NCBI GenBank assembly: GCA_964417635.1
Contig: CAYQIY010000009.1
Span: 24,675 to 88,674 of the forward strand
DNA from: an uncultured Pseudomonadota bacterium
GTDB taxonomy: Bacteria > Bacillota > Sulfobacillia > JAUYEF01
DNA length: 64,000 nt
Reading direction: 5' to 3'
Part shown: positions 1 through 64,000 of the stretch, one piece after another
How the letters are laid out: every line of letters starts with the position of its first letter
Numbering within the stretch: position 1 is the first letter of the stretch
Notes under the pieces: generated by a model
The model's database searches: none
What the model was told of the DNA's origin: nothing
What the model saw: the letters and a program-made list of their open reading frames with translations, nothing else
Position numbers and translations under genes: made by a program

Positions 1-774
1 ATGGCAAGAGCCGGCCTGTTCAAGGACGTGGATGCATGCCTCATGATACACCCTGCCGACAGAACAACCGCTGGCAGAACGTCTAACACGTCTGGAAGGT
101 GGCGATTTAAGTTCTACGGTCGTTCGGCGCACGGTGCAGGAAACCCGCACCTTGGCATCAATGCGCTTGATGCAGTACTCCAGACTTTTAACATGGTTAA
201 TGGCTTGAGACAACATACCACTGAAGACTGCAGGCTGATGGGGATTATCACAAATGGCGGGCAGTCTGTTAACGCAATCCCAGAGGTTGCGGAATGCTGG
301 TTCAGTATCCGCGCCGCAAGACTAGATACACACCAGCAGTTAATGGATAGAGTCAAGAAGTGTGCCGATGCAGCAGCACTAGCTACTGGCTGCAAGCTTG
401 AATCCGAATACCCGGAGCACTACCCACACAATCCGGTGAGGATCAACGAACCGCTGAATGAGGTGCTTACCGAAAACCTTGAAGCGCTCGGCATCGAGGT
501 AGATCCCTCTCCCGAGGGCGGCAAGGGTTCCACTGATTTCGGAAACGTGAGCTGGGAGGTTCCAGGCGTCCACGGCTACATCGCCATAGTGCCCAGAGGT
601 ACAGGGGGGCACAGCACGGAATTGCGGGAAGCAGCCGGCTCCGAGCCGGGACACAAAGCGATTGTGGACGCAGGCTCGGCGCTCGCGATGTCGGGCATTG
701 ACCTTGTATGGTGTCCTGAGCTTATCAAGAAAGCTTGGGAAGACTTCGAGGAACGAGCTAGGCAGGGAATCTAA
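1..774 (+). CDS. M20-family amidohydrolase (AbgB/aminobenzoyl-glutamate-utilisation-like), C-terminal part; 5' end lies outside the window
   Basis: ORF is open to the window edge. 'FKFYGRSAHGAGNPHLGINALDAV' aligns by eye with the paralogue at 48739-50178 ('VKFYGRTAHAAADPYNGRSALDAV'). Confidence 0.8.
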   Translation: MARAGLFKDVDACLMIHPADRTTAGRTSNTSGRWRFKFYGRSAHGAGNPHLGINALDAVLQTFNMVNGLRQHTTEDCRLMGIITNGGQSVNAIPEVAECWFSIRAARLDTHQQLMDRVKKCADAAALATGCKLESEYPEHYPHNPVRINEPLNEVLTENLEALGIEVDPSPEGGKGSTDFGNVSWEVPGVHGYIAIVPRGTGGHSTELREAAGSEPGHKAIVDAGSALAMSGIDLVWCPELIKKAWEDFEERARQGI

Positions 775-841
775 CAAACAGCAGATCTTATAAGGGGGCA
801 GCTTCTGATGAAGCTGCCCCTCGCACAAGGGGGAGCAACCT

Positions 842-2056
842 TTGACTCTGTTGATAGACGGCGAGAGACTACGGCGTGATCTAGAAGCGCTTGGAGAGAT
901 AGGCAGAACCGATTTCGGTATTACAAGGCGAGCGTTTACAGAAGAAGATCGGAGGGCAAGAGTTATGGTAAGCCGGCTCATGGAAGAAGCCGGCCTCGAA
1001 GTAAGGATTGACCCTGTGGGCAACGTGTTTGGTAGGCTCTCTGGCCGAGAACGGACGCTTCCTATAGTAATGTGCGGCTCGCACATAGATACAGTACCAT
1101 CGGGCGGTATGTTTGACGGTAGCCTGGGCGTAATTGCTGGCATCGAAGCGCTTCGCGCGATAAAGAGTACGGGCAGAGTATTGCAGCGTTCGGTGGAAGT
1201 GGCAGCGTTTGCAAACGAAGAAGGCGCATGGGGTGGTGGCACTTTCGGAAGCAGAGCCTTCATAGGAGCTCTGACAGCAGAAGAGGTATACGCAAACACC
1301 ACCGACGGCCAAACGGTAGCAGCCAAGATGCTCGCTGTAGGCTTGGAGCCGGATGACTTACACGCTGCCAAAGCTCCATACCCACTTGAAGCGTATCTCG
1401 AACTGCACGTTGAGCAGGGAGCTGTGCTAGACAAGGAGAATCTGGATATAGGTATTGTTACCGGTATTGTCAGCACGTGTAGATGGATGATTACCGTAAG
1501 AGGTGATGCAAACCACGCTGGCACGACTCCGATGCACATGCGAGACGATGCGCTTGTCAAAGCATCAAAGTTCATCGTTGCGGCAAGTGAGGAAGCCTCC
1601 AGAAACAGAGGAGACATGGTCGCCACCATCGGTCAGGCGTTTATCCAGCCGAACGCTCCCAATGTTATCGCAGGTGAAGTGAAGATGGTACTTGGCATGC
1701 GTTCTCTCAGCGAGGACAGGCTTGAAGTCGCACTGTCGCGCTTGAAAGAAACCGCAACCAACCTTGGCGGGGTAGACATTGATACGATCATAATCAAGCC
1801 GCCCGTAATGATGAACGACCGGCTTGTTGACACAATAGAACGGGTAACCCAAGATCTGCAGATACCCGCAAAGAAGATGCACAGCGGCGCCGGTCACGAT
1901 GCAATGTGCATTGCCCGGATTGCGCCTGTGGGCATGATTTTTGTACCGAGCAAGAACGGTAAGAGCCACGTACCTGAAGAATATACAGAATGGAGACACG
2001 TCACGCGAGGTGCCGAAGTACTGGCACACACCATCTTACGAATAGCCGAGGAGTAA
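842..2056 (+). CDS. Zn-dependent M20 hydrolase of the allantoate amidohydrolase / N-carbamoyl-L-amino-acid hydrolase type
   Basis: TTG start 6 nt after AAGGGGGAG. N-terminus 'LRRDLEALGEIGRT..GITRRAFTEED' and 'GSHIDTVPSGGMFDGSLGV' are typical of the carbamoylase/AllC family. Confidence 0.85.
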   Translation: MTLLIDGERLRRDLEALGEIGRTDFGITRRAFTEEDRRARVMVSRLMEEAGLEVRIDPVGNVFGRLSGRERTLPIVMCGSHIDTVPSGGMFDGSLGVIAGIEALRAIKSTGRVLQRSVEVAAFANEEGAWGGGTFGSRAFIGALTAEEVYANTTDGQTVAAKMLAVGLEPDDLHAAKAPYPLEAYLELHVEQGAVLDKENLDIGIVTGIVSTCRWMITVRGDANHAGTTPMHMRDDALVKASKFIVAASEEASRNRGDMVATIGQAFIQPNAPNVIAGEVKMVLGMRSLSEDRLEVALSRLKETATNLGGVDIDTIIIKPPVMMNDRLVDTIERVTQDLQIPAKKMHSGAGHDAMCIARIAPVGMIFVPSKNGKSHVPEEYTEWRHVTRGAEVLAHTILRIAEE

Positions 2057-2060
2057 CCTT

Positions 2061-3263
2061 GTGAACGTTCCAAGAACTGCGACAGAAAAGATGTTCGGCG
2101 CAAAATCGGGATGTCAGTGCAGTGCGCACGACGTAGTGGGTGCACACGTCGACTTGCTGTACCTGACAGACGGCTCAGCGCCTGCCGTAATCGATGCGTT
2201 CTCTAAACTCGGCGGACAGCTGTCTGTTGGACGACCTGCTGTTGCCATATCTATCGATCATTACGTGCCGTCGCCATCGGCACTGGTTACAAAGAGACAT
2301 CAACAGATTCGCGAGTTTGTGACGCGCACGGGCTGTGTGCTGACGGAAGAAGGCGACGGTGTTTGTCATCAGGTGCTCGGCGAGTACGGACTTGTACGCG
2401 CTGGAGACCTCGTGGTCGGAGCCGACTCGCATACCGTTACCTACGGGAGCATTGGCGCATTCGCAACGGGGATAGGCACAACCGACGCTGCGGTGGCAAT
2501 GGCATCAGGACGGCTTTGGTTCAGGGTACCGGAGAGCATAAGGCTGAACCTTAAGGGCAGGTTATCGTCCGGGGTTTCGGAAAAAGACCTTGCCCTCTAC
2601 TTGAACGCACACTTCGGCACCACACAGGCGGTCTACCGCTCGGTTGAGGTATACACAGAAGACCCCGAGATAGATCTCTCCCCTGTGTGCAACACTTCTG
2701 TTGAGTGGGGAGCCAAGTTCTGCTTGGACATGCGGTACTGTCCATTATCGTCAGACCCTGAGGTCTCATACGCCGAAGTATCTGACGTGTACGTTACAAG
2801 TATAGAACCGCTAGTCGCGCTGCCTCACACGTGTGACAGCGTAGTCAAAGTGAGAGACGCGGGACGTGTCCCTGTGCATATGGTAGTAATCGGCACGTGC
2901 AGTGGAGGACGTCTGAAAGACCTTGAGCAGGCTGCGCAGGTTCTTGAGAATAGACGCGTTAATAACAACACTCGACTGTTGGTAGTACCCGCATCCCGCA
3001 GGATATTCCTCGAGTGCATGCAAAGAGGTATTCTGCAGACCCTTGCCGCTTCTGGCGCGGTCGTTAGTCCACCTGGATGCGGTCCGTGCTGCGGGACGAG
3101 TGCAGGCATTCCGGCAGACGGTGAGAACGTGATCTCGACGGCTAATCGTAACTTGCGCGGTCGTATGGGCAACCCCAAAGCCAACATCTACCTGGCGTCG
3201 CCGTCCACGGCGGCGGCAAGCGCTGTTGCCGGACAGCTAGCGGACGCCCGAGACCTAGAATGA
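2061..3263 (+). CDS. Aconitase-family dehydratase large subunit (LeuC / homoaconitase-like)
   Basis: 'GADSHTVTYGSIGAFATGIGTTD' and 'PGCGPCCG' Fe-S ligand motifs. GTG start after GAGGAG. Confidence 0.85.
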   Translation: MNVPRTATEKMFGAKSGCQCSAHDVVGAHVDLLYLTDGSAPAVIDAFSKLGGQLSVGRPAVAISIDHYVPSPSALVTKRHQQIREFVTRTGCVLTEEGDGVCHQVLGEYGLVRAGDLVVGADSHTVTYGSIGAFATGIGTTDAAVAMASGRLWFRVPESIRLNLKGRLSSGVSEKDLALYLNAHFGTTQAVYRSVEVYTEDPEIDLSPVCNTSVEWGAKFCLDMRYCPLSSDPEVSYAEVSDVYVTSIEPLVALPHTCDSVVKVRDAGRVPVHMVVIGTCSGGRLKDLEQAAQVLENRRVNNNTRLLVVPASRRIFLECMQRGILQTLAASGAVVSPPGCGPCCGTSAGIPADGENVISTANRNLRGRMGNPKANIYLASPSTAAASAVAGQLADARDLE

Positions 3264-3796
3264 GCAAGGAGGAACCCGTATTGCATATACGCGGTAAAGC
3301 ACGCCTGTTACCCGATAACGTATGCACCGACCATATCATCAGTTCGGGTAGAAAGCGTGACGCAGCAGATATACGCGAAGCCACCAAGCACATCTTTGAA
3401 GACCTTGACCCACCTCTTCTCCACCCTATCGAGAGCGGCGACATAATCGTGGCCGGCAGCAATTTCGGGTGCAGCTCAGCCATGGAAATAGCGGTTGAGG
3501 TGCTTAAATACGCCGGGGTGGGCGCGATAATCGCGCGCTCGTTCGCCCGCACCTACTATAGAAACGCGGTAAACCTTGGCCTACCTGTTTTTGAAATTGA
3601 CGTTCACGGCATCTACGAAGCAGATGAGATCTGTGTTGATCTAAAAGGCAGTGCAGGGCGCATAAGCAATCTTACTAGAGGCTTTGAAGTTGGCCTTCCT
3701 TCGATCCCCTCATTTGTGTTGGAAGTGATACTTGCAGGCGGTCTGAGCGAGTACTACCGGGCTCTTGGTCATCTTCCGGCCGGAAGACTAAGATAG
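3260..3796 (+). CDS. Aconitase-family dehydratase small subunit (LeuD-like swivel domain)
   Basis: ATGA overlap with the large subunit. 'GSNFGCSSAMEIAV..IIARSFARTYYRNAVNLGLP'. Confidence 0.85.
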   Translation: MSKEEPVLHIRGKARLLPDNVCTDHIISSGRKRDAADIREATKHIFEDLDPPLLHPIESGDIIVAGSNFGCSSAMEIAVEVLKYAGVGAIIARSFARTYYRNAVNLGLPVFEIDVHGIYEADEICVDLKGSAGRISNLTRGFEVGLPSIPSFVLEVILAGGLSEYYRALGHLPAGRLR

Positions 3797-3806
3797 ACAG
3801 ACAAAA

Positions 3807-3824
3807 GCAGTGCAAGCGCACTGC
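3807..3824. terminator. Hairpin between convergent leuD-like and cupin genes
   Basis: GCAGTGC-AAGC-GCACTGC. The preceding A-run gives TTTTGT after the stem on the minus strand. Confidence 0.5.
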
Positions 3825-3844
3825 CTGTCCCCCATTTTGGCATA

Positions 3845-4171
3845 CTATATGTGCTTAGGGTTTGGAGTCTTTATTATGAGCACACTCAAACCGGAATCGG
3901 ATGCTGCGCGCAATCCGCGGGGCGAGCCTGCGTAGCTCACAACCATATCCGTCGGGCGTACAGCCTCCACTTGGTCGCCTGACTCTATGGAACCTTTGCC
4001 CTCCACGACGTAGAACAGAGTGTCTACCGTTGCTTCGTGCTGCGAAACCACCTGACCCGGTTCGAGCATGAGGTTGATGACTTCTGCGCTTCTTTCGTCA
4101 ACGGCGAATTTGGCCGCAAATCCAATAGGCGTGATGGTCGTCTCGACGTCCTTAAGACGGATAATCTTCAT
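3845..4171 (-). CDS. Cupin-domain protein
   Basis: 108 aa, beta-barrel-like sequence with 'HEATVDTLFYVVEGKG'. GGGAGG RBS. Start lies 1 nt after the CBS gene stop. Confidence 0.7.
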   Translation of the reverse strand: MKIIRLKDVETTITPIGFAAKFAVDERSAEVINLMLEPGQVVSQHEATVDTLFYVVEGKGSIESGDQVEAVRPTDMVVSYAGSPRGLRAASDSGLSVLIIKTPNPKHI

Positions 4172-4172
4172 C

Positions 4173-4667
4173 TCATACCTCCCGGTCGAATATGCCCGGA
4201 TTCACCTCACACAGATTAACCATCGCCCAAACAAGATCTGTTCTAGTGATCAGACCCAGAAGCTGGCCTTGTTTCATGACCGGCACACGGTTAATCCTAC
4301 GGCGAGCCATTATCTTTGCCACGTCCTCAAGCGAGGTCTCCTCGCTGACAGATATCACATTGCGCGTCATGACTTCGTCAACAGTGAGGTCTCTCACCGA
4401 GCATAATCCTTGCGCAAACTTCGCGATCTTCTCAGCGCTGGTGTGTGGAGACACCCATCCAAGAGTGTCAACAAGCCCTATGATCCTCAACTCTCGGCTC
4501 TTTCTTATCATGTCATGCTCAGACACGATGCCGACCACTTTTCCGGCGTCGTCCACGACGGGAGCACCGTTGATGCCCTTTTCCTGAAACAACGCAGCGA
4601 CTTCTCCAAGTGTCGCGCCTGTCTTGACAGTGACCACATCTGTCTTCATGACATCTTTTGCTTTCAT
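4173..4667 (-). CDS. CBS-domain pair protein
   Basis: Two CBS-like repeats ('MKTDVVTV..INGAPVVDDAGKVVGIVSEHD', 'MTRNVISV..INRVPVMKQGQLLGLITRTD'). GGGAGGTG RBS. Confidence 0.85.
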   Translation of the reverse strand: MKAKDVMKTDVVTVKTGATLGEVAALFQEKGINGAPVVDDAGKVVGIVSEHDMIRKSRELRIIGLVDTLGWVSPHTSAEKIAKFAQGLCSVRDLTVDEVMTRNVISVSEETSLEDVAKIMARRRINRVPVMKQGQLLGLITRTDLVWAMVNLCEVNPGIFDREV

Positions 4668-4703
4668 CCTGTCACCTCCCGCAAGTGTTAGCCTTCAGGT
4701 TGC

Positions 4704-5414
4704 CTAAGTTTCAAGCAATTCTCTTAGCGGGTGCTCATGCTTAATGTAAATCCACTTGTACCCCCGCGTCTCAATCAGTCCCTCAGCCCTGAACTCGGCG
4801 AGCCTCCTGCTCAATGTCTCTTGAGCGATGCCCGCCATACTTGCCAGGCCAGCCCGATTCATGTGCAGTCTGATCTCCGTGCCATGCGCCGAGTTTCGAC
4901 CGTAGCGAGCAGCTAGAGAGAGCAACAGCGCAGCCGCTTTCTGCCTGCTGTCGTATGCGTATGCTCCGTCAAGAATCTCTTCCATCTGCGCCACTCGTTC
5001 AACGAGCGCCAGCAGTACGGCCTGAAGCGCAGACGTGTGGCGTGCGAGAAACTGCGTCATGTCAGCACGACTGATGGAGCATACCAAGCTTGAGTCACTA
5101 ACAACCACAGCGTCAAACGTGGAACGCGCACCCGAAAGCAGCGACAGTTCACCGAAAAAATCTCCCGTTGAAGCAAGTCTAAGCACTTGCTCTGAGCCGT
5201 CTCTTCTCAGCCTGGCAATCTTTATCTCGCCGCCGTGCACTATGTACAGCGCGCTTGCTGGCTCTCCCTGCCTAACGATGCTATGCTGCTTGGCAAAGCG
5301 GTGGTGCGTAACGAGCCGCTCCAACTGTGTGGTGTCGTTCTTGTCCAAGTTCTTGAACATGGGAATGCTTCCGACACACAGCCGTCCACAGTGCGCACAC
5401 AACGACGAACCCAT
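4704..5414 (-). CDS. Crp/Fnr-family transcription factor, FNR-like (N-terminal Cys cluster)
   Basis: cNMP-binding beta-roll ('GDFFGELSLL') plus C-terminal HTH ('SMAGIAQETLSRRLAEF'). CxxCxxxC at residues 6-13 and Cys112 in 'LVCSIS'. ATG at 5414 has a GGAGG RBS. The ORF track extends to 5471. Confidence 0.8.
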   Translation of the reverse strand: MGSSLCAHCGRLCVGSIPMFKNLDKNDTTQLERLVTHHRFAKQHSIVRQGEPASALYIVHGGEIKIARLRRDGSEQVLRLASTGDFFGELSLLSGARSTFDAVVVSDSSLVCSISRADMTQFLARHTSALQAVLLALVERVAQMEEILDGAYAYDSRQKAAALLLSLAARYGRNSAHGTEIRLHMNRAGLASMAGIAQETLSRRLAEFRAEGLIETRGYKWIYIKHEHPLRELLET

Positions 5415-5493
5415 CTTGCAACCGCCTCCGACCCCATTATACCAAACCGGGCAGGGGTAAAATACCGCCAACCTGCCCGGCTACGCCTTACGT

Positions 5494-6240
5494 CTAATGG
5501 TGAGGCGAGAAGCAGCAGTACCCGATTTCGTCAGCGAGTGTTTTCATCTCGTTCCACTTTGTGGCGTCGGTTATGGTGTCCAGGGCAGTCGGGTAAAGTA
5601 TGCTGTCTTCTTTCAGTATGTGGTCTCTTAGATGGAACACAATGTACGCCGCTGTATCTGCGAACTCGGACCTAAACTCTTGAAATTGGACATCCGCCAC
5701 GTTTTCGGCAAGCCACAGCAGCCGCTTCTTCTTGGGACGGAACTCGTCATGATCCATCCTCATGATACGGGTCGGCCCCGTCACACCCAGGCGCTCCAGT
5801 TCTCTAAACAACACTTCTTCTTCACGCGCGTGATGTTTTTCGGCACTAACCAGATGTTCGGCAAGCGAACGCAGTCTGGCGTAGAGCGGATTCTTAGTAT
5901 CATATGCTTCCTGCGCCTTGAGTTGAGTCGCTGATTCATCGAGCAAGTCGAGAAACCGCAGTATTTCTACATGCTCTTTGTACAGCGTATCAAGCATGTG
6001 TCCTTCGGGAAGCGTCTCTATTGTCTGCCGTATCTTCCCATCGAGTACCTCTAGATGTATCTTGCATAGTTCTCGCAACTCGGTGGGATCTGTGCCCGCT
6101 TCAATCAAGGACTGCTCTGCCAGAGACAGTTCGATTGGGTCAACGTGTTCGACGATATCTGCTAGTTGCTTGCGCACCTGGGGGGTGTCTTCGGCTGTTC
6201 CAAGTTTGGCCAATAGTTCTGCCAGTTTGGCTGTGGCCAT
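5494..6240 (-). CDS. DUF438 + hemerythrin-like (HHE cation-binding) domain protein
   Basis: N-terminal 'IELSLAEQSLIEAG..ELRELCKIHLEV' (DUF438-like), then His/Glu-rich hemerythrin-type helices ('HHAREEEVLF', 'HLRDHILKEDSILYP'). GGAGG RBS. Confidence 0.7.
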   Translation of the reverse strand: MATAKLAELLAKLGTAEDTPQVRKQLADIVEHVDPIELSLAEQSLIEAGTDPTELRELCKIHLEVLDGKIRQTIETLPEGHMLDTLYKEHVEILRFLDLLDESATQLKAQEAYDTKNPLYARLRSLAEHLVSAEKHHAREEEVLFRELERLGVTGPTRIMRMDHDEFRPKKKRLLWLAENVADVQFQEFRSEFADTAAYIVFHLRDHILKEDSILYPTALDTITDATKWNEMKTLADEIGYCCFSPHH

Positions 6241-6386
6241 GTCATCGCCTCCGTTTCTTTCGTGCTGTCAGTCTAATCATAAGTCGTCGGCGCTCACGAA
6301 TCTTTGACCCGAGTCACAGAATCCAGAAGAAAACTGCTGTCTCTTCGGAACGCGCACATTATGCAATTCGTCCAACAATTCAGGGT

Positions 6387-7775
6387 ATGCTGAAACACGC
6401 CGAGTTCTGGGAGGTTAACGCGTTGAACCGCAGATACAAGATCGTGCTCGCTGTAACCTTGGTTGTGCTGTGCCTGGCGGTGTCGATCACCAGCGCACAC
6501 AGGCACATGCAGTACGTACGACAACTGGAGCAAGCAAGAAGCTACGTGTTCGCAGGTTGGGCAGCAGCACAGGCCAGCGCTGCCCTGGAGTTCGACAAAG
6601 CACTCGCCGAAATCTTGGTGACTGCAAACACGTCTGCACTGCCTAAGAGCATACAGCACGCGCTGGCTGCAGCCGAGCGCGGCAACAAGTTGCTAACAGA
6701 ACAGCCGCCACAGCAAGAGCTGGCGCTAGCAATAAGCGAGTGGGAAGATCGGCTCTTCTACTCAGCTGCGCACTCCTACCTTGTGTACTTAGATAGCACT
6801 CTGCACACGGCGCCGCCGGACGAGACACACTTGCGGGTTATCTCCTCAATGCGAATAGCAGCGGAGAGCACATATGCCGAGTTCCTGAAAGCACACAACA
6901 AGATACTAGAACACGTAGCGTCATCTCAGCACTCGTCTGACATTCTGCTCGAAGCACTTAGTTCTATATCAAGACATCTTGCTGCTGTACCCCACCCGAG
7001 AGACGAAGACGAGCACTACGAGGCATATCTACTTGAGGTTGAAGACCACGTGTACAGATACTCACTCGGTAGAAGCGGTGAGACCGAGCACTCAGAACCC
7101 GCGATGCGTGACCGGGCGGAACAGTTCGCAGCGCAGTTTTTCGGGGCGCGGTTGAGACGCACCGTCCAAACCCCGTCAGCAGGTGGTTACTCAACAGTTT
7201 CCGGAGCCTACATACGGTTTGTGGTTGCCGACCCTTCCACCGGGATAGACTGCCACATCCAGGTGTCAGAAAAGGGCATGCATATTCTGAGTGCCCGAAT
7301 TAGAGTGCCGTACACACCCAATGACACGATTACGGAAATCTTGCGAGTGGCAGAGCACCTGCTTACTTGCTGGACGCAATCTGAGTCTGTTGTGCTAACA
7401 CATGTGATGAGCCCCAAAGATACCGTCAGTCTGTATTCTGCCGTTGAGCATGGAGTCATCATGTACGACAAGCAAGTCACGCTGAGCCTTGACACAGAGA
7501 TCGCCGAGCATTCATCCACCACAGCCTTCTGGGTCAGTCTTGATGCAACTAAGTACTTTGCCAACTTCATGCTGCCCATCGAACAGAGTGCTTGGATACC
7601 ATCTGTTCGGGCAAGAGACATCATAGGCTCTGCCGCAGGCGAACCCGAACTCACGCTGCGTGACGCAAAACTCCTGTATCGAGTGCCCGTATCCGGTGTG
7701 CCACGCGTATCTGCGGCATACGTCAACGCAGTTAGCGGCGAGTACGAATTCATGGAGTATGTGGTCCCAAGGTAG
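6387..7775 (+). CDS. Hypothetical membrane-anchored protein (single N-terminal TM helix)
   Basis: The ORF track starts at 6021 and overlaps the hemerythrin gene. The first non-overlapping ATG is 6387 ('MLKHAEFW..', then TM 'IVLAVTLVVLCLAVSI'). No motif recognised. Loose YpeB/PepSY-like architecture only. Confidence 0.5.
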   Translation: MLKHAEFWEVNALNRRYKIVLAVTLVVLCLAVSITSAHRHMQYVRQLEQARSYVFAGWAAAQASAALEFDKALAEILVTANTSALPKSIQHALAAAERGNKLLTEQPPQQELALAISEWEDRLFYSAAHSYLVYLDSTLHTAPPDETHLRVISSMRIAAESTYAEFLKAHNKILEHVASSQHSSDILLEALSSISRHLAAVPHPRDEDEHYEAYLLEVEDHVYRYSLGRSGETEHSEPAMRDRAEQFAAQFFGARLRRTVQTPSAGGYSTVSGAYIRFVVADPSTGIDCHIQVSEKGMHILSARIRVPYTPNDTITEILRVAEHLLTCWTQSESVVLTHVMSPKDTVSLYSAVEHGVIMYDKQVTLSLDTEIAEHSSTTAFWVSLDATKYFANFMLPIEQSAWIPSVRARDIIGSAAGEPELTLRDAKLLYRVPVSGVPRVSAAYVNAVSGEYEFMEYVVPR

Positions 7776-7878
7776 CGTGCATGCAGGTAGATGGCATAAG
7801 GTCGAAGAAAGTAGAGCACCAGTCGTCGGCTCGTGTGCGCGTAATAGCATACGCGTCAAAGTGCAGGAGGCTGGATGA

Positions 7879-9582
7879 ATGGAACTCTTGATAAAGCACG
7901 CCAGGATAGTTGACGGTACAGGCGCCCCATGGTTTCGCGGGTGCATAGGTATTCGAGATGACAAGATTGCGCACGTGGGAGAGATAGTGCCCAACGGCGC
8001 GACTGTTATCGATGCCCAAGACCAGATCGTGTCGCCCGGGTTCATCGACATGCATGGCCATTCGGATTACCTTATACTCGGTAACCCAACCGCCGACAGC
8101 AAGGTACTCCAAGGCATCACAACCGAAGTAGCCGGCACGTGCGGCTATTCTTGTGCTCCCATAGGCGAAAACTTCTTTCACGAGTGGTGGGTCGAAGACA
8201 TCAGGAAAAGATTCACGGTTACGGATAAGGCTACTGGAGTCGAGATGCTGAATAGACACGGAATCTGCCTGAGTTGGACACAGCTCTCGCAGTACCTCGA
8301 TACGCTCGACACCACGAAGCCATCACTCAACTATCTGACGTTTATGGGGCATGTGGCACTTCGGGTTGGGGTTACCGGGCAGTTCGAGAAGAAGCCTTCT
8401 GAAGCCGAGTTGCTTGAGATGAGACAGATACTCAGAGATGGCATGCGCGCTGGCGCACTTGGGTTCAGCACCGAATCCGGCACACATCGCAAAATGGAAT
8501 TGCCGGATGAAGAGCTGCTCCACTTTTTTGCGGAGACAGCTTCGCTCGGAGGCCGTGTGGCATACCACATAAAGGACTACGGCGATAAAGCGCTTGAAGA
8601 ACTAGAACACAGTCTTGACCTCGTGAGCCGAGCGGGTGTCAAGACCATACTGTCCCACCTGAACGTAAACGGTAGGGAAAACTGGGGTAAAGCCGTCTAC
8701 ATGATGGAATGTGTCGAAAAGGCACGCATGTCTGGCCGCGAAATCTGGGCTGATGTAATGCCCTGTCCGGGCGGTGGCGAAGCGCTGTTCTATACTCCTC
8801 GAGCAACCGATCTGCTGCCACAATGGGTTGCACAGATGGAACCAGATGAGATACGAAACACGCTGAAAGACCCCGCAAAGCGCGAACAGATCAGACTGCA
8901 GCTCAAAGAAGGCCAGGCATCTGATTTCTACTACGTGCCGGGCACGGGTGAGACAGAAGCTTACGGCAGAGGGCCGCTGGCCGACGCGCACTGGCCTTAC
9001 TATGTTCGCATCCAAAGGAGTGACGTGCCCGGTGTTGAAGGACGTACGGTTAGGCAGATTGCCGATCGCACAGGCGAGTCTCCGCTTGATACGCTGTTCA
9101 GGATAATCCAGCAAGATCCGTACACGTACAAGTTCATCTCAAAGGAGAGTCAAGAAGATCGAGACGTGTTCATATGCCACCCGCTCACAGGGTTTGGAAC
9201 TGATGGCGGCCTCGTAAACGCCATTCGACGGCCGGGTATAGCAAACCCTACTCTCTACTCTGTGTTTCCGTACGTGCTCAAAGAATACGTACGAGAGAAG
9301 CAAATGATACCGCTTGAAGAAGCAATCCGCAAGATGACGAGCCTAGGTATGGCGGCTCACGGCATACGTGACAGGGGAATACTGGCGCGAGGCTATCATG
9401 CAGACATTGTGGTTTTCGACCCGGACACCATAGGCCCGAGAATCGACTATGAGCGACCCATGCCAATGCCTCCGTGTACCGGAATTGACACGGTCATAGT
9501 CAACGGTGAGGTGACAGTACGCGAAGGTGCGCATCTTGGCACGCGTGCCGGACGAGTGCTGAGACACGCCTGTTCGTCTTAA
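7879..9582 (+). CDS. D-aminoacylase / N-acyl-D-amino-acid deacylase family amidohydrolase (copy 1)
   Basis: 'IVDGTGAPWFRGCIGIRDDKI..SPGFIDMHGHSD' N-terminal metal motif. 567 aa. GCAGGAGG RBS. Confidence 0.85.
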   Translation: MELLIKHARIVDGTGAPWFRGCIGIRDDKIAHVGEIVPNGATVIDAQDQIVSPGFIDMHGHSDYLILGNPTADSKVLQGITTEVAGTCGYSCAPIGENFFHEWWVEDIRKRFTVTDKATGVEMLNRHGICLSWTQLSQYLDTLDTTKPSLNYLTFMGHVALRVGVTGQFEKKPSEAELLEMRQILRDGMRAGALGFSTESGTHRKMELPDEELLHFFAETASLGGRVAYHIKDYGDKALEELEHSLDLVSRAGVKTILSHLNVNGRENWGKAVYMMECVEKARMSGREIWADVMPCPGGGEALFYTPRATDLLPQWVAQMEPDEIRNTLKDPAKREQIRLQLKEGQASDFYYVPGTGETEAYGRGPLADAHWPYYVRIQRSDVPGVEGRTVRQIADRTGESPLDTLFRIIQQDPYTYKFISKESQEDRDVFICHPLTGFGTDGGLVNAIRRPGIANPTLYSVFPYVLKEYVREKQMIPLEEAIRKMTSLGMAAHGIRDRGILARGYHADIVVFDPDTIGPRIDYERPMPMPPCTGIDTVIVNGEVTVREGAHLGTRAGRVLRHACSS

Positions 9583-10832
9583 CGCTCTGGTAGGCTCCCA
9601 TGCCTAACGTAGTGAGCAGCATCTTCGTACAGCGCCTCGGGCACCGAGGCGTGTTCTTTTATGGCTGCTTCGTCAGCCAAGCGATACACAAGTGCGTGCA
9701 CGTACTCGTAGTCTTGCTCCAGCGCTTCTGTGGAGAGCCAGTGCACACCGTCTTGTGGCGTATGCCGTACAGCCGCCTTACCGTATCTGGCTATGCTTAC
9801 TGCAGGAATTCGTCGAGCTGTGAAATGCGCATCATCACTACCCATGATTCCTTGGCCGACACTCACGCTTACGCCCACTGCTCTCGCCGCATCTCGGGCC
9901 AGTGAAAGCACGGCTTCGTCGGCCGCGCAACGCGCTTCAGCCATGCCGATGGCGGCACCTACACAATCAACATTTACGCCGGCCACGACTTTGGCATGCT
10001 CGCTCAGTTGAGCAACAAGGTGCGCAGAGCCTTTGAGTCCGAGCTCTTCGCAGCCTAGAAATGCGAGCATCACGCTGCGGCGCGCAGGTCGATTCGCCAA
10101 AGACTGCGCGAGTTTGAGCAGCAGCGCACAGCCGCTTGCATTGTCTTCTGCTCCAGGTGATTCGGGAACAGTATCGTAATGCGCCGCCACTATGACCATC
10201 TCATCGGCCAAAACAGTACCTCTCACCATACACGTTATATTCTGGCTAAACGAGTCGATAACGTTCTGGTCGACTCGCATGAGTCCCCTAGTAGGCTGCT
10301 TGACCATCCCAAGTGCATCTTCAACCGAAATCCAGCACGCGGCAACAGGCCCGGGCGCTCGAAAACCCGGCGGCAAGAACGACACATTTGGCAGTTGCCT
10401 TCCGGGTTTGTTTATGCATATGAGTCCGTTTGCGCCACACTCGGCAAGCCGCCTGTATACACTGGGCATCCGCCAGTAGTCGTAGTCATACAGCGCTATG
10501 TCGCCGGGTTTTAGCCTGCTTATATCGCAAAGATCGCCTTGCGCGACATACACAATCTCAGCCTCACGCTCCGAGCCGGTGCTGCGGCCTGCTAGTCCGA
10601 CTGCAGTCGTATTGACACGCCTGCATACCGGGCTTGTCAGCACGAGTTGAGCTCGTGCGTCGGTGTAAGTCGTTACTGGAAACTGCTGACGCTCGGGGGT
10701 GAGCCCCAGCTGCAGGAGCCATGCGTATATCATATCGGCGGCTCGTGCTTCGGATGGCAACGCCGACGCTCTCTCAAACGAAAGTTGCCCCACGATGTCC
10801 ATCAGCGTGTTTGTGCTCACGGCATTCTCCAC
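9579..10832 (-). CDS. M28-family aminopeptidase with PA domain
   Basis: 'VVAAHYDTVPESPGAEDNASGCALLL' and 'FLGCEELGLKGS' Zn-ligand blocks. Last gene of the importer operon. Start uncertain (GTG 10832 or 10820). Confidence 0.8.
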   Translation of the reverse strand: MENAVSTNTLMDIVGQLSFERASALPSEARAADMIYAWLLQLGLTPERQQFPVTTYTDARAQLVLTSPVCRRVNTTAVGLAGRSTGSEREAEIVYVAQGDLCDISRLKPGDIALYDYDYWRMPSVYRRLAECGANGLICINKPGRQLPNVSFLPPGFRAPGPVAACWISVEDALGMVKQPTRGLMRVDQNVIDSFSQNITCMVRGTVLADEMVIVAAHYDTVPESPGAEDNASGCALLLKLAQSLANRPARRSVMLAFLGCEELGLKGSAHLVAQLSEHAKVVAGVNVDCVGAAIGMAEARCAADEAVLSLARDAARAVGVSVSVGQGIMGSDDAHFTARRIPAVSIARYGKAAVRHTPQDGVHWLSTEALEQDYEYVHALVYRLADEAAIKEHASVPEALYEDAAHYVRHGSLPER

Positions 10833-10846
10833 TTAAGGTTGGTGGC

Positions 10847-11695
10847 CTACTCGGTGTTCACCATCTTCGGATCGAACGCTTCTCTGAGTCCGTCACCTAC
10901 AAAGTTGAGCGAAAGCACTGTCAGCACGATCGCCAAGCCTGGGAACGCGGTGAGCCACGGGCCGGTACGCAGATACGCCTTTCCCGTGTGAAGAATGTTG
11001 CCCCAGGTTGCCTCGGGCGGCCTTACGCCAACACCGAGATAGCTGAGCGCAGACTCGGTCAGAATCGCGGTGGCCACGCCGAACGTCGCGGACACGATTA
11101 TCGGGCCCATTGCGTTAGGAAGCATGTGCTTGTACATTATCCTGCGGGCGCTTGCGCCTATTGACATAGCACTCTGCACAAAATCGCGCTCTCTCAACGT
11201 CAAGAACTCGCCGCGCACCAATCGTGCGACATGCGTCCACCTGGTAAGCCCTATGACAAGCACTATGTTTGTGGTGCTGGGTCCGACAAACGCCACAAGC
11301 ATCAGGATCAAAAAGAACGATGGAAAGCATATCACGATATCCGTGAACCGCATCAACACGTTATCAACAGCTCCGCCAAAGTGACCTGCCACAGCGCCTA
11401 TTGCTATGCCGAGGACTATCATGAAAACCGCCGAAACAGCGCCTATGGTCAGCGAAATGCGCGATCCAAACAGGATGCGGCTCAGCAGGTCGCGACCAAG
11501 AAGGTCAGTGCCGAGTAAGTGCTTTGAAGATGGTGGAGCCAGCATGTTGTCAAGATCCGTCGCATTGGGTGGGAAAGGCGCTACCCACGGAGCAAAAATC
11601 GCCCCAATGCACATTATCAGTAGCAGCACTATGCCCACGACGGCAGCTCTGTTGCGCATAAAACGCTTCCAAATCCGTTTTTGCTCATCAGACAT
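10847..11695 (-). CDS. Peptide/nickel ABC transporter permease (DppC/OppC-like)
   Basis: ATG 11695 lies 9 nt after AGGGGTG ('MSDEQKRIWKRFMRNR'). EAA-loop region 'SAMSIGASARRIMYKHMLPN'. Confidence 0.85.
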   Translation of the reverse strand: MSDEQKRIWKRFMRNRAAVVGIVLLLIMCIGAIFAPWVAPFPPNATDLDNMLAPPSSKHLLGTDLLGRDLLSRILFGSRISLTIGAVSAVFMIVLGIAIGAVAGHFGGAVDNVLMRFTDIVICFPSFFLILMLVAFVGPSTTNIVLVIGLTRWTHVARLVRGEFLTLRERDFVQSAMSIGASARRIMYKHMLPNAMGPIIVSATFGVATAILTESALSYLGVGVRPPEATWGNILHTGKAYLRTGPWLTAFPGLAIVLTVLSLNFVGDGLREAFDPKMVNTE

Positions 11696-11726
11696 GTGCA
11701 GCAACACCCCTATCTATTAGGCATAG

Positions 11727-12683
11727 TTAGTCGTATCGAATGCGAGGATCAAGAGCCGCATAGGCAATGTCTGCACCCAGGTTGGAAATCAGCACCATAA
11801 ACACGGTGATAAGGTTGATCCCCATAATGAGAGGGTAGTCGCGCGAGAACACAGCGTTCACGCCGAGCCTGCCCATACCGGGCCAGGCAAACACGCTTTC
11901 TACGATGAACGATCCGCTGAACATCACCGGGATAAAGAACGCCAGCATCGTGACCACAGAAATCAGAGCGTTACGCAGCACGTGTTTGTAGACCACGACT
12001 CTCTCTGAAAGCCCCTTTGATCTTGCAGTTCGCACGTAATCTTCCTTGAGTGTCTCGACCATGCTCGACCTCATGTATCGTGTGATCTGTGCCATACTGC
12101 CGCTGGCAAGCACCAATGAAGGCATTATGAGGTGTCTTATGCGGTCTGCCACAGAAAACGGGACACCTATAGATGACATGCCCGTGGCAGGAAGAATGTC
12201 CAAATAGACTGCGAAAAACCACATGAGCATGAGCCCAAACCAAAAGGCCGGCATCGACACCCCTATATACACAAGAAGAGATACTATATGGTCGGCAATG
12301 GTGTCCTTGTGCAGCGACACCCAAACACCTGCCGGTATTCCTATGGCAACTGCCAAGAACAGCGCTACACCCATGAGCAAAATGGTATTCGGCAGCCGGG
12401 AAGCGATCAAAGATATTACAGGTTGGTGATGCAGGTATGAAACACCAAAATCACCTTGTACTAGCCTTCCCAGCCACATAACATATTGCACAGGCACAGG
12501 CCTATCGAGCCCCCGCAGCTCTTTGATACGTGCAGCGTCTTCCGCCGTCACTGTGGCTATCTCCGAGAAGAGCACAGATGTTGGATCTCCGGGTGCAAGA
12601 TAGATTACACCGAATTGTATAATGGTGATTATCAGCATCATAACAGGCAGCGTCAAGAGCCTGCGAGCCAGGTAACTCTTCAA
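11727..12683 (-). CDS. Peptide/nickel ABC transporter permease (DppB/OppB-like)
   Basis: TTG 12683 follows GGTGGAGG and gives the canonical N-terminus '(M)KSYLARRLL'. 'YVRTARSKGLSERVVVYKHVLRNA'. The ORF-track ATG at 12785 adds a non-homologous 34 aa. Confidence 0.85.
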   Translation of the reverse strand: MKSYLARRLLTLPVMMLIITIIQFGVIYLAPGDPTSVLFSEIATVTAEDAARIKELRGLDRPVPVQYVMWLGRLVQGDFGVSYLHHQPVISLIASRLPNTILLMGVALFLAVAIGIPAGVWVSLHKDTIADHIVSLLVYIGVSMPAFWFGLMLMWFFAVYLDILPATGMSSIGVPFSVADRIRHLIMPSLVLASGSMAQITRYMRSSMVETLKEDYVRTARSKGLSERVVVYKHVLRNALISVVTMLAFFIPVMFSGSFIVESVFAWPGMGRLGVNAVFSRDYPLIMGINLITVFMVLISNLGADIAYAALDPRIRYD

Positions 12684-12797
12684 ACCTCCACCCCCATCGA
12701 ACGTGCAGTCGGCCGTGGTCGGCCGGATACCCGGCCATACGTAGCCTGGATGCCCCGCGGTAGACAACACAGGACATCCAGGCACGAGATCTTCTGG

Positions 12798-14450
12798 TTA
12801 CTTGGGCTCGATCCACCATTCGTGAATGTTGTATTCAAACGTGTCGTTGTCGCTGCGGCCTCCGAACGGCTTGAGTTCGATGCCCTTTATGTGACTACGG
12901 TAAGCAGTATGCAGGTCACGCAGCGAGAGAAATCCGTACGGCACTTCCTCAGCCACGATTTCCTGTATCTCCTTGTAGTACTCAGCTCGCTTTGCGATGT
13001 CAGTGGTAACTCTGGCGAGCTGGTATAGCTCGTCCACCCTGGCGTTAGAGAAGCCAGAGGTATTTCGCCCGCCGTCCGTTACGAACTGGTTGAGCGACTC
13101 GTCGGGGTCAAACGGCACCGCGAACCCGAACAAGCCTACCTGATGCTCTTTGTTCATCAACCGTTGGCTCCAGTATGTGGACACCTCGTAAATTGCCAGT
13201 TCTACGTCCATGCCGACCGCTTTCCACATCTCCTGCAGAATCTCGTTTGTGGCAGAACGCCGCAGGTTACCGGAGTGCGTGCAGAGTTCGAACTTGAGAG
13301 GCACTCCGTTCTTCTCCCTTATGCCCGTGTTGGGGTTGAGTTTCCATCCCGCGTCGTCCAGCACTTTTGCGGCTTGAGCCGGATCAAACGGATACTTCTT
13401 GATGTTCTGGCTCGCGAAAACACTCTGAGGGTTGATGTACGAATCCATGTTAGTGCCCGCGCCTCGTAACACTGCTCTCGCGATCGCATCTTTGTCGGTT
13501 GCAAGCATTATGGCCTGACGCACTGCCTTGTCATCAAGAGGTGGCTTTGTGGTGTTGAAAAACAGCGTGTCCATGAAAAGCCCGGGGCGCTGCAGTATCG
13601 TAGTATTTGGTATGGCTTCGACGAGGTCTCGCTGCCGCGCGTCGAAGAATATAAGGTCGGCGCGTCCCGCCTCATAAGTCATGACAATGGCATCGATATC
13701 CGGCACTATCGAGTAAACCAGTCGGTCTATGTTGGGCCTTCCAAGGAAGTAGTCGTCAAACGCAACAAGCTCGACCCTGTCTCCTGAAAGCCACTTGTCA
13801 AACTTGAACGGGCCTGTGCCGACAGGATTTCTGTTGAACGGATGGTTCGCCATTGCTTTGCCAATTCCGTCTTTCAACAGGTGTTCGGGCGTAATCCTCA
13901 GATCGAGGTTCATAAGAAACGGTGCAAAAGGCTCTTCTAGCGTAAACTCGACGGTAAAATCATCGATTACCTTCACTTCTTTAACAGGGTCACCGTGCGT
14001 AGCCTTCCTGTGCCCGAGATACTCGGGATGCATGATGATGTCGAACGTGTGCTTAACGTCCTTTGCGGTGAAGCGCTCGCCATCATGCCATTTCACGTCT
14101 TCTCTCAGCTTGAACGTCCACACTTTTCCGTCTTGGCTAACCTCCCAGGATTTGGCGAGGTCGGGTATGGGCTGTCCATCTTCTGGGCTGAGCCTAATCA
14201 AACCGTTGAACATGTGGCGCACGAAACTCTCCCCGGATCCGCCGGGCGTAAATAGGTGGGGATTGAGGTGTTCCGCATCCACGAAAGAAAGTTGCACAAG
14301 TGTTCCGCCTCTAACGGGTCCATCCTCACTAGGTGCAGGACCCGGCGACGGCGCGGGCGCTGGTGTTGGCGGCTTCTGACCGCAGGCGCTTAGCATAGCC
14401 ACTACCAGCAGTAGTACAATAGCCAATGCGAATATCGACTTTCTGTGCAT
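12798..14450 (-). CDS. ABC transporter substrate-binding lipoprotein, family 5 (peptide/nickel)
   Basis: Signal peptide with lipobox 'MLSAC'. 550 aa with SBP_bac_5-like blocks. AAGGAGGA RBS. Confidence 0.85.
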   Translation of the reverse strand: MHRKSIFALAIVLLLVVAMLSACGQKPPTPAPAPSPGPAPSEDGPVRGGTLVQLSFVDAEHLNPHLFTPGGSGESFVRHMFNGLIRLSPEDGQPIPDLAKSWEVSQDGKVWTFKLREDVKWHDGERFTAKDVKHTFDIIMHPEYLGHRKATHGDPVKEVKVIDDFTVEFTLEEPFAPFLMNLDLRITPEHLLKDGIGKAMANHPFNRNPVGTGPFKFDKWLSGDRVELVAFDDYFLGRPNIDRLVYSIVPDIDAIVMTYEAGRADLIFFDARQRDLVEAIPNTTILQRPGLFMDTLFFNTTKPPLDDKAVRQAIMLATDKDAIARAVLRGAGTNMDSYINPQSVFASQNIKKYPFDPAQAAKVLDDAGWKLNPNTGIREKNGVPLKFELCTHSGNLRRSATNEILQEMWKAVGMDVELAIYEVSTYWSQRLMNKEHQVGLFGFAVPFDPDESLNQFVTDGGRNTSGFSNARVDELYQLARVTTDIAKRAEYYKEIQEIVAEEVPYGFLSLRDLHTAYRSHIKGIELKPFGGRSDNDTFEYNIHEWWIEPK

Positions 14451-14569
14451 CCATTCATCCTCCTTAGTGTTTTCACAAAAACATCACATATCTGGTCAAT
14501 AATGATTCAACTCAATCCTCACAATTCCTGCAAATCTCCTTTACCAACGGAGTGGTTCCCCTACGCCTC

Positions 14570-16309
14570 TCAGGTACATGCCCTGCGAAGCACGTGTCCA
14601 GGTCTGCAACCTGTGAGAGTTGATTCGGAGACAACTGCCTCTCCGTTCACGAAGACCCATTCAAATCCGCGCGGGTAGCGTCTTGGCTCGACATAGTCTC
14701 CAGTCTCGGACACTTCTTCGGGGCTGAACACTACCACATCCGCTTTGTATCCAGGAGCGAGCACACCCCTGTCACTCAATCCGGCTACGCTTGCAGGTAG
14801 TCCCGTCATTTTGTGCACTGTTTCTTCAATCCCCAAAGTGGTTTGCCCGTACTTGCGAATGAACGTCGCCATGCCGCCAAACGCTCCGGGATCGGGCAAC
14901 AGATAGGGCGGCACGCGCACCTCCCATCCAAGATCGCACGTTATGGCATCGACTCCCGGCATCGCCTTCGGATGGCTGAAGAATATTCGCTTGGTGAGAT
15001 ATGAACTTCCTGAGCTGGCACTGCGAATTCTGGGGTCCCGTGTAATCAAGTGCATGAGGGTGTCAAGAGCACTCGAGTTTTGCTCTAAACTGATCTCGTG
15101 CAGTGTTCTACCGACATACTCTGCGCAATCTGACTCGATGATGCGCACCGAGTGCGCCCAGCCCGGGTTGGTTACCGGGTTGAGGTAGAACCATTTACCG
15201 GAGGTGATATACTCGCGGATATCATCTTGAACCTCCGGTCTGCGCAGGTTAATCGCCAGCTGCTCAAGACTCCCGGACACTTTGAGCCACGGTGTCAGCA
15301 TGGAAGCCATGTACTTGCCGTAAAACCCACCGCCGTCAGATGGAATGCAGTCGAAAGATATCTCAATGCCCTGCGATGCAGCCTCATCAATCATGGCAAG
15401 CGTCTCTTCCGCTATGAGCGCGCTGAGCCGTTCGGTGGGAGCTGGCCAGACGGAGTATGCAGCGCTCAAGTGAGATACCTGAAGTCTCGCACCAGCCTTC
15501 TCGGCTATGTCTATGGCTTCGCGCAATCCGTCGGCGAGCACCGGCTTTCCGGTAGGCGGCCTAAGGTCTCGCCTGCGCCAGTGAGACGCGAACCACCCGC
15601 CCTTCTTGACCGCTTCAGCTATTACCTCATAAGATTCATTGCTGCAGGAGTAGTTGTTTGGCGCATAATCCAAGCCGTTGGATATCCCAAGAGCGCCTTC
15701 TTCCATCGCACGAGCCGCATACCACTTCATCAGCCGGATCTCTTCGGCGCTTGCACCTCGCCTCCAGTCACGCCCCATGACGGCCGTGCGAATTGTGCCG
15801 TGCCCGACAAGCACGCCCAAGTTCACCGCAGGTCGCGAGTTCTCGACACGTTCAAGAAACTCCGCGAGACTTTTCCAGTCGATATCCACACCGTCAACTT
15901 CCATCGATGCCTTCCTGACGTCATCGATGTCACCGAGAATCTCCTGGTAGTACTTGGTTGGCGCCACTTTTTCCCACCAGTTCCAGTCCCACCAGTTGCA
16001 GCTGGTGTAGTGCGCAGCCAGAGGCGCAGGCGACAGACCACAATTGCCACCGATGCACGTGGTGATGCCTTGGGCCACACAACTTTGGGCGCCAGGGAAA
16101 AGCAGAATCGTCTGCTCGGTGTGGGAGTGGATGTCTATGAAGCCTGGGGATACTACTCTGTGCGTTGCATCCAGTGTGCGAGCTGCCTCACACTCCGCAA
16201 GGTCTCCAATCTTTACAATACTGTCACCCGACATGGCCAAATCGGCATTGAAACCAGGCCGACCTGTACCGTCAACCAACGTACCACCACGTATTATCGT
16301 GTCGTACAA
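14570..16309 (-). CDS. D-aminoacylase family amidohydrolase (copy 2)
   Basis: 'IIRGGTLVDGTGRPGF..SPGFIDIHSHTE'. TTG start 7 nt after GGAGG. Confidence 0.85.
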   Translation of the reverse strand: MYDTIIRGGTLVDGTGRPGFNADLAMSGDSIVKIGDLAECEAARTLDATHRVVSPGFIDIHSHTEQTILLFPGAQSCVAQGITTCIGGNCGLSPAPLAAHYTSCNWWDWNWWEKVAPTKYYQEILGDIDDVRKASMEVDGVDIDWKSLAEFLERVENSRPAVNLGVLVGHGTIRTAVMGRDWRRGASAEEIRLMKWYAARAMEEGALGISNGLDYAPNNYSCSNESYEVIAEAVKKGGWFASHWRRRDLRPPTGKPVLADGLREAIDIAEKAGARLQVSHLSAAYSVWPAPTERLSALIAEETLAMIDEAASQGIEISFDCIPSDGGGFYGKYMASMLTPWLKVSGSLEQLAINLRRPEVQDDIREYITSGKWFYLNPVTNPGWAHSVRIIESDCAEYVGRTLHEISLEQNSSALDTLMHLITRDPRIRSASSGSSYLTKRIFFSHPKAMPGVDAITCDLGWEVRVPPYLLPDPGAFGGMATFIRKYGQTTLGIEETVHKMTGLPASVAGLSDRGVLAPGYKADVVVFSPEEVSETGDYVEPRRYPRGFEWVFVNGEAVVSESTLTGCRPGHVLRRACT

Positions 16310-16497
16310 ACGGTCGCCTCCGATCTAAGTGGTATTACAGATATGTTAGGGCGGTCTTACCACTCTGTCAATTAATATCACTACGCGCGTGGGCTTAAAT
16401 GTCCCTAGGCCAAGAACACCAACTTCGTTCCGTGCACCGAAGCAGGACTCCCTCAGCGATCGCAGAAACACAACTGTATCTTGCGGAGGTGATCATA

Positions 16498-17007
16498 GTG
16501 GACGCCATTGAAGCAATCTTGAGCCGAAGGAGTATACGCAAATACCGCTCAGAATCGGTCTCAGCGGACGCCGTTACTACCATTTTGCAGTGCGCAATGG
16601 CCGCACCATCGGCCGTAGACCAGCAACCATGGCGGTTTGTGCTCATCAACGAGCGAGAAGTGCTGGACGGTTGTGCCAGAATACACCCCTACGCGCAGAT
16701 GCTGAAGCAAGCTAGCCTGGCAGTGCTCGTCTGCGGGGATACATCTTCGCTCGCATCTCCCGGCTACTGGCCTCAAGACTGTGCTGCATCCACGCAGAAT
16801 ATGCTGCTTGCAGCGCATGCGCTTGGTCTGGGTACGTGCTGGTGTGGGGTGTATCCGAATGAGCAGCGGGTAGCCGCATTTAGGAAGTTCTTGGGTATAC
16901 CGGATCATGTCGTGCCATTCAGCATTGTGGCAGTGGGCCACGCTTCAGAAGCAAAACCACCCGCAGACCGCTACGATGAATCACTAGTACATATCAACAG
17001 ATGGTAA
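16498..17007 (+). CDS. Nitroreductase-family protein
   Basis: GTG 16498 after GGAGGTG gives '(M)DAIEAILSRRSIRKY'. 'PSAVDQQPW' and 'LAAHALGLGTCW' blocks. Confidence 0.85.
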   Translation: MDAIEAILSRRSIRKYRSESVSADAVTTILQCAMAAPSAVDQQPWRFVLINEREVLDGCARIHPYAQMLKQASLAVLVCGDTSSLASPGYWPQDCAASTQNMLLAAHALGLGTCWCGVYPNEQRVAAFRKFLGIPDHVVPFSIVAVGHASEAKPPADRYDESLVHINRW

Positions 17008-17042
17008 CAGTGCACAGCACAGCATAAATGGGGTGAAGCGGT

Positions 17043-17381
17043 TTGAACACACAGAGAGTAATACTCATCGGCGGCGAGTCACTTGGAAGAGGCGACGCTA
17101 TGCTCGGCGAGATGCTTATGGCAAACTTTCTGCGCCTTGCGGCAGAAGAAGAGAATAGACCTGATGTAATATGCCTGCTTAACTCGGCTGTGCGCATGAC
17201 GGTGCCCGGTCATACCTGTTTTCAGCATATGAAAAACCTTGAATCTCTCGGAACCACAGTCCTTGTCTGCAAGACCTGTCTCGAATACTACGACATTGAA
17301 GAACAGGTTGGGCTGGGCAAGGTGTCCAACATGCACGAGATCCAGTCTCATGCGATCAGTACCCAGACGCTGAGCATCTAA
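17043..17381 (+). CDS. DsrE/DsrF-like protein (resembles the C-terminal domain of YedF-type selenium/sulfur metabolism proteins)
   Basis: 'VILIGGESLGRGDAMLGEMLMANFL..VICLLNSAV..GTTVLVCKTCLEYY..VSNMHEI'. Confidence 0.6.
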   Translation: MNTQRVILIGGESLGRGDAMLGEMLMANFLRLAAEEENRPDVICLLNSAVRMTVPGHTCFQHMKNLESLGTTVLVCKTCLEYYDIEEQVGLGKVSNMHEIQSHAISTQTLSI

Positions 17382-17581
17382 TCCAGCCGTTCCTGCGCTC
17401 CGTAAAACGTGTGCACTCTGCCCGCTGGCTTGCGGTCTGCGTGCCTTACTTCACACTGTTCAGCGTCGTGTAGCAGCCTGTAAAACCGACCACAGACAAT
17501 ACACACGTAGCCATGCTCTTGTACAAGGTTACCCAAAAAACCGCGCCTGTTACGGGCTGCAATTGCGGGCAATCGAATCAC
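17378..17581 (-). CDS. Small hypothetical protein with C-x2-C-x12-C-x3-H zinc-finger-like spacing
   Basis: GTG-initiated 67-aa ORF, 'YVCIVCGRFYRLLHDAEQCEVRH'. Poor RBS. Overlaps the convergent gene by 4 nt. Confidence 0.2.
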   Translation of the reverse strand: MIRLPAIAARNRRGFLGNLVQEHGYVCIVCGRFYRLLHDAEQCEVRHADRKPAGRVHTFYGAQERLD

Positions 17582-17970
17582 CCTTTCTTATGTATGTGCG
17601 AGGCGCCTACTAGAGTCATGGTTGAGTCTACTATCTGGAGCGCCTCATAGGAATCACCCATAAGGGTGATTTTCCGCGGAAAAAGAATGTCCGCGCTGAT
17701 TCGCCACATCTGCAGCGGCATTTCCGAAATATACCTTATTTCTATAATATTGCTCCTATCCACGCAGTGTTTTATCTGCCCCAGCGCCAGCCTATGTTAC
17801 AGGACGAGTTTCACTTATCCCGATAATAGTATAGTATACATGACGATTTATGCTAAATCACGCCCAATTCGCTCGACATTTTCGCCCACGTTTCGACAAA
17901 CGGTTCACTGATACAGCCACGAAGGGAAACTACTGTGCACAGAGTATCTAATGGGAGAGGAGGTGCACCA

Positions 17971-19008
17971 ATGATAGGTTCACTGCTGTTTAGCCCGTAT
18001 AAGCTAAGAGGCACAACTTTCAAGAACAGGATTGTATTACCGCCGATGTGCCAGTGGCTCTCAGACGCCCAGGGCGCAGTGCTGCCTTACCACCTAGCAC
18101 ACTACGGTCAAAGGGCTATCGCAGGCACGGCTATGATCATCGTCGAAGCTACCGCGGTTGAAGAGAGGGGCAGAATCTCAGGTAGAGACTTGGGGCTATG
18201 GTCAGACAAGCACGTTGAGGGTATGAGCCGTCTTGCCGAGACGATAGCAGAATTCGGTTGCGTGCCGGGGATACAGCTGGGCCACGCCGGAAGAAAGGCG
18301 TGGATAGATGGCCCCAGAGCTGTTGCACCCAGCGCTGTGCAGTTTTCGCACGAACATCAACTGCCCGAAGCGATGAGCATGCACGACATAGAGCAGGCGG
18401 CACACGCGTTCCGTGACGCTGCGGTGCGGGCTTCTGACGCCGGTTTCAGGCTGCTCGAGATGCACGCAGCACACGGCTACCTAATCCACCAGTTCTTGTC
18501 ACCCATATCTAACAAGCGAACAGATGAGTTCGGCGGAAGCACCGAGAACAGGTTGCGTTTTGCCCTGATGGTAGCACGCGAAATACGAAGTGCAGTCCCG
18601 CCCGAGGTGCTACTTGCGGCAAGAGTCTCTGCCACTGAGTACCACGAAGAAGGCTACAGCATGGACGAGATGACACTGATGTGCAGGCAGCTTGTGGAAG
18701 CGGGTTGCGATATTATACATGTTAGTTCAGGCGGCTCAGTCAGCACAGCTCCGTCACAGTGGCCCGGCTACCAGTTGGGGTATGCGGCCAAGATACGTAG
18801 CGCTCTTCTTGATGTACCCGTCATAGGTGTCGGAAGACTAGAATCCGCCGAACTTGCTGAGTTCGCGCTAAGAGAAGGTTTCTGCGATTTTGTCGCAGTG
18901 GGTCGAGAGATGCTGAGAAACCCCAACTGGCCCTCACACGCGGCACTTCGACTGAGCGCAAAAGTACCGGTAGTCGAACCGCTGGCAAAGCAATTCCAGC
19001 CAGAATAG
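17971..19008 (+). CDS. NADH:flavin oxidoreductase, Old Yellow Enzyme family (YqjM/NamA-like)
   Basis: ATG 17971 after GGAGAGGAGGTG. 'FKNRIVLPPMCQW' and 'HAAHGYLIHQFLSPISNKRTDEFGG'. Confidence 0.9.
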   Translation: MIGSLLFSPYKLRGTTFKNRIVLPPMCQWLSDAQGAVLPYHLAHYGQRAIAGTAMIIVEATAVEERGRISGRDLGLWSDKHVEGMSRLAETIAEFGCVPGIQLGHAGRKAWIDGPRAVAPSAVQFSHEHQLPEAMSMHDIEQAAHAFRDAAVRASDAGFRLLEMHAAHGYLIHQFLSPISNKRTDEFGGSTENRLRFALMVAREIRSAVPPEVLLAARVSATEYHEEGYSMDEMTLMCRQLVEAGCDIIHVSSGGSVSTAPSQWPGYQLGYAAKIRSALLDVPVIGVGRLESAELAEFALREGFCDFVAVGREMLRNPNWPSHAALRLSAKVPVVEPLAKQFQPE

Positions 19009-19015
19009 AAGAAAA

Positions 19016-19038
19016 TAGGGGGCAAGTCCGGCCCCCTA
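19016..19038. terminator. Bidirectional intrinsic terminator
   Basis: TAGGGGGC-AAGTCCG-GCCCCCTA, flanked by an A-rich run upstream and a T-rich run downstream. Lies between convergent genes. Confidence 0.7.
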
Positions 19039-19049
19039 TCTTCTCTTGC

Positions 19050-20414
19050 TTAACCTGACGTCTTTCCTGTCACGCTAAAGCGTGTTGTCCTGAGGCTTGG
19101 CGACATGTTGTACATGTAATCACCGGCCAAAGTGAGATCATTGCCCACAGATATGACGTTTTTCAGCAGGGTGACCGCGCTCACGGTGAACCTCAGATTG
19201 GGCAGCATCGCCGCAATCTTGCCTTTTTCTATCAGGAAAGTGCCATTGCGGGTCATACCTGTCAGTATCGCGCGTTTTTGATCGAGCGGCCGCGTGTAGT
19301 GAAACGCGGTAATAAGCAGACCGCGCTCCACACCTGACACGAGTTCTTCTCTCGTCGAGTTGCCTGGTTCCAACACTAGGTGAGAGGCATAAGGCCCTTC
19401 AGAAAACCAGTATCCTTCCGGAGGTAGCGCGTGACCTGTGGAGGCAGTTCCCGCTTTCTGCGCTGTCTCAAGATCGTACACCGCACCACGCACTACGCCC
19501 TTTTCTACCAGCTTCAGCGTGCTCTTTGGCGTGCCTTCGTAGTCAAACGCTTCACACATATGCTCGGGCCTCAGAGGGTCATCGCATATGCTGACCTCAG
19601 GCGATAGTACCATCTCGCCAATCTGTGATGCAAAACAGCTGCTTCCGTTAAGGTGACCAGAACCGCTAAAACCGAGGTAACCGAGATGGTGTAACAGTTC
19701 TGCTCCTGCATCAGGTAACAACACGACCTCGTACTCACCGGGGTCGACGTCTTTGAACTCGCCAAAATGAGCCGCCTTGAACAACGCGTCGTCAGCTAGG
19801 AGTTCTGGGGCTGCCGCTTGCATGCTTCTTCCTAGGTGTCTAGCAAGACCCGCACCTCGAGTGTCGGCAAGCGCAGTAACCTGAAGCCTTGCAGTACTGC
19901 CTATGAAGTAAAGTGAAACTCCGTTTGAGTTGGCAATAGCGCGTTCTTCAAAACCTGTTACCGCATTGCCGTATAACCTTACGTCTGATCGCTGCCCCAC
20001 TCTCTTGACTGCACGGATTATTAGGTGCGCTCTCTCTTCGGCGCTCATTCCGGCCGTAGCCTCGTCATAACTCTTGATCTCACGCACTACACAAGGTGGC
20101 CTCGATAGCAGAGGCACGCGTTTCGCCGGATGGCTGGCCAGAGCGTTCGACACGCACATTTCGGCAAGCCATGTACACGCCTCATCATCAAGCCTGCTGC
20201 ATGAAGCCTCGGCCATCTTGTTACCAGTGCTTACTCTTATGTAAAGTTGTGGTTCCACGCTATCGGTGCTGTTTTCGATCGCGTTGTTTGAGTAGCGAGT
20301 GAGTTTTTGGCTCACATTGCGCAACAGCACGAATGCAGAATCGGCGCCCTTTGTCTGGGCGAGTCTTACGGTGTTCTCCAGAATCTCGGTGGCGCGCTCT
20401 TTTCCGATTATCAT
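19050..20414 (-). CDS. pmbA: PmbA/TldE-family protein (non-catalytic partner of TldD)
   Basis: ATGA overlap with the upstream tldD stop (20411-20414). TldD/PmbA fold-like sequence without an HExxxH motif. Confidence 0.8.
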   Translation of the reverse strand: MIIGKERATEILENTVRLAQTKGADSAFVLLRNVSQKLTRYSNNAIENSTDSVEPQLYIRVSTGNKMAEASCSRLDDEACTWLAEMCVSNALASHPAKRVPLLSRPPCVVREIKSYDEATAGMSAEERAHLIIRAVKRVGQRSDVRLYGNAVTGFEERAIANSNGVSLYFIGSTARLQVTALADTRGAGLARHLGRSMQAAAPELLADDALFKAAHFGEFKDVDPGEYEVVLLPDAGAELLHHLGYLGFSGSGHLNGSSCFASQIGEMVLSPEVSICDDPLRPEHMCEAFDYEGTPKSTLKLVEKGVVRGAVYDLETAQKAGTASTGHALPPEGYWFSEGPYASHLVLEPGNSTREELVSGVERGLLITAFHYTRPLDQKRAILTGMTRNGTFLIEKGKIAAMLPNLRFTVSAVTLLKNVISVGNDLTLAGDYMYNMSPSLRTTRFSVTGKTSG

Positions 20415-21889
20415 CTTGCCACCCCCACCTTCAGTCGCCTGAAGCGCGCAGGCGAAGTGCCGTGGCCAACATGCAGGTTCTGCATTGGCGCTCCTTTGCC
20501 GCAGCCTGTAAGTCCCCAAACCCTCCATGATTCGGGGCCGGCCACAGCATCACACGATCCCCACACTAACGGAGTAGTGCCTGTATAACTCGGGTTTTTC
20601 AGCATGCGCCCAACTTTGCCGTTGACTATCTCCCACGCTACCTGGCAGCCAAATGCGAAGTTTAGCCGTCTATCGTCTATGCTCCAGGTCTTCTGACCGT
20701 CAAAAATGAAGCCGTACTTGGTGTCGGCTATTATGTCTTCGAGAGACTGCTTGCCTGGAAGCAGGTTGATGTTGGTCATGCGCACAATCGGCGGCTTTGA
20801 CCACGTGTTTGCGCGGCAGTTGCCTCCGCTGAGATGGCCGGGACGCGCGACATACTGACGAGAAGTAAGATAGCCGACGTGAATACCGTCTTGCACTATG
20901 AACGAGCGCTGCGCGGGCACGCCTTCGTCGTCCCACCCGAAACTGCCGAGTCCTCCGGCGATGGTAGCATCGGCGGTTAGGTTTACCTCAGAAGAACCGT
21001 ACTTGCGCCGACCTAGTTGATCAAGCGTGAGGAAACTCGTGCCTGCGACGTCGGCTTCGACTCCGAGCACTCTATCGAGTTCGCTTGGGTGGCCACACGA
21101 TTCGTGCACCTGCAGCGCCATCTGCGACCCGCTCACTATAACATCGAATTCGCCGGACGGGCACTCCGGACTGTCGAGCAATGCAGCCGCTTCACGCGCC
21201 GTCTTGGTCGCATTACCCGCAAGGTCAAGCTGTTCGATGAACTCCCAGCCGGACTGTATTTCATCACCCATCAATTCGGGGTACGCACGAATCTGTGCAT
21301 CTCCTCCGCCTACCGCCAACGCCAGGATGCCACCGCCGCTTTCGATCACCGACTGCTCAACGTAGCTGCCTTCGGTGCTTGCAAACCACTTGTCTTGGTA
21401 ATAGAACGCGATCTCACTCTTGCGAGACTTGACTGCTTCTACTTCGGCCATTTTGTGGTCTGCTTCAAGCAGTAGCTCGATCTTCTTCTCAACTGGCACA
21501 TCTATGGGATGCACCTTAACCGGAGACACGTAAGTTCCGCGCTGTGCTGTAAGCGGCGTCAGTTCAACAGGGTGCGCACCCGACAAAGCGGCTGCTTTGG
21601 AAAGCGTAACCGCAGCTTCTACCGCCCTTTCTACAGGCGCATAGCCTGATCTCGCACAAAAACCCCAGTACCCATCGCACAGTACACGCAGGCCAAAGCC
21701 GTTGCTCACATTTGCGACCATCTTCGAGATATTTCCATCCTGCACCCGGTAGATCTCTTCAGCGGTAACCATGAAGCGCACATCGGCGTACTGAGCACCT
21801 TTTGAAGTGCACGTTTGCATGATGTGCTTAAGCCATGATTCCATCTGCTTGGGCGTGTCGCCCATCTGGTCTCTCAAGCCTGGATCCAT
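20411..21889 (-). CDS. tldD: TldD-family metalloprotease
   Basis: 'HESCGHPSELDR' HExxxH motif. ATG 21889 lies 8 nt after GGAGGTGG. The ORF-track TTG is at 21907. Confidence 0.85.
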   Translation of the reverse strand: MDPGLRDQMGDTPKQMESWLKHIMQTCTSKGAQYADVRFMVTAEEIYRVQDGNISKMVANVSNGFGLRVLCDGYWGFCARSGYAPVERAVEAAVTLSKAAALSGAHPVELTPLTAQRGTYVSPVKVHPIDVPVEKKIELLLEADHKMAEVEAVKSRKSEIAFYYQDKWFASTEGSYVEQSVIESGGGILALAVGGGDAQIRAYPELMGDEIQSGWEFIEQLDLAGNATKTAREAAALLDSPECPSGEFDVIVSGSQMALQVHESCGHPSELDRVLGVEADVAGTSFLTLDQLGRRKYGSSEVNLTADATIAGGLGSFGWDDEGVPAQRSFIVQDGIHVGYLTSRQYVARPGHLSGGNCRANTWSKPPIVRMTNINLLPGKQSLEDIIADTKYGFIFDGQKTWSIDDRRLNFAFGCQVAWEIVNGKVGRMLKNPSYTGTTPLVWGSCDAVAGPESWRVWGLTGCGKGAPMQNLHVGHGTSPARFRRLKVGVAR

Positions 21890-21910
21890 GCGTTCTACCA
21901 CCTCCAAATA

Positions 21911-22801
21911 CTACTTCAGCCTTGGGTCAAGCGCATCACGAAGTCCATCACCGAGCAGGTTCAGCGCCAACACTGTCAGCGCGATCGCTGTTCCAGGCAT
22001 TATCGTGAGATGAGGCGCCGTTCTCAAGTATTCGCGCCCTTCGTTCAGCATCGCTCCCCACTCGGGGTTTGGCGGTTGTGCGCCAAGTCCGAGAAAACTG
22101 AGGCCAGCGGCAGACAGAATTGCGCTGCCGACTCCGAGCGTTGCCTGGATCAGGATGGGTGCAAGACAGTTGGGCAACACGTGCTTTAGTATAACGCGCA
22201 AGTCAGGTGAGCCCTGTGCGCGAGCGGCCTCGACGAACTCTTTCTGCTTAACAGATAGCACCTGTGCACGCACGAGCCTCGCGTAACCCACCCACGAAAC
22301 CATGGCAAGCGCCAGCATCGCGTTATTGAGACTAGGACCCAGCACGGCCATGATCGCAATAGCCAGAATGAAGAACGGGAAGGCCATTAGCACATCGACC
22401 ACCCGCATTATGACCTCGTCAACAACGCCACCGTAGTACCCCGCGAGGGCGCCAAGTGTTACGCCGACCGATCCCGCAAGGCCCACAACGATTATGCCCA
22501 CCTGTAGGGATATCCTAGCTCCAAAAATGAGTCTACTCAACACGTCTCTGCCGAAATCATCGGTACCGAGAAGATAGCCCGGGCTTCCCGGGGGCTTGAG
22601 TCTGTTCGCCGAGCTCAGGTGAGACACCGGATCGTAAGGCGCCACAAACGGCGCGAGTATGGCGACTGCCCAGAGCAGTACCACCACGATGCCTCCGATC
22701 ATGGCCACTTTGTTCTTCCTGAACCGACGCCAGGCATCTTGGGTAAGGCTTACCGATGGCATCATGTCGTCAGTTGTCTGGCTCATATTCTTCTCAGCCA
22801 T
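21911..22801 (-). CDS. Peptide ABC transporter permease (DppC/OppC-like)
   Basis: ATG 22801 lies 6 nt after GGAGGTG. 'EAARAQGSPDLRVILKHVLPN'. Confidence 0.85.
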   Translation of the reverse strand: MAEKNMSQTTDDMMPSVSLTQDAWRRFRKNKVAMIGGIVVVLLWAVAILAPFVAPYDPVSHLSSANRLKPPGSPGYLLGTDDFGRDVLSRLIFGARISLQVGIIVVGLAGSVGVTLGALAGYYGGVVDEVIMRVVDVLMAFPFFILAIAIMAVLGPSLNNAMLALAMVSWVGYARLVRAQVLSVKQKEFVEAARAQGSPDLRVILKHVLPNCLAPILIQATLGVGSAILSAAGLSFLGLGAQPPNPEWGAMLNEGREYLRTAPHLTIMPGTAIALTVLALNLLGDGLRDALDPRLK

Positions 22802-22813
22802 CAGGCTCACCTC

Positions 22814-23770
22814 CTAATCGTACCGGATCCGGGGATCCAGAGCAGTGTAGAGCACGTCCACCAGCAGGTTAACCACCACGAACGTGAAGCACAGCACAAG
22901 AGTAGTACCTTGCACCGTCGGGAAATCCCGTCTCAGAATCGAGTTTACTGCAAGCCTGCCCACTCCCGGCCACGAGAATATGGTCTCGGTCACAACAGCA
23001 CCGCCCAGCAGTCCGCCAAATTGCATACCGACAATCGTTACAACCGGAATCAGGGCGTTCTTTAGCGAGTGCTTGTAGATGACTACCCTCTCAGAAAGCC
23101 CTTTGGCGCGTGCTGTCCTGATGTAATCCTGTCGAACAACTTCCAGCATGCTTGACCTGGTCATCCTCGTGACAATCGCAAGCATTGAGAGCCCAAGTGA
23201 TAGAGCAGGAAGCAGCAGGTGACGAAGCACACTGGATAGGCCGTCTTCTATATGGCCTATCCCGGTTGCTGGCAGCCAACCGAGTTTGACTGAGAACACC
23301 AAGATCAAGATGAGTCCGAACCAAAACCGTGGTATCGAGATACCGAATGACGCGAACACCATGCTGAAGTTGTCGAGCAAGGAGTTCTGGCGAGTGGCCG
23401 AAAACACCCCCAGCGGAATCGCTATGAGAAGAGAAATCAGCATTGACGCAAAAGTGAGCTGTAAGGTCGCGGGCAGTCTCTGTGCGATCATGCCGAGGAC
23501 GTCTTGCCGAGTCTGGTATGACCGGCCAAGATCACCCCTCACCGCCCTAGCCACGAAGCTCGCAAACTGCACCACCAGCGGCTTGTCGAGCCCAAACTCC
23601 TCTCTTACCTGTTGCACGACTTTGGGGTCAAGGTTTGTTCTTTCTGACGCGCCGAGAATGGTCAACACCGGGTCTCCGGGCGCAAGGTGCAGCATCAGAA
23701 ATACCATTATCGAGATGACCAATAGCACCGGTATCAAACCGATACAGCGTCTTATTATATACGTCGTCAT
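22814..23770 (-). CDS. Peptide ABC transporter permease (DppB/OppB-like)
   Basis: ATG 23770 after GAGGGA gives 'MTTYIIRRCIGLIP'. 'YIRTARAKGLSERVVIYKHSLKNA'. Confidence 0.85.
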   Translation of the reverse strand: MTTYIIRRCIGLIPVLLVISIMVFLMLHLAPGDPVLTILGASERTNLDPKVVQQVREEFGLDKPLVVQFASFVARAVRGDLGRSYQTRQDVLGMIAQRLPATLQLTFASMLISLLIAIPLGVFSATRQNSLLDNFSMVFASFGISIPRFWFGLILILVFSVKLGWLPATGIGHIEDGLSSVLRHLLLPALSLGLSMLAIVTRMTRSSMLEVVRQDYIRTARAKGLSERVVIYKHSLKNALIPVVTIVGMQFGGLLGGAVVTETIFSWPGVGRLAVNSILRRDFPTVQGTTLVLCFTFVVVNLLVDVLYTALDPRIRYD

Positions 23771-23839
23771 TTGGCAATCCCTCACAAGCAGGACGGGGAT
23801 ACGCTCCCCGTCCCGCACAATGCATGATTGGTGGTGTGT

Positions 23840-25462
23840 CTACTTCTTGAACCCAACGTTTCTTGTCGTGTTAGTGAGGCTCACCCAAGGAGTCGGAGGC
23901 AAGAAGCCTTCAACACTACTCTTGGTGCCTATCTGAATGTATTCGAGATATCCACCGAGGTGTACTCTGTCCTTAATCGTGATCTCGGCCGCCCTTGTCC
24001 AGAGTTTGACTCTCTCTTCAAGGTTGACCGTACGCTTAGACTCGTCAAGCAACGCATCCAATTCCGCGTTCTTATAGAACGTGTTGTGCGCCTGGCCTGC
24101 TGCGTTCACACTGTGGAACATGTAAAGCAAGCCATCAGGTGTGCTACCTCCACCCATGATGAACATCTCAGTATTGCCCTTCCTGATCTCGTCAAGGTGC
24201 GTGGCCCAGTCGCGCACCTGCACCTGCGCGTCGATACCAACCGCCTTAAGCTGCGTGGCTATAAGGGTTGCCATCTTCTGCCGGTTGGGGTCATTGTGCA
24301 CTTTGAGTGAGAACGACATCTTCTGGCCATCTTTCTCAAGTACGCCATCTCTACCCGGCGTCCAACCTGCTTCGGCTAGCAGCTGTTTGGCCTTTTCGAC
24401 GTCATGACTCCACATCTGCTTCCAGTTATCGCTGAATCCCGGGATACCGCGAGGCACAGGCCCGTAAGCCGTCTCCGCGAGCTGTTCTTCGGGGAAGATC
24501 ATCCTGGTGATCTCCTCCATGTCCAAAGCAGCGGCGATTGCCTCACGCACTTTTGCATCCTGGAACAACGGCACGTTGAAGTTGAATGCAGCGTACCGGT
24601 ACCAACCGAACGTGTTACGAATCACGGTGATGCTTTCGTCTTGAAGCAGACGAGGCACATCTGCAGTAGGCAGCTGAAGCGAGATGTCAACTTCGCCGGT
24701 CTCAAGCGCCATTAGTGATACAGACTTGTCCGGAATGATACGGAAGACAACCCGGTCAACTCTGGGCTTGATGAAGAAATCTGGGTTTGCCTCAAGAATC
24801 ACTCTGTCGTCCACCCTGAACTCAACGAACCTAAATGGTCCACAGCCGATGGGGTACTTTGCAAACTCGTCACGGCCGAGTTTTTCCAACGCTTCCATCG
24901 AGAATATGGGCACCCTGTTCAGGTCGTTGAGGAAGAACGCATACGGTTCTCTCGTCACAAACTTCACCGTATGCGAGTCCACAACTTCGACCTTCTCAAT
25001 AACTGCGTCCAGAGTCGCCTGCAGACGCGCCTGGTTCGCCGGGTCAAGAATGAAATCAAATGTCTTCTTGACATCCTGCGCCGTGACCTCTACCTTTGAT
25101 CCGGCCGGGTATACAGCATTTCCATCGTGCCACGTCATCCCCTTGCGTAGGTGGAACACCCATGTTAGATCGTCAGGGTTTTCCCACGACTCAGCAAGTC
25201 GCGGAACGATGTTCGTGCCGTCAACGTTTACCAGTGGCTCCATTATCTGGCTGAGCACATAGTAGTCACCGTCACTCGAATACTTGGTAGGGTCAAAAGT
25301 CTCAATACTGTAAGGCGTTCCGATGGTAAGGGTAACCTCTTTTGGGGCCTCGGGCTCTGGCTTGGGCGAAGGCGCCGGCGTAGGTGTAGCCGGTGCACCA
25401 CAGCCGGTGACCAATCCAGCTGCTAGGGCAAACACCAGAACCATCATACCGATCCTCTTCAA
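23840..25462 (-). CDS. ABC transporter substrate-binding lipoprotein, family 5
   Basis: Lipobox 'LVTGC'. TTG start after GAGGAGGAGGAG. 540 aa. Confidence 0.85.
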   Translation of the reverse strand: MKRIGMMVLVFALAAGLVTGCGAPATPTPAPSPKPEPEAPKEVTLTIGTPYSIETFDPTKYSSDGDYYVLSQIMEPLVNVDGTNIVPRLAESWENPDDLTWVFHLRKGMTWHDGNAVYPAGSKVEVTAQDVKKTFDFILDPANQARLQATLDAVIEKVEVVDSHTVKFVTREPYAFFLNDLNRVPIFSMEALEKLGRDEFAKYPIGCGPFRFVEFRVDDRVILEANPDFFIKPRVDRVVFRIIPDKSVSLMALETGEVDISLQLPTADVPRLLQDESITVIRNTFGWYRYAAFNFNVPLFQDAKVREAIAAALDMEEITRMIFPEEQLAETAYGPVPRGIPGFSDNWKQMWSHDVEKAKQLLAEAGWTPGRDGVLEKDGQKMSFSLKVHNDPNRQKMATLIATQLKAVGIDAQVQVRDWATHLDEIRKGNTEMFIMGGGSTPDGLLYMFHSVNAAGQAHNTFYKNAELDALLDESKRTVNLEERVKLWTRAAEITIKDRVHLGGYLEYIQIGTKSSVEGFLPPTPWVSLTNTTRNVGFKK

Positions 25463-25732
25463 GTTATCGTCTCCTCCTCCTCAACTGTTTGACAACCAAC
25501 AACGGATTGATACTGCAAAAGGCAACAGAACTCCTGTCATAAAACGCCGGAATTCTGTGCCAATAACCTCGATTCTGTACGACATGCCGCTTATCCTTCG
25601 TGCAAAGAGTTCGCAATTAGCTATCTAATTTGTGGTTATTTGGAAGTTGCGTAGCATTCAATCTTTAACAAGGATACTCCCTGCTCATACAGAACTCTAA
25701 TCCGAACACGCTCAAGGAAGCGAGGAGATAAC

Positions 25733-26518
25733 GTGTCTACGGTGTGGATAGACCGCCTTACTTGGGAAGAATTCCAACACTTGGGTGTGGCCTCCAAGCC
25801 CGTCATAATCCCTGTGGGTAGCACTGAACAGCACGGGCCGCACCTTCCGCTCGGAACCGACTCAATGCTTGCGGTGAGTATAGCGCAAGATGCTGCTCAG
25901 AAGGCCGGCGCCTTTGTCGCGCCTGCACTCTGCTACGGCTGGTCACCTCACCATATGGTGCTCCCGGGAAGCGTCACTGTCAGGCCGGATGTGCTTATCG
26001 AGCTTCTGTATGATATCACCCGCTCGCTCAGCCAGCACGGCGTCACCCGGTTTGTGTACTTGAACGGCCACCGTATCGTGAATATACCATGGCTACAGAT
26101 TGCTGCAGACAGGGCGCAACGAGATCTTTCGGTGAGGGCAGTGATTTTCGATCCGGCCCATATGTCGCGGGATATATCGGAGAGTTTGGGGTTTGGACCT
26201 TTGGGACACGCAGAAGAGATTGAAACATCGCACATGCTTTGTGTTTTGCCATCACTTGCCAAACCCGAGCTCGCGCTGGATTTCGCGGTACCTGAGCCAA
26301 ACCTGTACAGTGTTGATCCTCGTTACACCCAGGATTCACTGTGCTACGTGCCCAGCACACCCAGAGCGATGCAAGAAGCCGTAAGACAGGCTAAAGGAGC
26401 AACAGGCTGCCCGACAAAAGCAACTAAGGAAAAGGGGAGGCTGTACCACGAACATCTTGTTAAACGGCTTGCAGAAGTCATAGATCTGCTCATGCAAGAA
26501 CAAGTACAACCGAAATGA
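25733..26518 (+). CDS. Creatininase-family amidohydrolase (copy 1)
   Basis: 'IIPVGSTEQHGPHLPLGTDS' and 'GHAEEIETS'. GTG start after GAGGAG. Confidence 0.8.
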   Translation: MSTVWIDRLTWEEFQHLGVASKPVIIPVGSTEQHGPHLPLGTDSMLAVSIAQDAAQKAGAFVAPALCYGWSPHHMVLPGSVTVRPDVLIELLYDITRSLSQHGVTRFVYLNGHRIVNIPWLQIAADRAQRDLSVRAVIFDPAHMSRDISESLGFGPLGHAEEIETSHMLCVLPSLAKPELALDFAVPEPNLYSVDPRYTQDSLCYVPSTPRAMQEAVRQAKGATGCPTKATKEKGRLYHEHLVKRLAEVIDLLMQEQVQPK

Positions 26519-26579
26519 ATCTTGAGAGTGGCTGCTGCGTATTAACAAGCAGAATCTGGCGTATCGAGGTGTGGGTCAG

Positions 26580-27098
26580 ATGAAGTCACGTTTCCGGCTC
26601 TCGTTCTTTGTGTGCTGGGTGATAGCATTGCTGATCCATAACCTAGTGCACGAAAGCGCTCACTACCTCGCGGCAATAGCGCTTGGCCAGCCGGTGCTCG
26701 AATTCCGATTCTTGACAAACGGCTTTGGAACGAGTCAGGTGGTATACGCAACCCCGGTAGCAGAAAGGGCTGGCTACCACTGGCTTGCGATCGCGTGGCT
26801 GCCTTCAGCGGTAACGGTGTTGCTGGGTTACTTGATTTACTCTCTCAGGTATAGATTGCTCTCCCCGAACAAGAGTCTCAACCTATTCATCTGGTACGCG
26901 GGGCTCGCGTTCTTGTGTCTTGACCCATTGTATTTCGGAGTGTTATCTGTATTCGTCGGAGGGGACATACAAGCGGTGCAGGCAGTTGGCTGGTCTCCTT
27001 GGCCGATTCGGCTACTCGCGGTGTGCGTGCTTTGGCTAAACTCAAGGCTGATGCTTAGATGGCGCACTGAAGCACGCGCGATGACAGGGTACTACTGA
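26580..27098 (+). CDS. Polytopic membrane protein with an intramembrane HExxH (zincin-like, DUF3267-like)
   Basis: 'LIHNLVHESAHYLAA' and several hydrophobic helices. Start is ATG 26580 or GTG 26571. Confidence 0.55.
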   Translation: MKSRFRLSFFVCWVIALLIHNLVHESAHYLAAIALGQPVLEFRFLTNGFGTSQVVYATPVAERAGYHWLAIAWLPSAVTVLLGYLIYSLRYRLLSPNKSLNLFIWYAGLAFLCLDPLYFGVLSVFVGGDIQAVQAVGWSPWPIRLLAVCVLWLNSRLMLRWRTEARAMTGYY

Positions 27099-27133
27099 TT
27101 TGAGCCAATTCCTCTGCTACTGGAGGCATCAAA

Positions 27134-27307
27134 GTGTTGTTCTCGAAGAACATGGCCTACCCGGCCAGACTCGGCGATCTGGGATTCTTGGGGTTTCTAG
27201 GCTTTTTGAAGGCGTTTTTTCAGCCGGTATGGGTTTTCCACTTGATGTTCCTGTGTTCTGGCTTTTACCTGTTGGCTTTTCTGGCACCACGCCGCAGCAA
27301 GACCTAG
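27134..27307 (+). CDS. Small hydrophobic protein (hypothetical; not in the ORF track)
   Basis: GTG lies 7 nt after GGAGG. Own translation: '(M)LFSKNMAYPARLGDLGFLGFLGFLKAFFQPVWVFHLMFLCSGFYLLAFLAPRRSKT'. Replaces the implausible 75-aa ORF at 27100-27327. Confidence 0.3.
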   Translation: MLFSKNMAYPARLGDLGFLGFLGFLKAFFQPVWVFHLMFLCSGFYLLAFLAPRRSKT

Positions 27308-27349
27308 ACAACAGATTCTATCACTAGAAGGAAGAGGGAGGCAGAACGC

Positions 27350-28000
27350 ATGGCATTGCTGCTAGTTCTGGGTTTCGTTCTGCTTCCGCTTGTACTGCTC
27401 TGCATACCGCTTCACGTGCACGGCTCGGTTGACACCGTTGCTGATAATTCGTCTAGCCTGCACCTTACATGGGCGTGGGGGTTCTTACGGCTGCACGTGC
27501 GCAAGACAGACCAAATCTATGATTCGAGGTTCAGTGTATGCGGTCTGCGGCTCGCTTCCCCGCACATGACGCGCTCCGAGCATACTAAACCGGAAACAAC
27601 CACTAAGCGCAGGCAAGGTTCTTTGTCCGACTTTGTCGGCTTACTGAAACACGACATACTCGTAAGACTCAAAACGCTTATACTGCGAGTTTTGCGGAGT
27701 CTGAGGATCCGGGCCGATGTCTCAGGGACGTACAGTACGGGCGACCCAGCGGCCACAGGCGCTATTGCGGGCCTGCTGGCAGTTTTGGGGCTGTGGCGAG
27801 TGGGAATTCGCATTCGGCCGGATTTCGGAGACGCAGCGCTCAGAGTTCGTGGCTGGCTAAGTGCTCGGATTGTTCCGATCGCTATTCTGTGCCATGTGCT
27901 GCGGTTCATGCTGGAACGCCCGGTAAGAGCAATTTGGTTACCCAAACTCCTTGCACGAAAATCCAAGAAACGGGAGGTTTTGCGAAGTGAAAGCGTTTAA
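27350..28000 (+). CDS. ytfI: DUF2953 / YtfI-like sporulation-associated membrane protein
   Basis: N-terminal TM, 'LHLTWAWGFLRLHV'. Position immediately upstream of gerW/ytfJ matches Bacillus ytfI-ytfJ. Confidence 0.6.
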   Translation: MALLLVLGFVLLPLVLLCIPLHVHGSVDTVADNSSSLHLTWAWGFLRLHVRKTDQIYDSRFSVCGLRLASPHMTRSEHTKPETTTKRRQGSLSDFVGLLKHDILVRLKTLILRVLRSLRIRADVSGTYSTGDPAATGAIAGLLAVLGLWRVGIRIRPDFGDAALRVRGWLSARIVPIAILCHVLRFMLERPVRAIWLPKLLARKSKKREVLRSESV

Positions 28001-28355
28001 GGAGAATCTCGAAGCACTTGCGTCACACCTTGAGCAGATGATTACAAGTAAGTGTATCGTGGGCGAACCAATTGTGACTGGTAACGTCACAGTACTGCCC
28101 GTCATGAGCGTCAGTGTGGGATTTGGACTTGCAGGCGGAGAAGGCGATGACGAAAAGGGTTCAAAGGGCTCAGGCGGAGGCGGCGGCGTAGGCTTCAAAG
28201 TGGCACCGTGCGCACTGCTGGTCATAAGAGATCAGAAGGCAGAGTTGTTCTCACTCGGCCATAAGAGTTCTATGTCAAAAGTGCTCGAGATGCTACCCGA
28301 AGTGCTGGGAAAACTGAAATCTGGTCACGAACACAAATGTGTTGACGAAGAATGA
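27987..28355 (+). CDS. gerW: GerW/YtfJ-family spore germination protein
   Basis: GTG after GGGAGG. 'IVGEPIVTGNVTVLPV..VGFGLAGGEG...GGGGGVGFKVAPCALLVI'. Confidence 0.8.
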   Translation: MKAFKENLEALASHLEQMITSKCIVGEPIVTGNVTVLPVMSVSVGFGLAGGEGDDEKGSKGSGGGGGVGFKVAPCALLVIRDQKAELFSLGHKSSMSKVLEMLPEVLGKLKSGHEHKCVDEE

Positions 28356-28372
28356 GCAAACCGAGTATCTAC

Positions 28373-28393
28373 GAGGCTCTCAGCGGGAGCCTC
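28373..28393 (+). terminator. Intrinsic terminator-like hairpin after gerW
   Basis: GAGGCTC-TCAGCGG-GAGCCTC followed by TATTCTTTG. Confidence 0.5.
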
Positions 28394-28482
28394 TATTCTT
28401 TGCTACACAGTTGTTTCGTGCATTGGTTAGGAGTAAAATGTGTGATGATTGCTCCACATAAACCTGAAACAGAGGTGGTAGC

Positions 28483-28860
28483 GTGCTCAGGATCATCTTG
28501 ATAGTCCTGGCTGTCTTTGTGCTGGCCGGCGTGTTCTTTATGTTCAACGGACTCGGCTACATCAAGAACATGAATGTATCCGAAGTCGATCTATCCACCG
28601 TTCCAGACGGAACGTACAGCGGAAGTTTCAGGCGCGGCAGATGGGTCTATAACGTAGAAGTAACAGTAAGAGACCATAAGATCCACAGCATAAGTCTTGG
28701 TGAGGGCATGGGTACCATGGCAGGAGAAATAAACGACAAGATAATCGCCGAGATCCTCGCCCAGCAATCACCCAAGATTGATGCGGTAAGCGGAGCGACG
28801 GTTACAACCAAGGCGCTGGCCAAAGCCGTAGAGAACGCACTTGAAAGCGGCAGCAGGTAG
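28483..28860 (+). CDS. Membrane-anchored FMN-binding domain protein
   Basis: N-terminal TM 'ILIVLAVFVLAGVFFMF'. C-terminal 'IDAVSGATVTTKALAKAVENAL' (FMN_bind flavinylation motif SGAT). Confidence 0.8.
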   Translation: MLRIILIVLAVFVLAGVFFMFNGLGYIKNMNVSEVDLSTVPDGTYSGSFRRGRWVYNVEVTVRDHKIHSISLGEGMGTMAGEINDKIIAEILAQQSPKIDAVSGATVTTKALAKAVENALESGSR

Positions 28861-29829
28861 TTGCATCTTCTGAGTCTCTGCCCTATGACGAAAAAGAGCA
28901 GTGTGTGCATGGGCACGCTCGTAACGCAGCGTGTGTACGGTGTATTTGCGCACAGAGCAATAGAGTGCTGTCAGAGGCTCTTTGAGAGCCTTGAATCTGA
29001 GATGAGTGTGTTTGTCCCCTCAAGCGACATATTCATGCTTAACGCGTCCGCTGGAAAAGGGCCGGTCAAGATCTCTCCCCGAAGTGTCGAAGTGCTCGAG
29101 CTGGCCCAGCGGGTTTCGGTGCTTTCGTCGGGCGCCTTTGACGTGACCGCCGGCGCATTCGTGAACCTATGGAGAACCGCTCTGGCTGAGAACCGAGTAC
29201 CGGATGCTTCAGAAATAGCAGTTACAAGCCGGTTGGTGGACTACCGCAAACTGGTACTTGATAGCAAGCACTCCACCGCACACCTTAAGATACCCGGACA
29301 GTCTGTAGACTTAGGCGGCATCGCCAAAGGATATGCAGCACGGCTCGCACGGGAGACGTATCAGACGTACGGAGTCAAGTCCGCAGTGCTCGACCTCGGC
29401 GGAGCAGTGTTGTTCGTCGGCAGACGTGCTCGTAGTTCGGAGTGGGTAGCGGGAATCCAGCACCCGGCAAAAGAACGCGGTGCGTGTTTTGCGTGTGTAT
29501 CGGTTGTGGATAAGTGCGTGGTAACGTCCGGCGGGTATGAGAGGTACCAGTTGCACGATGGCATAAGGTATCACCACATTATAGACCCGTCTACCGGCTA
29601 CCCTTCAAACAGCGACCTTGTGTCGTGCAGCATTGTGTCCCACGACCCCGTGTGGGCAGATGCGCTTTCAACAGCATGTTTCGTGCTCGGCTCGGAAAGG
29701 GCCATCCACCTAGTAGAGTCCATTGAAGACACACACCTTATACTGCTTACTTCAAATAATGAGGTCTACGTCAGCCCGAGCCTGCGCGACAGTCTTAGAC
29801 TGCTCGATGCCGATATGCGGCTCATCTGA
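28861..29829 (+). CDS. apbE: FAD:protein FMN transferase (ApbE family)
   Basis: 'MGTLVTQRVYG', 'DLGGIAKGYAA', 'HHIIDPSTGYP'. Start uncertain (TTG 28861 or ATG 28885). No convincing signal peptide. Confidence 0.8.
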   Translation: MHLLSLCPMTKKSSVCMGTLVTQRVYGVFAHRAIECCQRLFESLESEMSVFVPSSDIFMLNASAGKGPVKISPRSVEVLELAQRVSVLSSGAFDVTAGAFVNLWRTALAENRVPDASEIAVTSRLVDYRKLVLDSKHSTAHLKIPGQSVDLGGIAKGYAARLARETYQTYGVKSAVLDLGGAVLFVGRRARSSEWVAGIQHPAKERGACFACVSVVDKCVVTSGGYERYQLHDGIRYHHIIDPSTGYPSNSDLVSCSIVSHDPVWADALSTACFVLGSERAIHLVESIEDTHLILLTSNNEVYVSPSLRDSLRLLDADMRLI

Positions 29830-30883
29830 CCCGCCGCTCTAGATCGCGCGTCGGCTCGTCTACGAGCGACGGCAGTATGACGTCCGTATGCCGAGCAACA
29901 TGCGAAACTACCTCTTTGTTCACAAGGTCATCCGGAATGCTTCCCGTAACCGCCGCGAGCAAGTTTGCCACCGCCTTCTCTGCCATTTTACGCCTTGATT
30001 CAAGTGTCGCAGAGCCTATGTGAGGCAGCAAGACTGTATTGTCTAAGCCAGTTAAGGGCTCGGATATATCCACAGGCTCTGAGTCGTACACGTCAAGACC
30101 GGCAGCCCGGAGCTTCTTGGTAAGCAGAGCTTCATACAGAGCGTGTCTATTCACGACAGCCCCTCTACCCACGTTTAGCAGCACACACGTGCGCTTCATC
30201 ATGGCTATTTCGCGCCTGCCGATTAACCCTCTCGTATGCGCGTTCAAGGGTAGGACTACCATCACAAAATCCGAGGTGCGGCAGAGTTCATCGAGCGACA
30301 CGTGTTTTGCACCAACACGCCTTTCGGCTTCATGCCTTCTGACCTTATCCCAGTAGAGAACATTCATGTCAAAACCTTGTGCTCTTCTGGCAACAGCAAG
30401 TCCTATCCTACCGAAACCCATAATGCCGAGAGTCTTAGCGTGCACGTCGACGCCCACCATGAATCCTGGCGACCAAGCCTTCCATCCGCCTGCTCGCAAC
30501 ACGCGGTCTGCCTCAGGAATGCGTCTCGCACACGCAAGCAACAAGCCGAATGCCAAGTCGGCAACCGCCTCTTCTGATACTCCGGGAGTATTGCACACCA
30601 TCACACCATGAGCGGTACAAGCGTCTACGTCGATGTTGTCGTACCCAACAGCCATGTTCGCCACGACTCTAAGCCGGGGTGAACTACGCAGCAGGTGTTC
30701 ATCCACCGTATCAGTTAGCATGGTGAGTAGCCCTTCTGATCGGCTGGCGAAAGACAGAAACTGGTCTTGGGGCACAGGCGTATGCTCATGAGGCCAATAG
30801 TGCGTATCGCAGAACTGCTCTAGCGCTTCGAGCAAATCTGCTGGAAGCAATCTGGTCACATATACACTCGGACGCACGCTCAT
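29822..30883 (-). CDS. D-isomer-specific 2-hydroxyacid dehydrogenase (glyoxylate/hydroxypyruvate reductase-like)
   Basis: 'LGIMGFGRIGLAVARR' NAD fold, 'NVGRGAVVN', 'PHIGSAT'. ATG 30883 chosen; the ORF-track TTG is at 30892. Confidence 0.85.
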   Translation of the reverse strand: MSVRPSVYVTRLLPADLLEALEQFCDTHYWPHEHTPVPQDQFLSFASRSEGLLTMLTDTVDEHLLRSSPRLRVVANMAVGYDNIDVDACTAHGVMVCNTPGVSEEAVADLAFGLLLACARRIPEADRVLRAGGWKAWSPGFMVGVDVHAKTLGIMGFGRIGLAVARRAQGFDMNVLYWDKVRRHEAERRVGAKHVSLDELCRTSDFVMVVLPLNAHTRGLIGRREIAMMKRTCVLLNVGRGAVVNRHALYEALLTKKLRAAGLDVYDSEPVDISEPLTGLDNTVLLPHIGSATLESRRKMAEKAVANLLAAVTGSIPDDLVNKEVVSHVARHTDVILPSLVDEPTRDLERRVR

Positions 30884-30946
30884 TCCCCCCAACTAAGGAT
30901 GCATGTTCTAGTGTTCCTCACGTTGCAGAAGAATAAGCCGTGCACT

Positions 30947-31711
30947 CTAAACGCTCGCGTTCTGAGCATCCTTCAGTTTCTGTTGGTGCCGCATGACGAT
31001 TTCGATTCGCTCTGGGATTGAAATCCTCGATGATACTCCGCTTCCCCCAAGACATCCACCCGGACAGCCGAGCACCTCGTAAAACCCGGGAGCAAGGTTG
31101 GCCGCGTTCTCCAGCAGACGTCTTGAACATTCGCTTCCTGCAGCATCGCTCACAAGAAGCGCCATATATGTCCAGAACGGGGGTTCTGCGTCAAAGCCTG
31201 AATCCGACACATGCCGCCACGCGTTCTGTTCAGAGAGCCAGTCGGATAGCTGCTCAAACGTGACTACCGCATCGGCCGCGCCTTCGTTTTCCGGAAGCGA
31301 AGCCTCATACGCCTTGTGTACGCACGGACTGAAGAACACCACCGACGCACCGCTCCCAAGCCTGCTTCTAAGGCGCCTCGAATGCCAGGTTGCGGGCGAC
31401 GGCACCCGCGACAACAGCGACTCAACGTGCGGGTACTCTTCTCGGACAATCCTGACTACCTTTGGACAGCAAGCAGATATCTGCACGGTATGCTGAGACC
31501 GTTCGGCACTTGCCCGCATCTGCATGATCTCAGGCAACACAGCATTAGTCGGTTCAACCAGCCGAAAACCTAGCGCCTTGAGCGCGCTGGGCAGTTTCTC
31601 ACGTTCGTCATCTCCAAAATGCGCGACAAATGACGGAGCTACACTGGCTGCCACGGGAAACGCCGCCCTAAGCAGCCTCTTCGCTACGGCAAGTCCTGGC
31701 GCTTCCACCAA
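30947..31711 (-). CDS. [FeFe]-hydrogenase large-subunit C-terminal (H-domain)-like protein, minimal 254-aa form
   Basis: 'SVAPSFVAHFG', 'ISACCPKVV', 'FSPCVHKAYE' and 'EVLGCPGGCLGGSG' match the three H-cluster Cys motifs in order. TTG 31711 / GTG 31708 lie 5-8 nt after the GGAGG formed by the upstream gene's terminal Gly-Gly codons. Confidence 0.65.
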   Translation of the reverse strand: MVEAPGLAVAKRLLRAAFPVAASVAPSFVAHFGDDEREKLPSALKALGFRLVEPTNAVLPEIMQMRASAERSQHTVQISACCPKVVRIVREEYPHVESLLSRVPSPATWHSRRLRSRLGSGASVVFFSPCVHKAYEASLPENEGAADAVVTFEQLSDWLSEQNAWRHVSDSGFDAEPPFWTYMALLVSDAAGSECSRRLLENAANLAPGFYEVLGCPGGCLGGSGVSSRISIPERIEIVMRHQQKLKDAQNASV

Positions 31712-31712
31712 T

Positions 31713-31985
31713 CTAACCTCCGAACAGTGGTGAGAACACTTGTATTACATCGGCTTCTTTTAGCACATACCCTTCGTCTATCCTGTGGCCTTTTATTGCG
31801 TACACGAAACAGAACTTCTCGCCGCTGAACCTGATGTTCTCAAGCGCAGATCGAAGCACGGGTTCAAGTGCGTATATTACCTCTTCAAGGCAACCGGCTG
31901 TTGAACCAGGGGCCATCTCTATCTCGTGCGTTTTTTGATTCGCCCATCCCGAAAAGGGCGGTTCAAAGCTAACCGTTACGCGCAG
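31713..31985 (-). CDS. MoaD/ThiS-like ubiquitin-fold protein ending in Gly-Gly
   Basis: C-terminus 'VIQVFSPLFGG'. The in-frame upstream codons encode the expected first beta-strand ('RVTVSF'). AAGGAGG lies 8 nt before CTG 31985. The ATG-only ORF is 31713-31916. Confidence 0.6.
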   Translation of the reverse strand: MRVTVSFEPPFSGWANQKTHEIEMAPGSTAGCLEEVIYALEPVLRSALENIRFSGEKFCFVYAIKGHRIDEGYVLKEADVIQVFSPLFGG

Positions 31986-31998
31986 TTCAGAGCCCTCC

Positions 31999-32232
31999 TT
32001 ACTTCGCCAACCAGCCTCTTACCTGTTCTTCACTCGGAACCTTGCCCTCGAGTTTCTTGACCCCATCGATGATAACCGCAGGAGTCATCATAACCCCGCG
32101 CTCAACAATCTCGCTCAGGTTCGAGACATGAACCACTTCTGCATCGATGCCTGTCTTGCTTACTGTGTCCCGGATGATCTGTTCTACCTTCCTGCATTTT
32201 GCACATCCCGTGCCGAGCACTTCGATTCGCAT
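31999..32232 (-). CDS. Thioredoxin-fold 'redox-active disulfide protein 2'-like
   Basis: 'MRIEVLGTGCAKC' CxxC at the N-terminus, about 77 aa. ATG 32232 lies 6 nt after GGAGGTG. Confidence 0.8.
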   Translation of the reverse strand: MRIEVLGTGCAKCRKVEQIIRDTVSKTGIDAEVVHVSNLSEIVERGVMMTPAVIIDGVKKLEGKVPSEEQVRGWLAK

Positions 32233-32256
32233 GCTACACACCTCCGTAGTTATGGT

Positions 32257-33426
32257 CTATCCCACTATCGTGCCGTACAAGAATCCGGCTAACGTTGACA
32301 TAAGCGACACAAGCAGCACGTACGTGGTCGTCTTTTTCGGCCCAAGCACGCTGTTTATTACGAGCATACTGGGCAGGCTGAGCGCAGGGCCTGCAAGCAA
32401 GAGCGCGAGTGCAGGACCTTGCCCCATCCCCGAGCCGAGCAAACCCTGCAATATCGGAATCTCCGTAAGCGTGGCGAAGTACATGAACGCACCCAGCACG
32501 GACGCGGCGAAGTTTGCCATAAGCGAGTTTCCGCCCACTACCATGCTCACATACCTTGAAGGGATAAGTCCTGCATCAAGCCCCGGACGCCCCATAAGCA
32601 GCCCGGCTGCCAGCACGCCTCCAAAAAGCAGCGGCATAATCCGCTTGGCAAAATCCCACGTCGAGTCTTTCCACTCTGCGAGTTCTTCTCTGGCAAACCA
32701 CGACCTGATCATCCAGCCTAGCGCCAGCAGAAGCGCTCCAACCAGATACCACTTGATCAAGAACACATCGTAGAAGAAACCAATGTTCTCAGCAGGCTTG
32801 CCCCACGCTGCGAACACGAGTATACCCACCAGTACGGCAAAGAACGCACCTGTCTGGCCGAGACTGCGCACAGTCTCTTCAACCTGTTCATGTTCGTGTG
32901 CTTTTAACCGGTCATCTTCCTCGTGCCTGAATATGTGGCTCATGAGCAGGCCAATCACAACCGAGAATACGATTGCGCCCAACGCTCTAGCAAGCCCTAT
33001 CTGCCAACCGAGCACACGTGCGGTCATTATTATGGCGAGCACGTTTATGGCTGGCCCCGAATACAAGAAAGCGCTCGCAGGTCCGAGCCCTGCGCCGCGC
33101 TTGTAGATGCCCATGAAGAGCGGCAGAACCGTGCAAGAACACACTGCCAGCACACTGCCGGATACTGCACCTACGGCATACGCAACCCACTGCTTTGCAC
33201 CTCTACCCAGGTACTTCATGACGGAACGCTGCGAAATGAAGTTCTGCATCGCACCTGCTATGAAAAATGCCGGAATGAGACAGAACAACACATGCTCGCG
33301 TGCATATTCCTGCAGCATGTGCAGCGCCTCAAGCACCGCGCCGCCTACTCTCGGGTCGCCAAGCGGAGCGAAGTAGGCTGTGAGAAAAACCGCGATTATG
33401 ATAAAGAACGTGCTGAGTTCGGACAA
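32257..33426 (-). CDS. DUF318/YraQ-type permease (ArsP-like putative metalloid/thiol permease)
   Basis: About 10 TM helices, 'SVLAVCSCTVLP' motif. Conserved arsR-permease-thioredoxin-like gene order. Confidence 0.7.
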   Translation of the reverse strand: MSELSTFFIIIAVFLTAYFAPLGDPRVGGAVLEALHMLQEYAREHVLFCLIPAFFIAGAMQNFISQRSVMKYLGRGAKQWVAYAVGAVSGSVLAVCSCTVLPLFMGIYKRGAGLGPASAFLYSGPAINVLAIIMTARVLGWQIGLARALGAIVFSVVIGLLMSHIFRHEEDDRLKAHEHEQVEETVRSLGQTGAFFAVLVGILVFAAWGKPAENIGFFYDVFLIKWYLVGALLLALGWMIRSWFAREELAEWKDSTWDFAKRIMPLLFGGVLAAGLLMGRPGLDAGLIPSRYVSMVVGGNSLMANFAASVLGAFMYFATLTEIPILQGLLGSGMGQGPALALLLAGPALSLPSMLVINSVLGPKKTTTYVLLVSLMSTLAGFLYGTIVG

Positions 33427-33432
33427 CGCATT

Positions 33433-33732
33433 TCACTCCTTAGGCATCGTCTGGCAAGACTCGGCGCACTTCCCTTCGAAGACTGCATCGAGACATCTGA
33501 TGAACTGGTAAACGCACGGCATCTTAATCTCATACGTAACGTTAAGCCCGTCTTTGGAGCTGCTGAGTATTCCGCTTGCCTTCATTAGCCCGAGGTGTCG
33601 GGATATGGTTGACTGGTCGTACGGCAACCTTTCCACAAGCTCGCACACGCATTTGGGGCCTTCAGTGGCGAGTATCTCGACTATCTTGAGCCTTGTTTCA
33701 TGGCCGAGCGCCTTAAATACGTTTACTTTCAA
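33433..33732 (-). CDS. arsR: ArsR/SmtB-family metalloregulator
   Basis: 'FKALGHETRLKIVEIL..CVCEL..STISRHL'. TTG start 7 nt after GGGAGGG. Confidence 0.85.
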   Translation of the reverse strand: MKVNVFKALGHETRLKIVEILATEGPKCVCELVERLPYDQSTISRHLGLMKASGILSSSKDGLNVTYEIKMPCVYQFIRCLDAVFEGKCAESCQTMPKE

Positions 33733-33764
33733 CGTATGTCCCTCCCGTTCAACACTACATGCTT

Positions 33765-33793
33765 ATATTACAATATATGCATATAGTAGTCAA
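33765..33793 (-). promoter_or_regulatory. SigmaA-like promoter with embedded 12-bp palindrome (candidate ArsR operator)
   Basis: Minus strand: TTGACT-17 nt-TAATAT. The spacer contains the perfect palindrome TATATGCATATA (33774-33785). Confidence 0.55.
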
Positions 33794-33795
33794 CC

Positions 33796-34863
33796 TCATT
33801 TCGTACCGACATGCGGGGGAGGAAACCAGTGTTTGGTGCGGTTGGCAAAGGCCACTAAACTGAGCATGAGCGGTACTTCCACAAGAACCCCCACGACCGT
33901 TGCGAGCGCTGCGCCCGAACCGAGACCAAAGAGCGATATAGCGACGGCAACTGCGAGCTCAAAGAAATTGCTCGCGCCTATCATGGCGGCTGGGGCGGCA
34001 ACAGTACGATCCACCTTCCACGCTCTCGCCCAGAAATACGCTATCCCAAAGATTAGGTACGTCTGTATGCTCAGCGGTACCGCTATCAGTAGGATGTGAA
34101 GAGGATTGCTTACTATTGTTTCACCCTGGAAAGAGAACAAAATCACGAGCGTGGTAAGCAGTCCCATGATGGCAAAAGGTTTTAGCCTCGGCAGGAACTG
34201 TTGCTTGAGCCACTCTTGCCCGTGCGTGCGGACGAGTCTTACCCGGGTGATGTAGCCCGCTATGAGCGGGATAACAACGTAGAGCACTACAGACATCACA
34301 ATGGTATCGTATGGCACGCTAAGTTCGGCCAGCCCCAGTTGAAACACCACTATAGGCGCGTACAGAAAGAGCAAGATTATGTCATTGACGGATACTTGTA
34401 CCAGAGTGTGTGCAGCGTTGCCCTGGGTGAGATAACTCCACACAAACACCATGGCGGTGCACGGTGCGGCGCCAAGCAGTATCGCGCCTGCAACATACTG
34501 CTGACCCAAGTCGGCAGCGATCCACGGAGCGAACACAACTCGCAAGAAAAACCACGAGATGGCCAGCATTGTAAACGGTTTGATCAACCAGTTCACAACC
34601 AACGTCACAGTCAGTCCTTTAGGCTGACGAGACGCGCGCACAATACTGCCTAAGTCTATCTGCACCATCATTGGATAGATCATGAGCCAGATGAGAACGG
34701 CCACAGGCACCGACACTTGGGCGTACTCCCATCTGCTGAGAATTCGCGGGAACGAGGGGAACACTAGACCTATCAGCACTCCAAGCGCGATGCATAGCGC
34801 CACCCAGACGCTCAGATACTTCTCAAACGCTCCTAGTCCACTGCCAGATTGTGTGTCTGCCAT
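33796..34863 (-). CDS. acr3: Arsenite efflux permease, ACR3 family
   Basis: '[20 protein letters not shown]' N-terminus, 10-TM BART-type sequence. Start lies 3 nt after the arsR stop. Confidence 0.85.
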
Positions 34864-34866
34864 CGA

Positions 34867-35208
34867 CTATCTCCTTTCGGCTTCTGTACCACATGGGTCA
34901 ACCATGGGTATGTATGGTTCGGGCTCTGGCGCTCCGATTAGTTTCCGACACTCCCGGATTATCTCATTGACCTCTTGAGATGACAGGCTATAGAACACAT
35001 AGGCACCTTTACGGTAACATTTCACTATCCCCGCACGTTTCATCACAGCCAAATGCTGCGAAATGTTGGGTTGTGTCGCTTCGAGCGCACTAAGAATCTC
35101 GCATACGCACTTCTCTCCCGTATGCAGCATATGCGCTATACGCAACCTTAACGGATGCCCAAGCGCCCTCAGCGCCATGGCGGTATCGGTGTCGTCCGGC
35201 ATGTGCAT
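34867..35208 (-). CDS. arsR: ArsR/SmtB-family metalloregulator
   Basis: 'ALGHPLRLRIAHML..CVCEI..PNISQHLAVMK'. Confidence 0.85.
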   Translation of the reverse strand: MHMPDDTDTAMALRALGHPLRLRIAHMLHTGEKCVCEILSALEATQPNISQHLAVMKRAGIVKCYRKGAYVFYSLSSQEVNEIIRECRKLIGAPEPEPYIPMVDPCGTEAERR

Positions 35209-35225
35209 CCCTTCTCTCTCATATT

Positions 35226-35253
35226 AGTATATGCTTATTTAGCCATATAGCAA
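35226..35253 (-). promoter_or_regulatory. SigmaA-like promoter overlapped by an inverted repeat (candidate ArsR operator)
   Basis: Minus strand: TTGCTA-16 nt-TATACT. IR TATATG-N10-CATATA at 35228-35249. Confidence 0.5.
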
Positions 35254-35379
35254 CATGCAAAATGGATGGATTGCTGAGAATACGCAATAAGAAGCAACCG
35301 GTATTGTGAGGATCCGGCCAGATTGCAAAGCAGCATCATGAGACATAAGCCTCACAATGCTGCTCCAACAGAATGCTTC

Positions 35380-36714
35380 CTACTGCCAGCACACCTCGCC
35401 CACTACCCTGTCTTCTGCAGGCTTGATGCAGATCTTCACTCCGAACGGCTCTGATACCTCAGCCAAAGACTGCAAGATTGCCCTGCCGGTTTCGGCATCA
35501 GCAAGCTTGGGTTCACCCCTTAGAGTCCGCGGAGCGTCATGACCAAGCGTGACAGGATGCAGTTCCATGCTCTCCAGCATGCCAGATTCAAATCGGCACA
35601 CAGGCAGTACCGTTTCGTAAAAACGTTTGTCTTTGGGGAACGCCTTTGGCTTCCCCTCTTCGTTCTTTGTCCATGCATCCGCAATGTCTGCAGGAGTGGC
35701 ATCTTGCGGCAGCTTGTGCCTCTCGTACATCTCGGAAGGATAGCGTCTGATCCCTTCGTACGCAAAGATGAAATTGCCCAGTGAGTAGAATATGGGCTTG
35801 GATTTATACACTTCAATCGGCCGCAGCATATGCGGGCCGTGGCCGACAAACACGTCTGCGCCTGCGTCAATGATCTTGTGCGCAACGTCTGGGAAGAATT
35901 CTGCCATTTCGGGATTGTTTCCGTCGCCGTTTATGCCATGATGCGCGTGAAGACTCATCACCACAAAGTCCGCCTGTCTCTTGGCATCGGCCACCCACCT
36001 GCAGATTTCCTCAAGATCTCTTTCGTTGGGCGTCTGCTTGAACGCGGGCTTGTCGCCGGGAAGAAAGTCCATCCCCATGAACTTGAGCGCACCCTCTTTC
36101 CACTCAGGGAACAAATCAAACGCGCGTCTTCGTTCGCTAACAACTGCCGTGCCGAGTGCTTTGTCTATGTCCTCGAGCCACTGCATTCTTTGGCTGTCCA
36201 GTTCGCACTCTCTTTCGATGCGCAGCGGGTTTATGCCCGGCCGGCCAGGCATATCCGCCCTGGCGGCGGCAGCGTGCGCACCGGTAGTGTAGCTTGACGC
36301 AGCCCCGATGATAGCGATGCGTCCCACAGCTGTCTCAAGATAGCCCGGAGATCTGGCTTCACCGAGGTTCATTCCACCTCCGGCATACACCATATCACGT
36401 TGCTCAAGCGCTTCCATGGTGTCTACGAGACCGTGGAAGGTGTAATCTGCGGCGTGATTATTCGCCACGTTGAATATGTTAAACCCCATCCATTTCAGTT
36501 CATCCAGGATGAATTCTGGAGCCGCAAGATGCATACCGCCGTACTCCGATGAAGGAATCCAAGGCTCTCTGGGTGTCATGATCTCTAAGTTGGCATGCGC
36601 AACGTCTGCAGCGCGGATCTTGTCCACCAGATCACGGAAGCAAGAGTCAGTGCGGTGCGAGCTCTTGCGCGTAATGATGCAATCACCTACCGCGGTGAAC
36701 ACAAGGTTTGCCAT
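35380..36714 (-). CDS. CapA/PGA_cap-family metallophosphatase-like protein
   Basis: 'LVFTAVGDCIITR', 'ANNHAADY', 'MSLHAHHG'. GAGGAGGG RBS. Confidence 0.75.
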   Translation of the reverse strand: MANLVFTAVGDCIITRKSSHRTDSCFRDLVDKIRAADVAHANLEIMTPREPWIPSSEYGGMHLAAPEFILDELKWMGFNIFNVANNHAADYTFHGLVDTMEALEQRDMVYAGGGMNLGEARSPGYLETAVGRIAIIGAASSYTTGAHAAAARADMPGRPGINPLRIERECELDSQRMQWLEDIDKALGTAVVSERRRAFDLFPEWKEGALKFMGMDFLPGDKPAFKQTPNERDLEEICRWVADAKRQADFVVMSLHAHHGINGDGNNPEMAEFFPDVAHKIIDAGADVFVGHGPHMLRPIEVYKSKPIFYSLGNFIFAYEGIRRYPSEMYERHKLPQDATPADIADAWTKNEEGKPKAFPKDKRFYETVLPVCRFESGMLESMELHPVTLGHDAPRTLRGEPKLADAETGRAILQSLAEVSEPFGVKICIKPAEDRVVGEVCWQ

Positions 36715-36754
36715 TCTGCGCCCTCCTCATAACGTATATGGTTCAAAAGCTTGT

Positions 36755-38362
36755 CTACTCGTCTTGAGAGGTGATCGGTCTTCCCGGGGTATTGCCCAAG
36801 AACCTGGCTTCTGCTATTGCGCTGACACCGTTTACTATCGCCCAGTCTATGCCTTCCGCCAATTGCTTCGGCTGTTTGTATGTCGCCGTATCCGTAAACT
36901 TTTCTGGATCAAACACGATAACATCTGCCCACATACCCTCTCTTAGCAAACCTCGCTTCTTGAGCCCTACTGCCTGAGCAGGCATGGAAGTGAGTTTGCG
37001 AACGGCCTCCTCCAACGAGTACAACTTGTGCTCTCTATGAAACAGCCTGAAGGCTCTCGGGAACGTGCCGAAATCTCGCGGGTGTGGGTGCCCTTTTGAA
37101 AGTGGTCCTTCAACGTGAAGTGAACTTCCGTCGCTTCCTGCAGTAACCGCTGGATGGCGCGCGAAAGCAAGCATGTCGTCTTCGTTTAAGATGTGCGAGA
37201 CGAGGCTCGCGTTTCCTTTTCGGGCCATCTCTACAACCTGGTCAATCGGCGTCTTCTTCGTTATCTCGCACACCTCAGACAGAAGCAACCCCTCAAATTC
37301 GGGGTTTGGAGCGTACGCGCGAATCTGCAGTTTTTCGGGCCCTCCGAGCTTGGTTATTGTGTCAAGCATCTCCTTGATCAGCCTTTCGGAAGTGACAGGC
37401 TCATCCAATCGGCGGAGCATCTGCTCTCGTCCGCCTTCTTGCGCCCATCTAGGCATCAGAAGCCCGGTAATCCCGCCTCCGCAAGCTGTGTACGGATACT
37501 GGTCGGCAACCATGTTCACTCCTTCGTTCCGGGCTTGCTCAAGGTAGCCAATTATCTTCTCTGCGTGACCCCACACTTCTGGTCCGAGACACTTTATGTG
37601 GTTAGACAGAATGCGCGCTCCGGTTTTCCTGCCTGTTTCGAGCAGTTCTTCCCACGCGAACTCGTACCCGACATTGTCTCTGCCTTCGTCACGTATGTGG
37701 CTCGCGTACAATTTGTCTCTGTTCGCCACTACCTCGACTAGTTCAACGACTTCATCAGTCTTAGAGTAGCTGCCCGGCACATAAAAGAGGCCTGTCGAAA
37801 AACCCATCGCTCCCTGGTCAAGGTTTTCGGCCAGCAGCGCCTTCATTTTACTCATCTCTTCTTTGGTCGGCGGCCTGTCGGCGTAACCCATGACAGACGC
37901 CCGTAGTGTTCCATGCCCGACCAGCCCGCACGTGTTAGTCGTGCCGCCCCTGCGCCGGAGCGCGTCGATGTATCCTTCAAAACTCGTCCACGTGGCGCCT
38001 ATATCTTCCGGCCGCACTCCAAATCTCAGAAAATTCTCGGCAAACCTGTCCTTGGCTGCTCCGAGAATGGGGCCTCCAAGTCCTGTTCCACAGTTTCCCG
38101 AAACTTCTGTGGTCACTCCCTGTCTTATCTTCGACTGCGCGGTGGGATCCACAATGAACGAAATATCGCTGTGCGTGTGCGCATCGATGAAACCAGGCGC
38201 GACAACTTTGTGCTGCGCGTCGATGCAGATGTTCGCCTGGACGCCGTCGAGTTTTCCAACAGCCACTATCTTCCCATCCTTGATACCAACACTTCCCCAG
38301 AAGAACGGGTTGCCGCTTCCATCAACAATCCTGCCGTTTGTGATCAGGATGTCTAAAGTCAA
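36755..38362 (-). CDS. D-aminoacylase family amidohydrolase (copy 3)
   Basis: 'ILITNGRIVDGSGNPFF..APGFIDAHTHSD'. TTG start after GGAGGGGGAG. Confidence 0.85.
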   Translation of the reverse strand: MTLDILITNGRIVDGSGNPFFWGSVGIKDGKIVAVGKLDGVQANICIDAQHKVVAPGFIDAHTHSDISFIVDPTAQSKIRQGVTTEVSGNCGTGLGGPILGAAKDRFAENFLRFGVRPEDIGATWTSFEGYIDALRRRGGTTNTCGLVGHGTLRASVMGYADRPPTKEEMSKMKALLAENLDQGAMGFSTGLFYVPGSYSKTDEVVELVEVVANRDKLYASHIRDEGRDNVGYEFAWEELLETGRKTGARILSNHIKCLGPEVWGHAEKIIGYLEQARNEGVNMVADQYPYTACGGGITGLLMPRWAQEGGREQMLRRLDEPVTSERLIKEMLDTITKLGGPEKLQIRAYAPNPEFEGLLLSEVCEITKKTPIDQVVEMARKGNASLVSHILNEDDMLAFARHPAVTAGSDGSSLHVEGPLSKGHPHPRDFGTFPRAFRLFHREHKLYSLEEAVRKLTSMPAQAVGLKKRGLLREGMWADVIVFDPEKFTDTATYKQPKQLAEGIDWAIVNGVSAIAEARFLGNTPGRPITSQDE

Positions 38363-38445
38363 GAGTCTCCCCCTCCGCGTTTATGATGTCTACGACTTCC
38401 TTATACACCGTTCTTTATCCTGCGTAAGCCAATTTCGCTGCACAC

Positions 38446-38478
38446 AAAAGGCCGTACCGTGCACGGTACAGCCCTTTT
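38446..38478 (-). terminator. Intrinsic terminator downstream of purA
   Basis: AAAA-GGCCGTACCG-TGCA-CGGTACAGCC-CTTTT. On the minus strand the stem is followed by TTTTGTG. Confidence 0.7.
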
Positions 38479-38489
38479 GACTGTCTTGC

Positions 38490-39767
38490 TTATCTCCGTA
38501 TTATCGCATCTCGCGACGAACCCACGGAGATCCATCGGATGGGTACGCCCACCAGCTGCTCAACCGTTTCCACATATCTCTGCGCCGCTTTGGGCAGATC
38601 CGAGAACTCTCTCACTCTAGAGATATCTTGCTTCCATCCTGGTAACACTTCCAGCACGGGCTGAGCCGTATCCAGAAGCGACGGCACCGGGAACTGTTGC
38701 GTTACATTTCGGTCAATGCGGTAGTGGGTGCATACGGGTATTTCGTCGAGATATCCCAGCACATCGAGCAATGTTAGCGCCACTTCAGTCGCTCCTTGCA
38801 CCATGCATCCGTAGCGCGTGGCAACTGCGTCGAACCAGCCCACACGCCTTGGTCTACCTGTGGTGGCCCCGTATTCGCCTGAGTCACCGCCTCGACTCCT
38901 CAGCTCATGTGCCTCGCTTCCTTGTAGCTCTGTCACAAACGGCCCTGCACCTACACAACTCGAATACGCCTTCACGACAGCTATTACCGTATCTATCTTG
39001 TGTGGCGGAACTCCCGCGCCTACTGACGCGAAACCCGCAAGAGGAGACGAAGAAGTGGGATACGGGTATATTCCATGGTCGGGGTCGCGCAATGCGCCCA
39101 GTTGCCCTTCGAGCAATACCTGCTTGGCTTGACTTAACGCGTTATGAAGCAATACCGTAGTGTCGCACACGAAGGGGCGCAGCCTTTCACCGAGGTTGCT
39201 AAGTTCTTGCATCAACGATTCTGGCTCCACCGTGGGCATACGGTACAGATGCCGAAACAACACGTTCTTGGACTCAAGCGCCCGGCACAATCTGTCGTAG
39301 AGCCTGGCTTCGTCGAACAGGTCCGAGACCTGCACACCAAGTTTGAGGTATTTGTCACCGTAGAACGGTGCTATCCCAGTCTTGGTAGAGCCGAACTGTC
39401 GCGCCCCAAGCCTCTCTTCTTCGTACACGTCCATCAGCAAATGATACGGCATGACTACCTGCGCGCGACTCGACACCCGCACGTCCGGTGCAGGTACACC
39501 GCTGCCAACGAGCTGCTCGTACTCATCAAGTAGTGCCCTTATGTTAACTGCAACGCCGGGCCCAAGCACGTTGATAACGCTTGGGTAGAACACGCCGGAA
39601 GGCAGTAAATGCAGCGCAAACTTGCCGTAGGAGTTGATTATCGTGTGGCCAGCGTTATTTCCACCTTGGAACCTGACGACAAAATCTGCATGCTGGACAA
39701 GCATGTCTGTCATCTTGCCCTTACCCTCATCTCCCCAGTTTGCACCGACTATGGCTGTAACTCCCAT
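38490..39767 (-). CDS. purA: Adenylosuccinate synthase
   Basis: 'GANWGDEGKGK', 'GGNNAGHT' and 'TTGRPRRVGWFD' signature blocks. Confidence 0.95.
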   Translation of the reverse strand: MGVTAIVGANWGDEGKGKMTDMLVQHADFVVRFQGGNNAGHTIINSYGKFALHLLPSGVFYPSVINVLGPGVAVNIRALLDEYEQLVGSGVPAPDVRVSSRAQVVMPYHLLMDVYEEERLGARQFGSTKTGIAPFYGDKYLKLGVQVSDLFDEARLYDRLCRALESKNVLFRHLYRMPTVEPESLMQELSNLGERLRPFVCDTTVLLHNALSQAKQVLLEGQLGALRDPDHGIYPYPTSSSPLAGFASVGAGVPPHKIDTVIAVVKAYSSCVGAGPFVTELQGSEAHELRSRGGDSGEYGATTGRPRRVGWFDAVATRYGCMVQGATEVALTLLDVLGYLDEIPVCTHYRIDRNVTQQFPVPSLLDTAQPVLEVLPGWKQDISRVREFSDLPKAAQRYVETVEQLVGVPIRWISVGSSRDAIIRR

Positions 39768-39857
39768 ATTTCATACCTCCCGCGCTCCACTCTACACCAA
39801 TCCATGATATAATTCTAATGAATACTTATAATCTTATCCATAAGTGAGGCTAATATC

Positions 39858-40775
39858 ATGCGCCTGTCGTCTCGCCACTCACTCTTATCTAGTTTTCTCA
39901 AAGTCGCTGAAGAGCGAAACATCAGCCGCGCAGCGGATGCACTGTTTCTCAGTCAGCCTGCTGTAACACAGCAGATGAGAACGCTTGAACGCGAACTGGG
40001 CACGGTGCTTTTCGAACGCACCGGAAAAGGAGTGTGCCTAACAGGCTCAGGCCATTTACTCCTCGAGTACGCACGTAAGAGCATATCCTTGCTCGATGAA
40101 GCGCAAAGAGCAATAGAGGAATACGAAAAGGGTATTTCCGGCCGACTTGTGATAGGTGCGGGCACCACCACTAGCATCTTTAGCCTTCCGCCCCTGCTGA
40201 GTCGGTTTCGCAGTTCGCACCCCGGAATAGATATCGTGGTTCGGACAGGCGGAAGCAGGCAGGTAGCTCAGATGGTACTCGAACGCGAAGTTGAGATTGG
40301 CTTGGTCACCTCGCGCGTACCACACCCTGACTTGCTAGAAACACAACTGTTCGAAGAACGGATACTGCTCGTTGCGCCGAGAGACCATCCGCTATCCTAC
40401 GTAACTGTGGATAAGCGCGACCTGTCAGAGTACGCGCTCATTGTGTTCCCTCAAGGCACGGGCTTTCGTGCATACCTAGACAGCGTGTTGAGAGAAGAGG
40501 GTATAAGCATGAGGGTCAAAATGGAAACCGACAGCGTTGAGGCAATCAAAAGTTTTGTCGCGGTCGGACTCGGAGTATCGTTTTTGCCGCAATCAGCAGT
40601 TGAGCACGAGATTCGCGACGGAGTGTTGGAAGAAGTAGTAGTCAAAGGGTTACCTGTGCTGCGTAGGCTCACCTCGGCAATACACCGTCGGGGCGCTGTA
40701 CTAAGCCGAACGGCCATCTCCTTTATGGAGTGCCTGCCGCGCCTCGCAAGAGGCGAAGCGGATTCTCAGGTCTAA
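39858..40775 (+). CDS. LysR-family transcriptional regulator
   Basis: 'NISRAADALFLSQPAVTQQMRTLEREL' HTH followed by a LysR substrate-binding domain. Confidence 0.9.
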   Translation: MRLSSRHSLLSSFLKVAEERNISRAADALFLSQPAVTQQMRTLERELGTVLFERTGKGVCLTGSGHLLLEYARKSISLLDEAQRAIEEYEKGISGRLVIGAGTTTSIFSLPPLLSRFRSSHPGIDIVVRTGGSRQVAQMVLEREVEIGLVTSRVPHPDLLETQLFEERILLVAPRDHPLSYVTVDKRDLSEYALIVFPQGTGFRAYLDSVLREEGISMRVKMETDSVEAIKSFVAVGLGVSFLPQSAVEHEIRDGVLEEVVVKGLPVLRRLTSAIHRRGAVLSRTAISFMECLPRLARGEADSQV

Positions 40776-41848
40776 CGACCGTACAAGTACGCTTCTACTT
40801 CGGCCGTTCTTTCAAATCGGTGCTGCTTGAGCAGATCATATAACTGCCTTACGTCTTCATAGTAGCGCGACTGCTTATTTATCTCGAGGAAAGTCTCGTA
40901 ACTGGTCTTAAGGTCGGGATCAAGCGTGTTGGTGCCGAACGGAAACAGCGGGCTATTGTCCATGCCGCGTAGATAAGCCCCCATGAGTCGGTTTAACCAA
41001 GTCTCCACTTCAGCGGCCTCAGGTAGTTCGGCGTTCTGAGCAAGCCATTGTTCAGCCGCCATGGCTCTCGCTCGCACTTCGTCCCACGGTATCATCAGCG
41101 CTGCATCCATCGCCCACGGCCTGTTGATGGCCTGAGAAAGCATCTGTGCGTACTCCTGGAGCGGCTCTGAGAGCGCATCCGAGAACCTTATGAGCGTATC
41201 AGGGTTTGGTGCCACATATATCATGCCCTCAGAAGAGCCAGGTGCAAAACCGGCTGCCAAGAGCGTTTCGAGTAGTTGACGCGCTTGCTGGTCAGAAATC
41301 AGTTCAGGCACTCTCACAATGTCAGCACCCTCTGCGACGATGATGCCACCCAAAGCGCTAGAGTTGACCGCGTGTTCTACCGCGGGTAGAAGATCAAGTA
41401 TCTTATCCTGCCACTTGCGAAACACGGTATCAGCTTCTCGCGTAGGAAGAAGAGGTAACAGCAGTTCTAGTTCTTCGGTCAAGTATAACGCTGTCTCAAT
41501 GTCGCCCGCAGAAGCGAGCAGCTGCTCAAGACGTTCGATCACCGGTGCAACCAGCTGCTTTCCATCTTGCACGAAATACTCGGCAGGCAGCCAGCCTTCC
41601 TCATTGTCCGTGATGACCTTTACCCATTCTGTGGTGACTCCGTCATGTGCCACGCGCACTTCCTGTCCCGCTTTGACCGAAAACACAGCGGCCGAATCGG
41701 TTTCAGGCTTCTCTCTCGCAGGTCCGGACGCGATATATGTTCCTGTTAGCATTGGTTGGGGCTGCTCAACCGGCTCAGGCTGCGGTGAACAACCAAACAG
41801 ACCGGCGATCAGCATGCATATGACTGAGTATATGGCAAGTTTCTTCAC
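40772..41848 (-). CDS. Lipoprotein with SH3b-like N-terminal domain, otherwise hypothetical
   Basis: GTG 41848 after GGGGTG gives '(M)KKLAIYSVICMLIAGLFGC' (lipobox). 'GQEVRVAHDGVTTEWVKVITDNEEGWLPAEYF' is SH3-like. Confidence 0.6.
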   Translation of the reverse strand: MKKLAIYSVICMLIAGLFGCSPQPEPVEQPQPMLTGTYIASGPAREKPETDSAAVFSVKAGQEVRVAHDGVTTEWVKVITDNEEGWLPAEYFVQDGKQLVAPVIERLEQLLASAGDIETALYLTEELELLLPLLPTREADTVFRKWQDKILDLLPAVEHAVNSSALGGIIVAEGADIVRVPELISDQQARQLLETLLAAGFAPGSSEGMIYVAPNPDTLIRFSDALSEPLQEYAQMLSQAINRPWAMDAALMIPWDEVRARAMAAEQWLAQNAELPEAAEVETWLNRLMGAYLRGMDNSPLFPFGTNTLDPDLKTSYETFLEINKQSRYYEDVRQLYDLLKQHRFERTAEVEAYLYGR

Positions 41849-41924
41849 TGTCTTCACCCCAAGAAATAGACGCAGGTTGTACAGCATAGTTCCAAGCACC
41901 TACTTGGTATATTGAACCTCAAGC

Positions 41925-41959
41925 AAAAGGGGCGTCGTGGTAGTACCTCACGACGCCCC
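41925..41959 (-). terminator. Intrinsic terminator
   Basis: GGGGCGTCGTG-9 nt-CACGACGCCCC. On the minus strand the stem is followed by TTTTGCTTG. Confidence 0.75.
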
Positions 41960-41972
41960 GCACGAGCACTGT

Positions 41973-43322
41973 CTAGTGAGCGTGTATCCACTGCGCTATG
42001 TGCTCTATGACCTCTTCGTCCACGTGCCCGGCTTGGTCGTATTCTTGCGGCGTTATCCGTCCTGAACCCGCTATGAACAGGTGGTTAAGGCTGGGATAGG
42101 AGCGGAAAGCAACGTCGTCGGCACCTGCTAGCGCTCTCTTCCAGTTGTCAAAGTCTTCCATGGTTACCTGGTAGTCCCTCTCCCCCTGCAAGATGAGAAT
42201 AGGTCGCTCAAGCAGCTTGGCTTCTGACGCAGGTTCATACCCTTTTAGGTCGAGCCAGTACTCAATGGGTGCACCGAGTACGATGCGCGTAGCACCCGGC
42301 TCAAGCTGCTTAATCTCTTCAACTTGGCGCGCGATATCGTCCAACTGCTGCCGCTCTTCTTCGGACACACTTCCATCTAGATTCACAATATACGTTACCT
42401 GCTCTAGAATCAGGTCCTCCAAAGGTCTTGTTGCGCCTGCCATCACCACGAACCCGGCAATACGGGTATCTTCCAGTCCTATCCTGGGAACCAACATGCC
42501 GCCGAGGCTGTGCCCGAGAACAAACACACGCTCAGCATCTATTTCGGGTCTATTCCGCAGCAGTTCCACTGCCGAGACTGCATCCTCAACAACCTCTTCG
42601 TACACGGTGAAACTCTTCCCCGCCATTTCGTTTGCATATACATTGGTACGCTTGTCATAGCGAAGCACTGCAACGCCTCGACCGGCAAGCCCCCACGCTA
42701 GGTCTCTGAACGGCTTGTTCGGCCCAACTGTCTCGTCTCTATCGTTAGGGCCCGAGCCGTGAACAAGCACCACCGCAGGAAACGGTGCATCACCCACGGG
42801 GATTGTGAGAGTTCCTGGTAGAACCCAGTCCCCGCTGCGCACGCTCACCTCTGTCTCCGCGTACGCTTCCGGGCTGGCGTAAGGAGGCGGCAGATACTCA
42901 TACGCCTGGGTAGCAGGCATGAAGAACAGCCCTGCAATCCTTCGAGAATCGTCGAACACCACTCTTACGTCAAGCGACTCTCTTTCGAATCGACACGTTA
43001 CGTGAACCACGTCGTGCCCAGAGATCATACCTTCGCGCACGTGCGTGTGCTCTATGAACACACCAACTTGGCCTGTCACCTGCTGCCACACCTGCTTGAG
43101 TTTTGGCTCTGGCAGCTCGGTCTTCATCTTTTCGTTGAATCGTGACACCGCCTGAGCAAACTCTTCTTTGGCCAACTGCTCGACCAGCCCGACCGCGATC
43201 TCGGCTCGCTCTGCGGTAATCTCTGGTTCTGGTTCTACCGGCTGTTCTTTTCTTGCGCACGACGAAGCCACAACGCCAAACACGAGGGCGGCGACAACCA
43301 ATAAGACAAACCGGCTCTTCAT
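41973..43322 (-). CDS. Secreted/lipoprotein alpha/beta hydrolase (S9/DLH-like) with N-terminal DUF3887-like domain
   Basis: 'MKSRFVLLVVAALVFGVVASSC', nucleophile elbow 'GHSLGG', 'VVLVHGSGPNDRDE'. Confidence 0.75.
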   Translation of the reverse strand: MKSRFVLLVVAALVFGVVASSCARKEQPVEPEPEITAERAEIAVGLVEQLAKEEFAQAVSRFNEKMKTELPEPKLKQVWQQVTGQVGVFIEHTHVREGMISGHDVVHVTCRFERESLDVRVVFDDSRRIAGLFFMPATQAYEYLPPPYASPEAYAETEVSVRSGDWVLPGTLTIPVGDAPFPAVVLVHGSGPNDRDETVGPNKPFRDLAWGLAGRGVAVLRYDKRTNVYANEMAGKSFTVYEEVVEDAVSAVELLRNRPEIDAERVFVLGHSLGGMLVPRIGLEDTRIAGFVVMAGATRPLEDLILEQVTYIVNLDGSVSEEERQQLDDIARQVEEIKQLEPGATRIVLGAPIEYWLDLKGYEPASEAKLLERPILILQGERDYQVTMEDFDNWKRALAGADDVAFRSYPSLNHLFIAGSGRITPQEYDQAGHVDEEVIEHIAQWIHAH

Positions 43323-43391
43323 CTGCAAAACCTCTCAAGTCCTTTGATACCTCATATTACGCTTCCCTGTCCGATGAGTTTCAGTTCTTCT

Positions 43392-44465
43392 CTAGAACAC
43401 ATACTGGATTACAGGAAGCGCTATCGCGCGCTCCACAGGCTCAAACAGTGCGCTGTCGCGCATGCCTGCGCCCAAGATCAGATTCTCTCGATTGACAACG
43501 ATTATCTCCAGTTCTGCGCCTCGCTCCATCTCTGCGGTGATGACCGGCATGCCGTCGGGACGCAGAGTCATTATGAGATCTGGAAAGGTGCCCACACGTC
43601 CTTGGGGGCCATCGAGTGTCATGTATTCGTTCCAGAACGTCAAGCTATAATGGCCTCCGTCAGCACACTCAACAATCGCCTTCCCGACGTCGAAACCTTC
43701 TTGGGTGACGAGTTCAAATTCCGCGCACCTTCCACGAACAAGCGACGAGGCGTTGAGGAAACGCGCAGCAGCATCCACCCTTGCTTCATCTGGCTTGTCC
43801 AGCATCAACCGTCCCAATTCAAGTGCCTGTGTAACCGCTCCAATGGCGGCGTGTCTTGACACGTACTCGGCGCTAACAGGGTTTCTCGCAACAGCCACGA
43901 GCCCGCCAGCTTGAACCGCAGCCTGCCTCACCATCGCCGCACTAGAGAAGAGTGACCCTCGCGCAACGATCTCAACCCTCCGGCTGCGCAGTTTGTCGCC
44001 GCCAGCGGCGCACTGCACGCTCTCGTAGTCCGCAAGTTTGTGCAAACCTATCGAGCCCATGACACCTGTTGGATGTGCCCTGCCGTTGCACGGCGCATCC
44101 AGGACCGGAATACCTAGCGCAGCCGACTGAAGCCAGCCGTTTACCGTAGCGGCCGCGCCGTTTTCATTCGTGATAATCGCACCTGGTTTGCAGCCGAGCG
44201 TTTCTATCATCATTTGCATGCTCCGCAAGTAGTCGGCCGGTTCTAGATAGCGGTCTTCTCCTGCCGGAGCCCCAACAGAGGATACCGTAACAACCAAGGC
44301 GCTGGGCGCTATTTCGTCGATGCGTTTGAGTTCGGGTCTACCCATAGCCACAGCGACTTCACCCGCTCTCAGCCCATCCGAAAGCCAGCCTCCGCCCCCG
44401 CCTCCGAGCACGGCTCCTCCAAGACACGCCGCTTTCACATCGTCTCTTGTCAGCACTAGGCCCAC
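43392..44465 (-). CDS. DUF917-family protein (hydantoinase-associated / S-methyl-thiohydantoin-desulfurase-like)
   Basis: 'GGAVLGGGGGG' and 'NENGAAATVNGWLQSAALGIPVLDAPCNGRAHP' resemble DUF917 blocks. The GTG start abuts the racemase stop. Confidence 0.5.
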   Translation of the reverse strand: MGLVLTRDDVKAACLGGAVLGGGGGGWLSDGLRAGEVAVAMGRPELKRIDEIAPSALVVTVSSVGAPAGEDRYLEPADYLRSMQMMIETLGCKPGAIITNENGAAATVNGWLQSAALGIPVLDAPCNGRAHPTGVMGSIGLHKLADYESVQCAAGGDKLRSRRVEIVARGSLFSSAAMVRQAAVQAGGLVAVARNPVSAEYVSRHAAIGAVTQALELGRLMLDKPDEARVDAAARFLNASSLVRGRCAEFELVTQEGFDVGKAIVECADGGHYSLTFWNEYMTLDGPQGRVGTFPDLIMTLRPDGMPVITAEMERGAELEIIVVNRENLILGAGMRDSALFEPVERAIALPVIQYVF

Positions 44466-45128
44466 CTATTTCACCCTTTCTTGAAGTATTGCCGTTAGCG
44501 CAACGCCCCCGGCAGCCATAAGTGGATCGATGACCGGAATCTTCAGTTCTTCTCGGAGCCTTACTGCGACTCCGGTTGTGGACATCCCGGTACATCCAAG
44601 ACAGATCGCTTCGGCGCCCATGTCAACAAGCGACCTTGCGCTCTTGATACACTCTCGCAGACAGTCTTCGCCAAACAGATCGCGAGTGGTGCGTACACCT
44701 ACCGGCACGGCGTATCCCACCATTCGTCTCCCCAATATGTCTCTCATCACGGTGGGTGCACCAAAGCCTATCCCAAGCACTCCGATTCTTGCTGCGCATG
44801 CTAGCGCAACTGCAGAGACAGCGCTTCCAGCGCCGATCACGGGTATATCGACAAGCGCTCGGGCGTCTTCTACCCCTGGGTCAGCACAGCAGCTCACAAT
44901 GACTGCCGCCGCGCCCTTACGTGCGAGCTCTGCTGCAACGCTCACCACCTTGGGCGTAGCACTGGTCTCGGTGGCCTTGTCGAACACTCCTTCAGGCTGG
45001 TCAGGAATGCACGCACTGACAGTGTCAATGCACGGGAATACCCGTCTCAGCATCACCGCATGCGCCTCAAGCAGACCTGCTGTCTCAGTCGTGATAACCC
45101 TGACAATCCCTATCCGCAATCTCTCCAT
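44466..45128 (-). CDS. Asp/Glu/hydantoin racemase-family protein (AroM/HyuE-like)
   Basis: Two catalytic-Cys blocks, 'VSCCADPGV' and 'LGCTGMS'. GAGGTGAAGG RBS. Confidence 0.7.
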   Translation of the reverse strand: MERLRIGIVRVITTETAGLLEAHAVMLRRVFPCIDTVSACIPDQPEGVFDKATETSATPKVVSVAAELARKGAAAVIVSCCADPGVEDARALVDIPVIGAGSAVSAVALACAARIGVLGIGFGAPTVMRDILGRRMVGYAVPVGVRTTRDLFGEDCLRECIKSARSLVDMGAEAICLGCTGMSTTGVAVRLREELKIPVIDPLMAAGGVALTAILQERVK

Positions 45129-45225
45129 TTTGCCTTCACCTCACTCTTGGAGGTAGATTTGACCACGGCCGAGAAGAATGCCTCCGTGCCTTAGAAAAAA
45201 ACTACGCTATCCGGAGGCGACCTAC

Positions 45226-45939
45226 ATGATGCTTGGCGTGTTTGGGGATGTGCACGGCAATCTTCCTGCACTTGAGGCAGTCATAGCCGATGGCAGAAGA
45301 ATCGGAGTTGACAGTTGGATATGCCTGGGGGATATCGCGTTCAGAGGGCCTAGTCCCAGAGAGTGCGCAGAACTGGTGCAGAGCGTTTGCACTGTTTGTG
45401 TGATGGGGAACACTGACGAGTGGTTGCCGCGCACACTGCCTAGAGCAGACGGCCCAAAAGCATCGATGCTCAAGATGTGGTACGACTGGACGGTGCCGAA
45501 GTTAAGCAAGACTACTCTTGCCTGGATGCACGACCTGCCCAAACATCACAACACCATTCTCGGTGGTGAACATCTTTTGTGCTGTCACGCAAGCCTTCGA
45601 GCACTTGAAGACGTTGTGCTTCCCACATCGCAAGACTCTACGTTTCACGAAGCGTTTTTGACTGATGAGCATTCTCTAGTAACAAGCGCGCACATACACA
45701 TACCGCACCTGCTTCGCCGCAACCACTCTACGATTATTAACACCGGTAGCGTCGGCCGACCCATAGACGGCGACCCGAGAGCGTCGTACGTGTTGCTCAG
45801 AACAGAACGCGATTCAGTCTCGTATGAGTTCAGGCGCGTGGAATACGATGTGCAGCAAGCGGCCGATCTAGCCTTGGCGTGTGACATGCCACAGAAGCAT
45901 GAGTTCATTAACGCAATCCGTTCGGGCATGAACTTCTAG
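45226..45939 (+). CDS. Calcineurin-like metallophosphoesterase (YfcE/ApaH-like)
   Basis: ATG 45226 lies 8 nt after GGAGG. 'GDVHGN', 'GDIAFRG', 'GNTDEW', 'AHIHIPH'. Confidence 0.8.
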   Translation: MMLGVFGDVHGNLPALEAVIADGRRIGVDSWICLGDIAFRGPSPRECAELVQSVCTVCVMGNTDEWLPRTLPRADGPKASMLKMWYDWTVPKLSKTTLAWMHDLPKHHNTILGGEHLLCCHASLRALEDVVLPTSQDSTFHEAFLTDEHSLVTSAHIHIPHLLRRNHSTIINTGSVGRPIDGDPRASYVLLRTERDSVSYEFRRVEYDVQQAADLALACDMPQKHEFINAIRSGMNF

Positions 45940-45945
45940 ACACAA

Positions 45946-47540
45946 TCAGGTAGGAGGCGGGTTCTCCCGCCGTCCTCCCACACCACCCGGCGTCCGAGCC
46001 CGCACGAGGCGGTTCAGCGAGCGTAAACACCGGTATCTGCCTACCAGGATTCGGAATCCGTAGCGCGGTGGCTGGCCCACGATATAAACGCAGGTCAGGC
46101 AATCAGCCTTGGTACTATGCCATGGAAGCCCAACGAACTGATAATCGGCCTCTACAGTGCGGCTTCGGATAACAGCCAAACGGCGGATGGCATCTCAACT
46201 TTGAGACGTTGACTGCGACGCAGATACGCCTATGTCTTCAGACGGCAGCTATTGCAACCGTGATGTCCTGACGCAGTACGAGTGTCGCTATCGCCAACAG
46301 CATCCCCACTGTATGGAACATGGCAGATAAGGCAGCATACAGATTGCCGGATTCTGATACTGTTCCACCGGATATCAAGCTCGTTTAGGACTTTCTGCGT
46401 ACCGAGGTTAGCCCTGACTTCCAGCTTGTCGCCATGCCGGACAAAGGTGCCGGTGTGCATCACGTCGGCCTGTCAGATCATGCGCGCGCCCTCATGGAGT
46501 GGCTTTCTGAAACTGGAAACCTTCGAAGTTTCCTCAGTGTTGTTGCAGACTAACAAGCATCCCTACGGGCAGCAAATGTCGCCCCGCGAGTTCTGGAATC
46601 TTGCCCGTCGCGCTGGCCAGATCAGCCATGACAGCGTCGGTGTCGTTGGCCTTGCGGAAGGTTCGAATTGTGATGCACACATCGAGTTTGTGAGCCGTAG
46701 TACGGGCGTTCTTGTGTCGCGCCTTGTTTCGATGCTCAACGAGATTGCTGAGCAAGGCCAGTTAGCGAATTCATCAGAGGTGCTATGGGAAGATGGATGG
46801 GAATATTTCCGCTGTTACGTTGCGCATCTGTGGGCAGAGAAAAAAACCTCGACGCTGTTCTGTCGGACTCCGAGCAGCTCCTGCGGCAGACCTTTGGCTA
46901 TGCTTCGCTGCGAAATGACCCTGCGCAGATGGCAAAGACGGATGCGCCTACGCAGGGAATCTGGCCGATATGCCTGAGGGCGTTGCCGAGCTTGCAGACT
47001 CGACAGGGTTCTCGCCGGAATGGGTTACTCGAGCGATGGCTGGACTTCGCTCTCTTGAAACCAAACTCATGCTCTCGGATTGGACTCCAGAAAGCCTCTT
47101 CGGCAATGGCGGGAAGATGGCTGATCTGTAGGGCATAATGCTGAAAGTGCCGCAACTGAACAAGCAGCTTAAGGATATTGGCGGCGAGGGGTTTGATCGA
47201 ACCCGCATATCTGAGATCACACTCGATGGCAAAAGAATTGACGTCATGGCCGAAGAGTATTTCGGTCGCGGCGAAGACGATGAAGATGGAACGGCTGCGA
47301 TTACGGATGCCTGCCGCGCGATATATCGAGTCATCGTTAATTGTGGCTCTTGGCGTGTTTCTGCGCTAACGTGTTTATGGCATGGACTTTGACAACGCGC
47401 CTGAAGCAGAGCGCTGCAGCTCGCCAATTCCTGAAGAACCTGATTGACCGTGACTGGCAGCGCGCCCGCCCGAGAAGTGCAGCACTCTCGGGCAGCGAAT
47501 GCAAGCGCATCTGGAAGGTGCTCTCCGGCGAGGGAGGTTC
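45946..47540 (-). mobile_element. Heavily frameshifted IS200/IS605-type tnpB-like remnant (hypothesis)
   Basis: No intact ORF. Five collinear minus-strand fragments sit in the frames of five separate short ORFs and resemble TnpB blocks in the right order. 47427-47516: 'FQMRLHSLP..SRSIRFFRN'. 46955-47107: 'AEEAF..FGFKRAKS..LRHIGQIP'. 46645-46728: 'NKAR..AHKL..ITIRTFRKAN'. 46296-46376: 'DIRWNSIRIRQ..YSGDAV'. 46090-46125: 'PWHSTKADCLTC'. Confidence 0.35.
45952..45976. other. GC-rich hairpin at one edge of the ORF-less region
   Basis: AGGAGGCGGG-TTCT-CCCGCC(G)TCCT, 10 bp with a 1-nt bulge. No T-tract. Confidence 0.5.
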
Positions 47541-47670
47541 ATGATAGCATTTGCCGAAAGATGAGAAAGCCACACTCCTAGCGAGCATCCTCACCTTTGC
47601 CAAAGATTAGCGTTGCCACCCTCGTAGAAGACCGTCACTTCTGAGAAGATCCCCGCGCAGGGCGTACGTG

Positions 47671-47701
47671 AGACGGGCCACTCTATCGGTGTGGCCCGTC
47701 T
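47671..47701. other. Perfect 11-bp hairpin (terminator of the Cys-rich gene and/or element end)
   Basis: AGACGGGCCAC-9 nt-GTGGCCCGTCT. No U-tract on either strand. Confidence 0.5.
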
Positions 47702-47711
47702 ATGCACAGTT

Positions 47712-47885
47712 CTAACAGCACTTATGCGGTTTGTCGCCATGACACTTCTGAATTGTTTCCTCTGAGCAGTCTCCGGGCTTCTTGCCCTCCGGGCATGGCT
47801 TTTCGCCATGGCACTCCTCAATCTGCTCGGGGGTACAGCACTCAGGCTTCTCTGGCTTGTGGCACTTGCTCTTCTCCTCACACAT
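47712..47885 (-). CDS. 57-aa Cys/His-rich repeat protein (metallothionein-like candidate)
   Basis: ATG 47885 lies 10 nt after GGAGGTG. 'MCEEKSKCHKPEKPECCTPEQIEECHGEKPCPEGKKPGDCSEETIQKCHGDKPHKCC'. The ORF-track 132-aa version overlaps the creatininase gene. Confidence 0.6.
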   Translation of the reverse strand: MCEEKSKCHKPEKPECCTPEQIEECHGEKPCPEGKKPGDCSEETIQKCHGDKPHKCC

Positions 47886-47918
47886 GCTGACCGGGCACCT
47901 CCTCTCACTCGTCGCAAC

Positions 47919-47968
47919 TATATGTTGGGCACACATATATGATATTCCCTTATAGCCCAGGGTGTCAA
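47919..47968 (-). promoter_or_regulatory. SigmaA-like promoter plus operator-like palindrome for the Cys-rich gene
   Basis: Minus strand: TTGACA (47968-47963)-18 nt-TATCAT (47944-47939), directly followed by IR TATATGT-N7-ACATATA (47919-47939). Confidence 0.55.
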
Positions 47969-47980
47969 CATCTGTTCTGG

Positions 47981-48736
47981 TCATTCGGTCACAAACTGCT
48001 CGACAAACTGTGTCAGCCTGAAAAGCGCCGTATCCATCAGTTCTTTGCCGAGTTCGTAGCTCGCCTTGGTGGCATCTCCGAGCGCACCGTTTGCGGTCAC
48101 CTCGTGCCATAGCCGACCTACCTCAACACCCCACGGGTTTTTGTACTCTTCGGGTGAAAGAAGTGGCTCGCCTTTCGCCAGGCTGTCTCTTTTGACCGCC
48201 CATGGCGCAAGGTACATGCACTGGGACATCTCACCCTCACACGCGTGCCCTATGATTTTTGACTCTATACGATGCGCCGCGACGTCTTGCGCCGCCGCCG
48301 TTGGAGATGCCATCGCTATTTTGCTGTCCGGATACTTCTGGCGGACAATGCTCATCACCACTTTGAGCGGCGCCTGGTTTCCTCCGTGACCGTTTATCAT
48401 GAAGAACTTGCGCAGCCCATGGCTGTAGAGCGAATCAATAACATCGACACATACAGAGATGAACGTCTCGGGCTTGAGGCTTATCGTTCCCGGGAACTTC
48501 ATGTGGTGGGGCGATACTCCGAACAACACTGGCGGCACCACCAGCGAAGTTGGATACGTCGTTTCGGCAAGCCTCTTTGAAAACTCGTACGCCCTGGCGG
48601 TATCCACTTCAAATGTGCCGTTCGGGCCATGTTGCTCGCACGACCCCGCAGGGATGATCGCCACTTTGATCTTGTCCAAGTTCTGCTGTACTTCGGGCCA
48701 CGACATCTCAAACAGCGAGAATCTCTTCGCTTCCAT
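47981..48736 (-). CDS. Creatininase-family amidohydrolase (copy 2)
   Basis: 'IIPAGSCEQHGPNGTFEVD' and 'GHACEGEMS'. Start lies 2 nt after the upstream M20 stop. Confidence 0.8.
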   Translation of the reverse strand: MEAKRFSLFEMSWPEVQQNLDKIKVAIIPAGSCEQHGPNGTFEVDTARAYEFSKRLAETTYPTSLVVPPVLFGVSPHHMKFPGTISLKPETFISVCVDVIDSLYSHGLRKFFMINGHGGNQAPLKVVMSIVRQKYPDSKIAMASPTAAAQDVAAHRIESKIIGHACEGEMSQCMYLAPWAVKRDSLAKGEPLLSPEEYKNPWGVEVGRLWHEVTANGALGDATKASYELGKELMDTALFRLTQFVEQFVTE

Positions 48737-48738
48737 GT

Positions 48739-50178
48739 CTATGCATCACTCCTAAACTGGTGAAATGCGGGTTTCTGGTCAGGGGGCATCGCCGACTTGT
48801 ACTTGACTCCACCTGTTTTCCGCAAGAACTCTTCGCGTGCCTGACAAAGCAAGTCCGGACGGGTCATGAGTTCAAGTCCGGCCTCAGCCAGTACTCTGGC
48901 CGCTGTAATCATTCCCTCATGACCTATACCCGTTCCGGCCTGTGCAGCATACTGCCACGAATGTCCTGGAGTGCCTATCGCGTTGCACGCCGTCGAGAAC
49001 TGTGCGGTGGGACAACACCAGCTTACGTCTCCCACATCGGTTGAGCCACTGCCTTCCTTCTTCACATTGCACGGTGATATCACGGTAGTGTTCAGCACTT
49101 GGCTCTTGAGAAGATCCGCTTCCTCTTGCGTAACTGACTCTCGCTCGATAAAAGAGAACTTCTGCCTTTCACTAACGCTCTCAGAAATTCGTTGTGCGAA
49201 TTCGAAGTGTTCTTTGCTGAAGTTCGGAGGCCCGACACGCATCATGCACTCGTTCAGCATGTTTTCAAGACACTGGTTGTTGAGCACGTTCCAGATAGCC
49301 TTTATCAGCTCGACTTCGCACGTTGTCTGAGTCATCTTCGCCGCGCCCTCCATGCAGTCAAGCACACGCGCGTAGAGTTCATCCACTTCCTCTCTCTTTG
49401 GAGAGCGGATCAAGTACCACACCGATGCCTCGGCAGGCACCACGTTGGGCTGGAGTCCACCGTTGGTTATTACGTAGTGAACTCGCGCTGCAGGCGGCAT
49501 ATGTTCTCGCAAGAACTCCACGCCAAAGTTCATGAGCTGCACGGCGTCAAGAGCACTGCGGCCATTGTACGGGTCGGCAGCCGCGTGTGCAGTCCTTCCA
49601 TAGAACTTCACGTTCATGGCGTTATTGGCAAGCGACGAAGTGGTACGCACTCTGTTCACGGAACCGGGGTGCCACGTAAGGCATGCATCGAGGTCGTCAA
49701 ACACGCCGTCTCTTGCCATGAACGCCTTCCCGCTCAAGTTCTCTTCGGCAGGACAGCCGAAGTATTTGATCGTTCCTGGAATGCCTCTGCTAAGCATCTC
49801 CTCTTTGAGCGCTATAACCGCGCCCAGCACTGCCACACCGAGCAAGTTGTGGCCACATCCATGTCCGGGTGCGCCCGCCACCAGTTCCTCGCGCACGGGT
49901 AACGGCTTCTGCGACACTCCTGCAAGCGCGTCATACTCGCCCAGCATGCCTATCACCGGACGGCCCGATCCCCAGGTCGCGATGAACGCCGTGGGCATGC
50001 CTCCCACTCCGGTTTGCACACAGAACCCTTCGGCGGCAAGCGCCGAGCGAAGCGCTTCAGCCGACTTGGTTTCATGCAAAGCAAGCTCCGCATATTCCCA
50101 TATGCGATCCGATAGGGCCACCAACATCTCTCGCCTTGAGTCCAGGTAGCGCTGGGCAGTCGTTGCTTTCAATGCCAT
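48739..50178 (-). CDS. M20-family amidohydrolase (AbgB-like)
   Basis: ATG 50178 after GGAGGGAG ('MALKATTAQRYLDS'). 'GHGCGHNLLG', 'VKFYGRTAHAAADPYNGRSALDAV'. Confidence 0.85.
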   Translation of the reverse strand: MALKATTAQRYLDSRREMLVALSDRIWEYAELALHETKSAEALRSALAAEGFCVQTGVGGMPTAFIATWGSGRPVIGMLGEYDALAGVSQKPLPVREELVAGAPGHGCGHNLLGVAVLGAVIALKEEMLSRGIPGTIKYFGCPAEENLSGKAFMARDGVFDDLDACLTWHPGSVNRVRTTSSLANNAMNVKFYGRTAHAAADPYNGRSALDAVQLMNFGVEFLREHMPPAARVHYVITNGGLQPNVVPAEASVWYLIRSPKREEVDELYARVLDCMEGAAKMTQTTCEVELIKAIWNVLNNQCLENMLNECMMRVGPPNFSKEHFEFAQRISESVSERQKFSFIERESVTQEEADLLKSQVLNTTVISPCNVKKEGSGSTDVGDVSWCCPTAQFSTACNAIGTPGHSWQYAAQAGTGIGHEGMITAARVLAEAGLELMTRPDLLCQAREEFLRKTGGVKYKSAMPPDQKPAFHQFRSDA

Positions 50179-50330
50179 GCTGTCTCCCTCCAAGGTTGTA
50201 TGAAACCGTTTTCCGCGAGACAGTGTTAGGCTCCTGCAAGTCGTGCGTGTTATTAAATGAAGCAGGATTGCTAACCAGATATGTGGAAATTCAATTTCCA
50301 CAAACCATGATTTACAGGAGGAGTACACGC

Positions 50331-51590
50331 TTGACAGGCGCGCAAGTAACCTCGTGGCTCGTGTTAGCGGTAGTGCTGTTGCTTGTCGGGTCAGGCCGGT
50401 TCAGGTACGACATAGCAGCCTTCGGTGGACTGCTGCTGTTGGGAATCAGCCGCATATCTCCTCCGTCAGACCTGTTCAGCGGCTTTGGCCATCCTGCGCT
50501 CGTTTCCATAGTGAGCGTGCTGGTCATGAGCGAAGCCATATCTCGTTCTGGAGTGCTCACAGGGCTTGGCTCGAAGATTGAGGCAACCTTCCACACGCTG
50601 CGAAGCCAGATACTCGCGCTCGCATTGGTCACTTCACTTCTCTCGGCGTTCATGAACAATGTCGGAGCACTTGGTCTCACACTCCCAACGGCATCAAGAA
50701 TGGCAAGACGCTCACAAGTCTCTTCAGGCATGTTTGGCCTACCTCTCGCGTTTGCCTCTATAATCGGTGGTACTCTGACGCTGGCGGGTACCGGTCCAAA
50801 TATGATTGTCTCCGCTCTGCGCGCGAGCGCGCTCGGGAAACCGTACCGCATGTTCGACTTCGCCCCACACGGTCTGGCCATTTTGCTAACCGCCCTCGTG
50901 CTGTGGGCAATATGCCGCGCATGTGGCTTCTATACGGTTGAGGCTACGCCCGACAAGAACAGTACTGCACATAACCCTAGACCGGACGCTGAGACAGGTC
51001 CCTTGCTCACTCCCGCAAGACGCCGCACAGTTGTCATTGTGTTGGCTTCTCTGGTTCTTGTGAGCACGGGTGCGCTGCAACCTTCACTTGGGTTCAGCGT
51101 TGCGGCAGTCCTACTCGTCAGCGTTGGCGTGCTGTCGCCCAAAGAAGCATACGCCGGGCTGGATATGGGTGTCGTGCTGTTCATAGGCTCGATGCTGGGG
51201 ATCGCCTCGGTGCTCGAGAACACTGGCGCTCTGTCGCACTTTGCCGCAGAACTGTACACACTCACATCTGGGTTCAAGTCTTTTTGGCTCATATTTGCGG
51301 TACTTTCGTTTTCTGCTCTGCTGGCCAACTTGCTCAATAACTCAGCAGCGGCAGTGGTCATGGCTCCGCTCGTTCTCAGTCTGGGCAGCACTAATGCGTC
51401 GGCTGACGCGCTGCTCATGGCGGTTGCAGCCGGCTCTTCGTGCGCGATGCTCTTGCCCACTCATCAGAGTACCGTTATCACGATGAGTCGTACCAGGTTC
51501 AAGCCTTCTTCTTTTATGAAAGTGGGAGCGGTGCTCAGCGTGGCCGCGGCCGTCAGCGCAAGCCTCGTCATAACCTGGCTCTGGAACTAG
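50331..51590 (+). CDS. SLC13/ArsB-NhaD-superfamily anion permease
   Basis: TTG 50331 lies 7 nt after AGGAGGAG. Polytopic, with two hairpin motifs 'SAFMNNVGA' and 'LLNNSAAAVVMAP'. Confidence 0.7.
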   Translation: MTGAQVTSWLVLAVVLLLVGSGRFRYDIAAFGGLLLLGISRISPPSDLFSGFGHPALVSIVSVLVMSEAISRSGVLTGLGSKIEATFHTLRSQILALALVTSLLSAFMNNVGALGLTLPTASRMARRSQVSSGMFGLPLAFASIIGGTLTLAGTGPNMIVSALRASALGKPYRMFDFAPHGLAILLTALVLWAICRACGFYTVEATPDKNSTAHNPRPDAETGPLLTPARRRTVVIVLASLVLVSTGALQPSLGFSVAAVLLVSVGVLSPKEAYAGLDMGVVLFIGSMLGIASVLENTGALSHFAAELYTLTSGFKSFWLIFAVLSFSALLANLLNNSAAAVVMAPLVLSLGSTNASADALLMAVAAGSSCAMLLPTHQSTVITMSRTRFKPSSFMKVGAVLSVAAAVSASLVITWLWN

Positions 51591-51625
51591 ACAAATAACA
51601 CTTCTAGTAGAAGGGAGAGGACAGT

Positions 51626-52984
51626 ATGTACCTTACACAACTCTACACCCCCGGACTGGCTCACCTATCGTACGTTATAGCAGGCACCAAGGAGTGTATA
51701 GTGATCGATCCGTCGCGAGATGTCGACCGCTACTTCAAAGTAGCCGAAGACTACGGAATGCCGATCACCACGGTGATTGAAACCCACCTGCACGCAGATT
51801 TCGTATCTGGTCACGTTGAACTGGCGCACAGAGCAGGTGCACGAATTTACATGTCCAAAACGGCCAATGCAGCGTTTCCACACGTAGCGCTTTCAGACGG
51901 TGAGCAGTTCGAGATCGATAATCTCAGGTTTGTGATGCTTGACACACCCGGCCATACTCCGGAAGGTTCTATGTTCATCGTCTCCGACCTCTCGCGTGGC
52001 GATGAACCTGCATTGATGTTTTCCGGTGATACACTGCTCGTAGGCGATGTCGGAAGACCTGACCTGTTTCCAGATATCAAGCGTGAGCTCGCAGAAAAGC
52101 TATACAACAGCCTCAGAAGACTAAAGCAGTTCGGGCCGCACGTGGAAGTCTACCCGGCACACGGCGCCGGTTCTTTGTGTGGCAGAGCACTGTCTGCAAA
52201 GCTCTCAACCACGCTCGGTACTGAGCAGATGTACAACTACGCCCTAAAGATAGACTCGCTATCTGAGTTCATTGAGGCGCTTCTTCAGGGCATGCCAGAA
52301 GCACCTGACCATTTTTCACGCTGCTCGGAGATAAACAGGCGAGGCCCTGTCTACACAGGTGAACTTGCGCCACCCAGGCCACTTACGCCGCTTGAGTTTC
52401 ACAAAGCTGCAACTGAACACGTTATTGTCGACTGCCGTGACCAACTCGCTTTCGCAGGAGCTCACGTACCGGGCTCGTATAGCCTGAGTCTTAGGGGCAA
52501 CTTCGCCACGTTCTCCGGCTGGGTGCTTCCACCCGAAAAAAGCGCACTGCTCGTTACCGAGACCGAAGAGCAGATACACGAAGCACTGGTCGGCCTGAGG
52601 CGAGTCGGCATCGATAACGTTGTCGGCTACCTGAAAGGCGGCATGACCGCATGGGCAAACAGCGGACTCGAGGCCGCCCACTTAGATAGCATATCTATAC
52701 CGAAACTGCGTGAAGCCGCGCAAGGCAGTGATGTAGCCGTAATCGACACGAGACTCGTAAGCGAATGGGAGTCAGGCCACATAGAAGGTGCTGTTCACAT
52801 ACCGGCTCCAGACTTGAGGCACCACGATGTGCCAAGCGCTCGAAAGCTCATGGTCATCTGCAGCACTGGCAACCGCTCCATTCTGGCCGCAAGCCTGCTG
52901 AAGCAGAGAGGATACCACAACGTAGTGAACGTCATCGGCGGAATGACTGCCTGGCAGGCCGCGGGCTATCCGCAAGTGAAATGA
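51626..52984 (+). CDS. MBL-fold persulfide-dioxygenase-like enzyme fused to two rhodanese domains (CstB/Blh-like)
   Basis: 'ETHLHADFVSGH' and 'TPGHTPEG' MBL motifs. C-terminal rhodanese loop 'ICSTGNRS'. Confidence 0.8.
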   Translation: MYLTQLYTPGLAHLSYVIAGTKECIVIDPSRDVDRYFKVAEDYGMPITTVIETHLHADFVSGHVELAHRAGARIYMSKTANAAFPHVALSDGEQFEIDNLRFVMLDTPGHTPEGSMFIVSDLSRGDEPALMFSGDTLLVGDVGRPDLFPDIKRELAEKLYNSLRRLKQFGPHVEVYPAHGAGSLCGRALSAKLSTTLGTEQMYNYALKIDSLSEFIEALLQGMPEAPDHFSRCSEINRRGPVYTGELAPPRPLTPLEFHKAATEHVIVDCRDQLAFAGAHVPGSYSLSLRGNFATFSGWVLPPEKSALLVTETEEQIHEALVGLRRVGIDNVVGYLKGGMTAWANSGLEAAHLDSISIPKLREAAQGSDVAVIDTRLVSEWESGHIEGAVHIPAPDLRHHDVPSARKLMVICSTGNRSILAASLLKQRGYHNVVNVIGGMTAWQAAGYPQVK

Positions 52985-53514
52985 GCGCGGCCATGTTCGA
53001 GACGCTGTTCATCACAAGGTGGCCGTGGTGGGCTGGTGGCATCGGGATTGGCTTGCTGGTGCCCCTGCTTTATCTCTTCCTCAACACAGCGTTGGGAGTG
53101 TCCACCGGATACGGCAACATTGTGAGGTTACTGTTTCCTCGGAGCAGGCTTAAGTGGCTTAATTCGCCCACTTTCGCAGAGCCGTTTGGCTGGAGACTTT
53201 GGTTTATGGCTGGAATCGTACTCGGCGCGTTCGTTGCGTCACGGCTCGGTGCACAGAGCCTGCTGACTGCGGAGATGGGAATCCTGACCGCTTCGGGTGT
53301 CTCGAGTGGTGCAAGCGCATTGCTGCTGTTCTCGGGCGGACTACTGCTCGGACTCGGAGCGAGGCTCGCTGGCGGCTGTACCTCTGGCCACAGCATTCAC
53401 GGAATAGCCAATTTGCATATGTCGAGCATCATAGCAACGATAGCATTTCTGCTGTCTGGATGGCTCGCGTTCTGGCTGATACGCACCTTACTCTTCGGAG
53501 GTGGTGTTTCGTGA
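52981..53514 (+). CDS. YeeE/YedE-family sulfur-compound transport protein (half-size)
   Basis: ATGA overlap with the upstream gene. 'RLAGGCTSGHSIHG' motif. Confidence 0.75.
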   Translation: MSAAMFETLFITRWPWWAGGIGIGLLVPLLYLFLNTALGVSTGYGNIVRLLFPRSRLKWLNSPTFAEPFGWRLWFMAGIVLGAFVASRLGAQSLLTAEMGILTASGVSSGASALLLFSGGLLLGLGARLAGGCTSGHSIHGIANLHMSSIIATIAFLLSGWLAFWLIRTLLFGGGVS

Positions 53515-53933
53515 AAAACCTGCCGTTTCTCGTGTTTGGAGCGCTGTTCGGTTTCTTTCTCTCGAGAGTCGGTGCATCAGACTATAATCTCATATATAGA
53601 ATGTTTGAGCTCACCGACCTGACGCTAGCATGGGTGATACTCACTGCCATCGTTACCGCGGCTCTGGGCATGCGACTACTGCTAGGCGCCCGAACACACA
53701 CGTTCAGCGGAACGCGTATCTCGGTGAAGCAGAAACCACTCGTGTGGCTCAATGCAGCGGGAGGCGTGGTGTTCGGAGTCGGCTGGGCGATGTCTGGTGC
53801 ATGTCCTGGTACGGTGCTTGCCCAGCTCGGTGAAGGCAAACTACTTGCCGTGGCAACGGTACTCGGGCTAGTAACGGGCACTTACATATACGCAGTGCTT
53901 GTGGAGAAATGGCCTTCGTTAGGCAAGTCCTGA
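53511..53933 (+). CDS. YeeE/YedE-like membrane protein, second half-size subunit
   Basis: GTGA overlap. 'GVGWAMSGACPGTVLAQLG'. Confidence 0.7.
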   Translation: MKNLPFLVFGALFGFFLSRVGASDYNLIYRMFELTDLTLAWVILTAIVTAALGMRLLLGARTHTFSGTRISVKQKPLVWLNAAGGVVFGVGWAMSGACPGTVLAQLGEGKLLAVATVLGLVTGTYIYAVLVEKWPSLGKS

Positions 53934-53945
53934 TAACACTCAGTT

Positions 53946-53990
53946 ATGTAAGCAGCGTGATGCAGAGAACAGGCATCACGCTGCTTACAT
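53946..53990. terminator. 18-bp perfect hairpin between convergent genes
   Basis: ATGTAAGCAGCGTGATGC-9 nt-GCATCACGCTGCTTACAT. Confidence 0.6.
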
Positions 53991-53994
53991 CTCG

Positions 53995-54330
53995 CTAGTT
54001 CTCAATCGATTCGATTACCGCTTTCATGAAGACGGGCAAGTCTTTCGGAACCCTGGAGGTCACCAGGTTGCCGTCGACAACAACCGCTTGGTCAACGAAT
54101 GCGCAGCCAGCGTTTCGCATATCGTCGCGCACATTGCGAACCGCTGTCGCAGTCTTACCCTCAAGCGCTCCCGCAGATACTAGGACCCAGCCTGCGTGGC
54201 ATATCGCGGCAACTGTCTTGTTCTTGAAGAACACATCGCGTACCAGCGCTACAAGCGCATCGTTCACTCGCATTAGGTCTGGAGCATAGCCGCCTGGAAT
54301 TATGACAGCATCGATTTCGGACGCGTTCAC
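53995..54330 (-). pseudogene. DJ-1/PfpI-family protein lacking the N-terminal ~35-55 residues
   Basis: 'IDAVIIPGGYAP', 'AAICHAGWVL' and 'VVVDGNLVTSRVPKDL' are present. Homology continues in frame upstream to about 54400 without a usable start, and the divergent M14 gene begins at 54438/54444. Confidence 0.55.
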
Positions 54331-54443
54331 CTTATCTGCCGCTACGTCCTCTCTGGCCGGGTAGCCGAGATCGCATCTTTGCAGGAAGTTTGAACCTATT
54401 CTAGAACCAAAACCACATCTTAAACCCTGAGGGGGTCTTGCAT

Positions 54444-56114
54444 TTGGGTCTTGAGCTCAAGTTCGATCACTTCTACAAATACGATGAGGTCGTGGAGTTC
54501 ATAAACAAGGCCGGAAGCGAGTATCCGGACTTGGTCGACCTCGATTCTTTGGGCAAGAGTTACGAGGGAAGGGACATATGGTGCGTCACCATTACGAACA
54601 AAAAGAGCGGTCCGCACAACGAAAAGCCTGCGATGTATATAGACGCCAACATTCACGCAGGTGAAGTCACAGGCTCACATGTTGTGATGTACACCATACA
54701 GCAGCTGCTCGCCAACTACGGCATCCAGCCTGAAGTCACGCACCTTCTGGACACCCGCTCGTTCTACCTGCTTCCTCGCGTGAACCCTGACGGAGCAGAG
54801 TTGTATCTCACAACCCCCACCATGCTTAGGTCGTCAGTCCGGCCATACCCTGATGAACAGCCGAAAGAAGGCCTGCGCGCCGAAGACATAAACGGCGACG
54901 GCCTCATCCTGCAGATGAGGATTCGAGACGACACAGGGCCGTGGAAGGTGTCGGACAAAGACCCGCGTCTCATGGTGCTCAGGGCTCCCGATGAAACAAG
55001 CGGCACCTTCTACAGAGTCTACCCAGAAGGCAGAGTGTACGGCGAAGACATTGTACCTCTCAAAGTGGCCGCGTCGAAATACGGGCTGGATATAAACCGC
55101 AACTTTCCCGCCAACTGGGCTCTGGGACAGAGTGGTGCCGGCCCCTACCCACTATCTGAACCGGAGACTCGCACCATGGTCGAGTTTATCCTGAGTCGGC
55201 CGAATATCAGTGTGGCTCAGGCGTACCACACTACGGGCGGCGTTATCTACAGACCGTTCTGTTCCAAGCCTGACGACAAGATGAATTTTGAAGACCTGGC
55301 GCTGTTCCGGGCAATCGGGCTGCGCGGCGAGCAGATTACCGGGTATGAGTGCATCCCTGCTTCACATGGTGGCCTCGGCACGGTGCGCGCCGGAATCTTC
55401 ATCGATTGGTTGTACGAACATCGCGGGATTATTGGTTACACCACCGAGTTGTGGGACCTGATGGGCCGCGCCGGCGCAGACAAGAAGAAGGAGATGCGCG
55501 ACAAGACACCCAAGGACATTGAAGACGACCAACTCAAGATGCTTAGATGGCAAGACGAAAACCTCGATGGCAAAGGCTTTTGCAACTGGACAACATTCGA
55601 CCATCCGGAGCTAGGAGAGGTGGAAATTGGGGGCTGGATACCGAAGACCGTCCGCCAGAACGCGCCTCCGAGGCATCTGCTGGAAGAAGAGTGTGTCAAG
55701 AACTACAAGTTTACTAACGCGCATGCGCTCTGTTCGCCGTGTATCGTGCTTTCTCAGGTTTCGGTTGAGAGTGTGTCAGACACTCTCTTCCGTATTAGCG
55801 CGGTGATCTCAAATGATGGGTACATGGCTACCTACGGCACAGAACTGGCACGCAGCGCAAACTTGACCAAGCCTATCAAGGCATCAATATGCCTTCCGCC
55901 CAAAGCACAAGTTCTATGCGGCAAGGAAGAGGTTGAGATGGGTCATCTCGAAGGAAGGGCAAAGGCTGCGATGGGCTGGTATGGGCCAGGTGGTACAGCT
56001 GACTACCAGAAGAAGGTTGTCTGGATGGTAAAGGCAGCCAAAGGTGAGAAGGTTGTCATCTGCGTGCAGTCTGAACGAGCCGGAACCTGTAGACAAGAGG
56101 TGCTGCTTGGATAG
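54444..56114 (+). CDS. M14-family zinc carboxypeptidase
   Basis: 'FDHFYKYDEVVEFINKAGSEYPDLV..LGKSYEGRDIW', 'NIHAGEVTG'. TTG 54444 lies 8 nt after GAGGGGG (alternative TTG 54438). Confidence 0.8.
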   Translation: MGLELKFDHFYKYDEVVEFINKAGSEYPDLVDLDSLGKSYEGRDIWCVTITNKKSGPHNEKPAMYIDANIHAGEVTGSHVVMYTIQQLLANYGIQPEVTHLLDTRSFYLLPRVNPDGAELYLTTPTMLRSSVRPYPDEQPKEGLRAEDINGDGLILQMRIRDDTGPWKVSDKDPRLMVLRAPDETSGTFYRVYPEGRVYGEDIVPLKVAASKYGLDINRNFPANWALGQSGAGPYPLSEPETRTMVEFILSRPNISVAQAYHTTGGVIYRPFCSKPDDKMNFEDLALFRAIGLRGEQITGYECIPASHGGLGTVRAGIFIDWLYEHRGIIGYTTELWDLMGRAGADKKKEMRDKTPKDIEDDQLKMLRWQDENLDGKGFCNWTTFDHPELGEVEIGGWIPKTVRQNAPPRHLLEEECVKNYKFTNAHALCSPCIVLSQVSVESVSDTLFRISAVISNDGYMATYGTELARSANLTKPIKASICLPPKAQVLCGKEEVEMGHLEGRAKAAMGWYGPGGTADYQKKVVWMVKAAKGEKVVICVQSERAGTCRQEVLLG

Positions 56115-56143
56115 ACCTTAAGAATGGCAGGAGGAGATATCTC

Positions 56144-58030
56144 GTGGCAAACAACAGGAGCATAATCCGTGTAGACCTTTCGCAAAGAAGCATACATGTT
56201 GAAGAGCAAAGCGATATATTCTTCCGCAAGTACCTCGGCGGAAAAGGCGTAGCAGCGTACTACTTGCTGAACGAAGTGCCGAAGAACGCCGATCCTCTTG
56301 GACCTGAAAACGTTCTGGTGTTCTGCACAGGCGTGCTCGCAGGCACGAGCCTGCCTGGTTTTTCGCGCGCGGTGATAGCAGCCAAGTCGCCGCTTACAGC
56401 AGGGCACGCTGAGAGCGAAGTGGGCGGCTCATGGGCAGCAGAACTTAAGCGAGCCGGATACGATGCGCTCATAGTCAGCGGCAAGAGCGACACTCCCGTG
56501 TGCATAGAAATCTGCGACGAAAGACTTGAACTGGTTGACGCTTCTTCAGTATGGGGGCTTAGTACGCAGAAGACAGAAGACGGGTTGAGAGACCACTTTC
56601 CGCGCAAACCTGCTGTCATGAGCATCGGGCCTGCAGGCGAAAACCTGGTCAAGTTCGCATGCATAATGCAAGGAGAACGCAACGCAGCCGGTCGAGGTGG
56701 GCTTGGAGCGGTGATGGGCTCGAAGAATCTTAAGGCTGTGGCAGTCTGCGGAACCCACAAGGTGAAGTTGCACGATGAATCTCAGCTAAGTTCGATAACG
56801 AAATGGTTCGCGCAGAATTACAAGCAAAACGCGCCCAGCGTTGCGCTGTTCGAATCGGGCACAGCCGCCATAATACCTGCACTTCAGGCATCGGCTATGC
56901 TACCTACAAGAAATTTTGCCCGCGGCCAGTTCGAGCACTGGAAAGACCTCAGCAGGCTCGGCGGAACCTGGGACTACGAAATGGTTGGCAAGAGTTGCTG
57001 GGCATGTCCAATAAGGTGCAAGCGCTCTTTCAAACTTGATGAGATAGAGACGCTTGAAGACAGCGTTGCCGGCCCCGAGTACGAGACTATAGGCTCATTT
57101 GGGTCCAACCTGTGCATAGGCGATCTGATGACCATCGTCAGGGCGAACCACTTCTGTAACGAGATGGGACTCGATACGATTTCGGCAGGGGTTGTGCTGG
57201 GCTTTGTGATGGAGTGCGTGGAAAACGGGCTAATACAAGACGAAGAATTGCTCAAGTTAAGGCCTGAGTTCGGTAATGAGCAGTGTGTACTGCCGTTACT
57301 TGAACTCATAACCTACCGCAGGGGCTTCGGTGATACTCTCGCAGAGGGTGTAAGGGCAGCAGCAGAGCAGATCGGCGGCGATGCGCACAGGTTCGCGATG
57401 CACGTAAAAGGCCAAGAGTTGCCGATGCATGACCCGAGGGGCAAGGTCAGCGTCGGAATTGGCTATGCTGTGGCAGAACACGGCGCCGACCACATGACAG
57501 CGATGCACGACACGGGGCTCGTCAAAGAGGGTATGTATCCGCTCGTCACCTGCGCTCCACTCGGCCTGTACGAGCCAACTCCGGCACTGCTTCTCGACGA
57601 AGCCAAGGTCAGGCAATACTACTACCTGCAGACATGGTGGGATGCCTTGAAGTGTCTGGGCGCGTGCTTTTTCTGCGTGGCTCCAAGAGGACTGCTCCCG
57701 ATAAACTACGTGGTTGATGCAGTACGAGCTGCCACAGGCTGGGATTACTCATTGTTTGAGGCGCTAAAATCAGGTGAGCGAGCCGCTGCTATGGCGCGCA
57801 GTTTTAACGTTCGCGAAGGGCTGGAAGCCGAGTCGGACTGGCTTCCCGAAAGGCTCTTCGAGTCTTCGGGCGAACAGGGCCAAGGCTACGAAGGCATAGA
57901 CAGAACAAGATTTGCCGAGTGCATAGCGCTCTACCGCAAGATGCGGGGCTGGGATGAGCACACATCTGTACCTTCTCGTGCCAAACTTGCTGAACTGGAC
58001 ATCCTGTGGGCCTGGGAGTTGCTCAAGTGA
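56144..58030 (+). CDS. aor: Aldehyde:ferredoxin oxidoreductase (tungstopterin AOR family)
   Basis: 'IIRVDLSQRSI', 'GGKGVAAYYL', 'EYETIGSFGSNLCI' and 'GLDTISAG' blocks. 628 aa. Confidence 0.9.
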   Translation: MANNRSIIRVDLSQRSIHVEEQSDIFFRKYLGGKGVAAYYLLNEVPKNADPLGPENVLVFCTGVLAGTSLPGFSRAVIAAKSPLTAGHAESEVGGSWAAELKRAGYDALIVSGKSDTPVCIEICDERLELVDASSVWGLSTQKTEDGLRDHFPRKPAVMSIGPAGENLVKFACIMQGERNAAGRGGLGAVMGSKNLKAVAVCGTHKVKLHDESQLSSITKWFAQNYKQNAPSVALFESGTAAIIPALQASAMLPTRNFARGQFEHWKDLSRLGGTWDYEMVGKSCWACPIRCKRSFKLDEIETLEDSVAGPEYETIGSFGSNLCIGDLMTIVRANHFCNEMGLDTISAGVVLGFVMECVENGLIQDEELLKLRPEFGNEQCVLPLLELITYRRGFGDTLAEGVRAAAEQIGGDAHRFAMHVKGQELPMHDPRGKVSVGIGYAVAEHGADHMTAMHDTGLVKEGMYPLVTCAPLGLYEPTPALLLDEAKVRQYYYLQTWWDALKCLGACFFCVAPRGLLPINYVVDAVRAATGWDYSLFEALKSGERAAAMARSFNVREGLEAESDWLPERLFESSGEQGQGYEGIDRTRFAECIALYRKMRGWDEHTSVPSRAKLAELDILWAWELLK

Positions 58031-58254
58031 TCACACTACACCTGATGAACGGGCTTCACGTAGAGCACCCCGGCCAGCTCAAGACGATACGGGCGCATGC
58101 CGAAGGTATGAGCATGAAGCAAGCGCTGCTTGACCAGTGCATACCTCTTGATCTGGTATGGATGGTAACGCTCGGATCACGCGTCGTAAGCATGCAGCAT
58201 GTGCTGCACGATGCAGATGAAGTCTGGGTCTATCCCCCGGTTGATGGAGGATAG
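58027..58254 (+). CDS. MoaD/ThiS-like ubiquitin-fold protein ending in Gly-Gly
   Basis: GTGA overlap with the aor stop. C-terminus 'DEVWVYPPVDGG'. Confidence 0.7.
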   Translation: MITLHLMNGLHVEHPGQLKTIRAHAEGMSMKQALLDQCIPLDLVWMVTLGSRVVSMQHVLHDADEVWVYPPVDGG

Positions 58255-58293
58255 GACGAAACACCGAATACACACATAGTTGGAGGAGACGAC

Positions 58294-59421
58294 ATGGCAG
58301 ACAACGCGGTGAGAAAACAGGATATTGAGACACCGGCACTTGTAATTGACCTTGACGCGCTTGAGCGCAACATGGACAAAATAGAGCGAGATCTGCAACA
58401 TTCAGCTGCAAAACTGAGACCTCATGCAAAAAGCCACAAGACACCGGAGATCGCACTCAAGCAGCTCGAGCGCGGTGCAGTCGGCATCACCTGCGCCAAG
58501 ATGGGCGAGGCAGAGGCGATGGTAGAAGGCGGAGTCGACCGCGTGCTAATCTCCTCCGAGCTCATAGGAGCGTCAAAGAATAGGCGTGCAGCAGAGCTCG
58601 CAAAGCGCGCCGAGGTCATAGTGGCTTGCGAGAACGAGTTCAACGTAAAGGAGCTCGCCCACGCAGCAAGACTCGCGGGTAGTACACCCGGAGCCATAAT
58701 CGAGGCGGACATAGGCAACAGGCGCTGTGGCGTCAGATCTGCTGAGCAAGCGGTTGCACTCGCGCGCATAATAGCAGATGAACCTGCTCTCCGCTTTAGA
58801 GGCATCATGGGGTACGAGGGACAGTGCGTGTTTATCAAGCAGTTCGACGAACGCCGGCAGGCGGCTGACAAAGCAATAAGCACACTGCTTGAGATGGCTC
58901 ATGCTATAGAGAACGCCGGAATTCCGGTGGAAATAGTAAGCGCCGGCGGAACCGGAACGTACAACATCACAGGCCTCTTCCCCGGTGTGACTGACATCCA
59001 GGTAGGTTCGTACATCCTGATGGATGCGAGATATGGCTCTATCGAAGGCATCAATTTCGAGCAATCGCTATATGTGCTCTCTACTGTTGTGAGTCGGCCT
59101 TTGAGCGACCTAGCGATACTCGACTACGGTCTTAAGTCTGTCCCGGCCGAGTTCGGCTTTGCGTCTCCTGCACCGAGCACTTACCGTGACGGCTCGCACA
59201 ACGCGTTCGGAATAGACGGTACCGAAGTGATTGGATTGTCTGAAGAGCACGCGAGGCTCGCTCTTAAGAACCCATCGCGAGATCTCAAAGTAGGAGACAA
59301 GGTGGACATCGTACCCACCCATTGCTGTACGACGATGAACACGCACGATAGGGTGTATGTCGTAAGAGGTGACACGGTCGAAGCCATATGGAACATCACC
59401 GCAAGAGGCAAGTGCGTATAA
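58294..59421 (+). CDS. DSD1-family PLP enzyme (D-serine dehydratase / D-threonine aldolase-like, alanine-racemase N-terminal fold)
   Basis: 'TPALVIDLDALERNM..LRPHAKSHKTPEIA..GITCAKMGEAE'. Confidence 0.8.
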   Translation: MADNAVRKQDIETPALVIDLDALERNMDKIERDLQHSAAKLRPHAKSHKTPEIALKQLERGAVGITCAKMGEAEAMVEGGVDRVLISSELIGASKNRRAAELAKRAEVIVACENEFNVKELAHAARLAGSTPGAIIEADIGNRRCGVRSAEQAVALARIIADEPALRFRGIMGYEGQCVFIKQFDERRQAADKAISTLLEMAHAIENAGIPVEIVSAGGTGTYNITGLFPGVTDIQVGSYILMDARYGSIEGINFEQSLYVLSTVVSRPLSDLAILDYGLKSVPAEFGFASPAPSTYRDGSHNAFGIDGTEVIGLSEEHARLALKNPSRDLKVGDKVDIVPTHCCTTMNTHDRVYVVRGDTVEAIWNITARGKCV

Positions 59422-59732
59422 TCACCGATACGGATGTATACAGCATAGTGAGCAATATACCCAAAGGCAAAGTGGCTACTTACGGCCAGATTGCGGCTAT
59501 GCTGGGTAATCCGAGAGCGGCTCGGCGCATCGGTTGGGCTATGAGCCGGGCTCACGGCCAAGCACTGCCGTGTCACCGGGTTGTCCGAAGAGACGGCTCG
59601 CTTGCACCGTGGTACGTATTCGGTGCACAGCAAGTGCAGAGGGATGAACTTGAGAGTGAAGGAATCGCGTTCCTTGACGACGGCAGGATAGACATGCGCC
59701 GTCACCTGTGGGACGGCAAGAATCAGTCATAG
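59388..59732 (+). CDS. MGMT-family DNA-binding domain protein (Ogt/YbaZ-like)
   Basis: 'IPKGKVATYGQIAAMLGNPRAARRIG..LPCHRVV'. Start ambiguous (ATG 59388 or GTG 59412); both overlap the upstream gene. Confidence 0.75.
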   Translation: MEHHRKRQVRIITDTDVYSIVSNIPKGKVATYGQIAAMLGNPRAARRIGWAMSRAHGQALPCHRVVRRDGSLAPWYVFGAQQVQRDELESEGIAFLDDGRIDMRRHLWDGKNQS

Positions 59733-59744
59733 GAGGTCACGGCA

Positions 59745-60860
59745 ATGGAGCAGCGCCTATTCTCACGCGCTCTGGGCTATCTGGAAAAACTAGTGTCAAT
59801 CCCAAGCGTAAGTGGCGATGAACGTGAGATATCTCTGTACCTCGCCGACGTGCTCTCTAAGCTGGGCCTCAAAGTAGAGCTCCAGCCTGTGGGCAAGCGC
59901 TACAATGTTGTCGCTCGAACCGAGAGCACACAGCAGCAAGCTGCCATCTTGCTCACAGGCCACACCGACACGGTGCCGGTTGTCGACGGCTGGACGAAGA
60001 AACCGTTTGCCCCGGAACGAATTGGCGACAGACTGTTCGGACTAGGTGCAGCTGACCAAAAGGCAGGCATAGCGGCGCAGCTTGCCGCGCTATCGTTGCT
60101 TTGCGATGAGGGGACGCTTTCTGCACGCAATATCCTTGTGGCGTTCACACCCGACGAAGAAGCACTATCCCTCGGAATGCTGGCTTTTCTGGAGAAAGAG
60201 CCTCGCGCTCGGCTTGCCATCCTGTCTGAACCACATTTCTCTCCGGCTACAATCGGCTGGCCGGGCAAGATACTAGTACGCGTCGAAGTGCACGGCAAAG
60301 CGGCACACGGTGGAAGACCTCAGCAAGGCGTAAACGCCATAGAAGAAGCATCTCGGTTTCTTGTGGCGCTCGGAACAGCCCGGGTGGCAGAGCATCCGCA
60401 TCTGGGTACGCATCCGTTTGTGACGCTTTCAATCCAAGGAGGCTACGAGCGCTATTCTCTCACTGTCCCCGCCAGATGCGATATCACGCTGTCTAAGCAG
60501 CTCGTGCCGGGAGAAACCAAAGAATCGGTATTGAGGCTTGTATCTGAAGCAGCGATGGCAGCAAAGCACGCACGCGTTGAGAACAGACTCGACAGACCTT
60601 ACTATCCTCCCGCAGAAGTGCATCCCGACCATCCTGAGATCAGATGGTTCGCGGGTGTATTCGAGAAGGTAACTCAGAAGCGCCTGTCGCTGGGATACGG
60701 CCGAGGTGTATGCGACGCCGACTACCTGGTGTCAGCCGGCATACCCACTATAAGTTTCGGACCATCAGGCGGAAATACGCATCAGCCTGATGAATGGGTG
60801 TCGCTTGACGAGCTCTTGGTTTGCTCCCGGGTCTATTATGAAGCGTGCAAGCAAACCTGA
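59745..60860 (+). CDS. M20-family peptidase (ArgE/DapE-like)
   Basis: 'ILLTGHTDTVP', 'GLGAADQKAG'. AGGAGG RBS. Confidence 0.85.
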   Translation: MEQRLFSRALGYLEKLVSIPSVSGDEREISLYLADVLSKLGLKVELQPVGKRYNVVARTESTQQQAAILLTGHTDTVPVVDGWTKKPFAPERIGDRLFGLGAADQKAGIAAQLAALSLLCDEGTLSARNILVAFTPDEEALSLGMLAFLEKEPRARLAILSEPHFSPATIGWPGKILVRVEVHGKAAHGGRPQQGVNAIEEASRFLVALGTARVAEHPHLGTHPFVTLSIQGGYERYSLTVPARCDITLSKQLVPGETKESVLRLVSEAAMAAKHARVENRLDRPYYPPAEVHPDHPEIRWFAGVFEKVTQKRLSLGYGRGVCDADYLVSAGIPTISFGPSGGNTHQPDEWVSLDELLVCSRVYYEACKQT

Positions 60861-60861
60861 A

Positions 60862-61803
60862 TCACGCATTCTTGTGCGCAGTTTGGGTACGTGCGTTTGG
60901 CTGAGGCAGTCTAATTTGAGATTCTTGTGCGCGCTTTAGTTCAACCCATGCCACGGCAACCACTATGAGTGCTCCGCCCATAATCTGTATAGGCGTCAAG
61001 TACTCTCTTATGAAGAGCGCGGCAAATGCCGAGGCAAGCACAGGTTCTAACATGCTGATCAGAATTGCCTGCAGCGCTGGAACTTGTTTCAGACCGTAGA
61101 GAAACAGTCCGAACGGTATCAGTGTTCCGAGTAACGCCATGAACACAAGGAATAGCCAATCGGTGGATACAAGGTTCATACCACGTATAACCCACGGCGG
61201 TTGCACAAAGAACAGCACCACACTACCCGAAAGAAGTCCCCAGAATAGCGCCGTCCAAGACGAGTATAGTTTCACTCCATGCGCCCCATAGATAGCGTAG
61301 AACGCCATCATCACGGCAGACATCAGGCCAGCGGCAAGCCCGAGCGAAGTAGTAGCGATCGTCCCACTGCCCAGAAGCAGCAATCCCGAGCCGCACATTG
61401 CCACAAGCAGGCTCGAGATCACGTACGCCGGTGGCAAGCGCCTATGGCGCACAGCATAATACACAGCGGCCAGCAACGGAGCAGTGTACTGCAGGAAGAT
61501 CGCCGAAGACACGGTGCCTTCGCGCACCGCGGTAAAATACGCTAGTTGCACGAGAGCCATCCCGAAAGCACCGTGCACAAAGAAGTACGGTACGTGTCGC
61601 CTGCCAATAACGAGCAGGTGGCGCGAAAATGCAAAGAGCAGGACGAAGAGCACTAGTGCAGCGATCGTCATTCGTGCCTGGACTATGAGCAATGGAGCGA
61701 GCGGGCGGCTCTTGAACATGTATTTGGCAGATACGGCACTCAAAGACCAGAACACCGTAGCCATCATGATGAAAAAACTACCCCTGAGTTCGTGTGTTTT
61801 CAT
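60862..61803 (-). CDS. EamA/DMT-family transporter
   Basis: 10-TM duplicated EamA-like sequence. Confidence 0.8.
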   Translation of the reverse strand: MKTHELRGSFFIMMATVFWSLSAVSAKYMFKSRPLAPLLIVQARMTIAALVLFVLLFAFSRHLLVIGRRHVPYFFVHGAFGMALVQLAYFTAVREGTVSSAIFLQYTAPLLAAVYYAVRHRRLPPAYVISSLLVAMCGSGLLLLGSGTIATTSLGLAAGLMSAVMMAFYAIYGAHGVKLYSSWTALFWGLLSGSVVLFFVQPPWVIRGMNLVSTDWLFLVFMALLGTLIPFGLFLYGLKQVPALQAILISMLEPVLASAFAALFIREYLTPIQIMGGALIVVAVAWVELKRAQESQIRLPQPNARTQTAHKNA

Positions 61804-61847
61804 AAGCCGAGTTGTTCGCCACCAACGGTTAGAATCCTCTGCAACTC

Positions 61848-62420
61848 TTACTTCTGTTTATCATTAAGCCAGTACACTCCCTGAGAGCGCATCATGAACC
61901 CAAAGTCGACAAGCTCTCTCCGGAGAGTTGCGAAATCCGAATGGTACTGCTTGAGTATCTCGTTGACCTCTTTTTCGCGATAACGCACGCCAGGCTCGAA
62001 CTGTGATGCAAGCCACTTGAGCACCACGACCCGCTTCTTGGGACTCACGGGGATGTTTGTTATGGAGCCTCCTTGGTCTGTAAACGACGCAAGCACCTTT
62101 TTCTCCCACGCATCTGCCGTCATCTCGGCAGCAAGAGGTAGCACCTTGTCACTCGCCAAATACTCACGACTGAGTCTGGCCAAGCACTCTACATCGAGCC
62201 GGTAGATATGAGTAGTACCCTCTTTCCGCATCTCGCAAAGGCCTATGCTACGCAGTTTTGCCAGGTGGTGGGATATCGTGGGAGCCTGCAGACCGAGAAT
62301 ACTGGCGAGTTCATCCACACTACACTCGCGGTTGGCCAGAACGCCTATGATCTTGAGCCTGCTCTCGTCGGCGAGAACCTTAAAGAACCTTAGCAGGTTT
62401 TCAAACCTTTCTTCTTCCAT
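61848..62420 (-). CDS. ArsR-type HTH regulator with C-terminal DUF2087-like domain
   Basis: 'FKVLADESRLKIIGVLA..CSVDELA..APTISHHLAKL', then 'VVVLKWLASQFEPGVRYREKEVNEIL'. Confidence 0.8.
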   Translation of the reverse strand: MEEERFENLLRFFKVLADESRLKIIGVLANRECSVDELASILGLQAPTISHHLAKLRSIGLCEMRKEGTTHIYRLDVECLARLSREYLASDKVLPLAAEMTADAWEKKVLASFTDQGGSITNIPVSPKKRVVVLKWLASQFEPGVRYREKEVNEILKQYHSDFATLRRELVDFGFMMRSQGVYWLNDKQK

Positions 62421-62432
62421 GACACCCGCTCC

Positions 62433-62448
62433 TTAGATGCTTATCTAA
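62433..62448 (-). promoter_or_regulatory. Inverted repeat upstream of the arsR-DUF2087 gene (candidate autoregulatory operator)
   Basis: TTAGAT-GCTT-ATCTAA, 13-28 nt upstream of the start codon. Confidence 0.4.
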
Positions 62449-62520
62449 TTAGAAGTATATCAAATGAACCTACTCCTTGCCATACACCCGTGATCACTCT
62501 CACATACATCATGCGCTTGC

Positions 62521-62549
62521 TTGACCCGACCATAAGGCGGTGCTATGAT
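62521..62549 (+). promoter_or_regulatory. SigmaA-like promoter for the yaiI-like gene
   Basis: TTGACC-17 nt-TATGAT, about 35 nt before the start codon. Confidence 0.5.
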
Positions 62550-62582
62550 GTGGAGAACAAAATCGGGGGTGGCTGATCGCAC

Positions 62583-63029
62583 ATGCGGATAGTGGTTGAC
62601 GCGGACGCGTGCCCGAAGAGTGTACTTAGTATATGTTTCTGCCTGGGCCGCGAGTACTCGTTACCTGTGCTCACGGTGGCAAACCACCACCACATCATCG
62701 ATTCTCCGAACCACGTGCTGGTTGGGGGTGACCCTGAAGAGACTGACATAAAGATAGCAAACCTGGTCACGCGAGCAGACATTGTGGTCACTCAGGACTG
62801 GGGCCTTGCAGCCATTGTGCTCGGCCGAGGTGCCTACTGTCTGTCCCTTACAGGCATGGAGTATCGCGCTGAAACCATAGAATTCATGCTGGAGGAGCGA
62901 GACCTTAAAGCGAGACACCGAAGAGGCGGAGGAAGGACGAAGGGTCCCCGGAAGCGCACTGCCGGAGACGATGAGCGCTTCAAGGCACAGCTAGAACAAA
63001 TCATCTGCCGCATCCAACCGAGCAGCTGA
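62583..63029 (+). CDS. YaiI/YqxD-family protein (UPF0178/DUF188)
   Basis: 'MRIVVDADACP' N-terminus, 'VVTQDWGLAA'. Confidence 0.8.
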   Translation: MRIVVDADACPKSVLSICFCLGREYSLPVLTVANHHHIIDSPNHVLVGGDPEETDIKIANLVTRADIVVTQDWGLAAIVLGRGAYCLSLTGMEYRAETIEFMLEERDLKARHRRGGGRTKGPRKRTAGDDERFKAQLEQIICRIQPSS

Positions 63030-64000
63030 ATCAGAATTGGTGGCTTCTGCCCACCTGAACACGACCTTGGTGAGAAGAGATAACGCAAGCAGAGGCACTG
63101 CTGCCGCATAGAACGCATAACCAAGCGACGCAAACTGCGCGATAACCCCGAACAGCAAAGGATTGATCACGAGCGCAAGGCCCCACATCGTCCCGGAAAA
63201 CGCTATGGCTAGCCCACGTTGCTCGGGTGGGGTGTTCTCAGATATGAGTATTACAGGCAGTATTTGAAGTGGGCTTGAACCAAAGCCGGTTACTGCCACG
63301 CACACAGCAAGCGGCAAGGCTTGGGTAAAGAAGGGCATCAGAAAGAAACCCGTGCCTGTGAGCAATAAGCCGAAAAACCAGCTGTACTGTTTCGGCCAAC
63401 GGTTGAACGTGACGGCATACGTGAGACTCCCAAGCAGAAGGAATAAACCTCTCAGTGAGACTATGCCACCGACGATTTGCGGCGACATTCCGAGTTGGCT
63501 TAAATATAGTGGCACAAGCGAGCTGAGCAATGCAAGCGGCACTGCGGCTGCGTATCTGGAAAGTCCGGCCAAAAGCACCGCTCTGGAGCGCACAACTCCA
63601 GCGAGTGTACTCAAGCCGTGAGTCTCTGCTTGTTGAGCTGTGGGATTTGACGCAGTCTGCAGTCGCAAGGCCAACAGTGCGGAGACGAGCCCGCCAGCAC
63701 CGATTGCCACAAATCCGGCAGCATAACCCATGCGCACTACGAGATACCCTGCTATAACAGGTCCAGCGATAAGACCTGCACTGCTTAAGGTATGGTAGAG
63801 ACCCATCGCTGCTCCGAGCATTTTTCCGGCATTCTTACTCATATAGGACTCCGCTGCCGGGTGATACGCTGTCCTAGACAGTCCTGTTAACGCCTGTGCC
63901 ATCACCAATGCAAGCAGTGTTCCTTTGACGTACAGCGGCACCGAAAACGCCATCAGCAGAGTTGACCCAATAAGAATAGCACGCTCTCCCCATTTGTCCG
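62991..64000 (-). CDS. MFS transporter; 5' end lies outside the window
   Basis: The reading frame stays open upstream of ATG 63953 to the window edge ('DKWGERAILIGSTLL'). Multiple TM helices. The 3' end overlaps yaiI-like by 39 nt. Confidence 0.75.
   Translation of the reverse strand, partial: DKWGERAILIGSTLLMAFSVPLYVKGTLLALVMAQALTGLSRTAYHPAAESYMSKNAGKMLGAAMGLYHTLSSAGLIAGPVIAGYLVVRMGYAAGFVAIGAGGLVSALLALRLQTASNPTAQQAETHGLSTLAGVVRSRAVLLAGLSRYAAAVPLALLSSLVPLYLSQLGMSPQIVGGIVSLRGLFLLLGSLTYAVTFNRWPKQYSWFFGLLLTGTGFFLMPFFTQALPLAVCVAVTGFGSSPLQILPVILISENTPPEQRGLAIAFSGTMWGLALVINPLLFGVIAQFASLGYAFYAAAVPLLALSLLTKVVFRWAEATNSDSAARLDAADDLF

Follow-up and report, generated by a model that had tools for sequence, protein, structure and literature searches.

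An open reading frame of 254 codons fills positions 30947–31711 exactly on the minus strand of the window, the 64-kb stretch of DNA analysed here, starting from a TTG codon at 31711; the alternative GTG start at 31708 would give a protein of 253 residues, and the plus-strand frame across the same interval is riddled with stops. The product is a short protein related to the H-domain of [FeFe]-hydrogenases, and its gene belongs to an operon with the order ArsR (CVC), ACR3, ArsR (CVC), ArsP_1, ArsE-like thioredoxin, MoaD-like protein and H-domain protein, with intergenic gaps of 3 to 63 nt. The features of the locus are shown in Table 1.

Table 1. Genes and signals at the H-domain locus, in window coordinates and in the order of transcription.
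Feature	Position	Strand	Evidence
Second ArsR paralogue, CVC motif 'EKCVCEI'	34867..35208	-	PF01022, NF033788
ACR3 arsenite efflux transporter	33796..34863	-	TIGR00832 equivalog, 394.9 bits > 282.8
ArsR repressor, CVC As(III)-binding motif 'PKCVCEL'	33433..33732	-	PF01022, NF033788
ArsP_1-family permease (organoarsenical-exporter family), VCSCT motif	32257..33426	-	PF03773, 251 bits
ArsE-type thioredoxin-like protein (Thioredoxin_3), CAKC redox motif	31999..32241	-	PF13192, 91.7 bits; TIGR00412
AAGGAGG Shine-Dalgarno sequence	31994..32000	-	Visible in the sequence itself
MoaD/SAMP1-type ubiquitin-like beta-grasp protein, 90 aa, ends ...SPLFGG-stop	31713..31985	-	N-terminal strand of homologues, TIGR01687, AF2, Foldseek
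Short H-domain protein	30947..31711	-	PF02906, 98.6 bits; AF2 model; clade residue statistics
D-2-hydroxyacid dehydrogenase (glyoxylate-reductase-like)	29822..30892	-	PF02826, PF00389; NF009714, 368 bits, below 455

The operon combines ArsR proteins that have an As(III)-binding cysteine motif with an arsenite efflux pump, as expected of an ars operon, and the second ArsR gene lies 3 nt 5′ of the ACR3 gene. The first-pass annotation of this DNA had guessed at a role in metalloid chemistry, and the guess proved apt: the gene sits inside a bona fide ars operon, and its relatives adjoin genes for ACR3, ArsR, ArsM, ArsN2 and ArrA. The thioredoxin-like protein matches TIGR00412, the 'MTH895/ArsE family', with 90.7 bits (cut-off 62) and is thus of the type of ArsE in the ArsEFG organoarsenical system, which was reportedly defined by Chen, Zhang and Rosen in 2019. 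We considered whether the H-domain protein might be ArsF and do not equate the two: NCBIfam includes no ArsF or ArsG model, and papers citing ArsEFG give no information on ArsF domains. Organoarsenical operons of the ArsEFG and ArsR-ArsP-ArsE types share with the window a core of ArsR, an ArsP-family permease and an ArsE-type protein (PF13192/TIGR00412), and enterobacterial plasmids carry the permease-thioredoxin pair without an H-domain gene. The MoaD-like and H-domain genes are an add-on that goes unmentioned for the Pseudodesulfovibrio mercurii ND132 operon (bioRxiv 10.1101/2022.10.17.512643). The SAO system (Haft and Gwadz) was considered as well; it has related SaoE and SaoT proteins, but no H-domain or MoaD component.

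The dehydrogenase gene follows 54 nt 3′ of the H-domain gene on the same strand, an arrangement repeated in four other metagenomes. It may be co-transcribed with the H-domain gene, although its membership of the module is uncertain. We considered whether it encodes PtxD (phosphite dehydrogenase) and make no such assignment; the best model is that of glyoxylate reductase, and the score is below the cut-off of that model.

PF02906 (Fe_hyd_lg_C) is the sole Pfam domain detected in the short protein, and at 98.6 bits (E 5.8e-28, cut-off 22.1) the match is far above chance. This agrees with the first-pass annotation, which had seen no ferredoxin-like domain and no PAS or other sensor domain, and the four motif blocks that it named are all found: SVAPSFVAHFG, ISACCPKVV (C81/C82), FSPCVHKAYE (C130) and EVLGCPGGCLGGSG (C216/C220). 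The predicted [4Fe-4S] ligands are C82, C130, C216 and C220; K133 is the equivalent of CpI K358, and A25-P26-S27 that of CpI A230-P231-S232. The residues of the window protein at the second-sphere sites C299, M353 and M497 (CpI numbering) are Cys, Ser and Leu, and neither this protein nor the clade to which it belongs carries the set of residues found at these sites in catalytic groups A and B. The spacing between motifs 2 and 3 had been called short, and indeed C130 and C216 are 86 residues apart, compared with medians of 107 in HydS-like and 113 in group-B-like proteins; in CpI the spacing, from C355 to C499, is 144. Maturases had also been described as absent from the window, and a six-frame screen of the whole 64 kb for radical-SAM CxxxCxxC and P-loop motifs gave nothing plausible, and Pfam domains in the surrounding genes, out to about 10 kb, were those of housekeeping functions only; neither search gave a HydE, HydF or HydG candidate.

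An AF2 model of the protein (pLDDT 93.8, pTM 0.91) has the H-domain fold. In Foldseek it superposes on CpI and other [FeFe]-hydrogenase H-domains with TM scores of 0.77–0.82 (about 0.78 for CpI), and the best 50 matches are all [FeFe]-hydrogenases, at 0.69–0.82 normalised to the query. A segment missing relative to CpI had been anticipated, and alignment with solved hydrogenases identifies it as the helix F417-A427, a "FxxxGGVxE" helix of roughly 20 residues that is deleted in the window protein. The protein has no FGxTGGVxE segment (CpI F417-E425) of the kind that borders the [2Fe] subcluster in catalytic groups A and B.

The window protein is a member of a distinct clade of short bacterial proteins, 230–310 aa in length, that is nested among HydS-like sensory [FeFe]-hydrogenases. 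About 30 clusters with less than 50% mutual identity make it up (31 members were analysed). All of those found are bacterial, in MAGs that bear the labels Bacillota, Ignavibacteriales and others; GCA_013178305.1, GCA_029781155.1 and GCA_024653225.1 are among the assemblies with clade members. We found no close homologue of the H-domain protein in a plasmid collection, and no earlier description of the clade or of the gene pair in the literature searched. The four cluster cysteines and the K358 equivalent are present in 31 of 31 members, and the A-P-S loop in at least 28. Equivalents of K358, S232 and E361, which in hydrogenases touch the ligands of the [2Fe] subcluster, are strictly conserved. 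The neighbouring positions differ from those of catalytic enzymes: the site of C299, the CpI proton relay, is Ser in 25 members, Cys in three, Ala in two and Asn in one, with the window protein among those that keep Cys (C81); M353 is replaced by Gly (27) or Ser (4), and M497 by Leu in 29. The sub-branch P0152/P0154/P0049, and also P0042, have a fused N-terminal ferredoxin domain with seven to nine cysteines.

Loss of the helix is a property of the clade as a whole. The GG helix is missing in 29 of the 31 members, whereas every HydS-like or group-B-like relative inspected has it; clade members have a median L2-to-L3 spacing of 88, compared with 107 and 113 in the two groups of relatives. The clade profile matches one and the same segment to both the 'FGxTGGVME' and the downstream 'VAxxNGL' strand of solved hydrogenases. 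As far as alignments and models can tell, the true structural distinction of the clade is this clade-specific loss of the CpI F417-A427 helix.

A protein shorter than all characterised H-domains could be a decaying, functionless remnant of a HydS-type gene. We give this next to no credence, and the pattern of conservation effectively refutes it: the reading frame is intact and its model confident, about 30 clusters at less than 50% mutual identity keep the invariant residues together with the partner gene, the gene appears translationally coupled to that partner, and four independent metagenomes contain the identical operon. A dN/dS analysis of the four metagenomic copies has no statistical power, their identity being 99.9% or higher.

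The strongest functional clue is the MoaD/SAMP-like partner gene immediately 5′ of the H-domain gene, which the first-pass annotation overlooked along with its Gly-Gly terminus. Public gene callers predict a partner of only 67 aa, from an ATG at 31916. The frame is open 5′ of this ATG and encodes 'RVTVSFEPPFSGW', matching the N-terminal strand of homologues, and the gene probably starts at a CTG codon at 31985. The AAGGAGG lies 8 nt 5′ of the proposed CTG start and shares nucleotides with the TAA codon that ends the thioredoxin-like gene. At the other end, only 1 nt separates the partner from the H-domain gene, and the GGA-GGT codons of the Gly-Gly terminus double as the Shine-Dalgarno sequence of the latter; from this arrangement we predict that the H-domain gene is translationally coupled to the MoaD-like gene.

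Assignment of the partner to the MoaD/SAMP1 family draws on several lines. The window copy of the partner itself scores below the cut-offs of PF02597 (14.7 bits; cut-off 22.5) and of TIGR01687 (20.2 bits; cut-off 49.5), although TIGR01687 (moaD_arch) aligns with residues 11–90; partners from five other loci (L013, L008, L010, L012 and L003) clear the PF02597 cut-off with 25–35 bits, and the matches of the partner family include SAMP1 beside PF02597 and moaD_arch. The AF2 model (pLDDT 86.3) has a beta-grasp fold, with best Foldseek matches to SAMP1 (TM 0.78) and to MoaD of several molybdopterin synthases (TM 0.72–0.75). Its C-terminal Gly-Gly tail is flexible and of the kind that, in MoaD, ThiS, TtuB and SAMP proteins, is adenylated and then made into a thiocarboxylate. 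We considered whether the 67-aa and H-domain reading frames are one frameshifted gene, and rejected this; the small frame is a complete MoaD-like gene with its own Gly-Gly-stop at every locus.

Pairing of the two genes is nearly strict. Contexts were counted for clade members with enough flanking DNA, giving 12 distinct contexts; most of 80 metagenome loci proved to be HydS-like and were used as background, and the comparison was with 86 HydS-like loci. A small GG- or AG-ending reading frame directly adjoins the H-domain gene in 11 of the 12 contexts and in none of the 86 (Fisher p = 1e-13), with a C-terminal GG in nine of the 11 and AG in the other two. The reverse also holds, in that the partner homologues P0191, P0195 and P0197 each adjoin short H-domain genes. 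No natural fusion of partner and H-domain was found among 206 retrieved proteins. The partner HMM matches none of these 206, and the idea that the 75-residue linker C-terminal to the H-domain in HydS-like proteins is a fused MoaD-like domain was dropped. No gene for an E1-type activating enzyme, MoaE, a rhodanese or a JAMM protein is adjacent to the pair at any locus examined, and there is no ThiF/MoeB-type gene in the window flanks or the examined loci.

Arsenic loci account for about 10 of 13 contexts, and ars-type neighbours occur in eight of 12 compared with none of the 86 background loci (p = 3e-9). Locus L013 has ArsR, ACR3, ArsM (271.5 bits > 263) and ArsN2 (146.9 > 125); L002 has ArsN2 (141.9 > 125); L003 has ArsP_1, Trx_3 and an ArrA-like enzyme (1153 bits); and L008, L009, L034, L109, L110 and L001 have ArsR, ACR3, ArsP_1 or Trx_3 neighbours. 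Three or four contexts (L005-type, L010, L012/L113) are without arsenic genes, and the non-ars contexts include AOR with a molybdopterin enzyme, and thiM/thiD/thiE. ArsR, MarR and PadR regulators are frequent neighbours of clade members. At L109 a class V aminotransferase gene is close to the pair.

The arsenic contexts raise the idea that the pair acts on arsenic directly: the thiocarboxylate tail and the cubane pocket would form an As-S site for the thiolation or reduction of As(III), As(V) or organoarsenicals, and the products would leave through the ArsP-type permease or ACR3. The module is wedged between efflux genes and regulators in the window and at L003, L008, L013 and L110, it co-occurs with ArsM, ArsN2 and ArrA, and in the window protein the free C81 beside a cluster ligand could supply a second sulfur ligand. 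However, C81 is not conserved across the clade, the module is also found without arsenic genes, and the literature searched offers no precedent for thiocarboxylate-dependent arsenic chemistry, nor do we know of one; we regard direct action as distinctly unlikely. The specific form of a new As-S system, in which the cubane pocket takes the thiocarboxylate of the carrier and passes sulfur to As(III) or to methylated or aromatic arsenicals, or holds As in the place of [2Fe], so as to yield a thioarsenical route or a ferredoxin-driven arsenical reductase with export by ArsP/ACR3, seems to us quite improbable.

An exhaustive search returned the putative sensory HydS proteins of groups C and D (TmHydS, TamHydS) as the closest relatives in sequence. 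They share with the clade a compact H-domain, Gly or Ser at M353, Leu or Ser at M497 and often Ala or Ser at C299. HydS proteins differ in being about 570 aa long, with an N-terminal Fer4 and a C-terminal PF04060 FeS domain plus PAS, a set that the clade lacks; this multidomain architecture is seen in the relatives P0008, P0012, P0016, P0017 and P0021 and not in the window protein. HydS also keep the GGVxE helix, the full H-cluster and neighbouring hydrogenase genes, whereas the clade has the MoaD-like neighbour instead and is not encoded beside other hydrogenase or regulatory genes in the manner of HydS. A second H-domain gene is close by at most HydS-like loci and near none of the clade members.

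The first-pass annotation saw here, as the likelier of two readings, an H-domain derivative that is not a standard enzyme, with only a cubane cluster. The first part of this stands, while the cubane-only cluster is itself a deduction, and the 'HydS logic' invoked for it was a poor analogy, since group C/D HydS bind a complete H-cluster (PMC11803613). Nor are small size and missing maturases decisive, given that group E hydrogenases of DPANN archaea average 286 aa, are active and mostly come from genomes without HydEFG; they have been shown to incorporate [2Fe]adt and to evolve H2, and are described as fermentative (PMC11216029). Group E resembles the clade in being H-domain-only, in size (a mean of 286 versus 254 aa), in its single [4Fe-4S] site and in its place in the B–E superclade, and is set apart by its published description as archaeal, with no ubiquitin-like partner or ars context reported (PMC11216029).

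These parallels make it necessary to weigh whether the protein is a true [FeFe]-hydrogenase or H2 sensor of extreme compactness, with a complete H-cluster. The MoaD-like protein would then be a small subunit with a structural role, taking up the room left by the deleted helix, and electrons from H2 oxidation could reach the thioredoxin-like protein and drive the reduction of arsenicals. Desulfovibrio-type enzymes have an H-domain that is completed by a separate small subunit. The four H-cluster cysteines, K358, E361 and the A-P-S loop are conserved, the window protein retains the C299 proton-relay cysteine, HydS-like proteins are its nearest relatives, the pocket substitutions are those of the H-cluster-binding TamHydS and TmHydS (PMC11803613), and active ultraminimal enzymes of about 286 aa exist, for which absence of HydEFG is not disqualifying (PMC11216029). 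We nevertheless consider a compact hydrogenase unlikely. The F417-A427 helix, kept by every inspected relative, is lost, and C299 is replaced by Ser in 25 of the 31 clade members. There is no other hydrogenase or maturase gene nearby, although HydS-like loci almost always adjoin hydrogenase genes; the conserved Gly-Gly of the partner marks an activated carrier or modifier rather than a structural subunit; and it is not obvious how the ars, thio-cofactor and thiamine contexts would relate to H2.

Kinship with putative sensory hydrogenases also suggests a redox or small-molecule sensor, that is, a HydS-like domain without its PAS output that signals by protein contact (for example with ArsR or MarR), the ubiquitin-like partner acting as its adaptor or modifier. 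In sigma-54 activators, too, H-domains have a sensor function (PMC6615313), and ArsR, MarR and PadR genes often adjoin the module. However, the protein has neither an output domain nor a conserved fusion to a regulator, the CVC-motif ArsR proteins already sense As(III) directly, and the ferredoxin domain fused to some members suggests throughput of electrons rather than sensing; a sensor thus appears highly improbable.

We conclude that this very small H-domain protein is probably not a hydrogenase but a previously undescribed Fe-S partner enzyme used by anaerobic bacteria facing arsenic. More specifically, a cubane-only Fe-S enzyme and a sulfur-carrier protein may together form an arsenic-regulated accessory module that does not convert H2, a proposal that we judge to have an even chance of being right. 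A recruitment of this kind has happened before, in that the eukaryotic Nar1/NARFL proteins of the CIA pathway are H-domain relatives that hold Fe-S clusters without a [2Fe] subcluster and do a non-hydrogenase job. Nar1 differs from the clade in being eukaryotic and larger, with an extra N-terminal cysteine cluster and no MoaD-like partner or metalloid context, and it is not among the top sequence matches of the H-domain protein.

The gene arrangement has parallels in TtuA-TtuB, MoaD-MoaE, ThiS-ThiG and CysO-CysM, where a Gly-Gly beta-grasp protein is likewise encoded beside the enzyme that it serves. TtuA is, moreover, an Fe-S enzyme that uses a ubiquitin-like thiocarboxylate, although its fold is unrelated, its cluster has three cysteine ligands rather than four, and at the loci described here the E1 gene is not adjacent. 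All four cluster ligands are Cys in the H-domain protein, so an open iron site of the TtuA sulfur-transferase type is not expected.

In the mechanism that we favour, the H-domain protein would retain only the [4Fe-4S] cubane of the H-cluster, would not convert hydrogen, and would act as an obligate pair with the MoaD/SAMP1-type protein. Loss of the F417-A427 helix would leave the pocket of the [2Fe] subcluster open, and the Gly-Gly (thio)carboxylate tail of the partner could slot into it beside the cubane and the invariant Lys, Ser and Glu, residues that bind the cyanide ligands in hydrogenases. The absence of the [2Fe] subcluster, the docking of the tail and the chemistry are points that we infer. 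The cluster, fed in some family members by the fused 2x[4Fe-4S] ferredoxin domain, would perform a reduction or a sulfur transfer by which the sulfur of the carrier is loaded or used. Under the control of ArsR, the pair would be an accessory module, and its role may be that of an arsenic-inducible sulfur relay, sustaining thio-cofactor and thiol chemistry when As(III) poisons sulfur trafficking based on cysteine persulfides. Such a relay would explain why the module is found beside ars genes, the molybdo- and tungsto-enzymes ArrA and AOR, and thiamine genes. There is a precedent for ars operons that carry a backup of an arsenic target, folE (PMC9144182).

Several observations count against this proposal. 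The pocket substitutions (M353 to Gly or Ser, M497 to Leu, C299 to Ser or Ala) are seen also in group C/D sensory hydrogenases, which bind a full H-cluster, K358, S232 and E361 are strictly retained, and group E hydrogenases are active at 286 aa. With Cys as all four cluster ligands, no iron site is left open for sulfur transfer of the TtuA type. In addition, the pair has no adjacent E1, MoaE, rhodanese or JAMM gene and no natural fusion, and three or four of its contexts are free of arsenic genes.

To our knowledge, surveys of genomes and metagenomes treat and count H-domain proteins other than eukaryotic Nar1 as hydrogenases or as sensors of hydrogen. The clade described here is defined by three marks, namely the deletion in the [2Fe] pocket, the MoaD/SAMP-like partner and the strong association with arsenic genes. 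Should the [2Fe] subcluster be bound after all, this would be the smallest H-cluster protein known, and the F417 helix would be dispensable, which is relevant to the design of minimal hydrogenases. If instead the clade is cubane-only, the hydrogenase scaffold would have been recruited a second time, independently, for chemistry other than that of hydrogen, and the over-counting of hydrogenases in MAGs of anaerobes would be corrected. As far as we know, the interplay of sulfur and arsenic in anaerobes (thioarsenicals, transformation of organoarsenicals, protection of thio-cofactor synthesis) lacks known enzymes, and in the cubane-only case two uncharacterised genes would join the arsenic-resistance repertoire of these organisms.

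We confirmed the position of the open reading frame that the first-pass annotation had described as a minimal relative of the [FeFe]-hydrogenases, and it lies on the minus strand, encoding 254 aa from a TTG start at 31711 or 253 aa from a GTG at 31708, the latter corresponding to the public gene-caller record P0001. All four sequence blocks noted previously are present, with cysteines at residues 81, 82, 130, 216 and 220, and PF02906 (Fe_hyd_lg_C) matches with 98.6 bits (E 5.8e-28). NCBIfam hydrogenase models match only partially, with scores far under their cut-offs, and among solved-structure sequences only [FeFe]-hydrogenases are matched, with the alignment in two pieces separated by a gap. 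An AlphaFold2 model built with 12 homologues (pLDDT 93.8, pTM 0.91) has an H-domain fold, and its best 50 Foldseek matches are without exception H-domains of [FeFe]-hydrogenases (query-normalised TM 0.69–0.82, 15–21% identity). No maturase candidates were found in the window, where a search of all six frames for radical-SAM and P-loop motifs was negative, and the genes within ∼10 kb are housekeeping. Together these results substantiate the original observation.

A word-indexed search with the H-domain protein recovered a single relative (47% identity), and 1906 came from scanning 1.84 billion representatives exhaustively with HMMER. The nearest are standalone proteins of 230–275 aa with 27–37% identity, followed by many proteins of ∼570 aa with the order Fer4, H-domain, PF04060 FeS and PAS, which by domain content is the architecture of the putative sensory (HydS-type) hydrogenases. 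A sensory role for the window protein, which has these PAS-containing relatives and in which PF02906 is the sole domain detected, is the least likely of three alternatives to the interpretation we favor. The scan also recovered a 4122-aa protein (P0004) with 14 separate stretches matching the L1–L2 part of the profile, either a giant repetitive protein with partial H-domain segments or an artefact of assembly or gene calling. In a rough, quick neighbour-joining tree of 174 H-domains, every short protein that can be linked to the partner gene described below falls in a single clade, in which 29 of the 31 representatives are short. Some clade members carry a fused ferredoxin domain, as at L005-type loci, with Fe-ADH, aldolase, MTHFR and URO-D genes as neighbours.

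The cubane site is intact throughout the clade: the four cubane ligands and the equivalent of CpI K358 are present in 31/31 members, each A-P-S loop residue in at least 28, and the E361 equivalent in 26. Such conservation effectively excludes a decayed remnant. The position of the proton-relay cysteine C299 is occupied by Ser in 25 members, Cys in three (including the window protein), Ala in two and Asn in one, and M353 is replaced by Gly or Ser and M497 by Leu. Similar substitutions (A137/S191/L291) occur in the group D enzyme TamHydS, which nonetheless binds a full H-cluster (PMC11803613), so these changes alone are no argument against a [2Fe] subcluster. Nor is small size alone, since archaeal enzymes of group E, with a mean of 286 aa, show activity once artificially matured; HydEFG are missing from most group E genomes (PMC11216029). 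The likeliest of the three alternatives is a genuine hydrogenase, or sensor of H2, of minimal size, a reading that has to be weighed against the deletion at the [2Fe] pocket that is specific to this clade. Some 20 residues ahead of L3, ∼20 of the 31 members have a fifth cysteine in the motif 'G(L/I/M)xxC', as do many of the HydS-like and group-B-like relatives.

Comparison of a profile of the standalone set with PDB sequences gives two overlapping alignments, in which profile positions ∼184–196 align both to 'FGxTGGVME' and to the later 'VAxxNGLxN' strand (HydA2, HydA1, CrHydA1); the 39–86 residues between these points are therefore missing from the standalone set. Direct alignment shows that the helix '(F/Y)PxxGG(V/I/L)xxAxG', equivalent to CpI F417–A427, which lines the [2Fe] site, is kept by all HydS-like and group-B-like relatives and is absent from 29/31 clade members. 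The two that retain it are on a long branch at the base of the clade and seem to be HydS-type sequences placed there in error. Clade members have a median Cys(L2)-to-Cys(L3) distance of 88 residues, compared to medians of 107 for HydS-like proteins and 113 for those of 400–499 aa; the short spacing remarked on in the first-pass annotation is thus real, and ∼20 residues under even the compact sensory enzymes.

Directly upstream of the window H-domain gene is a small ORF ending in ...SPLFGG-stop, and in the contexts of distant homologues a small ORF with a Gly-Gly-stop directly adjoins each H-domain gene (...AKIGG, ...PILGG, ...ATQGG, ...PFLGG, ...AFGG, ...SYGG, ...SFGG; Ala-Gly in two). Many loci are redundant, and counted as distinct contexts against a background without de-replication, this partner is present in 11/12 contexts compared to 0/86 HydS-like and other loci (Fisher p = 1e-13); in the sole exception, L034, the contig stops 250 nt past the H-domain gene. 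Reciprocally, a profile search recovered three more partner homologues, each beside a short Fe_hyd_lg_C gene. Five partners (L013, L008, L010, L012 and L003) score 25–35 bits against PF02597 (ThiS; gathering score 22.5) and those of L002 and L009 fall slightly under it, and matches to NCBIfam moaD_arch and SAMP1 are under those cut-offs. The partner is obligatory and translationally coupled, with 1 nt separating its stop codon from the H-domain start in the window and its Gly-Gly codons, GGAGGT, forming the ribosome-binding site. We found no case in which the two proteins are naturally fused.

The ORF lister and public record P0200 give the window partner only 67 aa (ATG 31916), with frame and homology reaching 23 codons further. 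The upstream frame is open and encodes 'LRVTVSFEPPFSGW', aligned with the homologues' N-terminal strand, and CTG 31985 lies 8 nt past an AAGGAGG Shine-Dalgarno sequence; the product is therefore probably 90 aa, with a rare CTG start, and the public call is likely mis-annotated. The 90-aa form aligns end to end with moaD_arch and is modelled as a beta-grasp fold (pLDDT 86.3), with Haloferax SAMP1 and MoaD of molybdopterin synthases as its top structural matches (TM 0.72–0.78).

In the window the pair belongs to a run of eight minus-strand genes with intergenic gaps, in order, of 3, 63, 6, 15, 13, 1 and 54 nt, and the identical gene order occurs in four further metagenomes. Both ArsR paralogues have the As(III)-binding CVC motif. 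One lies ahead of ACR3 and the other ahead of the four genes from the permease to the H-domain protein, which suggests two separately regulated units. The ArsR-ArsP-ArsE core has been described previously (bioRxiv 10.1101/2022.10.17.512643), and enterobacterial plasmids carry it with no such pair. An ApbE gene converges on the operon end, followed by an FMN_bind gene in a longer public contig; both are probably unrelated to the ars cluster.

Features of the window and of the loci of relatives
Locus	Feature	Position	Strand	Details
Window	Gene 1, ArsR	34867–35208	−	CVC motif
Window	Gene 2, ACR3		−	equivalog, 394.9 bits
Window	Gene 3, ArsR	33433–33732	−	CVC motif
Window	Gene 4, ArsP_1 permease		−	CSC motif
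Window	Gene 5, Thioredoxin_3, 'MTH895/ArsE family'		−	90.7 bits, CAKC motif
Window	Gene 6, MoaD-like	31713–31916 as listed; to 31985 from CTG	−	
Window	Gene 7, H-domain	30947–31711	−	
Window	Gene 8, 2-hydroxyacid dehydrogenase		−	
Window	Fifth cysteine, C195	31125–31130 region		shifted one residue relative to clade alignment
Window	ApbE flavin transferase	28861–29829	+	
L013	Gene content			ArsR, Usp, ACR3, H-domain, MoaD-like, MarR, ArsM (271.5 > 263), ArsN2 (146.9 > 125)
L110	Gene content			ACR3, H-domain, MoaD-like, PF04060 protein
L110	PF04060 'putative Fe-S cluster' protein	2114–2515		small, near pair
L008	Gene content			ArsP_1, Trx_3, H-domain, MoaD-like
L009	Gene content			ArsR, truncated ACR3, H-domain, MoaD-like, PadR, split ArsP_1
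L009	ACR3	5504–5902		upstream of H-domain gene, cut to ∼132 aa; H-domain ORF overlaps it
L003	Gene content			split ArsP_1, Trx_3, DnaJ, MoaD-like, H-domain
L003	Directly downstream of H-domain	8808–16699		PhnD-family periplasmic binding protein, two-component system (histidine kinase, response regulator), NrfD, ArrA-like molybdoenzyme (1153 bits, full-length), 4Fe-4S subunit, TorD-like chaperone
L109	Gene content			ThiS-like, ArsR/MarR, ArsP_1 alongside; Trx_3, DGC, second ArsR-ArsP_1 nearby
L109	PF04060 'putative Fe-S cluster' protein	6403–6969		small, near pair
L002	Gene content			divergent ArsN2 (141.9 > 125), AOR and molybdopterin enzymes
L034, L001	Gene content			ArsR adjacent
L010	thiM, thiD	1855–3536	opposite to pair	just downstream of pair
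L012/L113	thiM, thiD, thiE	8537–10943 (L113)	opposite to pair (L113)	near pair; just downstream in L113

The clade is strongly enriched in arsenic loci, with ∼10/13 contexts arsenic-linked and the four core ars families at 0/86 background loci (p = 3e-9, for 8/12 distinct contexts). At L009 the ACR3 gene has apparently decayed; the pair there is intact, with a partner ending in Ala-Gly. The genes downstream of the L003 pair look like an AioX/ArxX-S-R-type sensing system with a respiratory arsenate reductase, and upstream are three DGC-domain genes, one fused to GcvH. PF04060 also follows the H-domain in HydS-like proteins, and the small PF04060 proteins at L110 and L109 may accordingly be a separate electron-transfer partner. 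The thiamine-linked pairs come from two MAGs labelled Ignavibacteriales and Bacillota, and are closely related, and hence may be non-independent observations.

A Gly-Gly terminus is used by MoaD, ThiS, TtuB, CysO and SAMPs for adenylation and thiocarboxylation, and several carriers can share one E1 enzyme, so that lack of an adjacent E1 gene is not fatal to a sulfur-carrier reading. We propose that the H-domain protein would hold the cubane alone, that the partner tail, as glycyl carboxylate or thiocarboxylate, would enter the opened [2Fe] pocket, and that the cluster would perform a reductive or sulfur-transfer step. The arsenic enrichment would also fit a direct arsenic-sulfur enzyme, second in likelihood among the three alternatives. 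We favor an arsenic-inducible sulfur relay that would shield thio-cofactor or thiol chemistry, because this one scheme takes in neighbourhoods of all three kinds, ars, ArrA/AOR and thiamine, and because target-backup genes such as folE are a known precedent in ars operons (PMC9144182).

Full-text literature searches found no description of an H-domain paired with MoaD or with arsenic, the pair is not among the components of the SAO system, and public annotations of the clade and partner proteins read 'hypothetical' or 'MoaD/ThiS family protein'. We rate the clade as a functional subfamily new to the H-domain superfamily, one whose partner and context are defined and which is similar in concept to Nar1.

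Follow-up and report, generated by a model that had tools for sequence, protein, structure and literature searches.

We have found that a compact H-domain protein (mini-Hyd) and a small MoaD/ThiS-like beta-grasp protein (UBL) are encoded by the last two genes of an arsenic-resistance operon in the window (the whole 64,000-nucleotide stretch of DNA analysed here). Comparison of sequences and gene neighbourhoods shows them to be a conserved module, obligately paired and coupled in translation, which in many unrelated anaerobic lineages is an accessory of arsenic-resistance operons. We propose, at slightly below even odds (a probability of roughly 0.45), that the two proteins act as a 1:1 complex carrying out redox or sulfur chemistry for arsenic detoxification. 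We found no published description of the mini-Hyd/UBL pairing in the searchable literature, and neither protein is covered by a curated NCBIfam model.

The five-gene operon and its predicted promoter

Open reading frames and profile matches define an ArsR-type operon at 30947-33793 (minus strand), in which arsR, arsP and a gene for an arsE-like thioredoxin are followed by the genes for UBL and mini-Hyd; the identities and coordinates that an earlier note on this DNA gave for the five genes are borne out. A second operon lies upstream, and the features of both are as follows.

33796-35208, minus: second, upstream operon arsR2-acr3, of two genes
34867-35208, minus: arsR2, 113 aa
33796-34863, minus: acr3 (ACR3 arsenite efflux), 355 aa; TIGR00832 394.9 bits against a cut-off of 282.8
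33765-33793, minus: predicted sigma-A-like promoter; TTGACT (33793-33788), 17-nt spacer, TAATAT (33770-33765)
33433-33732, minus: arsR, ArsR/SmtB repressor, 99 aa, TTG start; HTH_5 50.7 bits, NF033788 85.1 bits against a cut-off of 55
32257-33426, minus: ArsP_1-family permease, 389 aa; PF03773 251 bits; vicinal Cys pair VCSCT
31999-32232 (alternative start 32241), minus: ArsE/MTH895-type thioredoxin-like protein; Thioredoxin_3 91.7 bits, TIGR00412 90.7 bits against a cut-off of 62
31713-31985, minus: UBL, MoaD/ThiS-type beta-grasp protein, about 90 aa; C-terminus PLFGG; family profile matches 1vjk
31716-31721, minus: GGAGGT, the Gly-Gly codons of UBL, which by sequence double as the Shine-Dalgarno of the mini-Hyd gene
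30947-31711, minus: mini-Hyd, stand-alone compact H-domain protein, 254 aa from TTG 31711 or 253 aa from GTG 31708; PF02906 98.6 bits

The tight packing of the five genes, put at about 1-24 nt in the earlier note, is seen in intergenic gaps of, in order, 6, 24, 13 and 1 nt, the 13-nt gap between the thioredoxin-like and UBL genes being valid only if UBL starts at CTG 31985. An ArsR with the As(III)-binding Cys motif CVC (here PKCVCEL) is found together with arsenical efflux permeases (ArsP_1 and ACR3), as befits an ars operon; the thioredoxin-like protein (77 aa from ATG 32232, as in the public gene call) has the active-site motif CAKC. The first three genes and the upstream operon are standard members of the organoarsenical arsR-arsP-arsE cassette and of arsR-acr3 operons, and an arsR-arsP-ArsE (PF13192) operon of Pseudodesulfovibrio mercurii ND132 is arsenic-induced (bioRxiv 10.1101/2022.10.17.512643). 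In contrast, the H-domain/UBL pair does not appear among the known ars genes in a 2018 review (PMC6205960).

A single sigma-A-like promoter with a palindrome in its spacer had been proposed for the operon, and such a site is present: the perfect 12-nt palindrome TATATGCATATA (33785-33774), which is likely to be the ArsR operator, lies between the two hexamers, and an imperfect 23-nt inverted repeat (33747-33794) spans the site. The promoter scan as a whole did no better than chance (4 sites found against 3.1 expected), and the support for the site at 33765-33793 comes only from its position. There are no internal terminators within the five-gene operon, and its co-transcription is predicted. 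The arsR2-acr3 operon stops 3 nt ahead of the -35 hexamer with no terminator between; read-through from it is therefore possible. No E1 gene was found within about 10 kb on the upstream side of the operon or 8 kb on the downstream side (Pfam table, locus L002), and the statement that none lies nearby holds over that distance. A gene for AFOR (aldehyde:ferredoxin oxidoreductase) is located 25 kb from the operon in the window.

Mini-Hyd and UBL

The match of mini-Hyd to Fe_hyd_lg_C (PF02906; cut-off 22.1 bits) is aligned in one stretch that covers only positions 3-172 of the 245 in the profile. An AF2 model (pLDDT 95.6, pTM 0.92) gave top Foldseek matches exclusively to H-domains of [FeFe]-hydrogenases (E = 1e-13), with query-normalised TM-scores of 0.75-0.78 against CpI, HydABC and CbA5H. 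On CpI, the profile alignment covers residues 214-425 and 468 to about 514-520, leaving out about 426-467; mini-Hyd, at 254 aa, is thus not a full-size H-domain, which has about 350 aa, including CpI 426-467 and a C-terminal ‘small-subunit’ segment. Five residues, C82, C130, C216, C220 and K133, show no variation across 21 sequences and align to CpI C300, C355, C499, C503 and K358, respectively; they lie in three motifs.

31463-31477, minus: motif L1, SAC81C82P; C82 corresponds to CpI C300 (cluster ligand), C81 to CpI C299 (proton-relay Cys)
31313-31336, minus: motif L2, FFSPC130VHK133; cluster-ligand Cys and invariant Lys (CpI K358)
31043-31078, minus: motif L3, EVLGC216PGGC220LGG; its Cys have CpI C499 and C503 as counterparts

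In a neighbour-joining tree of 133 H-domains, every UBL-linked protein falls in one clade of 31 representatives (hereafter the mini clade), none of which is 450 aa or longer. Its members come from bacterial genomes and MAGs, mostly of Bacillota but also of Ignavibacteriales; they are compact, stand-alone and about 230-300 aa long. Thermoanaerobacterium sp. DL9XJH110 is one of the organisms that have the pair. The tree shows mini-Hyd and its relatives to be a single clade branching beside the group-C (HydS-type), sensory-type [FeFe]-hydrogenases, proteins of about 570 aa (Fer4, H-domain, FeS and PAS) that are their closest relatives in sequence. Common to both groups are a compact H-domain with four Cys, the Gly-Pro-Cys form of motif L2 and an invariant His, Lys and Glu. 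The mini clade differs in being without N-terminal ferredoxin, C-terminal FeS and PAS domains, and the window protein is an H-domain only. The mini clade keeps the four H-cluster Cys and the pocket Lys, Pro, Ser and Glu, and its pocket residues are as conserved as those of the long sensory forms.

No ATG, GTG or TTG start in the UBL ORF yields a complete fold: public gene calls give 67 aa from ATG 31916, and an alignment with 13 homologues places the first strand (RVTVSF) upstream of this codon. The likely start is CTG 31985-31983, 8 nt after the Shine-Dalgarno AAGGAGGG (32000-31993), which the stop codon of the thioredoxin-like gene overlaps. Alone, the window UBL scores under the cut-offs of ThiS (E = 0.046, 14.7 against 22.5 bits) and TIGR01687 (20.2 against 49.5 bits), but 12 of 14 members of its family match Pfam ThiS, and the family profile matches the MoaD structure 1vjk (E = 7e-13) and also SAMP1. 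The C-terminal FGG of the window protein corresponds to the C-terminal Gly-Gly of the MoaD/ThiS family, and the family-level comparisons indicate that UBL is a MoaD/ThiS-type beta-grasp protein with a flexible, Gly-ending tail. Across the clade the tails are mostly GG, with AG in L033, L176 and L180, FG in L178, and GG followed by three further residues in one protein. Such variation of the penultimate Gly is unusual among E1-activated sulfur carriers, and speaks to some extent against sulfur-carrier chemistry. Neither a cognate E1 (MoeB/ThiF) nor an acceptor (MoaE, ThiG, CysM) was found in the Pfam tables of 12 loci, and no rhodanese or JAMM gene adjoins the pair in the annotated loci.

Pairing of the two genes and their arsenic context

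A UBL gene adjoins the mini-Hyd gene in 16/16 independent lineages having enough flanking sequence, and adjoins none of 142 long-form loci (Fisher p = 3e-22); this constant pairing is a further difference from the group-C long forms. The co-occurrence of H-domain and MoaD-like genes, for which the earlier note had recommended a neighbourhood search, is thus confirmed and, since the pair recurs in other ars contexts, an adjacency unique to this genome is excluded. The 1-nt gap between the two genes in the window has its counterpart in stop-start overlaps of 4 nt (L092, L093 and L095) or 16 nt (L008). The proposed dual use of GGAGGT, as UBL Gly-Gly codons and as the mini-Hyd ribosome-binding site, agrees with its spacing of 5 nt to TTG 31711 or 8 nt to GTG 31708. 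The order of UBL gene then H-domain gene is correct for the window but fails as a general rule, as the H-domain gene comes first in nearly all other lineages.

Eight of 14 mini loci, compared with 1 of 142 controls, have homologues of ars genes no more than 8 kb away (p = 3.6e-9), and ArsP_1 permease homologues are present in 11 of the mini-Hyd loci retrieved. In three lineages (L011, L020 and L082) ars genes enclose the pair within the operon, the pair lying between same-strand ars genes with gaps of 17-130 nt. The gene orders of these loci, and of L180, are as follows.

L020: arsR-miniHyd-UBL-acr3-arsC
L082: arsR-arsD-arsA-arsA-x-miniHyd-UBL...arsC
L011: arsR-usp-acr3-miniHyd-UBL-marR-arsM-arsN2
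L180: Trx3-Trx-DsbD-DUF2703-UBL-Fer4-miniHyd

Because ArsC is already encoded in L020 and L082, the pair would not be a simple substitute for arsenate reductase. This recurrence in ars operons overturns, at the genomic level, the view that the final two genes are foreign to every known ars context; equally, the pair does not always sit beside arsR and a permease, being without visible ars context in about one third of the lineages, some of which have AFOR, MTHFR or thiamine-salvage neighbours instead.

Possible functions of the pair

Mini-Hyd could instead be a true ultraminimal [FeFe]-hydrogenase with a full H-cluster, which makes, consumes or senses H2, UBL being a structural small subunit only and the ars link reflecting redox sensing or an electron supply tied to H2 instead of sulfur chemistry. 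We consider this unlikely, despite pocket residues (including the Lys of CpI K358) conserved as in group-C enzymes, the proton-relay Cys (CpI C299) retained by the window protein, a 479-aa HydA-like gene beside the pair in L009, and AG/FG tails that suit a structural better than a carrier role. Archaeal group-E [FeFe]-hydrogenases are likewise very small, stand-alone H-domains with a single [4Fe-4S] cluster and an H-cluster site and, as reported by Greening et al. (2024, PMC11216029), average 286 aa, are sister to group C, bind the H-cluster and are active. Compared by description only, they differ in belonging to DPANN archaea and being described as fermentative enzymes, whereas the mini clade is bacterial and even smaller, at 230-275 aa, and the text consulted mentions neither a ubiquitin-like partner nor an ars context (PMC11216029). 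Against a hydrogenase, however, most of the mini clade has Ser at the proton-relay position; the maturase genes hydE, hydF and hydG were seen in none of the flanks examined; a purely structural UBL would need neither a near-invariant C-terminal Gly nor a MoaD-type tail; and such an enzyme offers no reason for placement in ars operons.

It is improbable that the pair serves to carry or repair Fe-S clusters as Nar1/CIAO3 does, with a transferable [4Fe-4S] cluster on the H-domain and sulfur coming from UBL, the module being induced to mend arsenite-damaged Fe-S proteins. There are H-domain homologues that lack hydrogenase activity and serve the CIA pathway as cluster carriers, Nar1/CIAO3 being an H-domain homologue with a function other than H2 catalysis, and ArsR control would be compatible with a stress-repair role. 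SufC- and SufBD-like genes lie directly upstream of the L082 ars operon, but this Suf link is seen in that locus only, and ferredoxin-fused members of the clade suggest electron transfer. The 2Fe-pocket residues are conserved in the mini clade as strongly as in sensory hydrogenases; those of Nar1/CIAO3, which is eukaryotic, larger, equipped with an extra N-terminal cluster and without a UBL partner, are not known to be conserved.

We give little credence to the idea that the pair has nothing to do with arsenic and is a hitch-hiker in metal-resistance islands, working for instance in sulfur transfer for tungsten/molybdenum cofactor or thiamine metabolism. L008 and L176 have AFOR and Fer4 genes beside the pair, in L019 and L093 thiM and thiD, for thiamine salvage, are near it, and the distant AFOR gene of the window would fit too; yet the AFOR and thiamine genes are on the opposite strand, and the enrichment of ars genes over controls, with the pair inserted between same-strand ars genes in three lineages, argues against this idea. 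Very improbably, mini-Hyd is an ArsD-like arsenite-binding chaperone or sequestration protein whose four invariant Cys, close together in space, hold As(III) directly with no cluster: in L082 the pair has arsD and arsA as neighbours, and in L177 an ArsD fragment, but the complete H-domain fold and non-Cys pocket residues are conserved, ferredoxin fusions exist and UBL would be left without a role.

The reading we prefer, that of an ars-accessory module, would have mini-Hyd and UBL bind each other in a 1:1 complex like that of MoaD and MoaE, in which the UBL tail enters the cofactor pocket of the H-domain next to the [4Fe-4S] cluster; a full H-cluster may be present where HydEFG maturases exist. 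Mini-Hyd would be a low-potential redox catalyst fed by H2 or by ferredoxin, the latter either fused to it (a ferredoxin domain is part of the protein in L015, P0023 and P0046) or from a neighbouring gene (a separate Fer4 gene adjoins the pair in L009 and L180). One can speculate that the complex does reductive or sulfur-transfer chemistry for arsenic detoxification, and that either: it turns an arsenical into something that ArsP or Acr3 exports, such as a thiolated species, with sulfur donated by a UBL thiocarboxylate made by a housekeeping E1; or it feeds electrons to the ArsE/thioredoxin-type thiol system. Thiocarboxylate or thiolated-metalloid chemistry, raised in the earlier note, is speculation, and is somewhat weakened by UBL tails that end in AG or FG instead of GG.

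Such a partnership resembles MoaD-MoaE, ThiS-ThiG, CysO-CysM and TtuB-TtuA, where a small beta-grasp protein likewise has a flexible C-terminal Gly tail. As here, MoaD and other ThiS/MoaD carriers are encoded beside the partner enzyme and translationally coupled to it, and TtuA accepts the thiocarboxylate of its carrier via a [4Fe-4S] cluster. In contrast, the partner in our pair is an H-domain in place of MoaE, ThiG or a PP-loop enzyme, the two genes have no E1 gene beside them, and the penultimate Gly is variable.

More specifically, it is possible, and we suggest it tentatively, that compact H-domain and MoaD-like tail protein together make up an unrecognised two-subunit metalloenzyme of arsenic metabolism, in which an H-cluster-type site or an open [4Fe-4S]H face meets a C-terminal (thio)carboxylate. 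Such an enzyme might thiolate an arsenical, or reduce it by hydride-type chemistry to a volatile or exportable species. If this is true, no natural H-domain scaffold known from bacteria would be smaller than mini-Hyd.

The operon and its surroundings

Five tightly packed reading frames on the minus strand (30947-33793), together with their family matches, agree with the gene layout described in the earlier note, which had also pointed to a sigmaA-like promoter with a palindrome in its spacer and to Gly-Gly codons of the fourth gene acting as ribosome-binding site of the fifth. The fourth gene encodes a MoaD/ThiS-type beta-grasp protein (UBL, or partner), the fifth a compact stand-alone H-domain protein (mini-Hyd).

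Features of the operon and its neighbours
33796-35208, minus: upstream companion operon of arsR2 (113 aa, CVC motif) and an ACR3 gene (TIGR00832, 395 bits)
33793-33765, minus: promoter-like site TTGACT-17 nt-TAATAT, with the perfect palindrome TATATGCATATA inside the spacer
33433-33732, minus: arsR (HTH_5 50.7 bits, NF033788 85.1 bits; motif PKCVCEL)
32257-33426, minus: ArsP_1 permease (PF03773, 251 bits; motif VCSCT)
31999-32232, minus: thioredoxin-like protein (Thioredoxin_3 91.7 bits; TIGR00412 'MTH895/ArsE family' 90.7 bits against a cut-off of 62; motif CAKC)
stop at 31713, minus: beta-grasp protein, C-terminus FGG
30947-31711, minus: H-domain protein (254 aa; PF02906, 98.6 bits)
29822-30892, minus: D-2-hydroxyacid dehydrogenase gene, 54 nt past the H-domain gene on the same strand
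28861-29829, plus: ApbE flavin transferase gene, converging on the dehydrogenase gene

Hexamers and palindrome are both present where a promoter had been suggested; the promoter scan overall gave only chance-level results, so that the sole argument for this predicted promoter is its position in the 63-nt gap. As proposed, GGAGGT, which encodes the Gly-Gly, is found 5-8 nt ahead of the H-domain gene start. The arsR2-acr3 operon stops 3 nt short of the -35 hexamer and no terminator-like site separates the two operons, which suggests that all seven genes may form one read-through unit. Nor is there a terminator-like site between the H-domain and dehydrogenase genes, and neither the dehydrogenase nor the ApbE gene was found with the pair in other lineages.

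An Rfam search of the window (54% G+C) gave no match. The window also carries genes for an aldehyde:ferredoxin oxidoreductase (AFOR, a tungsten/molybdopterin enzyme; 56144-58030, plus) and a metallo-beta-lactamase-rhodanese fusion (51626-52984, plus), both 20-25 kb off. Since Spore_YtfJ is encoded on a homologous contig from the same species, the host is likely a spore-forming member of the Bacillota.

The small H-domain protein and its beta-grasp partner

Word-indexed searches returned almost nothing for mini-Hyd, the UBL or the A1 profile (for the H-domain protein, only the query and one relative of 47% identity), so that a full HMMER scan was needed; across 1.84 billion representatives this found 1072 relatives of the H-domain protein. 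The best were proteins of 230-275 aa aligning end to end, followed by proteins of about 570 aa with Fer4, H-domain, FeS (PF04060) and PAS domains, i.e. of the group-C sensory type; among the metagenome-scan matches listed there were only such long forms and no mini loci. A rough neighbour-joining tree, built from 133 H-domains without bootstrap support, placed all short forms whose partner is known in one clade of 31 representatives with no long form inside. Some members of the clade (L015 165-1091, P0023, P0046) have an N-terminal ferredoxin domain of the 2x[4Fe-4S] type; these are without FeS and PAS domains and still have the MoaD-like partner.

In a profile search of the PDB the short forms aligned to residues 214-425 and 468-514 of the reference hydrogenase CpI, and lacked about 40 residues (CpI ~426-467) as well as the segment at the C-terminus. 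C82, C130, C216, C220, K133, P129, H110 and an AP(S) motif are invariant in 21 aligned short forms; from the alignment to CpI, the four Cys correspond to the H-cluster ligands and K133 to the pocket Lys. The pocket residues are equally conserved in short and long forms. At the CpI proton-relay position C299 there is Cys in the window protein (31469-31471, minus; SACCP), P0002 and P0017, and Ser in most of the mini clade. A true mini-hydrogenase with a structural partner is, in our judgement, a possible but tentative reading of the pair. The AlphaFold model of the window protein (pLDDT 95.6, pTM 0.92) had only H-domains as its best PDB matches, at query-normalised TM-scores of 0.75-0.78. A Nar1-like cluster carrier seems an unlikely reading.

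In the window's partner gene, no ATG, GTG or TTG codon is placed so as to start the whole fold. Public gene calls give 67 aa and lose the first beta-strand (RVTVSF), which alignment with homologues places upstream of the called ATG; the likely start is CTG at 31985. It follows by 8 nt a strong Shine-Dalgarno sequence, AAGGAGGG, which shares bases with the thioredoxin stop codon (start region 31916-31985, minus). By itself the window UBL falls under family cut-offs. A profile of 14 partners matches the MoaD structure 1vjk (E = 7e-13), further MoaD/ThiS proteins and SAMP1, and 12 of the 14 match Pfam ThiS; no NCBIfam model names either member of the pair. The partner alignment holds no conserved Cys, and a cluster-binding beta-grasp ferredoxin was rejected on that ground. 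The last Gly is invariant and the residue before it is mostly Gly, with these variants:

Variant partner C-termini
L033 8712-8978, L176 7765-8097, L180 3101-3364: AG (penultimate Ala)
L178 901-1167: FG (penultimate Phe)
L022 3395-3676: GG followed by three residues, QML

The AG and FG tails speak against all members being strictly E1-dependent carriers, and the extension in L022 means that a processing protease would be needed if the partner tail must be free. No gene for ThiF/MoeB, MoaE, ThiG, rhodanese or JAMM lies next to the pair at any annotated locus. A second MoaD-like gene copy, ending in QPTLGG, was seen in L177 (4421-4681; = L023 5394-5669), just upstream of acr3 and 2.3 kb from the H-domain/UBL pair of that locus.

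Gene pairing and arsenic context

Homologous loci were gathered by exact-protein look-ups and a scan of GTDB species genomes, and their ORFs were searched with local HMMs. The earlier note had asked whether the two genes co-occur elsewhere: they do, since a partner-profile match adjoins the mini H-domain gene at every locus with flanking sequence, in 16 independent lineages, as against 0/142 long-form loci (p = 3e-22). The two genes are on the same strand at all loci, mostly overlapping by 4-16 nt or lying no more than 30 nt apart; the partner is directly upstream of the H-domain gene in the window's lineage only, the order in L180 being partner-Fer4-H-domain. No natural fusion of the two was present among 152 proteins examined.

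The further question of whether the pair always sits beside arsR and the permease received a mixed answer. Of 14 independent mini loci with 7 kb or more of flank, 8 have homologues of the window's ArsP, ACR3 or Trx3 (Thioredoxin_3) within 8 kb, against 1/142 long-form loci (p = 3.6e-9), and in several lineages the operon or cluster itself contains the pair; other lineages place the pair beside AFOR genes (L008, L176), beside MTHFR genes or near thiamine-salvage genes.

Arsenic-related settings of the pair
Thermoanaerobacterium sp. DL9XJH110 (L020): arsR-miniHyd-UBL-acr3-arsC, with a trx3-arsP-arsR cassette 2 kb away
Thermoanaerobacterales MAG (L082): arsR-arsD-arsA-arsA-x-miniHyd-UBL...arsC
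Kamchatka Bacillota MAG (L011): arsR-usp-acr3-miniHyd-UBL-marR-arsM-arsN2 (arsM and arsN2 both over curated cut-offs)
L013/L092: arsP-trx3-miniHyd-UBL
L009: pair adjoining trx3, fer4, arsR, arsP
L180: arsR, Trx3, Trx, DsbD_TM, DUF2703, UBL, Fer4, miniHyd
Short contig of the closest homologue: start of an ArsR-like gene 45 nt downstream

Gene organisation across these lineages establishes the module as obligate, predicted from its spacing to be co-translated, and strongly enriched in ArsR-controlled operons. A hitch-hiking function unrelated to arsenic appears improbable. Two loci have further neighbours of the pair: in L082, SufC-like ABC ATPase and SufBD-like genes (3339-4974) lie directly upstream of the ars operon, and in L009 the region immediately upstream (702-4043) encodes a 618-aa pyridine-nucleotide disulfide oxidoreductase and a 479-aa Fer4 + H-domain protein (conventional hydrogenase-like).

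Possible function and significance

We propose that mini-Hyd and the UBL would form a stoichiometric complex of the MoaD-MoaE type, in which the flexible Gly tail could reach the cofactor pocket. The H-domain protein would be a redox catalyst, as suggested by conservation of its pocket, by the fusions to ferredoxin and by Fer4 genes next door; the complex might, at a guess, act on an arsenical by reductive or sulfur-transfer chemistry, or serve the ArsE/thioredoxin thiol system. To the pair being a new kind of arsenic-transforming metalloenzyme we give a probability of roughly 0.3. We rejected the pair as an ArsC replacement: an LMWP-type arsC is in the same operon in L020 and L082, which argues against simple replacement of arsenate reductase. 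A ferredoxin:thioredoxin-reductase-like mechanism was rejected because no Cys other than the four ligands is conserved in the H-domain, and a Cys-based arsenite chaperone is very improbable indeed.

As a unit, the arsR-arsP-ArsE cassette is already recognised, and arsenic induces it in P. mercurii ND132 (bioRxiv 10.1101/2022.10.17.512643), and a 2018 review of ars genes mentions neither hydrogenase nor MoaD (PMC6205960). Archaeal 'ultraminimal' group-E hydrogenases, described in 2024, average 286 aa, are sister to group C and are active after artificial maturation, with a patent application submitted; the text consulted reports no ubiquitin-like partner and no ars link (PMC11216029). The mini clade is bacterial and, at only about 230-275 aa, smaller than group E, although the two were compared by description and may be identical. 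Both members of the pair belong to known superfamilies and the host operon is of a known kind; the pair itself is real and conserved, and our literature search found no published account of H-domain and MoaD genes paired in ars operons.

To our knowledge, an obligate ubiquitin-like partner is a feature of no hydrogenase group described so far; for hydrogenase research the finding means a bacterial clade of very small H-domain proteins that has one. In the sulfur-carrier field, the UBL would stand out as a MoaD/ThiS-family protein whose type of partner is entirely new. The routes of arsenic thiolation, reduction and volatilisation in strict anaerobes are poorly understood at the enzyme level, and with the present pair their ars operons would gain a new accessory module that is widespread, its carriers including Thermoanaerobacterales, further Bacillota and MAGs from hot springs or digesters.

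Follow-up and report, generated by a model that had tools for sequence, protein, structure and literature searches.

To our knowledge, only a few families of bacterial metallothioneins and metallochaperones are known, comprising SmtA/BmtA, MymT, CopZ with its HMA domain, and ArsD. SmtA/BmtA proteins are typified by the smtB-smtA locus of Synechococcus (PF02069), CopZ by the copYZAB operon of Enterococcus hirae (HMA, PF00403) and ArsD by arsRDABC operons (PF06953). MymT from Mycobacterium tuberculosis is a small, stress-inducible, Cu(I)-binding metallothionein of ~50 residues that is rich in Cys and has no known similarity to SmtA. Here we analyzed a 57-residue Cys- and His-rich protein encoded in the window, the whole 64,000-nt stretch of DNA under study. 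A first-pass annotation had already judged this protein unlike SmtA/BmtA, in agreement with our scans, in which no metallothionein, HMA or ArsD Pfam model matched at E ≤ 1. At that threshold, Pfam returned a single, spurious LPD11 match (E = 0.022), below the cutoff, and neither Pfam nor NCBIfam assigned a family to the window protein or to eight canonical members of the family described below. No PDB entry matched the single sequence or a 113-sequence profile at E ≤ 10, and literature searches by motif strings and keyword combinations did not retrieve a description of the family. By its sequence, the protein belongs to a family of small proteins that is large and widespread but has not yet been named.

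The 57-residue protein and its gene

The coding sequence lies on the minus strand at 47712..47885, with an ATG at 47885-47883 and a TAG stop codon at 47714-47712, and its translation reproduced exactly the 57 residues with 10 Cys and 4 His noted earlier. Cys occupies positions 2, 8, 16, 17, 25, 31, 40, 48, 56 and 57 (10/57, 17.5%) and His positions 9, 26, 49 and 54 (7%); Phe, Trp and Tyr are absent, and the hydrophobic residues are limited to M1, I22 and I45. Among the ORFs of the window, this one is the richest in Cys. At the Cys frequency of the window's long ORFs (1.4%), the binomial probability of at least ten Cys in 57 residues is ~9e-9. Low mass, a Cys content of at least ~15% and a near or complete lack of aromatic residues, the features by which metallothioneins are recognized operationally, are combined in this protein.

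The gene carries expression signals of its own, as had been claimed from a first look at the locus. A Shine-Dalgarno sequence, GAGGAGG (47898..47904, minus strand), can be read 12 nt 5′ of the ATG. A sigma-70-like promoter (47939..47968, minus strand) combines a −35 TTGACA (47968-47963), an 18-nt spacer and a −10 TATCAT (47944-47939); this TTGACA-N18-TATCAT arrangement has 11/12 matches, with 0.5 sites expected per shuffled region. Abutting the −10 element and covering the likely transcription start is an unstranded, operator-like palindrome, TATATGT-N7-ACATATA (47919..47939), which contains ATGT-N7-ACAT and occurs once in the whole window (0.04 matches expected by chance). On the other side of the gene, a stem-loop (GACGGGCCAC-N9-GTGGCCCGTC; 47672..47700, minus strand) begins 12 nt past the stop codon. 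It has a minimum free energy of −25.8 kcal/mol (z = −3.28), a stability equalled by 1/200 shuffles, and contains no T-run; it is a probable terminator or RNA-stabilizing hairpin. A search of positions 45,940-47,700 for RNAs, repeats and phage families found nothing.

Word-indexed homology searching with the single sequence returned the same-strain copy (L001) alone, which differs from the window by 1 SNP in 600 nt and is uninformative on selection. Conservation in relatives, proposed in the first-pass annotation as a check, was borne out by protein-level homologues retrieved with phmmer and profile searches. Compared with the closest distinct relative (L008), synonymous sites are saturated (pS 0.91) at a pN of 0.29. 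Together with the gene's own expression signals, this difference sustains the earlier view that the gene is genuine rather than a chance ORF.

The two closest relatives, L008 and L095, are encoded in operons ordered as PadR, small protein and ArsP_1-like permease, and the PadR of this closest subfamily has a Cys-rich N-terminus with the motif C-x5-CCGH-x3-RPCEC. Synteny between L008 and the window comprises the small gene alone, apart from one short stretch of weak similarity at the promoter. The promoter of the L095 padR operon is colinear with the window promoter and operator (GGGnATATCATATAT..GTG..CATATA..TGCGnCGAG), and a TATATG/CATATA palindrome is common to the window and L008 promoters; this likeness coexists with the saturated synonymous sites of the coding regions. 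The PadR operator motif has been described as ATGT/ACAT with a spacer of ~8-10 nt (PMC3506622), compared with 7 nt in the window palindrome, the spacing of which is 2 nt off from that in L008 and L095. The window presents a candidate regulator-operator pair, with a PadR-like repressor acting on TATATGT-N7-ACATATA.

Within the window, a creatininase-family hydrolase gene lies upstream of the 57-residue gene and M20 hydrolase genes also adjoin it, while no recognizable gene is found 3′ of the ORF. The functional link to these hydrolases that their adjacency had suggested was not sustained: such neighbors occur only in same-strain contigs and beside no divergent homologue. No regulator, exporter or methyltransferase gene stands next to the 57-residue gene, and searches through the window for PadR, methyltransferase or ABC-2 homologues found none. 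The only three ArsR-like ORFs of the window are distant, at 12-14 kb. An MBL-rhodanese gene and YeeE/YedE genes are located 3.7-6 kb away on the opposite strand, behind a permease gene. For a LeuC-like protein, the best named hits came from Bacillota, at 47% identity.

Family, module architecture and genomic context

The family surfaced by exhaustive phmmer searching against 1.84 billion proteins, which yielded seven distinct members (E = 1e-6 to 6e-4). With a profile search, the set grew to at least 1,540 relatives, which represent many phyla and without exception stem from metagenomes or metagenome-assembled genomes (MAGs); the near-identical P0001 scored 68 bits against the family profile (E = 2e-13). 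Among GTDB species genomes, 135 relatives from >10 phyla were confirmed. Relatives span Planctomycetota and other PVC phyla, Chloroflexota, Bacillota, Desulfobacterota, Armatimonadota and candidate phyla. Many members come from MAGs of sulfidic soda-lake or hypersaline sediments.

The family unit is one module of ~25-35 residues, C-x(7-12)-C-[ST]-P-E-Q-I-x-x-C-H-G-x(3-4)-[H]-x-C, which typically ends in H-P-C and is present in one to three copies per protein. Its core signature, P-x-x-C-[ST]-x-E-x-[IV]-x-x-C-H-G with one Cys upstream and another downstream, occurs twice in the window protein, as P14..C17-TPEQIEE-C25-H26-G27..C31 and P37..C40-SEETIQK-C48-H49-G50..C56. Module 1 extends over approximately residues 8-31 and module 2 over residues 31-56, with C31 common to both and extra CC pairs at 16/17 and 56/57. 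The two near-identical units reported previously (residues 17-30 and 40-53) are present and coincide with this conserved core. The letters of a degenerate first unit (C2..C8-H9) are present as well but do not form a repeat: C8 is the putative first ligand of module 1, as C31 is of module 2, and H9 is unconserved. Instead of the three repeats initially described, the protein holds two modules of one family-wide unit.

Across 113 sequences, almost every invariant or ≥90%-conserved column holds Cys, His, Pro or Gly or belongs to the helix E-Q, and the window protein matches all such columns save one His. This residue belongs to the distal His-x-Cys ('HPC'): module 2 has H54-K-C56, whereas module 1 has K29-P-C31, without the ≥90%-conserved His. 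The spacers between the first and second Cys (Ca-Cb) measure 7-8 residues against a family mode of 12, and those of CH..C 4 and 6 residues against a mode of 7. A compact-spacer subfamily unites the window protein with P0002, P0004, P0016 and P0084, and judged by its residue pattern the protein is a compact variant that has two modules and additional CC pairs. A c-type cytochrome or haem-binding peptide was considered and rejected, the protein having no CxxCH (its C-H pairs have Cys at −8, not −3) and no hydrophobic N-terminus. AF2 models of the window protein and the canonical P0060 reached a pLDDT of ~60, with just two PEQIxxC helices predicted; such low confidence would be expected for a ligand-dependent fold. 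A Foldseek/PDB search with the P0060 model returned only noise (E > 4).

The module also occurs joined to other domains. In 21 distinct ORFs, it forms the C-terminal domain of ArsR-family repressors, following the ArsR HTH, and in one ORF it lies N-terminal to a PEMT/ICMT-type membrane methyltransferase. As a unit, the module is conserved and mobile, being found stand-alone, with one, two or three copies, or fused.

Genomic context was tallied for 96 non-redundant loci, 79 of them evaluable upstream and 67 downstream. The directly upstream gene is of the ArsR/SmtB type in 63/79 loci and PadR in two, and with 82 bits the upstream regulator exceeds the cutoff (55 bits) of the NCBIfam model 'metalloregulator ArsR/SmtB'. 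An exporter follows in 55 of the 67 downstream regions (ABC ATPase, 54; ABC-2 permease, 49; ChrA, 4), a SAM methyltransferase gene is present in 32 loci of the tally and a DsrE-like gene (Pfam DsrE) comes after the small gene in 13/67. Stand-alone module genes are almost always ordered as wHTH repressor, module and exporter (ABC-2, ChrA or ArsP-like); a SAM methyltransferase or DsrE-like gene often accompanies them, and some loci run on into ECF sigma, anti-sigma, Metal_resist, OEP or CusB-CzcB-type genes. No maturase gene is conserved beside the module across ~170 loci. With repressor, module, optional methyltransferase and exporter in succession, plus the repressor fusions, the context of the family is unusually uniform. 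The upstream repressor and downstream exporter are absent for the window copy; they are a contextual trait of most members, not a sequence criterion.

The co-located ArsR proteins have only two conserved Cys, one in 'LCV' and one in the tail, and lack the canonical CVC As(III) site. The same two-Cys pattern is known from persulfide or redox sensors. The operon methyltransferases were rejected as Cys-triad ArsM enzymes, given a single Cys column that is 77% conserved and NCBIfam ArsM scores far below the cutoff. Because the usual cargo of ABC-2 (DrrAB-like) exporters is organic molecules, not metal ions, and because the methyltransferases have no ArsM-like Cys triad, the substrate of the canonical operons may be an organic or sulfur species.

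Proposed function and alternative explanations

The data as a whole are best explained, and we think with fair probability, by a two-module Cys/His protein that binds a metal or metalloid, acts as a metallothionein-like buffer or chaperone and is repressed in trans by a PadR-type regulator. The metallothionein or metallochaperone role suggested by the first-pass annotation is the best-backed reading, through the exporter operons under ArsR/SmtB or PadR control and the 21 ArsR fusions; binding itself we infer from the composition of the 57-residue protein and, by guilt by association, from gene context. In the proposed mechanism, the protein would lack a hydrophobic core and be largely unfolded when ligand-free. 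Each module would wrap a soft metal or metalloid ion with three or four thiolates and one or two imidazoles, and the loaded protein would buffer the ion. Operon-encoded versions would hand the ion to the repressor, causing de-repression, and/or to the exporter or methyltransferase, in a scheme analogous to those of CopZ (copYZAB) and ArsD (arsRDAB). The window copy would be a condensed, extra-Cys (CC pair) variant standing alone behind its own promoter, most likely stress-inducible and under a PadR-type repressor that acts in trans from a gene beyond the window. Such repression is proposed because the window palindrome resembles operators of the PadR-controlled operons of the closest relatives. 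Points that count against this model are the hydrolase genes beside the window copy in place of a regulator, exporter or methyltransferase, the usually organic cargo of ABC-2 exporters and the missing ArsM-like triad, the two-Cys pattern of the ArsR partners, the deviating spacing of the palindrome and the lack of a PadR gene in the window.

A bolder version of this idea, which we offer as speculation that is unlikely to be correct, would make the module a new, widespread and portable metal(loid)-sensing and hand-over domain completing 'two-piece' metalloregulators, in which ArsR or PadR proteins without a full sensing site are switched in trans or by fusion. The domain would present its ligand to the Cys-poor SAM methyltransferase and the ABC-2 exporter, and the operons would constitute an unrecognized soft metal or metalloid detoxification pathway of anaerobic, sulfidic habitats. 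The window gene would then represent a free-standing, Cys-enriched offshoot turned true metallothionein.

Rather doubtful as well is a primarily regulatory role as co-sensor, in which the module would be the ligand-sensing piece of a two-piece repressor and, whether separate or fused as a C-terminal domain, would bind the inducer and control DNA binding of its ArsR or PadR partner without sequestering or delivering the ion, the window copy being an orphan anti- or co-repressor for a regulator located elsewhere. The 21 distinct fusions to ArsR and the placement of the module gene immediately 3′ of the repressor gene in 63/79 loci fit this role, and the co-located ArsR proteins, devoid of the canonical CVC site, may need ligands supplied in trans. 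However, no regulator lies beside the window copy, and the PadR partner of the closest subfamily, with a Cys-rich N-terminal motif of its own, may need no helper. The methyltransferase fusion and the presence of one to three copies are more in keeping with a portable binding domain than with a dedicated regulator. Co-sensing is compatible with the metallothionein-like buffer or chaperone that we favor; CopZ and ArsD each unite both roles.

It appears improbable that the Cys residues instead bear sulfane sulfur, as persulfide or polysulfide, or switch between thiol and disulfide states, as part of a sulfide or oxidant response under a BigR/SqrR-like ArsR. Such a reactive-sulfur or redox buffer would accord with the DsrE-like genes found after the small gene in 13/67 loci, with the two conserved Cys of the ArsR partners, with the origin of many members in sulfidic soda-lake or hypersaline sediments and with the MBL-rhodanese and YeeE/YedE genes 3.7-6 kb away. 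BigR is among the weak NCBIfam matches of the ArsR partners, but its 45 bits are far under the cutoff of 155, and the sulfur genes of the window, on the other strand behind the permease gene, are not conserved near homologues. Furthermore, the invariant His of C-H-G and the ≥90%-conserved distal His are hallmarks of metal ligation that persulfide chemistry does not need, and ChrA, Metal_resist and CusB/CzcB-type neighbors indicate metals or oxyanions.

The first-pass annotation had also raised the alternative of a Cys-rich precursor peptide. A RiPP precursor that undergoes modification, such as methylation or cross-linking, and export by the neighboring ABC transporter, and in the window processing by the creatininase-fold or M20 enzymes behind which its gene lies, is very hard to credit, even though a small peptide gene followed by methyltransferase and ABC transporter genes looks superficially like a RiPP cluster. 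Conservation is full-length and the unit tandemly duplicated, with no split into leader and core; a signal sequence is absent; and no radical SAM, YcaO, LanM-type or peptidase-domain ABC gene is conserved alongside. The creatininase and M20 neighbors are confined to same-strain contigs, and 21 ORFs join the module to an HTH domain that binds DNA in the cytosol. Lastly, a chance ORF or wrongly called frame in intergenic DNA, to which the lack of the exact 57-residue sequence in the protein collection, a 90-residue N-extended version given by gene callers, and an antisense 62-residue ORF with other overlapping frames might point, is effectively refuted by protein-level conservation with saturated synonymous sites, by at least 1,540 homologues with an 'MC' start aligned to the 57-residue start (M1 ≥90% conserved), by the presence of RBS, promoter and hairpin, and by the Cys content (P ~9e-9).

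If metal binding is true, as the metallothionein-like reading supposes, the module would be a new ligand-binding domain and thousands of 'hypothetical proteins' would become annotatable. An ArsR-controlled ABC-2/methyltransferase detoxification operon, common at anoxic or sulfidic sites, would be opened to study, and the 25-35-residue unit could provide a genetically encodable metal-binding tag.

Comparison with known systems

The four described types each share some traits with the window protein or its family. MymT, compared by description, is likewise a Cys-rich 'orphan' metallothionein type of ~50 residues, but it is not known to contain the repeated PEQIxxCHG module or to occur outside mycobacteria, as opposed to >10 phyla for the module family. 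SmtA/BmtA proteins are also small, cytosolic and Cys-rich with some His, their expression is tied to an ArsR/SmtB-family metalloregulator and the composition of the window protein (17.5% Cys, no aromatics) is metallothionein-like. In contrast, PF02069 (Metallothio_Pro) gave no match at E ≤ 1 and sequence and profile searches of the PDB were empty; SmtA has a Cys9His2 zinc-finger-like fold in place of the repeated C...C-x7-CH...(H)xC module. Canonical module genes are, moreover, co-directional with the repressor gene and followed by exporters, and the module is also fused to the repressor.

With CopZ, the family shares the order of repressor, small metal-binding protein and exporter, and the small protein would be expected to serve both repressor and pump. 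Like HMA, the module exists either stand-alone or fused to partners. Unlike HMA, it has no Pfam match, no GMxCxxC or any other CxxC and, in the AF2 model, no ferredoxin-like fold; it is far richer in Cys and His, probably lacks a hydrophobic core and is partnered with ABC-2, ChrA or ArsP-like exporters, not P-type ATPases.

ArsD differs in sequence, with no similarity in the Pfam scan and a Cys12-Cys13-Cys18 site not matched in the module, and in architecture, being a protein of ~120 residues with a thioredoxin-like fold that the AF2 model of the window protein does not show and no conserved His ligands. Its operon encodes ArsAB, whereas the exporter accompanying the module is a DrrAB-like ABC-2 system. 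Nevertheless, arsD also directly follows an ArsR gene and precedes those for an ATPase and a membrane exporter, and ArsD has vicinal Cys pairs, as does the window protein with CC at 16/17 and 56/57. The weak repressor activity of ArsD, finally, parallels the fusions of the module to ArsR.

The gene, its expression signals and its homologues

The ORF at 47712-47885 on the minus strand translates exactly to MCEEKSKCHKPEKPECCTPEQIEECHGEKPCPEGKKPGDCSEETIQKCHGDKPHKCC, as given in the first-pass annotation, and has the highest Cys content among window ORFs. Its 57 residues comprise 10 Cys (17.5%), 4 His, no aromatics and three hydrophobic residues (M1, I22 and I45); given the 1.4% Cys of long window ORFs, a chain of this length would contain 10 or more Cys with a binomial probability of ~9e-9. 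The ribosome-binding site, dedicated promoter and downstream hairpin claimed earlier were all located: GAGGAGG at 47898-47904, 12 nt 5' of the ATG; TTGACA-N18-TATCAT at 47968-47939, matching 11 of 12 consensus positions; and a GC-rich 10-bp hairpin lacking a T-run at 47672-47700 (-25.8 kcal/mol, z = -3.3). A perfect palindrome with 7-bp arms, TATATGT-N7-ACATATA (47919-47939), adjoins the -10 hexamer and occurs once in the window, where 0.04 matches are expected by chance. On its downstream side, the gene adjoins ~1.7 kb of normal GC content (45940-47700), in which no ORF matched Pfam or PHROG, Rfam returned nothing even at E <= 1 and a repeat search gave nothing notable; in the counterpart on the sibling contig L001, gene callers placed only 47-55-aa hypothetical ORFs.

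A word-indexed search with the window protein matched solely the same-strain copy on L001 (P0001), which differs by one SNP in 600 nt and is uninformative on selection. This SNP (CAT to CTT at L001 2199-2201, corresponding to the window H49 codon at ~47739-47741) turns the family-invariant His49 into Leu and may reflect either rare variation or a mistake in assembly or sequencing. Identical gene copies in two further metagenome samples (L100 and L101) both encode His at this position. Exhaustive phmmer searching of 1.84 billion representatives yielded seven divergent homologues, each 57-78 aa long (53-63% identity, E 1e-6 to 6e-4). The HMM search advocated in the first-pass annotation, run with a profile of these homologues, retrieved at least 1,540 proteins at E <= 0.01 from 8,000 scored candidates, nearly all 57-115 aa long, without a Pfam domain and, if named, called 'hypothetical'. 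Compared with L008, the closest distinct relative having DNA in hand, the window gene showed saturated synonymous sites (pS 0.91) and a pN of 0.29, the proteins being 61% identical; conservation acts on the protein, and the DNA is not conserved. The homologue family and these values bear out the earlier judgment that the gene is unlikely to be a chance ORF, and we reject that reading. Because the N-terminal 'MC' aligns family-wide, with M1 at least 90% conserved, the 57-aa start is correct and JGI's 90-aa call is over-extended.

Module architecture

The family unit is a single module, C-x(7-12)-C-[ST]-P-E-Q-I-[RK]-x-C-H-G-[DE]-x(3)-H-P-C. Across 113 aligned sequences (window numbering), C25, C40, H49 and G50 are invariant, and conservation is at least 90% for M1, C8, P14, C17, E20, Q21, H26, G27 and C31 on the module-1 side, for P37, E43, Q44, C48, H54 and C56 on the module-2 side, and for a His in the column of window K29. 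Proteins contain one (~40-50 aa), two (~75-80 aa) or, in L066, three copies, the two-module form being the commonest among those retrieved. Most modules place 12 residues between the first and second Cys, and 7 typically separate the Cys-His pair from the last Cys. Together with P0002, P0004, P0016 and P0084, the window protein makes up a compact subgroup; its spacers between first and second Cys are 7-8 residues, C31 doubles as the putative closing ligand of module 1 and opening ligand of module 2, the distal His is missing from module 1 (K29-P-C31), and additional Cys give rise to the CC pairs at positions 16/17 and 56/57. The previously proposed degenerate first unit, C2..C8-H9, is no repeat, because C8 opens module 1 as its putative first ligand and H9 is unconserved. 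AF2 models of the window protein and one canonical member contained only two short PEQIxxC helices (pLDDT ~60) and yielded no fold assignment, consistent with a chain that lacks a hydrophobic core and would fold solely around its ligand.

Operons, operators and fusions of the relatives

The main functional evidence is the genomic context of the relatives. In all of the first five long-contig contexts, an HTH_5/HTH_20 (ArsR) gene lay immediately 5' on the same strand. Downstream, one arrangement comprised genes for a class-I SAM methyltransferase (~215 aa), ABC ATPase and ABC-2 permease, in some cases joined by one of DsrE-like or MtaA/URO-D type; in the other, ChrA was followed by ECF sigma, zf-HC2 anti-sigma, Metal_resist, OEP and CusB/CzcB-type membrane fusion protein genes. 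A scan of GTDB species genomes gave 135 confirmed relatives, and 80 of them were retained; every one is a MAG, and many come from soda-lake or hypersaline sediments. They span Planctomycetota (Brocadiia, Phycisphaerae and Planctomycetaceae), Lentisphaeria, Kiritimatiellia, Puniceicoccaceae, Anaerolineales/Chloroflexota, Syntrophomonadaceae, Halobacteroidaceae, Desulfobacterota, Armatimonadota, WOR-3, WS1, Hebobacteria and Actinomycetes; scanning metagenomes brought in 80 more loci. Neighbors were tallied at 96 non-redundant loci by phmmer against all six-frame ORFs, with reference neighbors as queries (E < 1e-5). ArsR was immediately upstream at 63 of 79 evaluable loci and PadR at two, and an exporter lay downstream at 55 of 67 (ABC ATPase 54, ABC-2 permease 49, ChrA 4); 32 loci contained the SAM methyltransferase and 13 a DsrE-like gene. 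The neighboring regulator clears the NCBIfam 'metalloregulator ArsR/SmtB' cutoff. The operon methyltransferase is generic, with NCBIfam ArsM and UbiE models scoring far under cutoff and the ArsM-like Cys triad absent from those examined. The canonical ABC pair is DrrA/DrrB-like; to our knowledge, ABC-2 pumps of the DrrAB kind do not rank among the classical metal exporters.

The closest distinct relatives, at L008 (P0016) and L095 (P0002), are arranged as a PadR-family regulator, the small protein and two ArsP_1-like permease ORFs. Both PadR proteins (L008 1062-1469 and L095 ~510-911) carry an unusual, conserved Cys/His-rich N-terminal extension, V-C-x5-CCGH-x3-RPCEC, and may represent a metal(loid)-sensing PadR subtype. 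The L095 padR promoter is nearly colinear with that of the window gene, both reading GGGnATATCATATAT(AT)GTG...CATATA..TGCGnCGAG, and the TATATG/CATATA palindrome is common to L008 and the window, a promoter likeness that persists despite the saturated synonymous coding sites. PadR operators have been described as inverted ATGT/ACAT motifs ~8-10 nt apart (PMC3506622); the window palindrome reads ATGT-N7-ACAT, with a spacer of 7. On direct reading, ArsR-type operons bear other palindromes (TTTAG..CTAAA and ATCTGC.CAGAT). We infer that the window gene retains the operator of a PadR-type operon and would be repressed in trans.

No PadR gene and no canonical-type exporter or methyltransferase was found in the 64-kb window, and its three ArsR-like ORFs lie 12-14 kb from the small gene in other contexts. 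In an arsenic-resistance-like cluster (33436-35223, minus), two ArsR-family genes (34870-35223 and 33436-33762) flank an SBF/ACR3-type transporter (33796-34863). An ArsR-type HTH fused to DUF2087 (61848-62420, minus), followed by an EamA-family transporter (60862-61803, minus), is another small regulator-exporter pair. In a 320-aa MFS_1 ORF (62991-63953, minus), the match covers just the first half of the MFS model and begins past a 140-residue N-terminal stretch; this transporter gene may have suffered a frameshift or truncation.

In 21 distinct ORFs of 140-211 aa, an ArsR HTH, confirmed as HTH_5 by Pfam in one case, is joined to one or two modules in a single uninterrupted frame (L039, L043, L045, L048, L054, L080, L084, L091, L094, L109, L111, L125, L133, L134, L143, L145, L147, L158, L169, L171 and L177); the genomes include Syntrophomonadaceae, Desulfonatronospira, Syntrophales and other Desulfobacterota MAGs. 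A PEMT/ICMT-type membrane methyltransferase of 447 aa with an RHPQY motif (L102 4184-5524) likewise carries one module as its N-terminus. These fusions mark the module as a portable cytosolic domain, placed physically beside repressor and methyltransferase. Additional conserved Cys occur in the linkers of the ArsR fusions (such as 'YICLR' and 'PCxEGVCIKK..C'). Because an internal 'MC' is kept at the module start, the module could conceivably also be translated on its own from there.

Proposed function and comparison with known systems

Given the observed family, with its conserved Cys/His ligand pattern, operon position and fusions, we favor, with moderate confidence, a metal- or metalloid-binding role for the window protein as buffer or chaperone. 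In each module, three to four Cys and one to two His would ligate an ion of a soft metal or metalloid, which the protein would buffer; operon versions might signal occupancy to the repressor and/or pass the ion to the exporter or methyltransferase. With its extra CC pairs, stand-alone promoter and absent partner genes, the window variant would most resemble a metallothionein-type buffer. The invariant His favors Zn, Cd, Ni, Co or Cu rather than As(III); the ArsP-like, ChrA and methyltransferase neighbors hint at metalloids or oxyanions.

One rival reading, a chiefly regulatory function as co-sensor, is compatible with the ArsR-module fusions and overlaps with the favored one. A role in reactive-sulfur or redox chemistry would suit the DsrE neighbors and the two-Cys ArsR proteins, but not the conserved His. 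Within the window, an MBL-fold (persulfide-dioxygenase-like) protein with two rhodanese domains, followed by two YeeE/YedE-type 'Sulf_transp' half-genes (51626-53933, plus), resembles a unit for sulfur detoxification or import; it lies 3.7-6 kb from the small gene, to which the relatives show no conserved link. The Cys-rich precursor-peptide (RiPP) alternative raised in the first-pass annotation is rejected, as a leader/core split and a conserved maturase are absent and the module is fused to a cytosolic domain. Nor did the functional tie drawn there to the adjacent creatininase and M20 genes hold, because they co-occur with the small gene only in same-strain contigs and beside none of the divergent homologues. 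The 529-aa longest-ORF call of the M20 hydrolase (48739-50328, minus; GTG start) probably begins too far upstream; the N-terminal extension overlaps the start of a divergent CitMHS/SLC13 permease ORF at 50136, and the L001 call is 385 aa (equivalent window start near 49896).

HMM and PDB searches gave no match placing the window protein in SmtA/BmtA, HMA/CopZ or ArsD, in agreement with the earlier impression that it is not SmtA/BmtA-like, and it contains neither CxxCH nor CxxC. It is a metallothionein by composition only, cluster formation being putative. Neither Pfam nor NCBIfam has a model for the family, and our literature search found no paper on the PEQIxxCHG module. We rate it as a new sequence family of a known functional kind, namely small Cys/His-rich metal-handling proteins under winged-helix metalloregulators; its signature of operons and fusions is unusually clear and, so far, unstudied. 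CopZ in copYZAB and ArsD in arsRDAB follow the buffer and hand-over logic that module operons may share, and the module resembles HMA domains in serving both stand-alone, as in CopZ, and fused to partner proteins.
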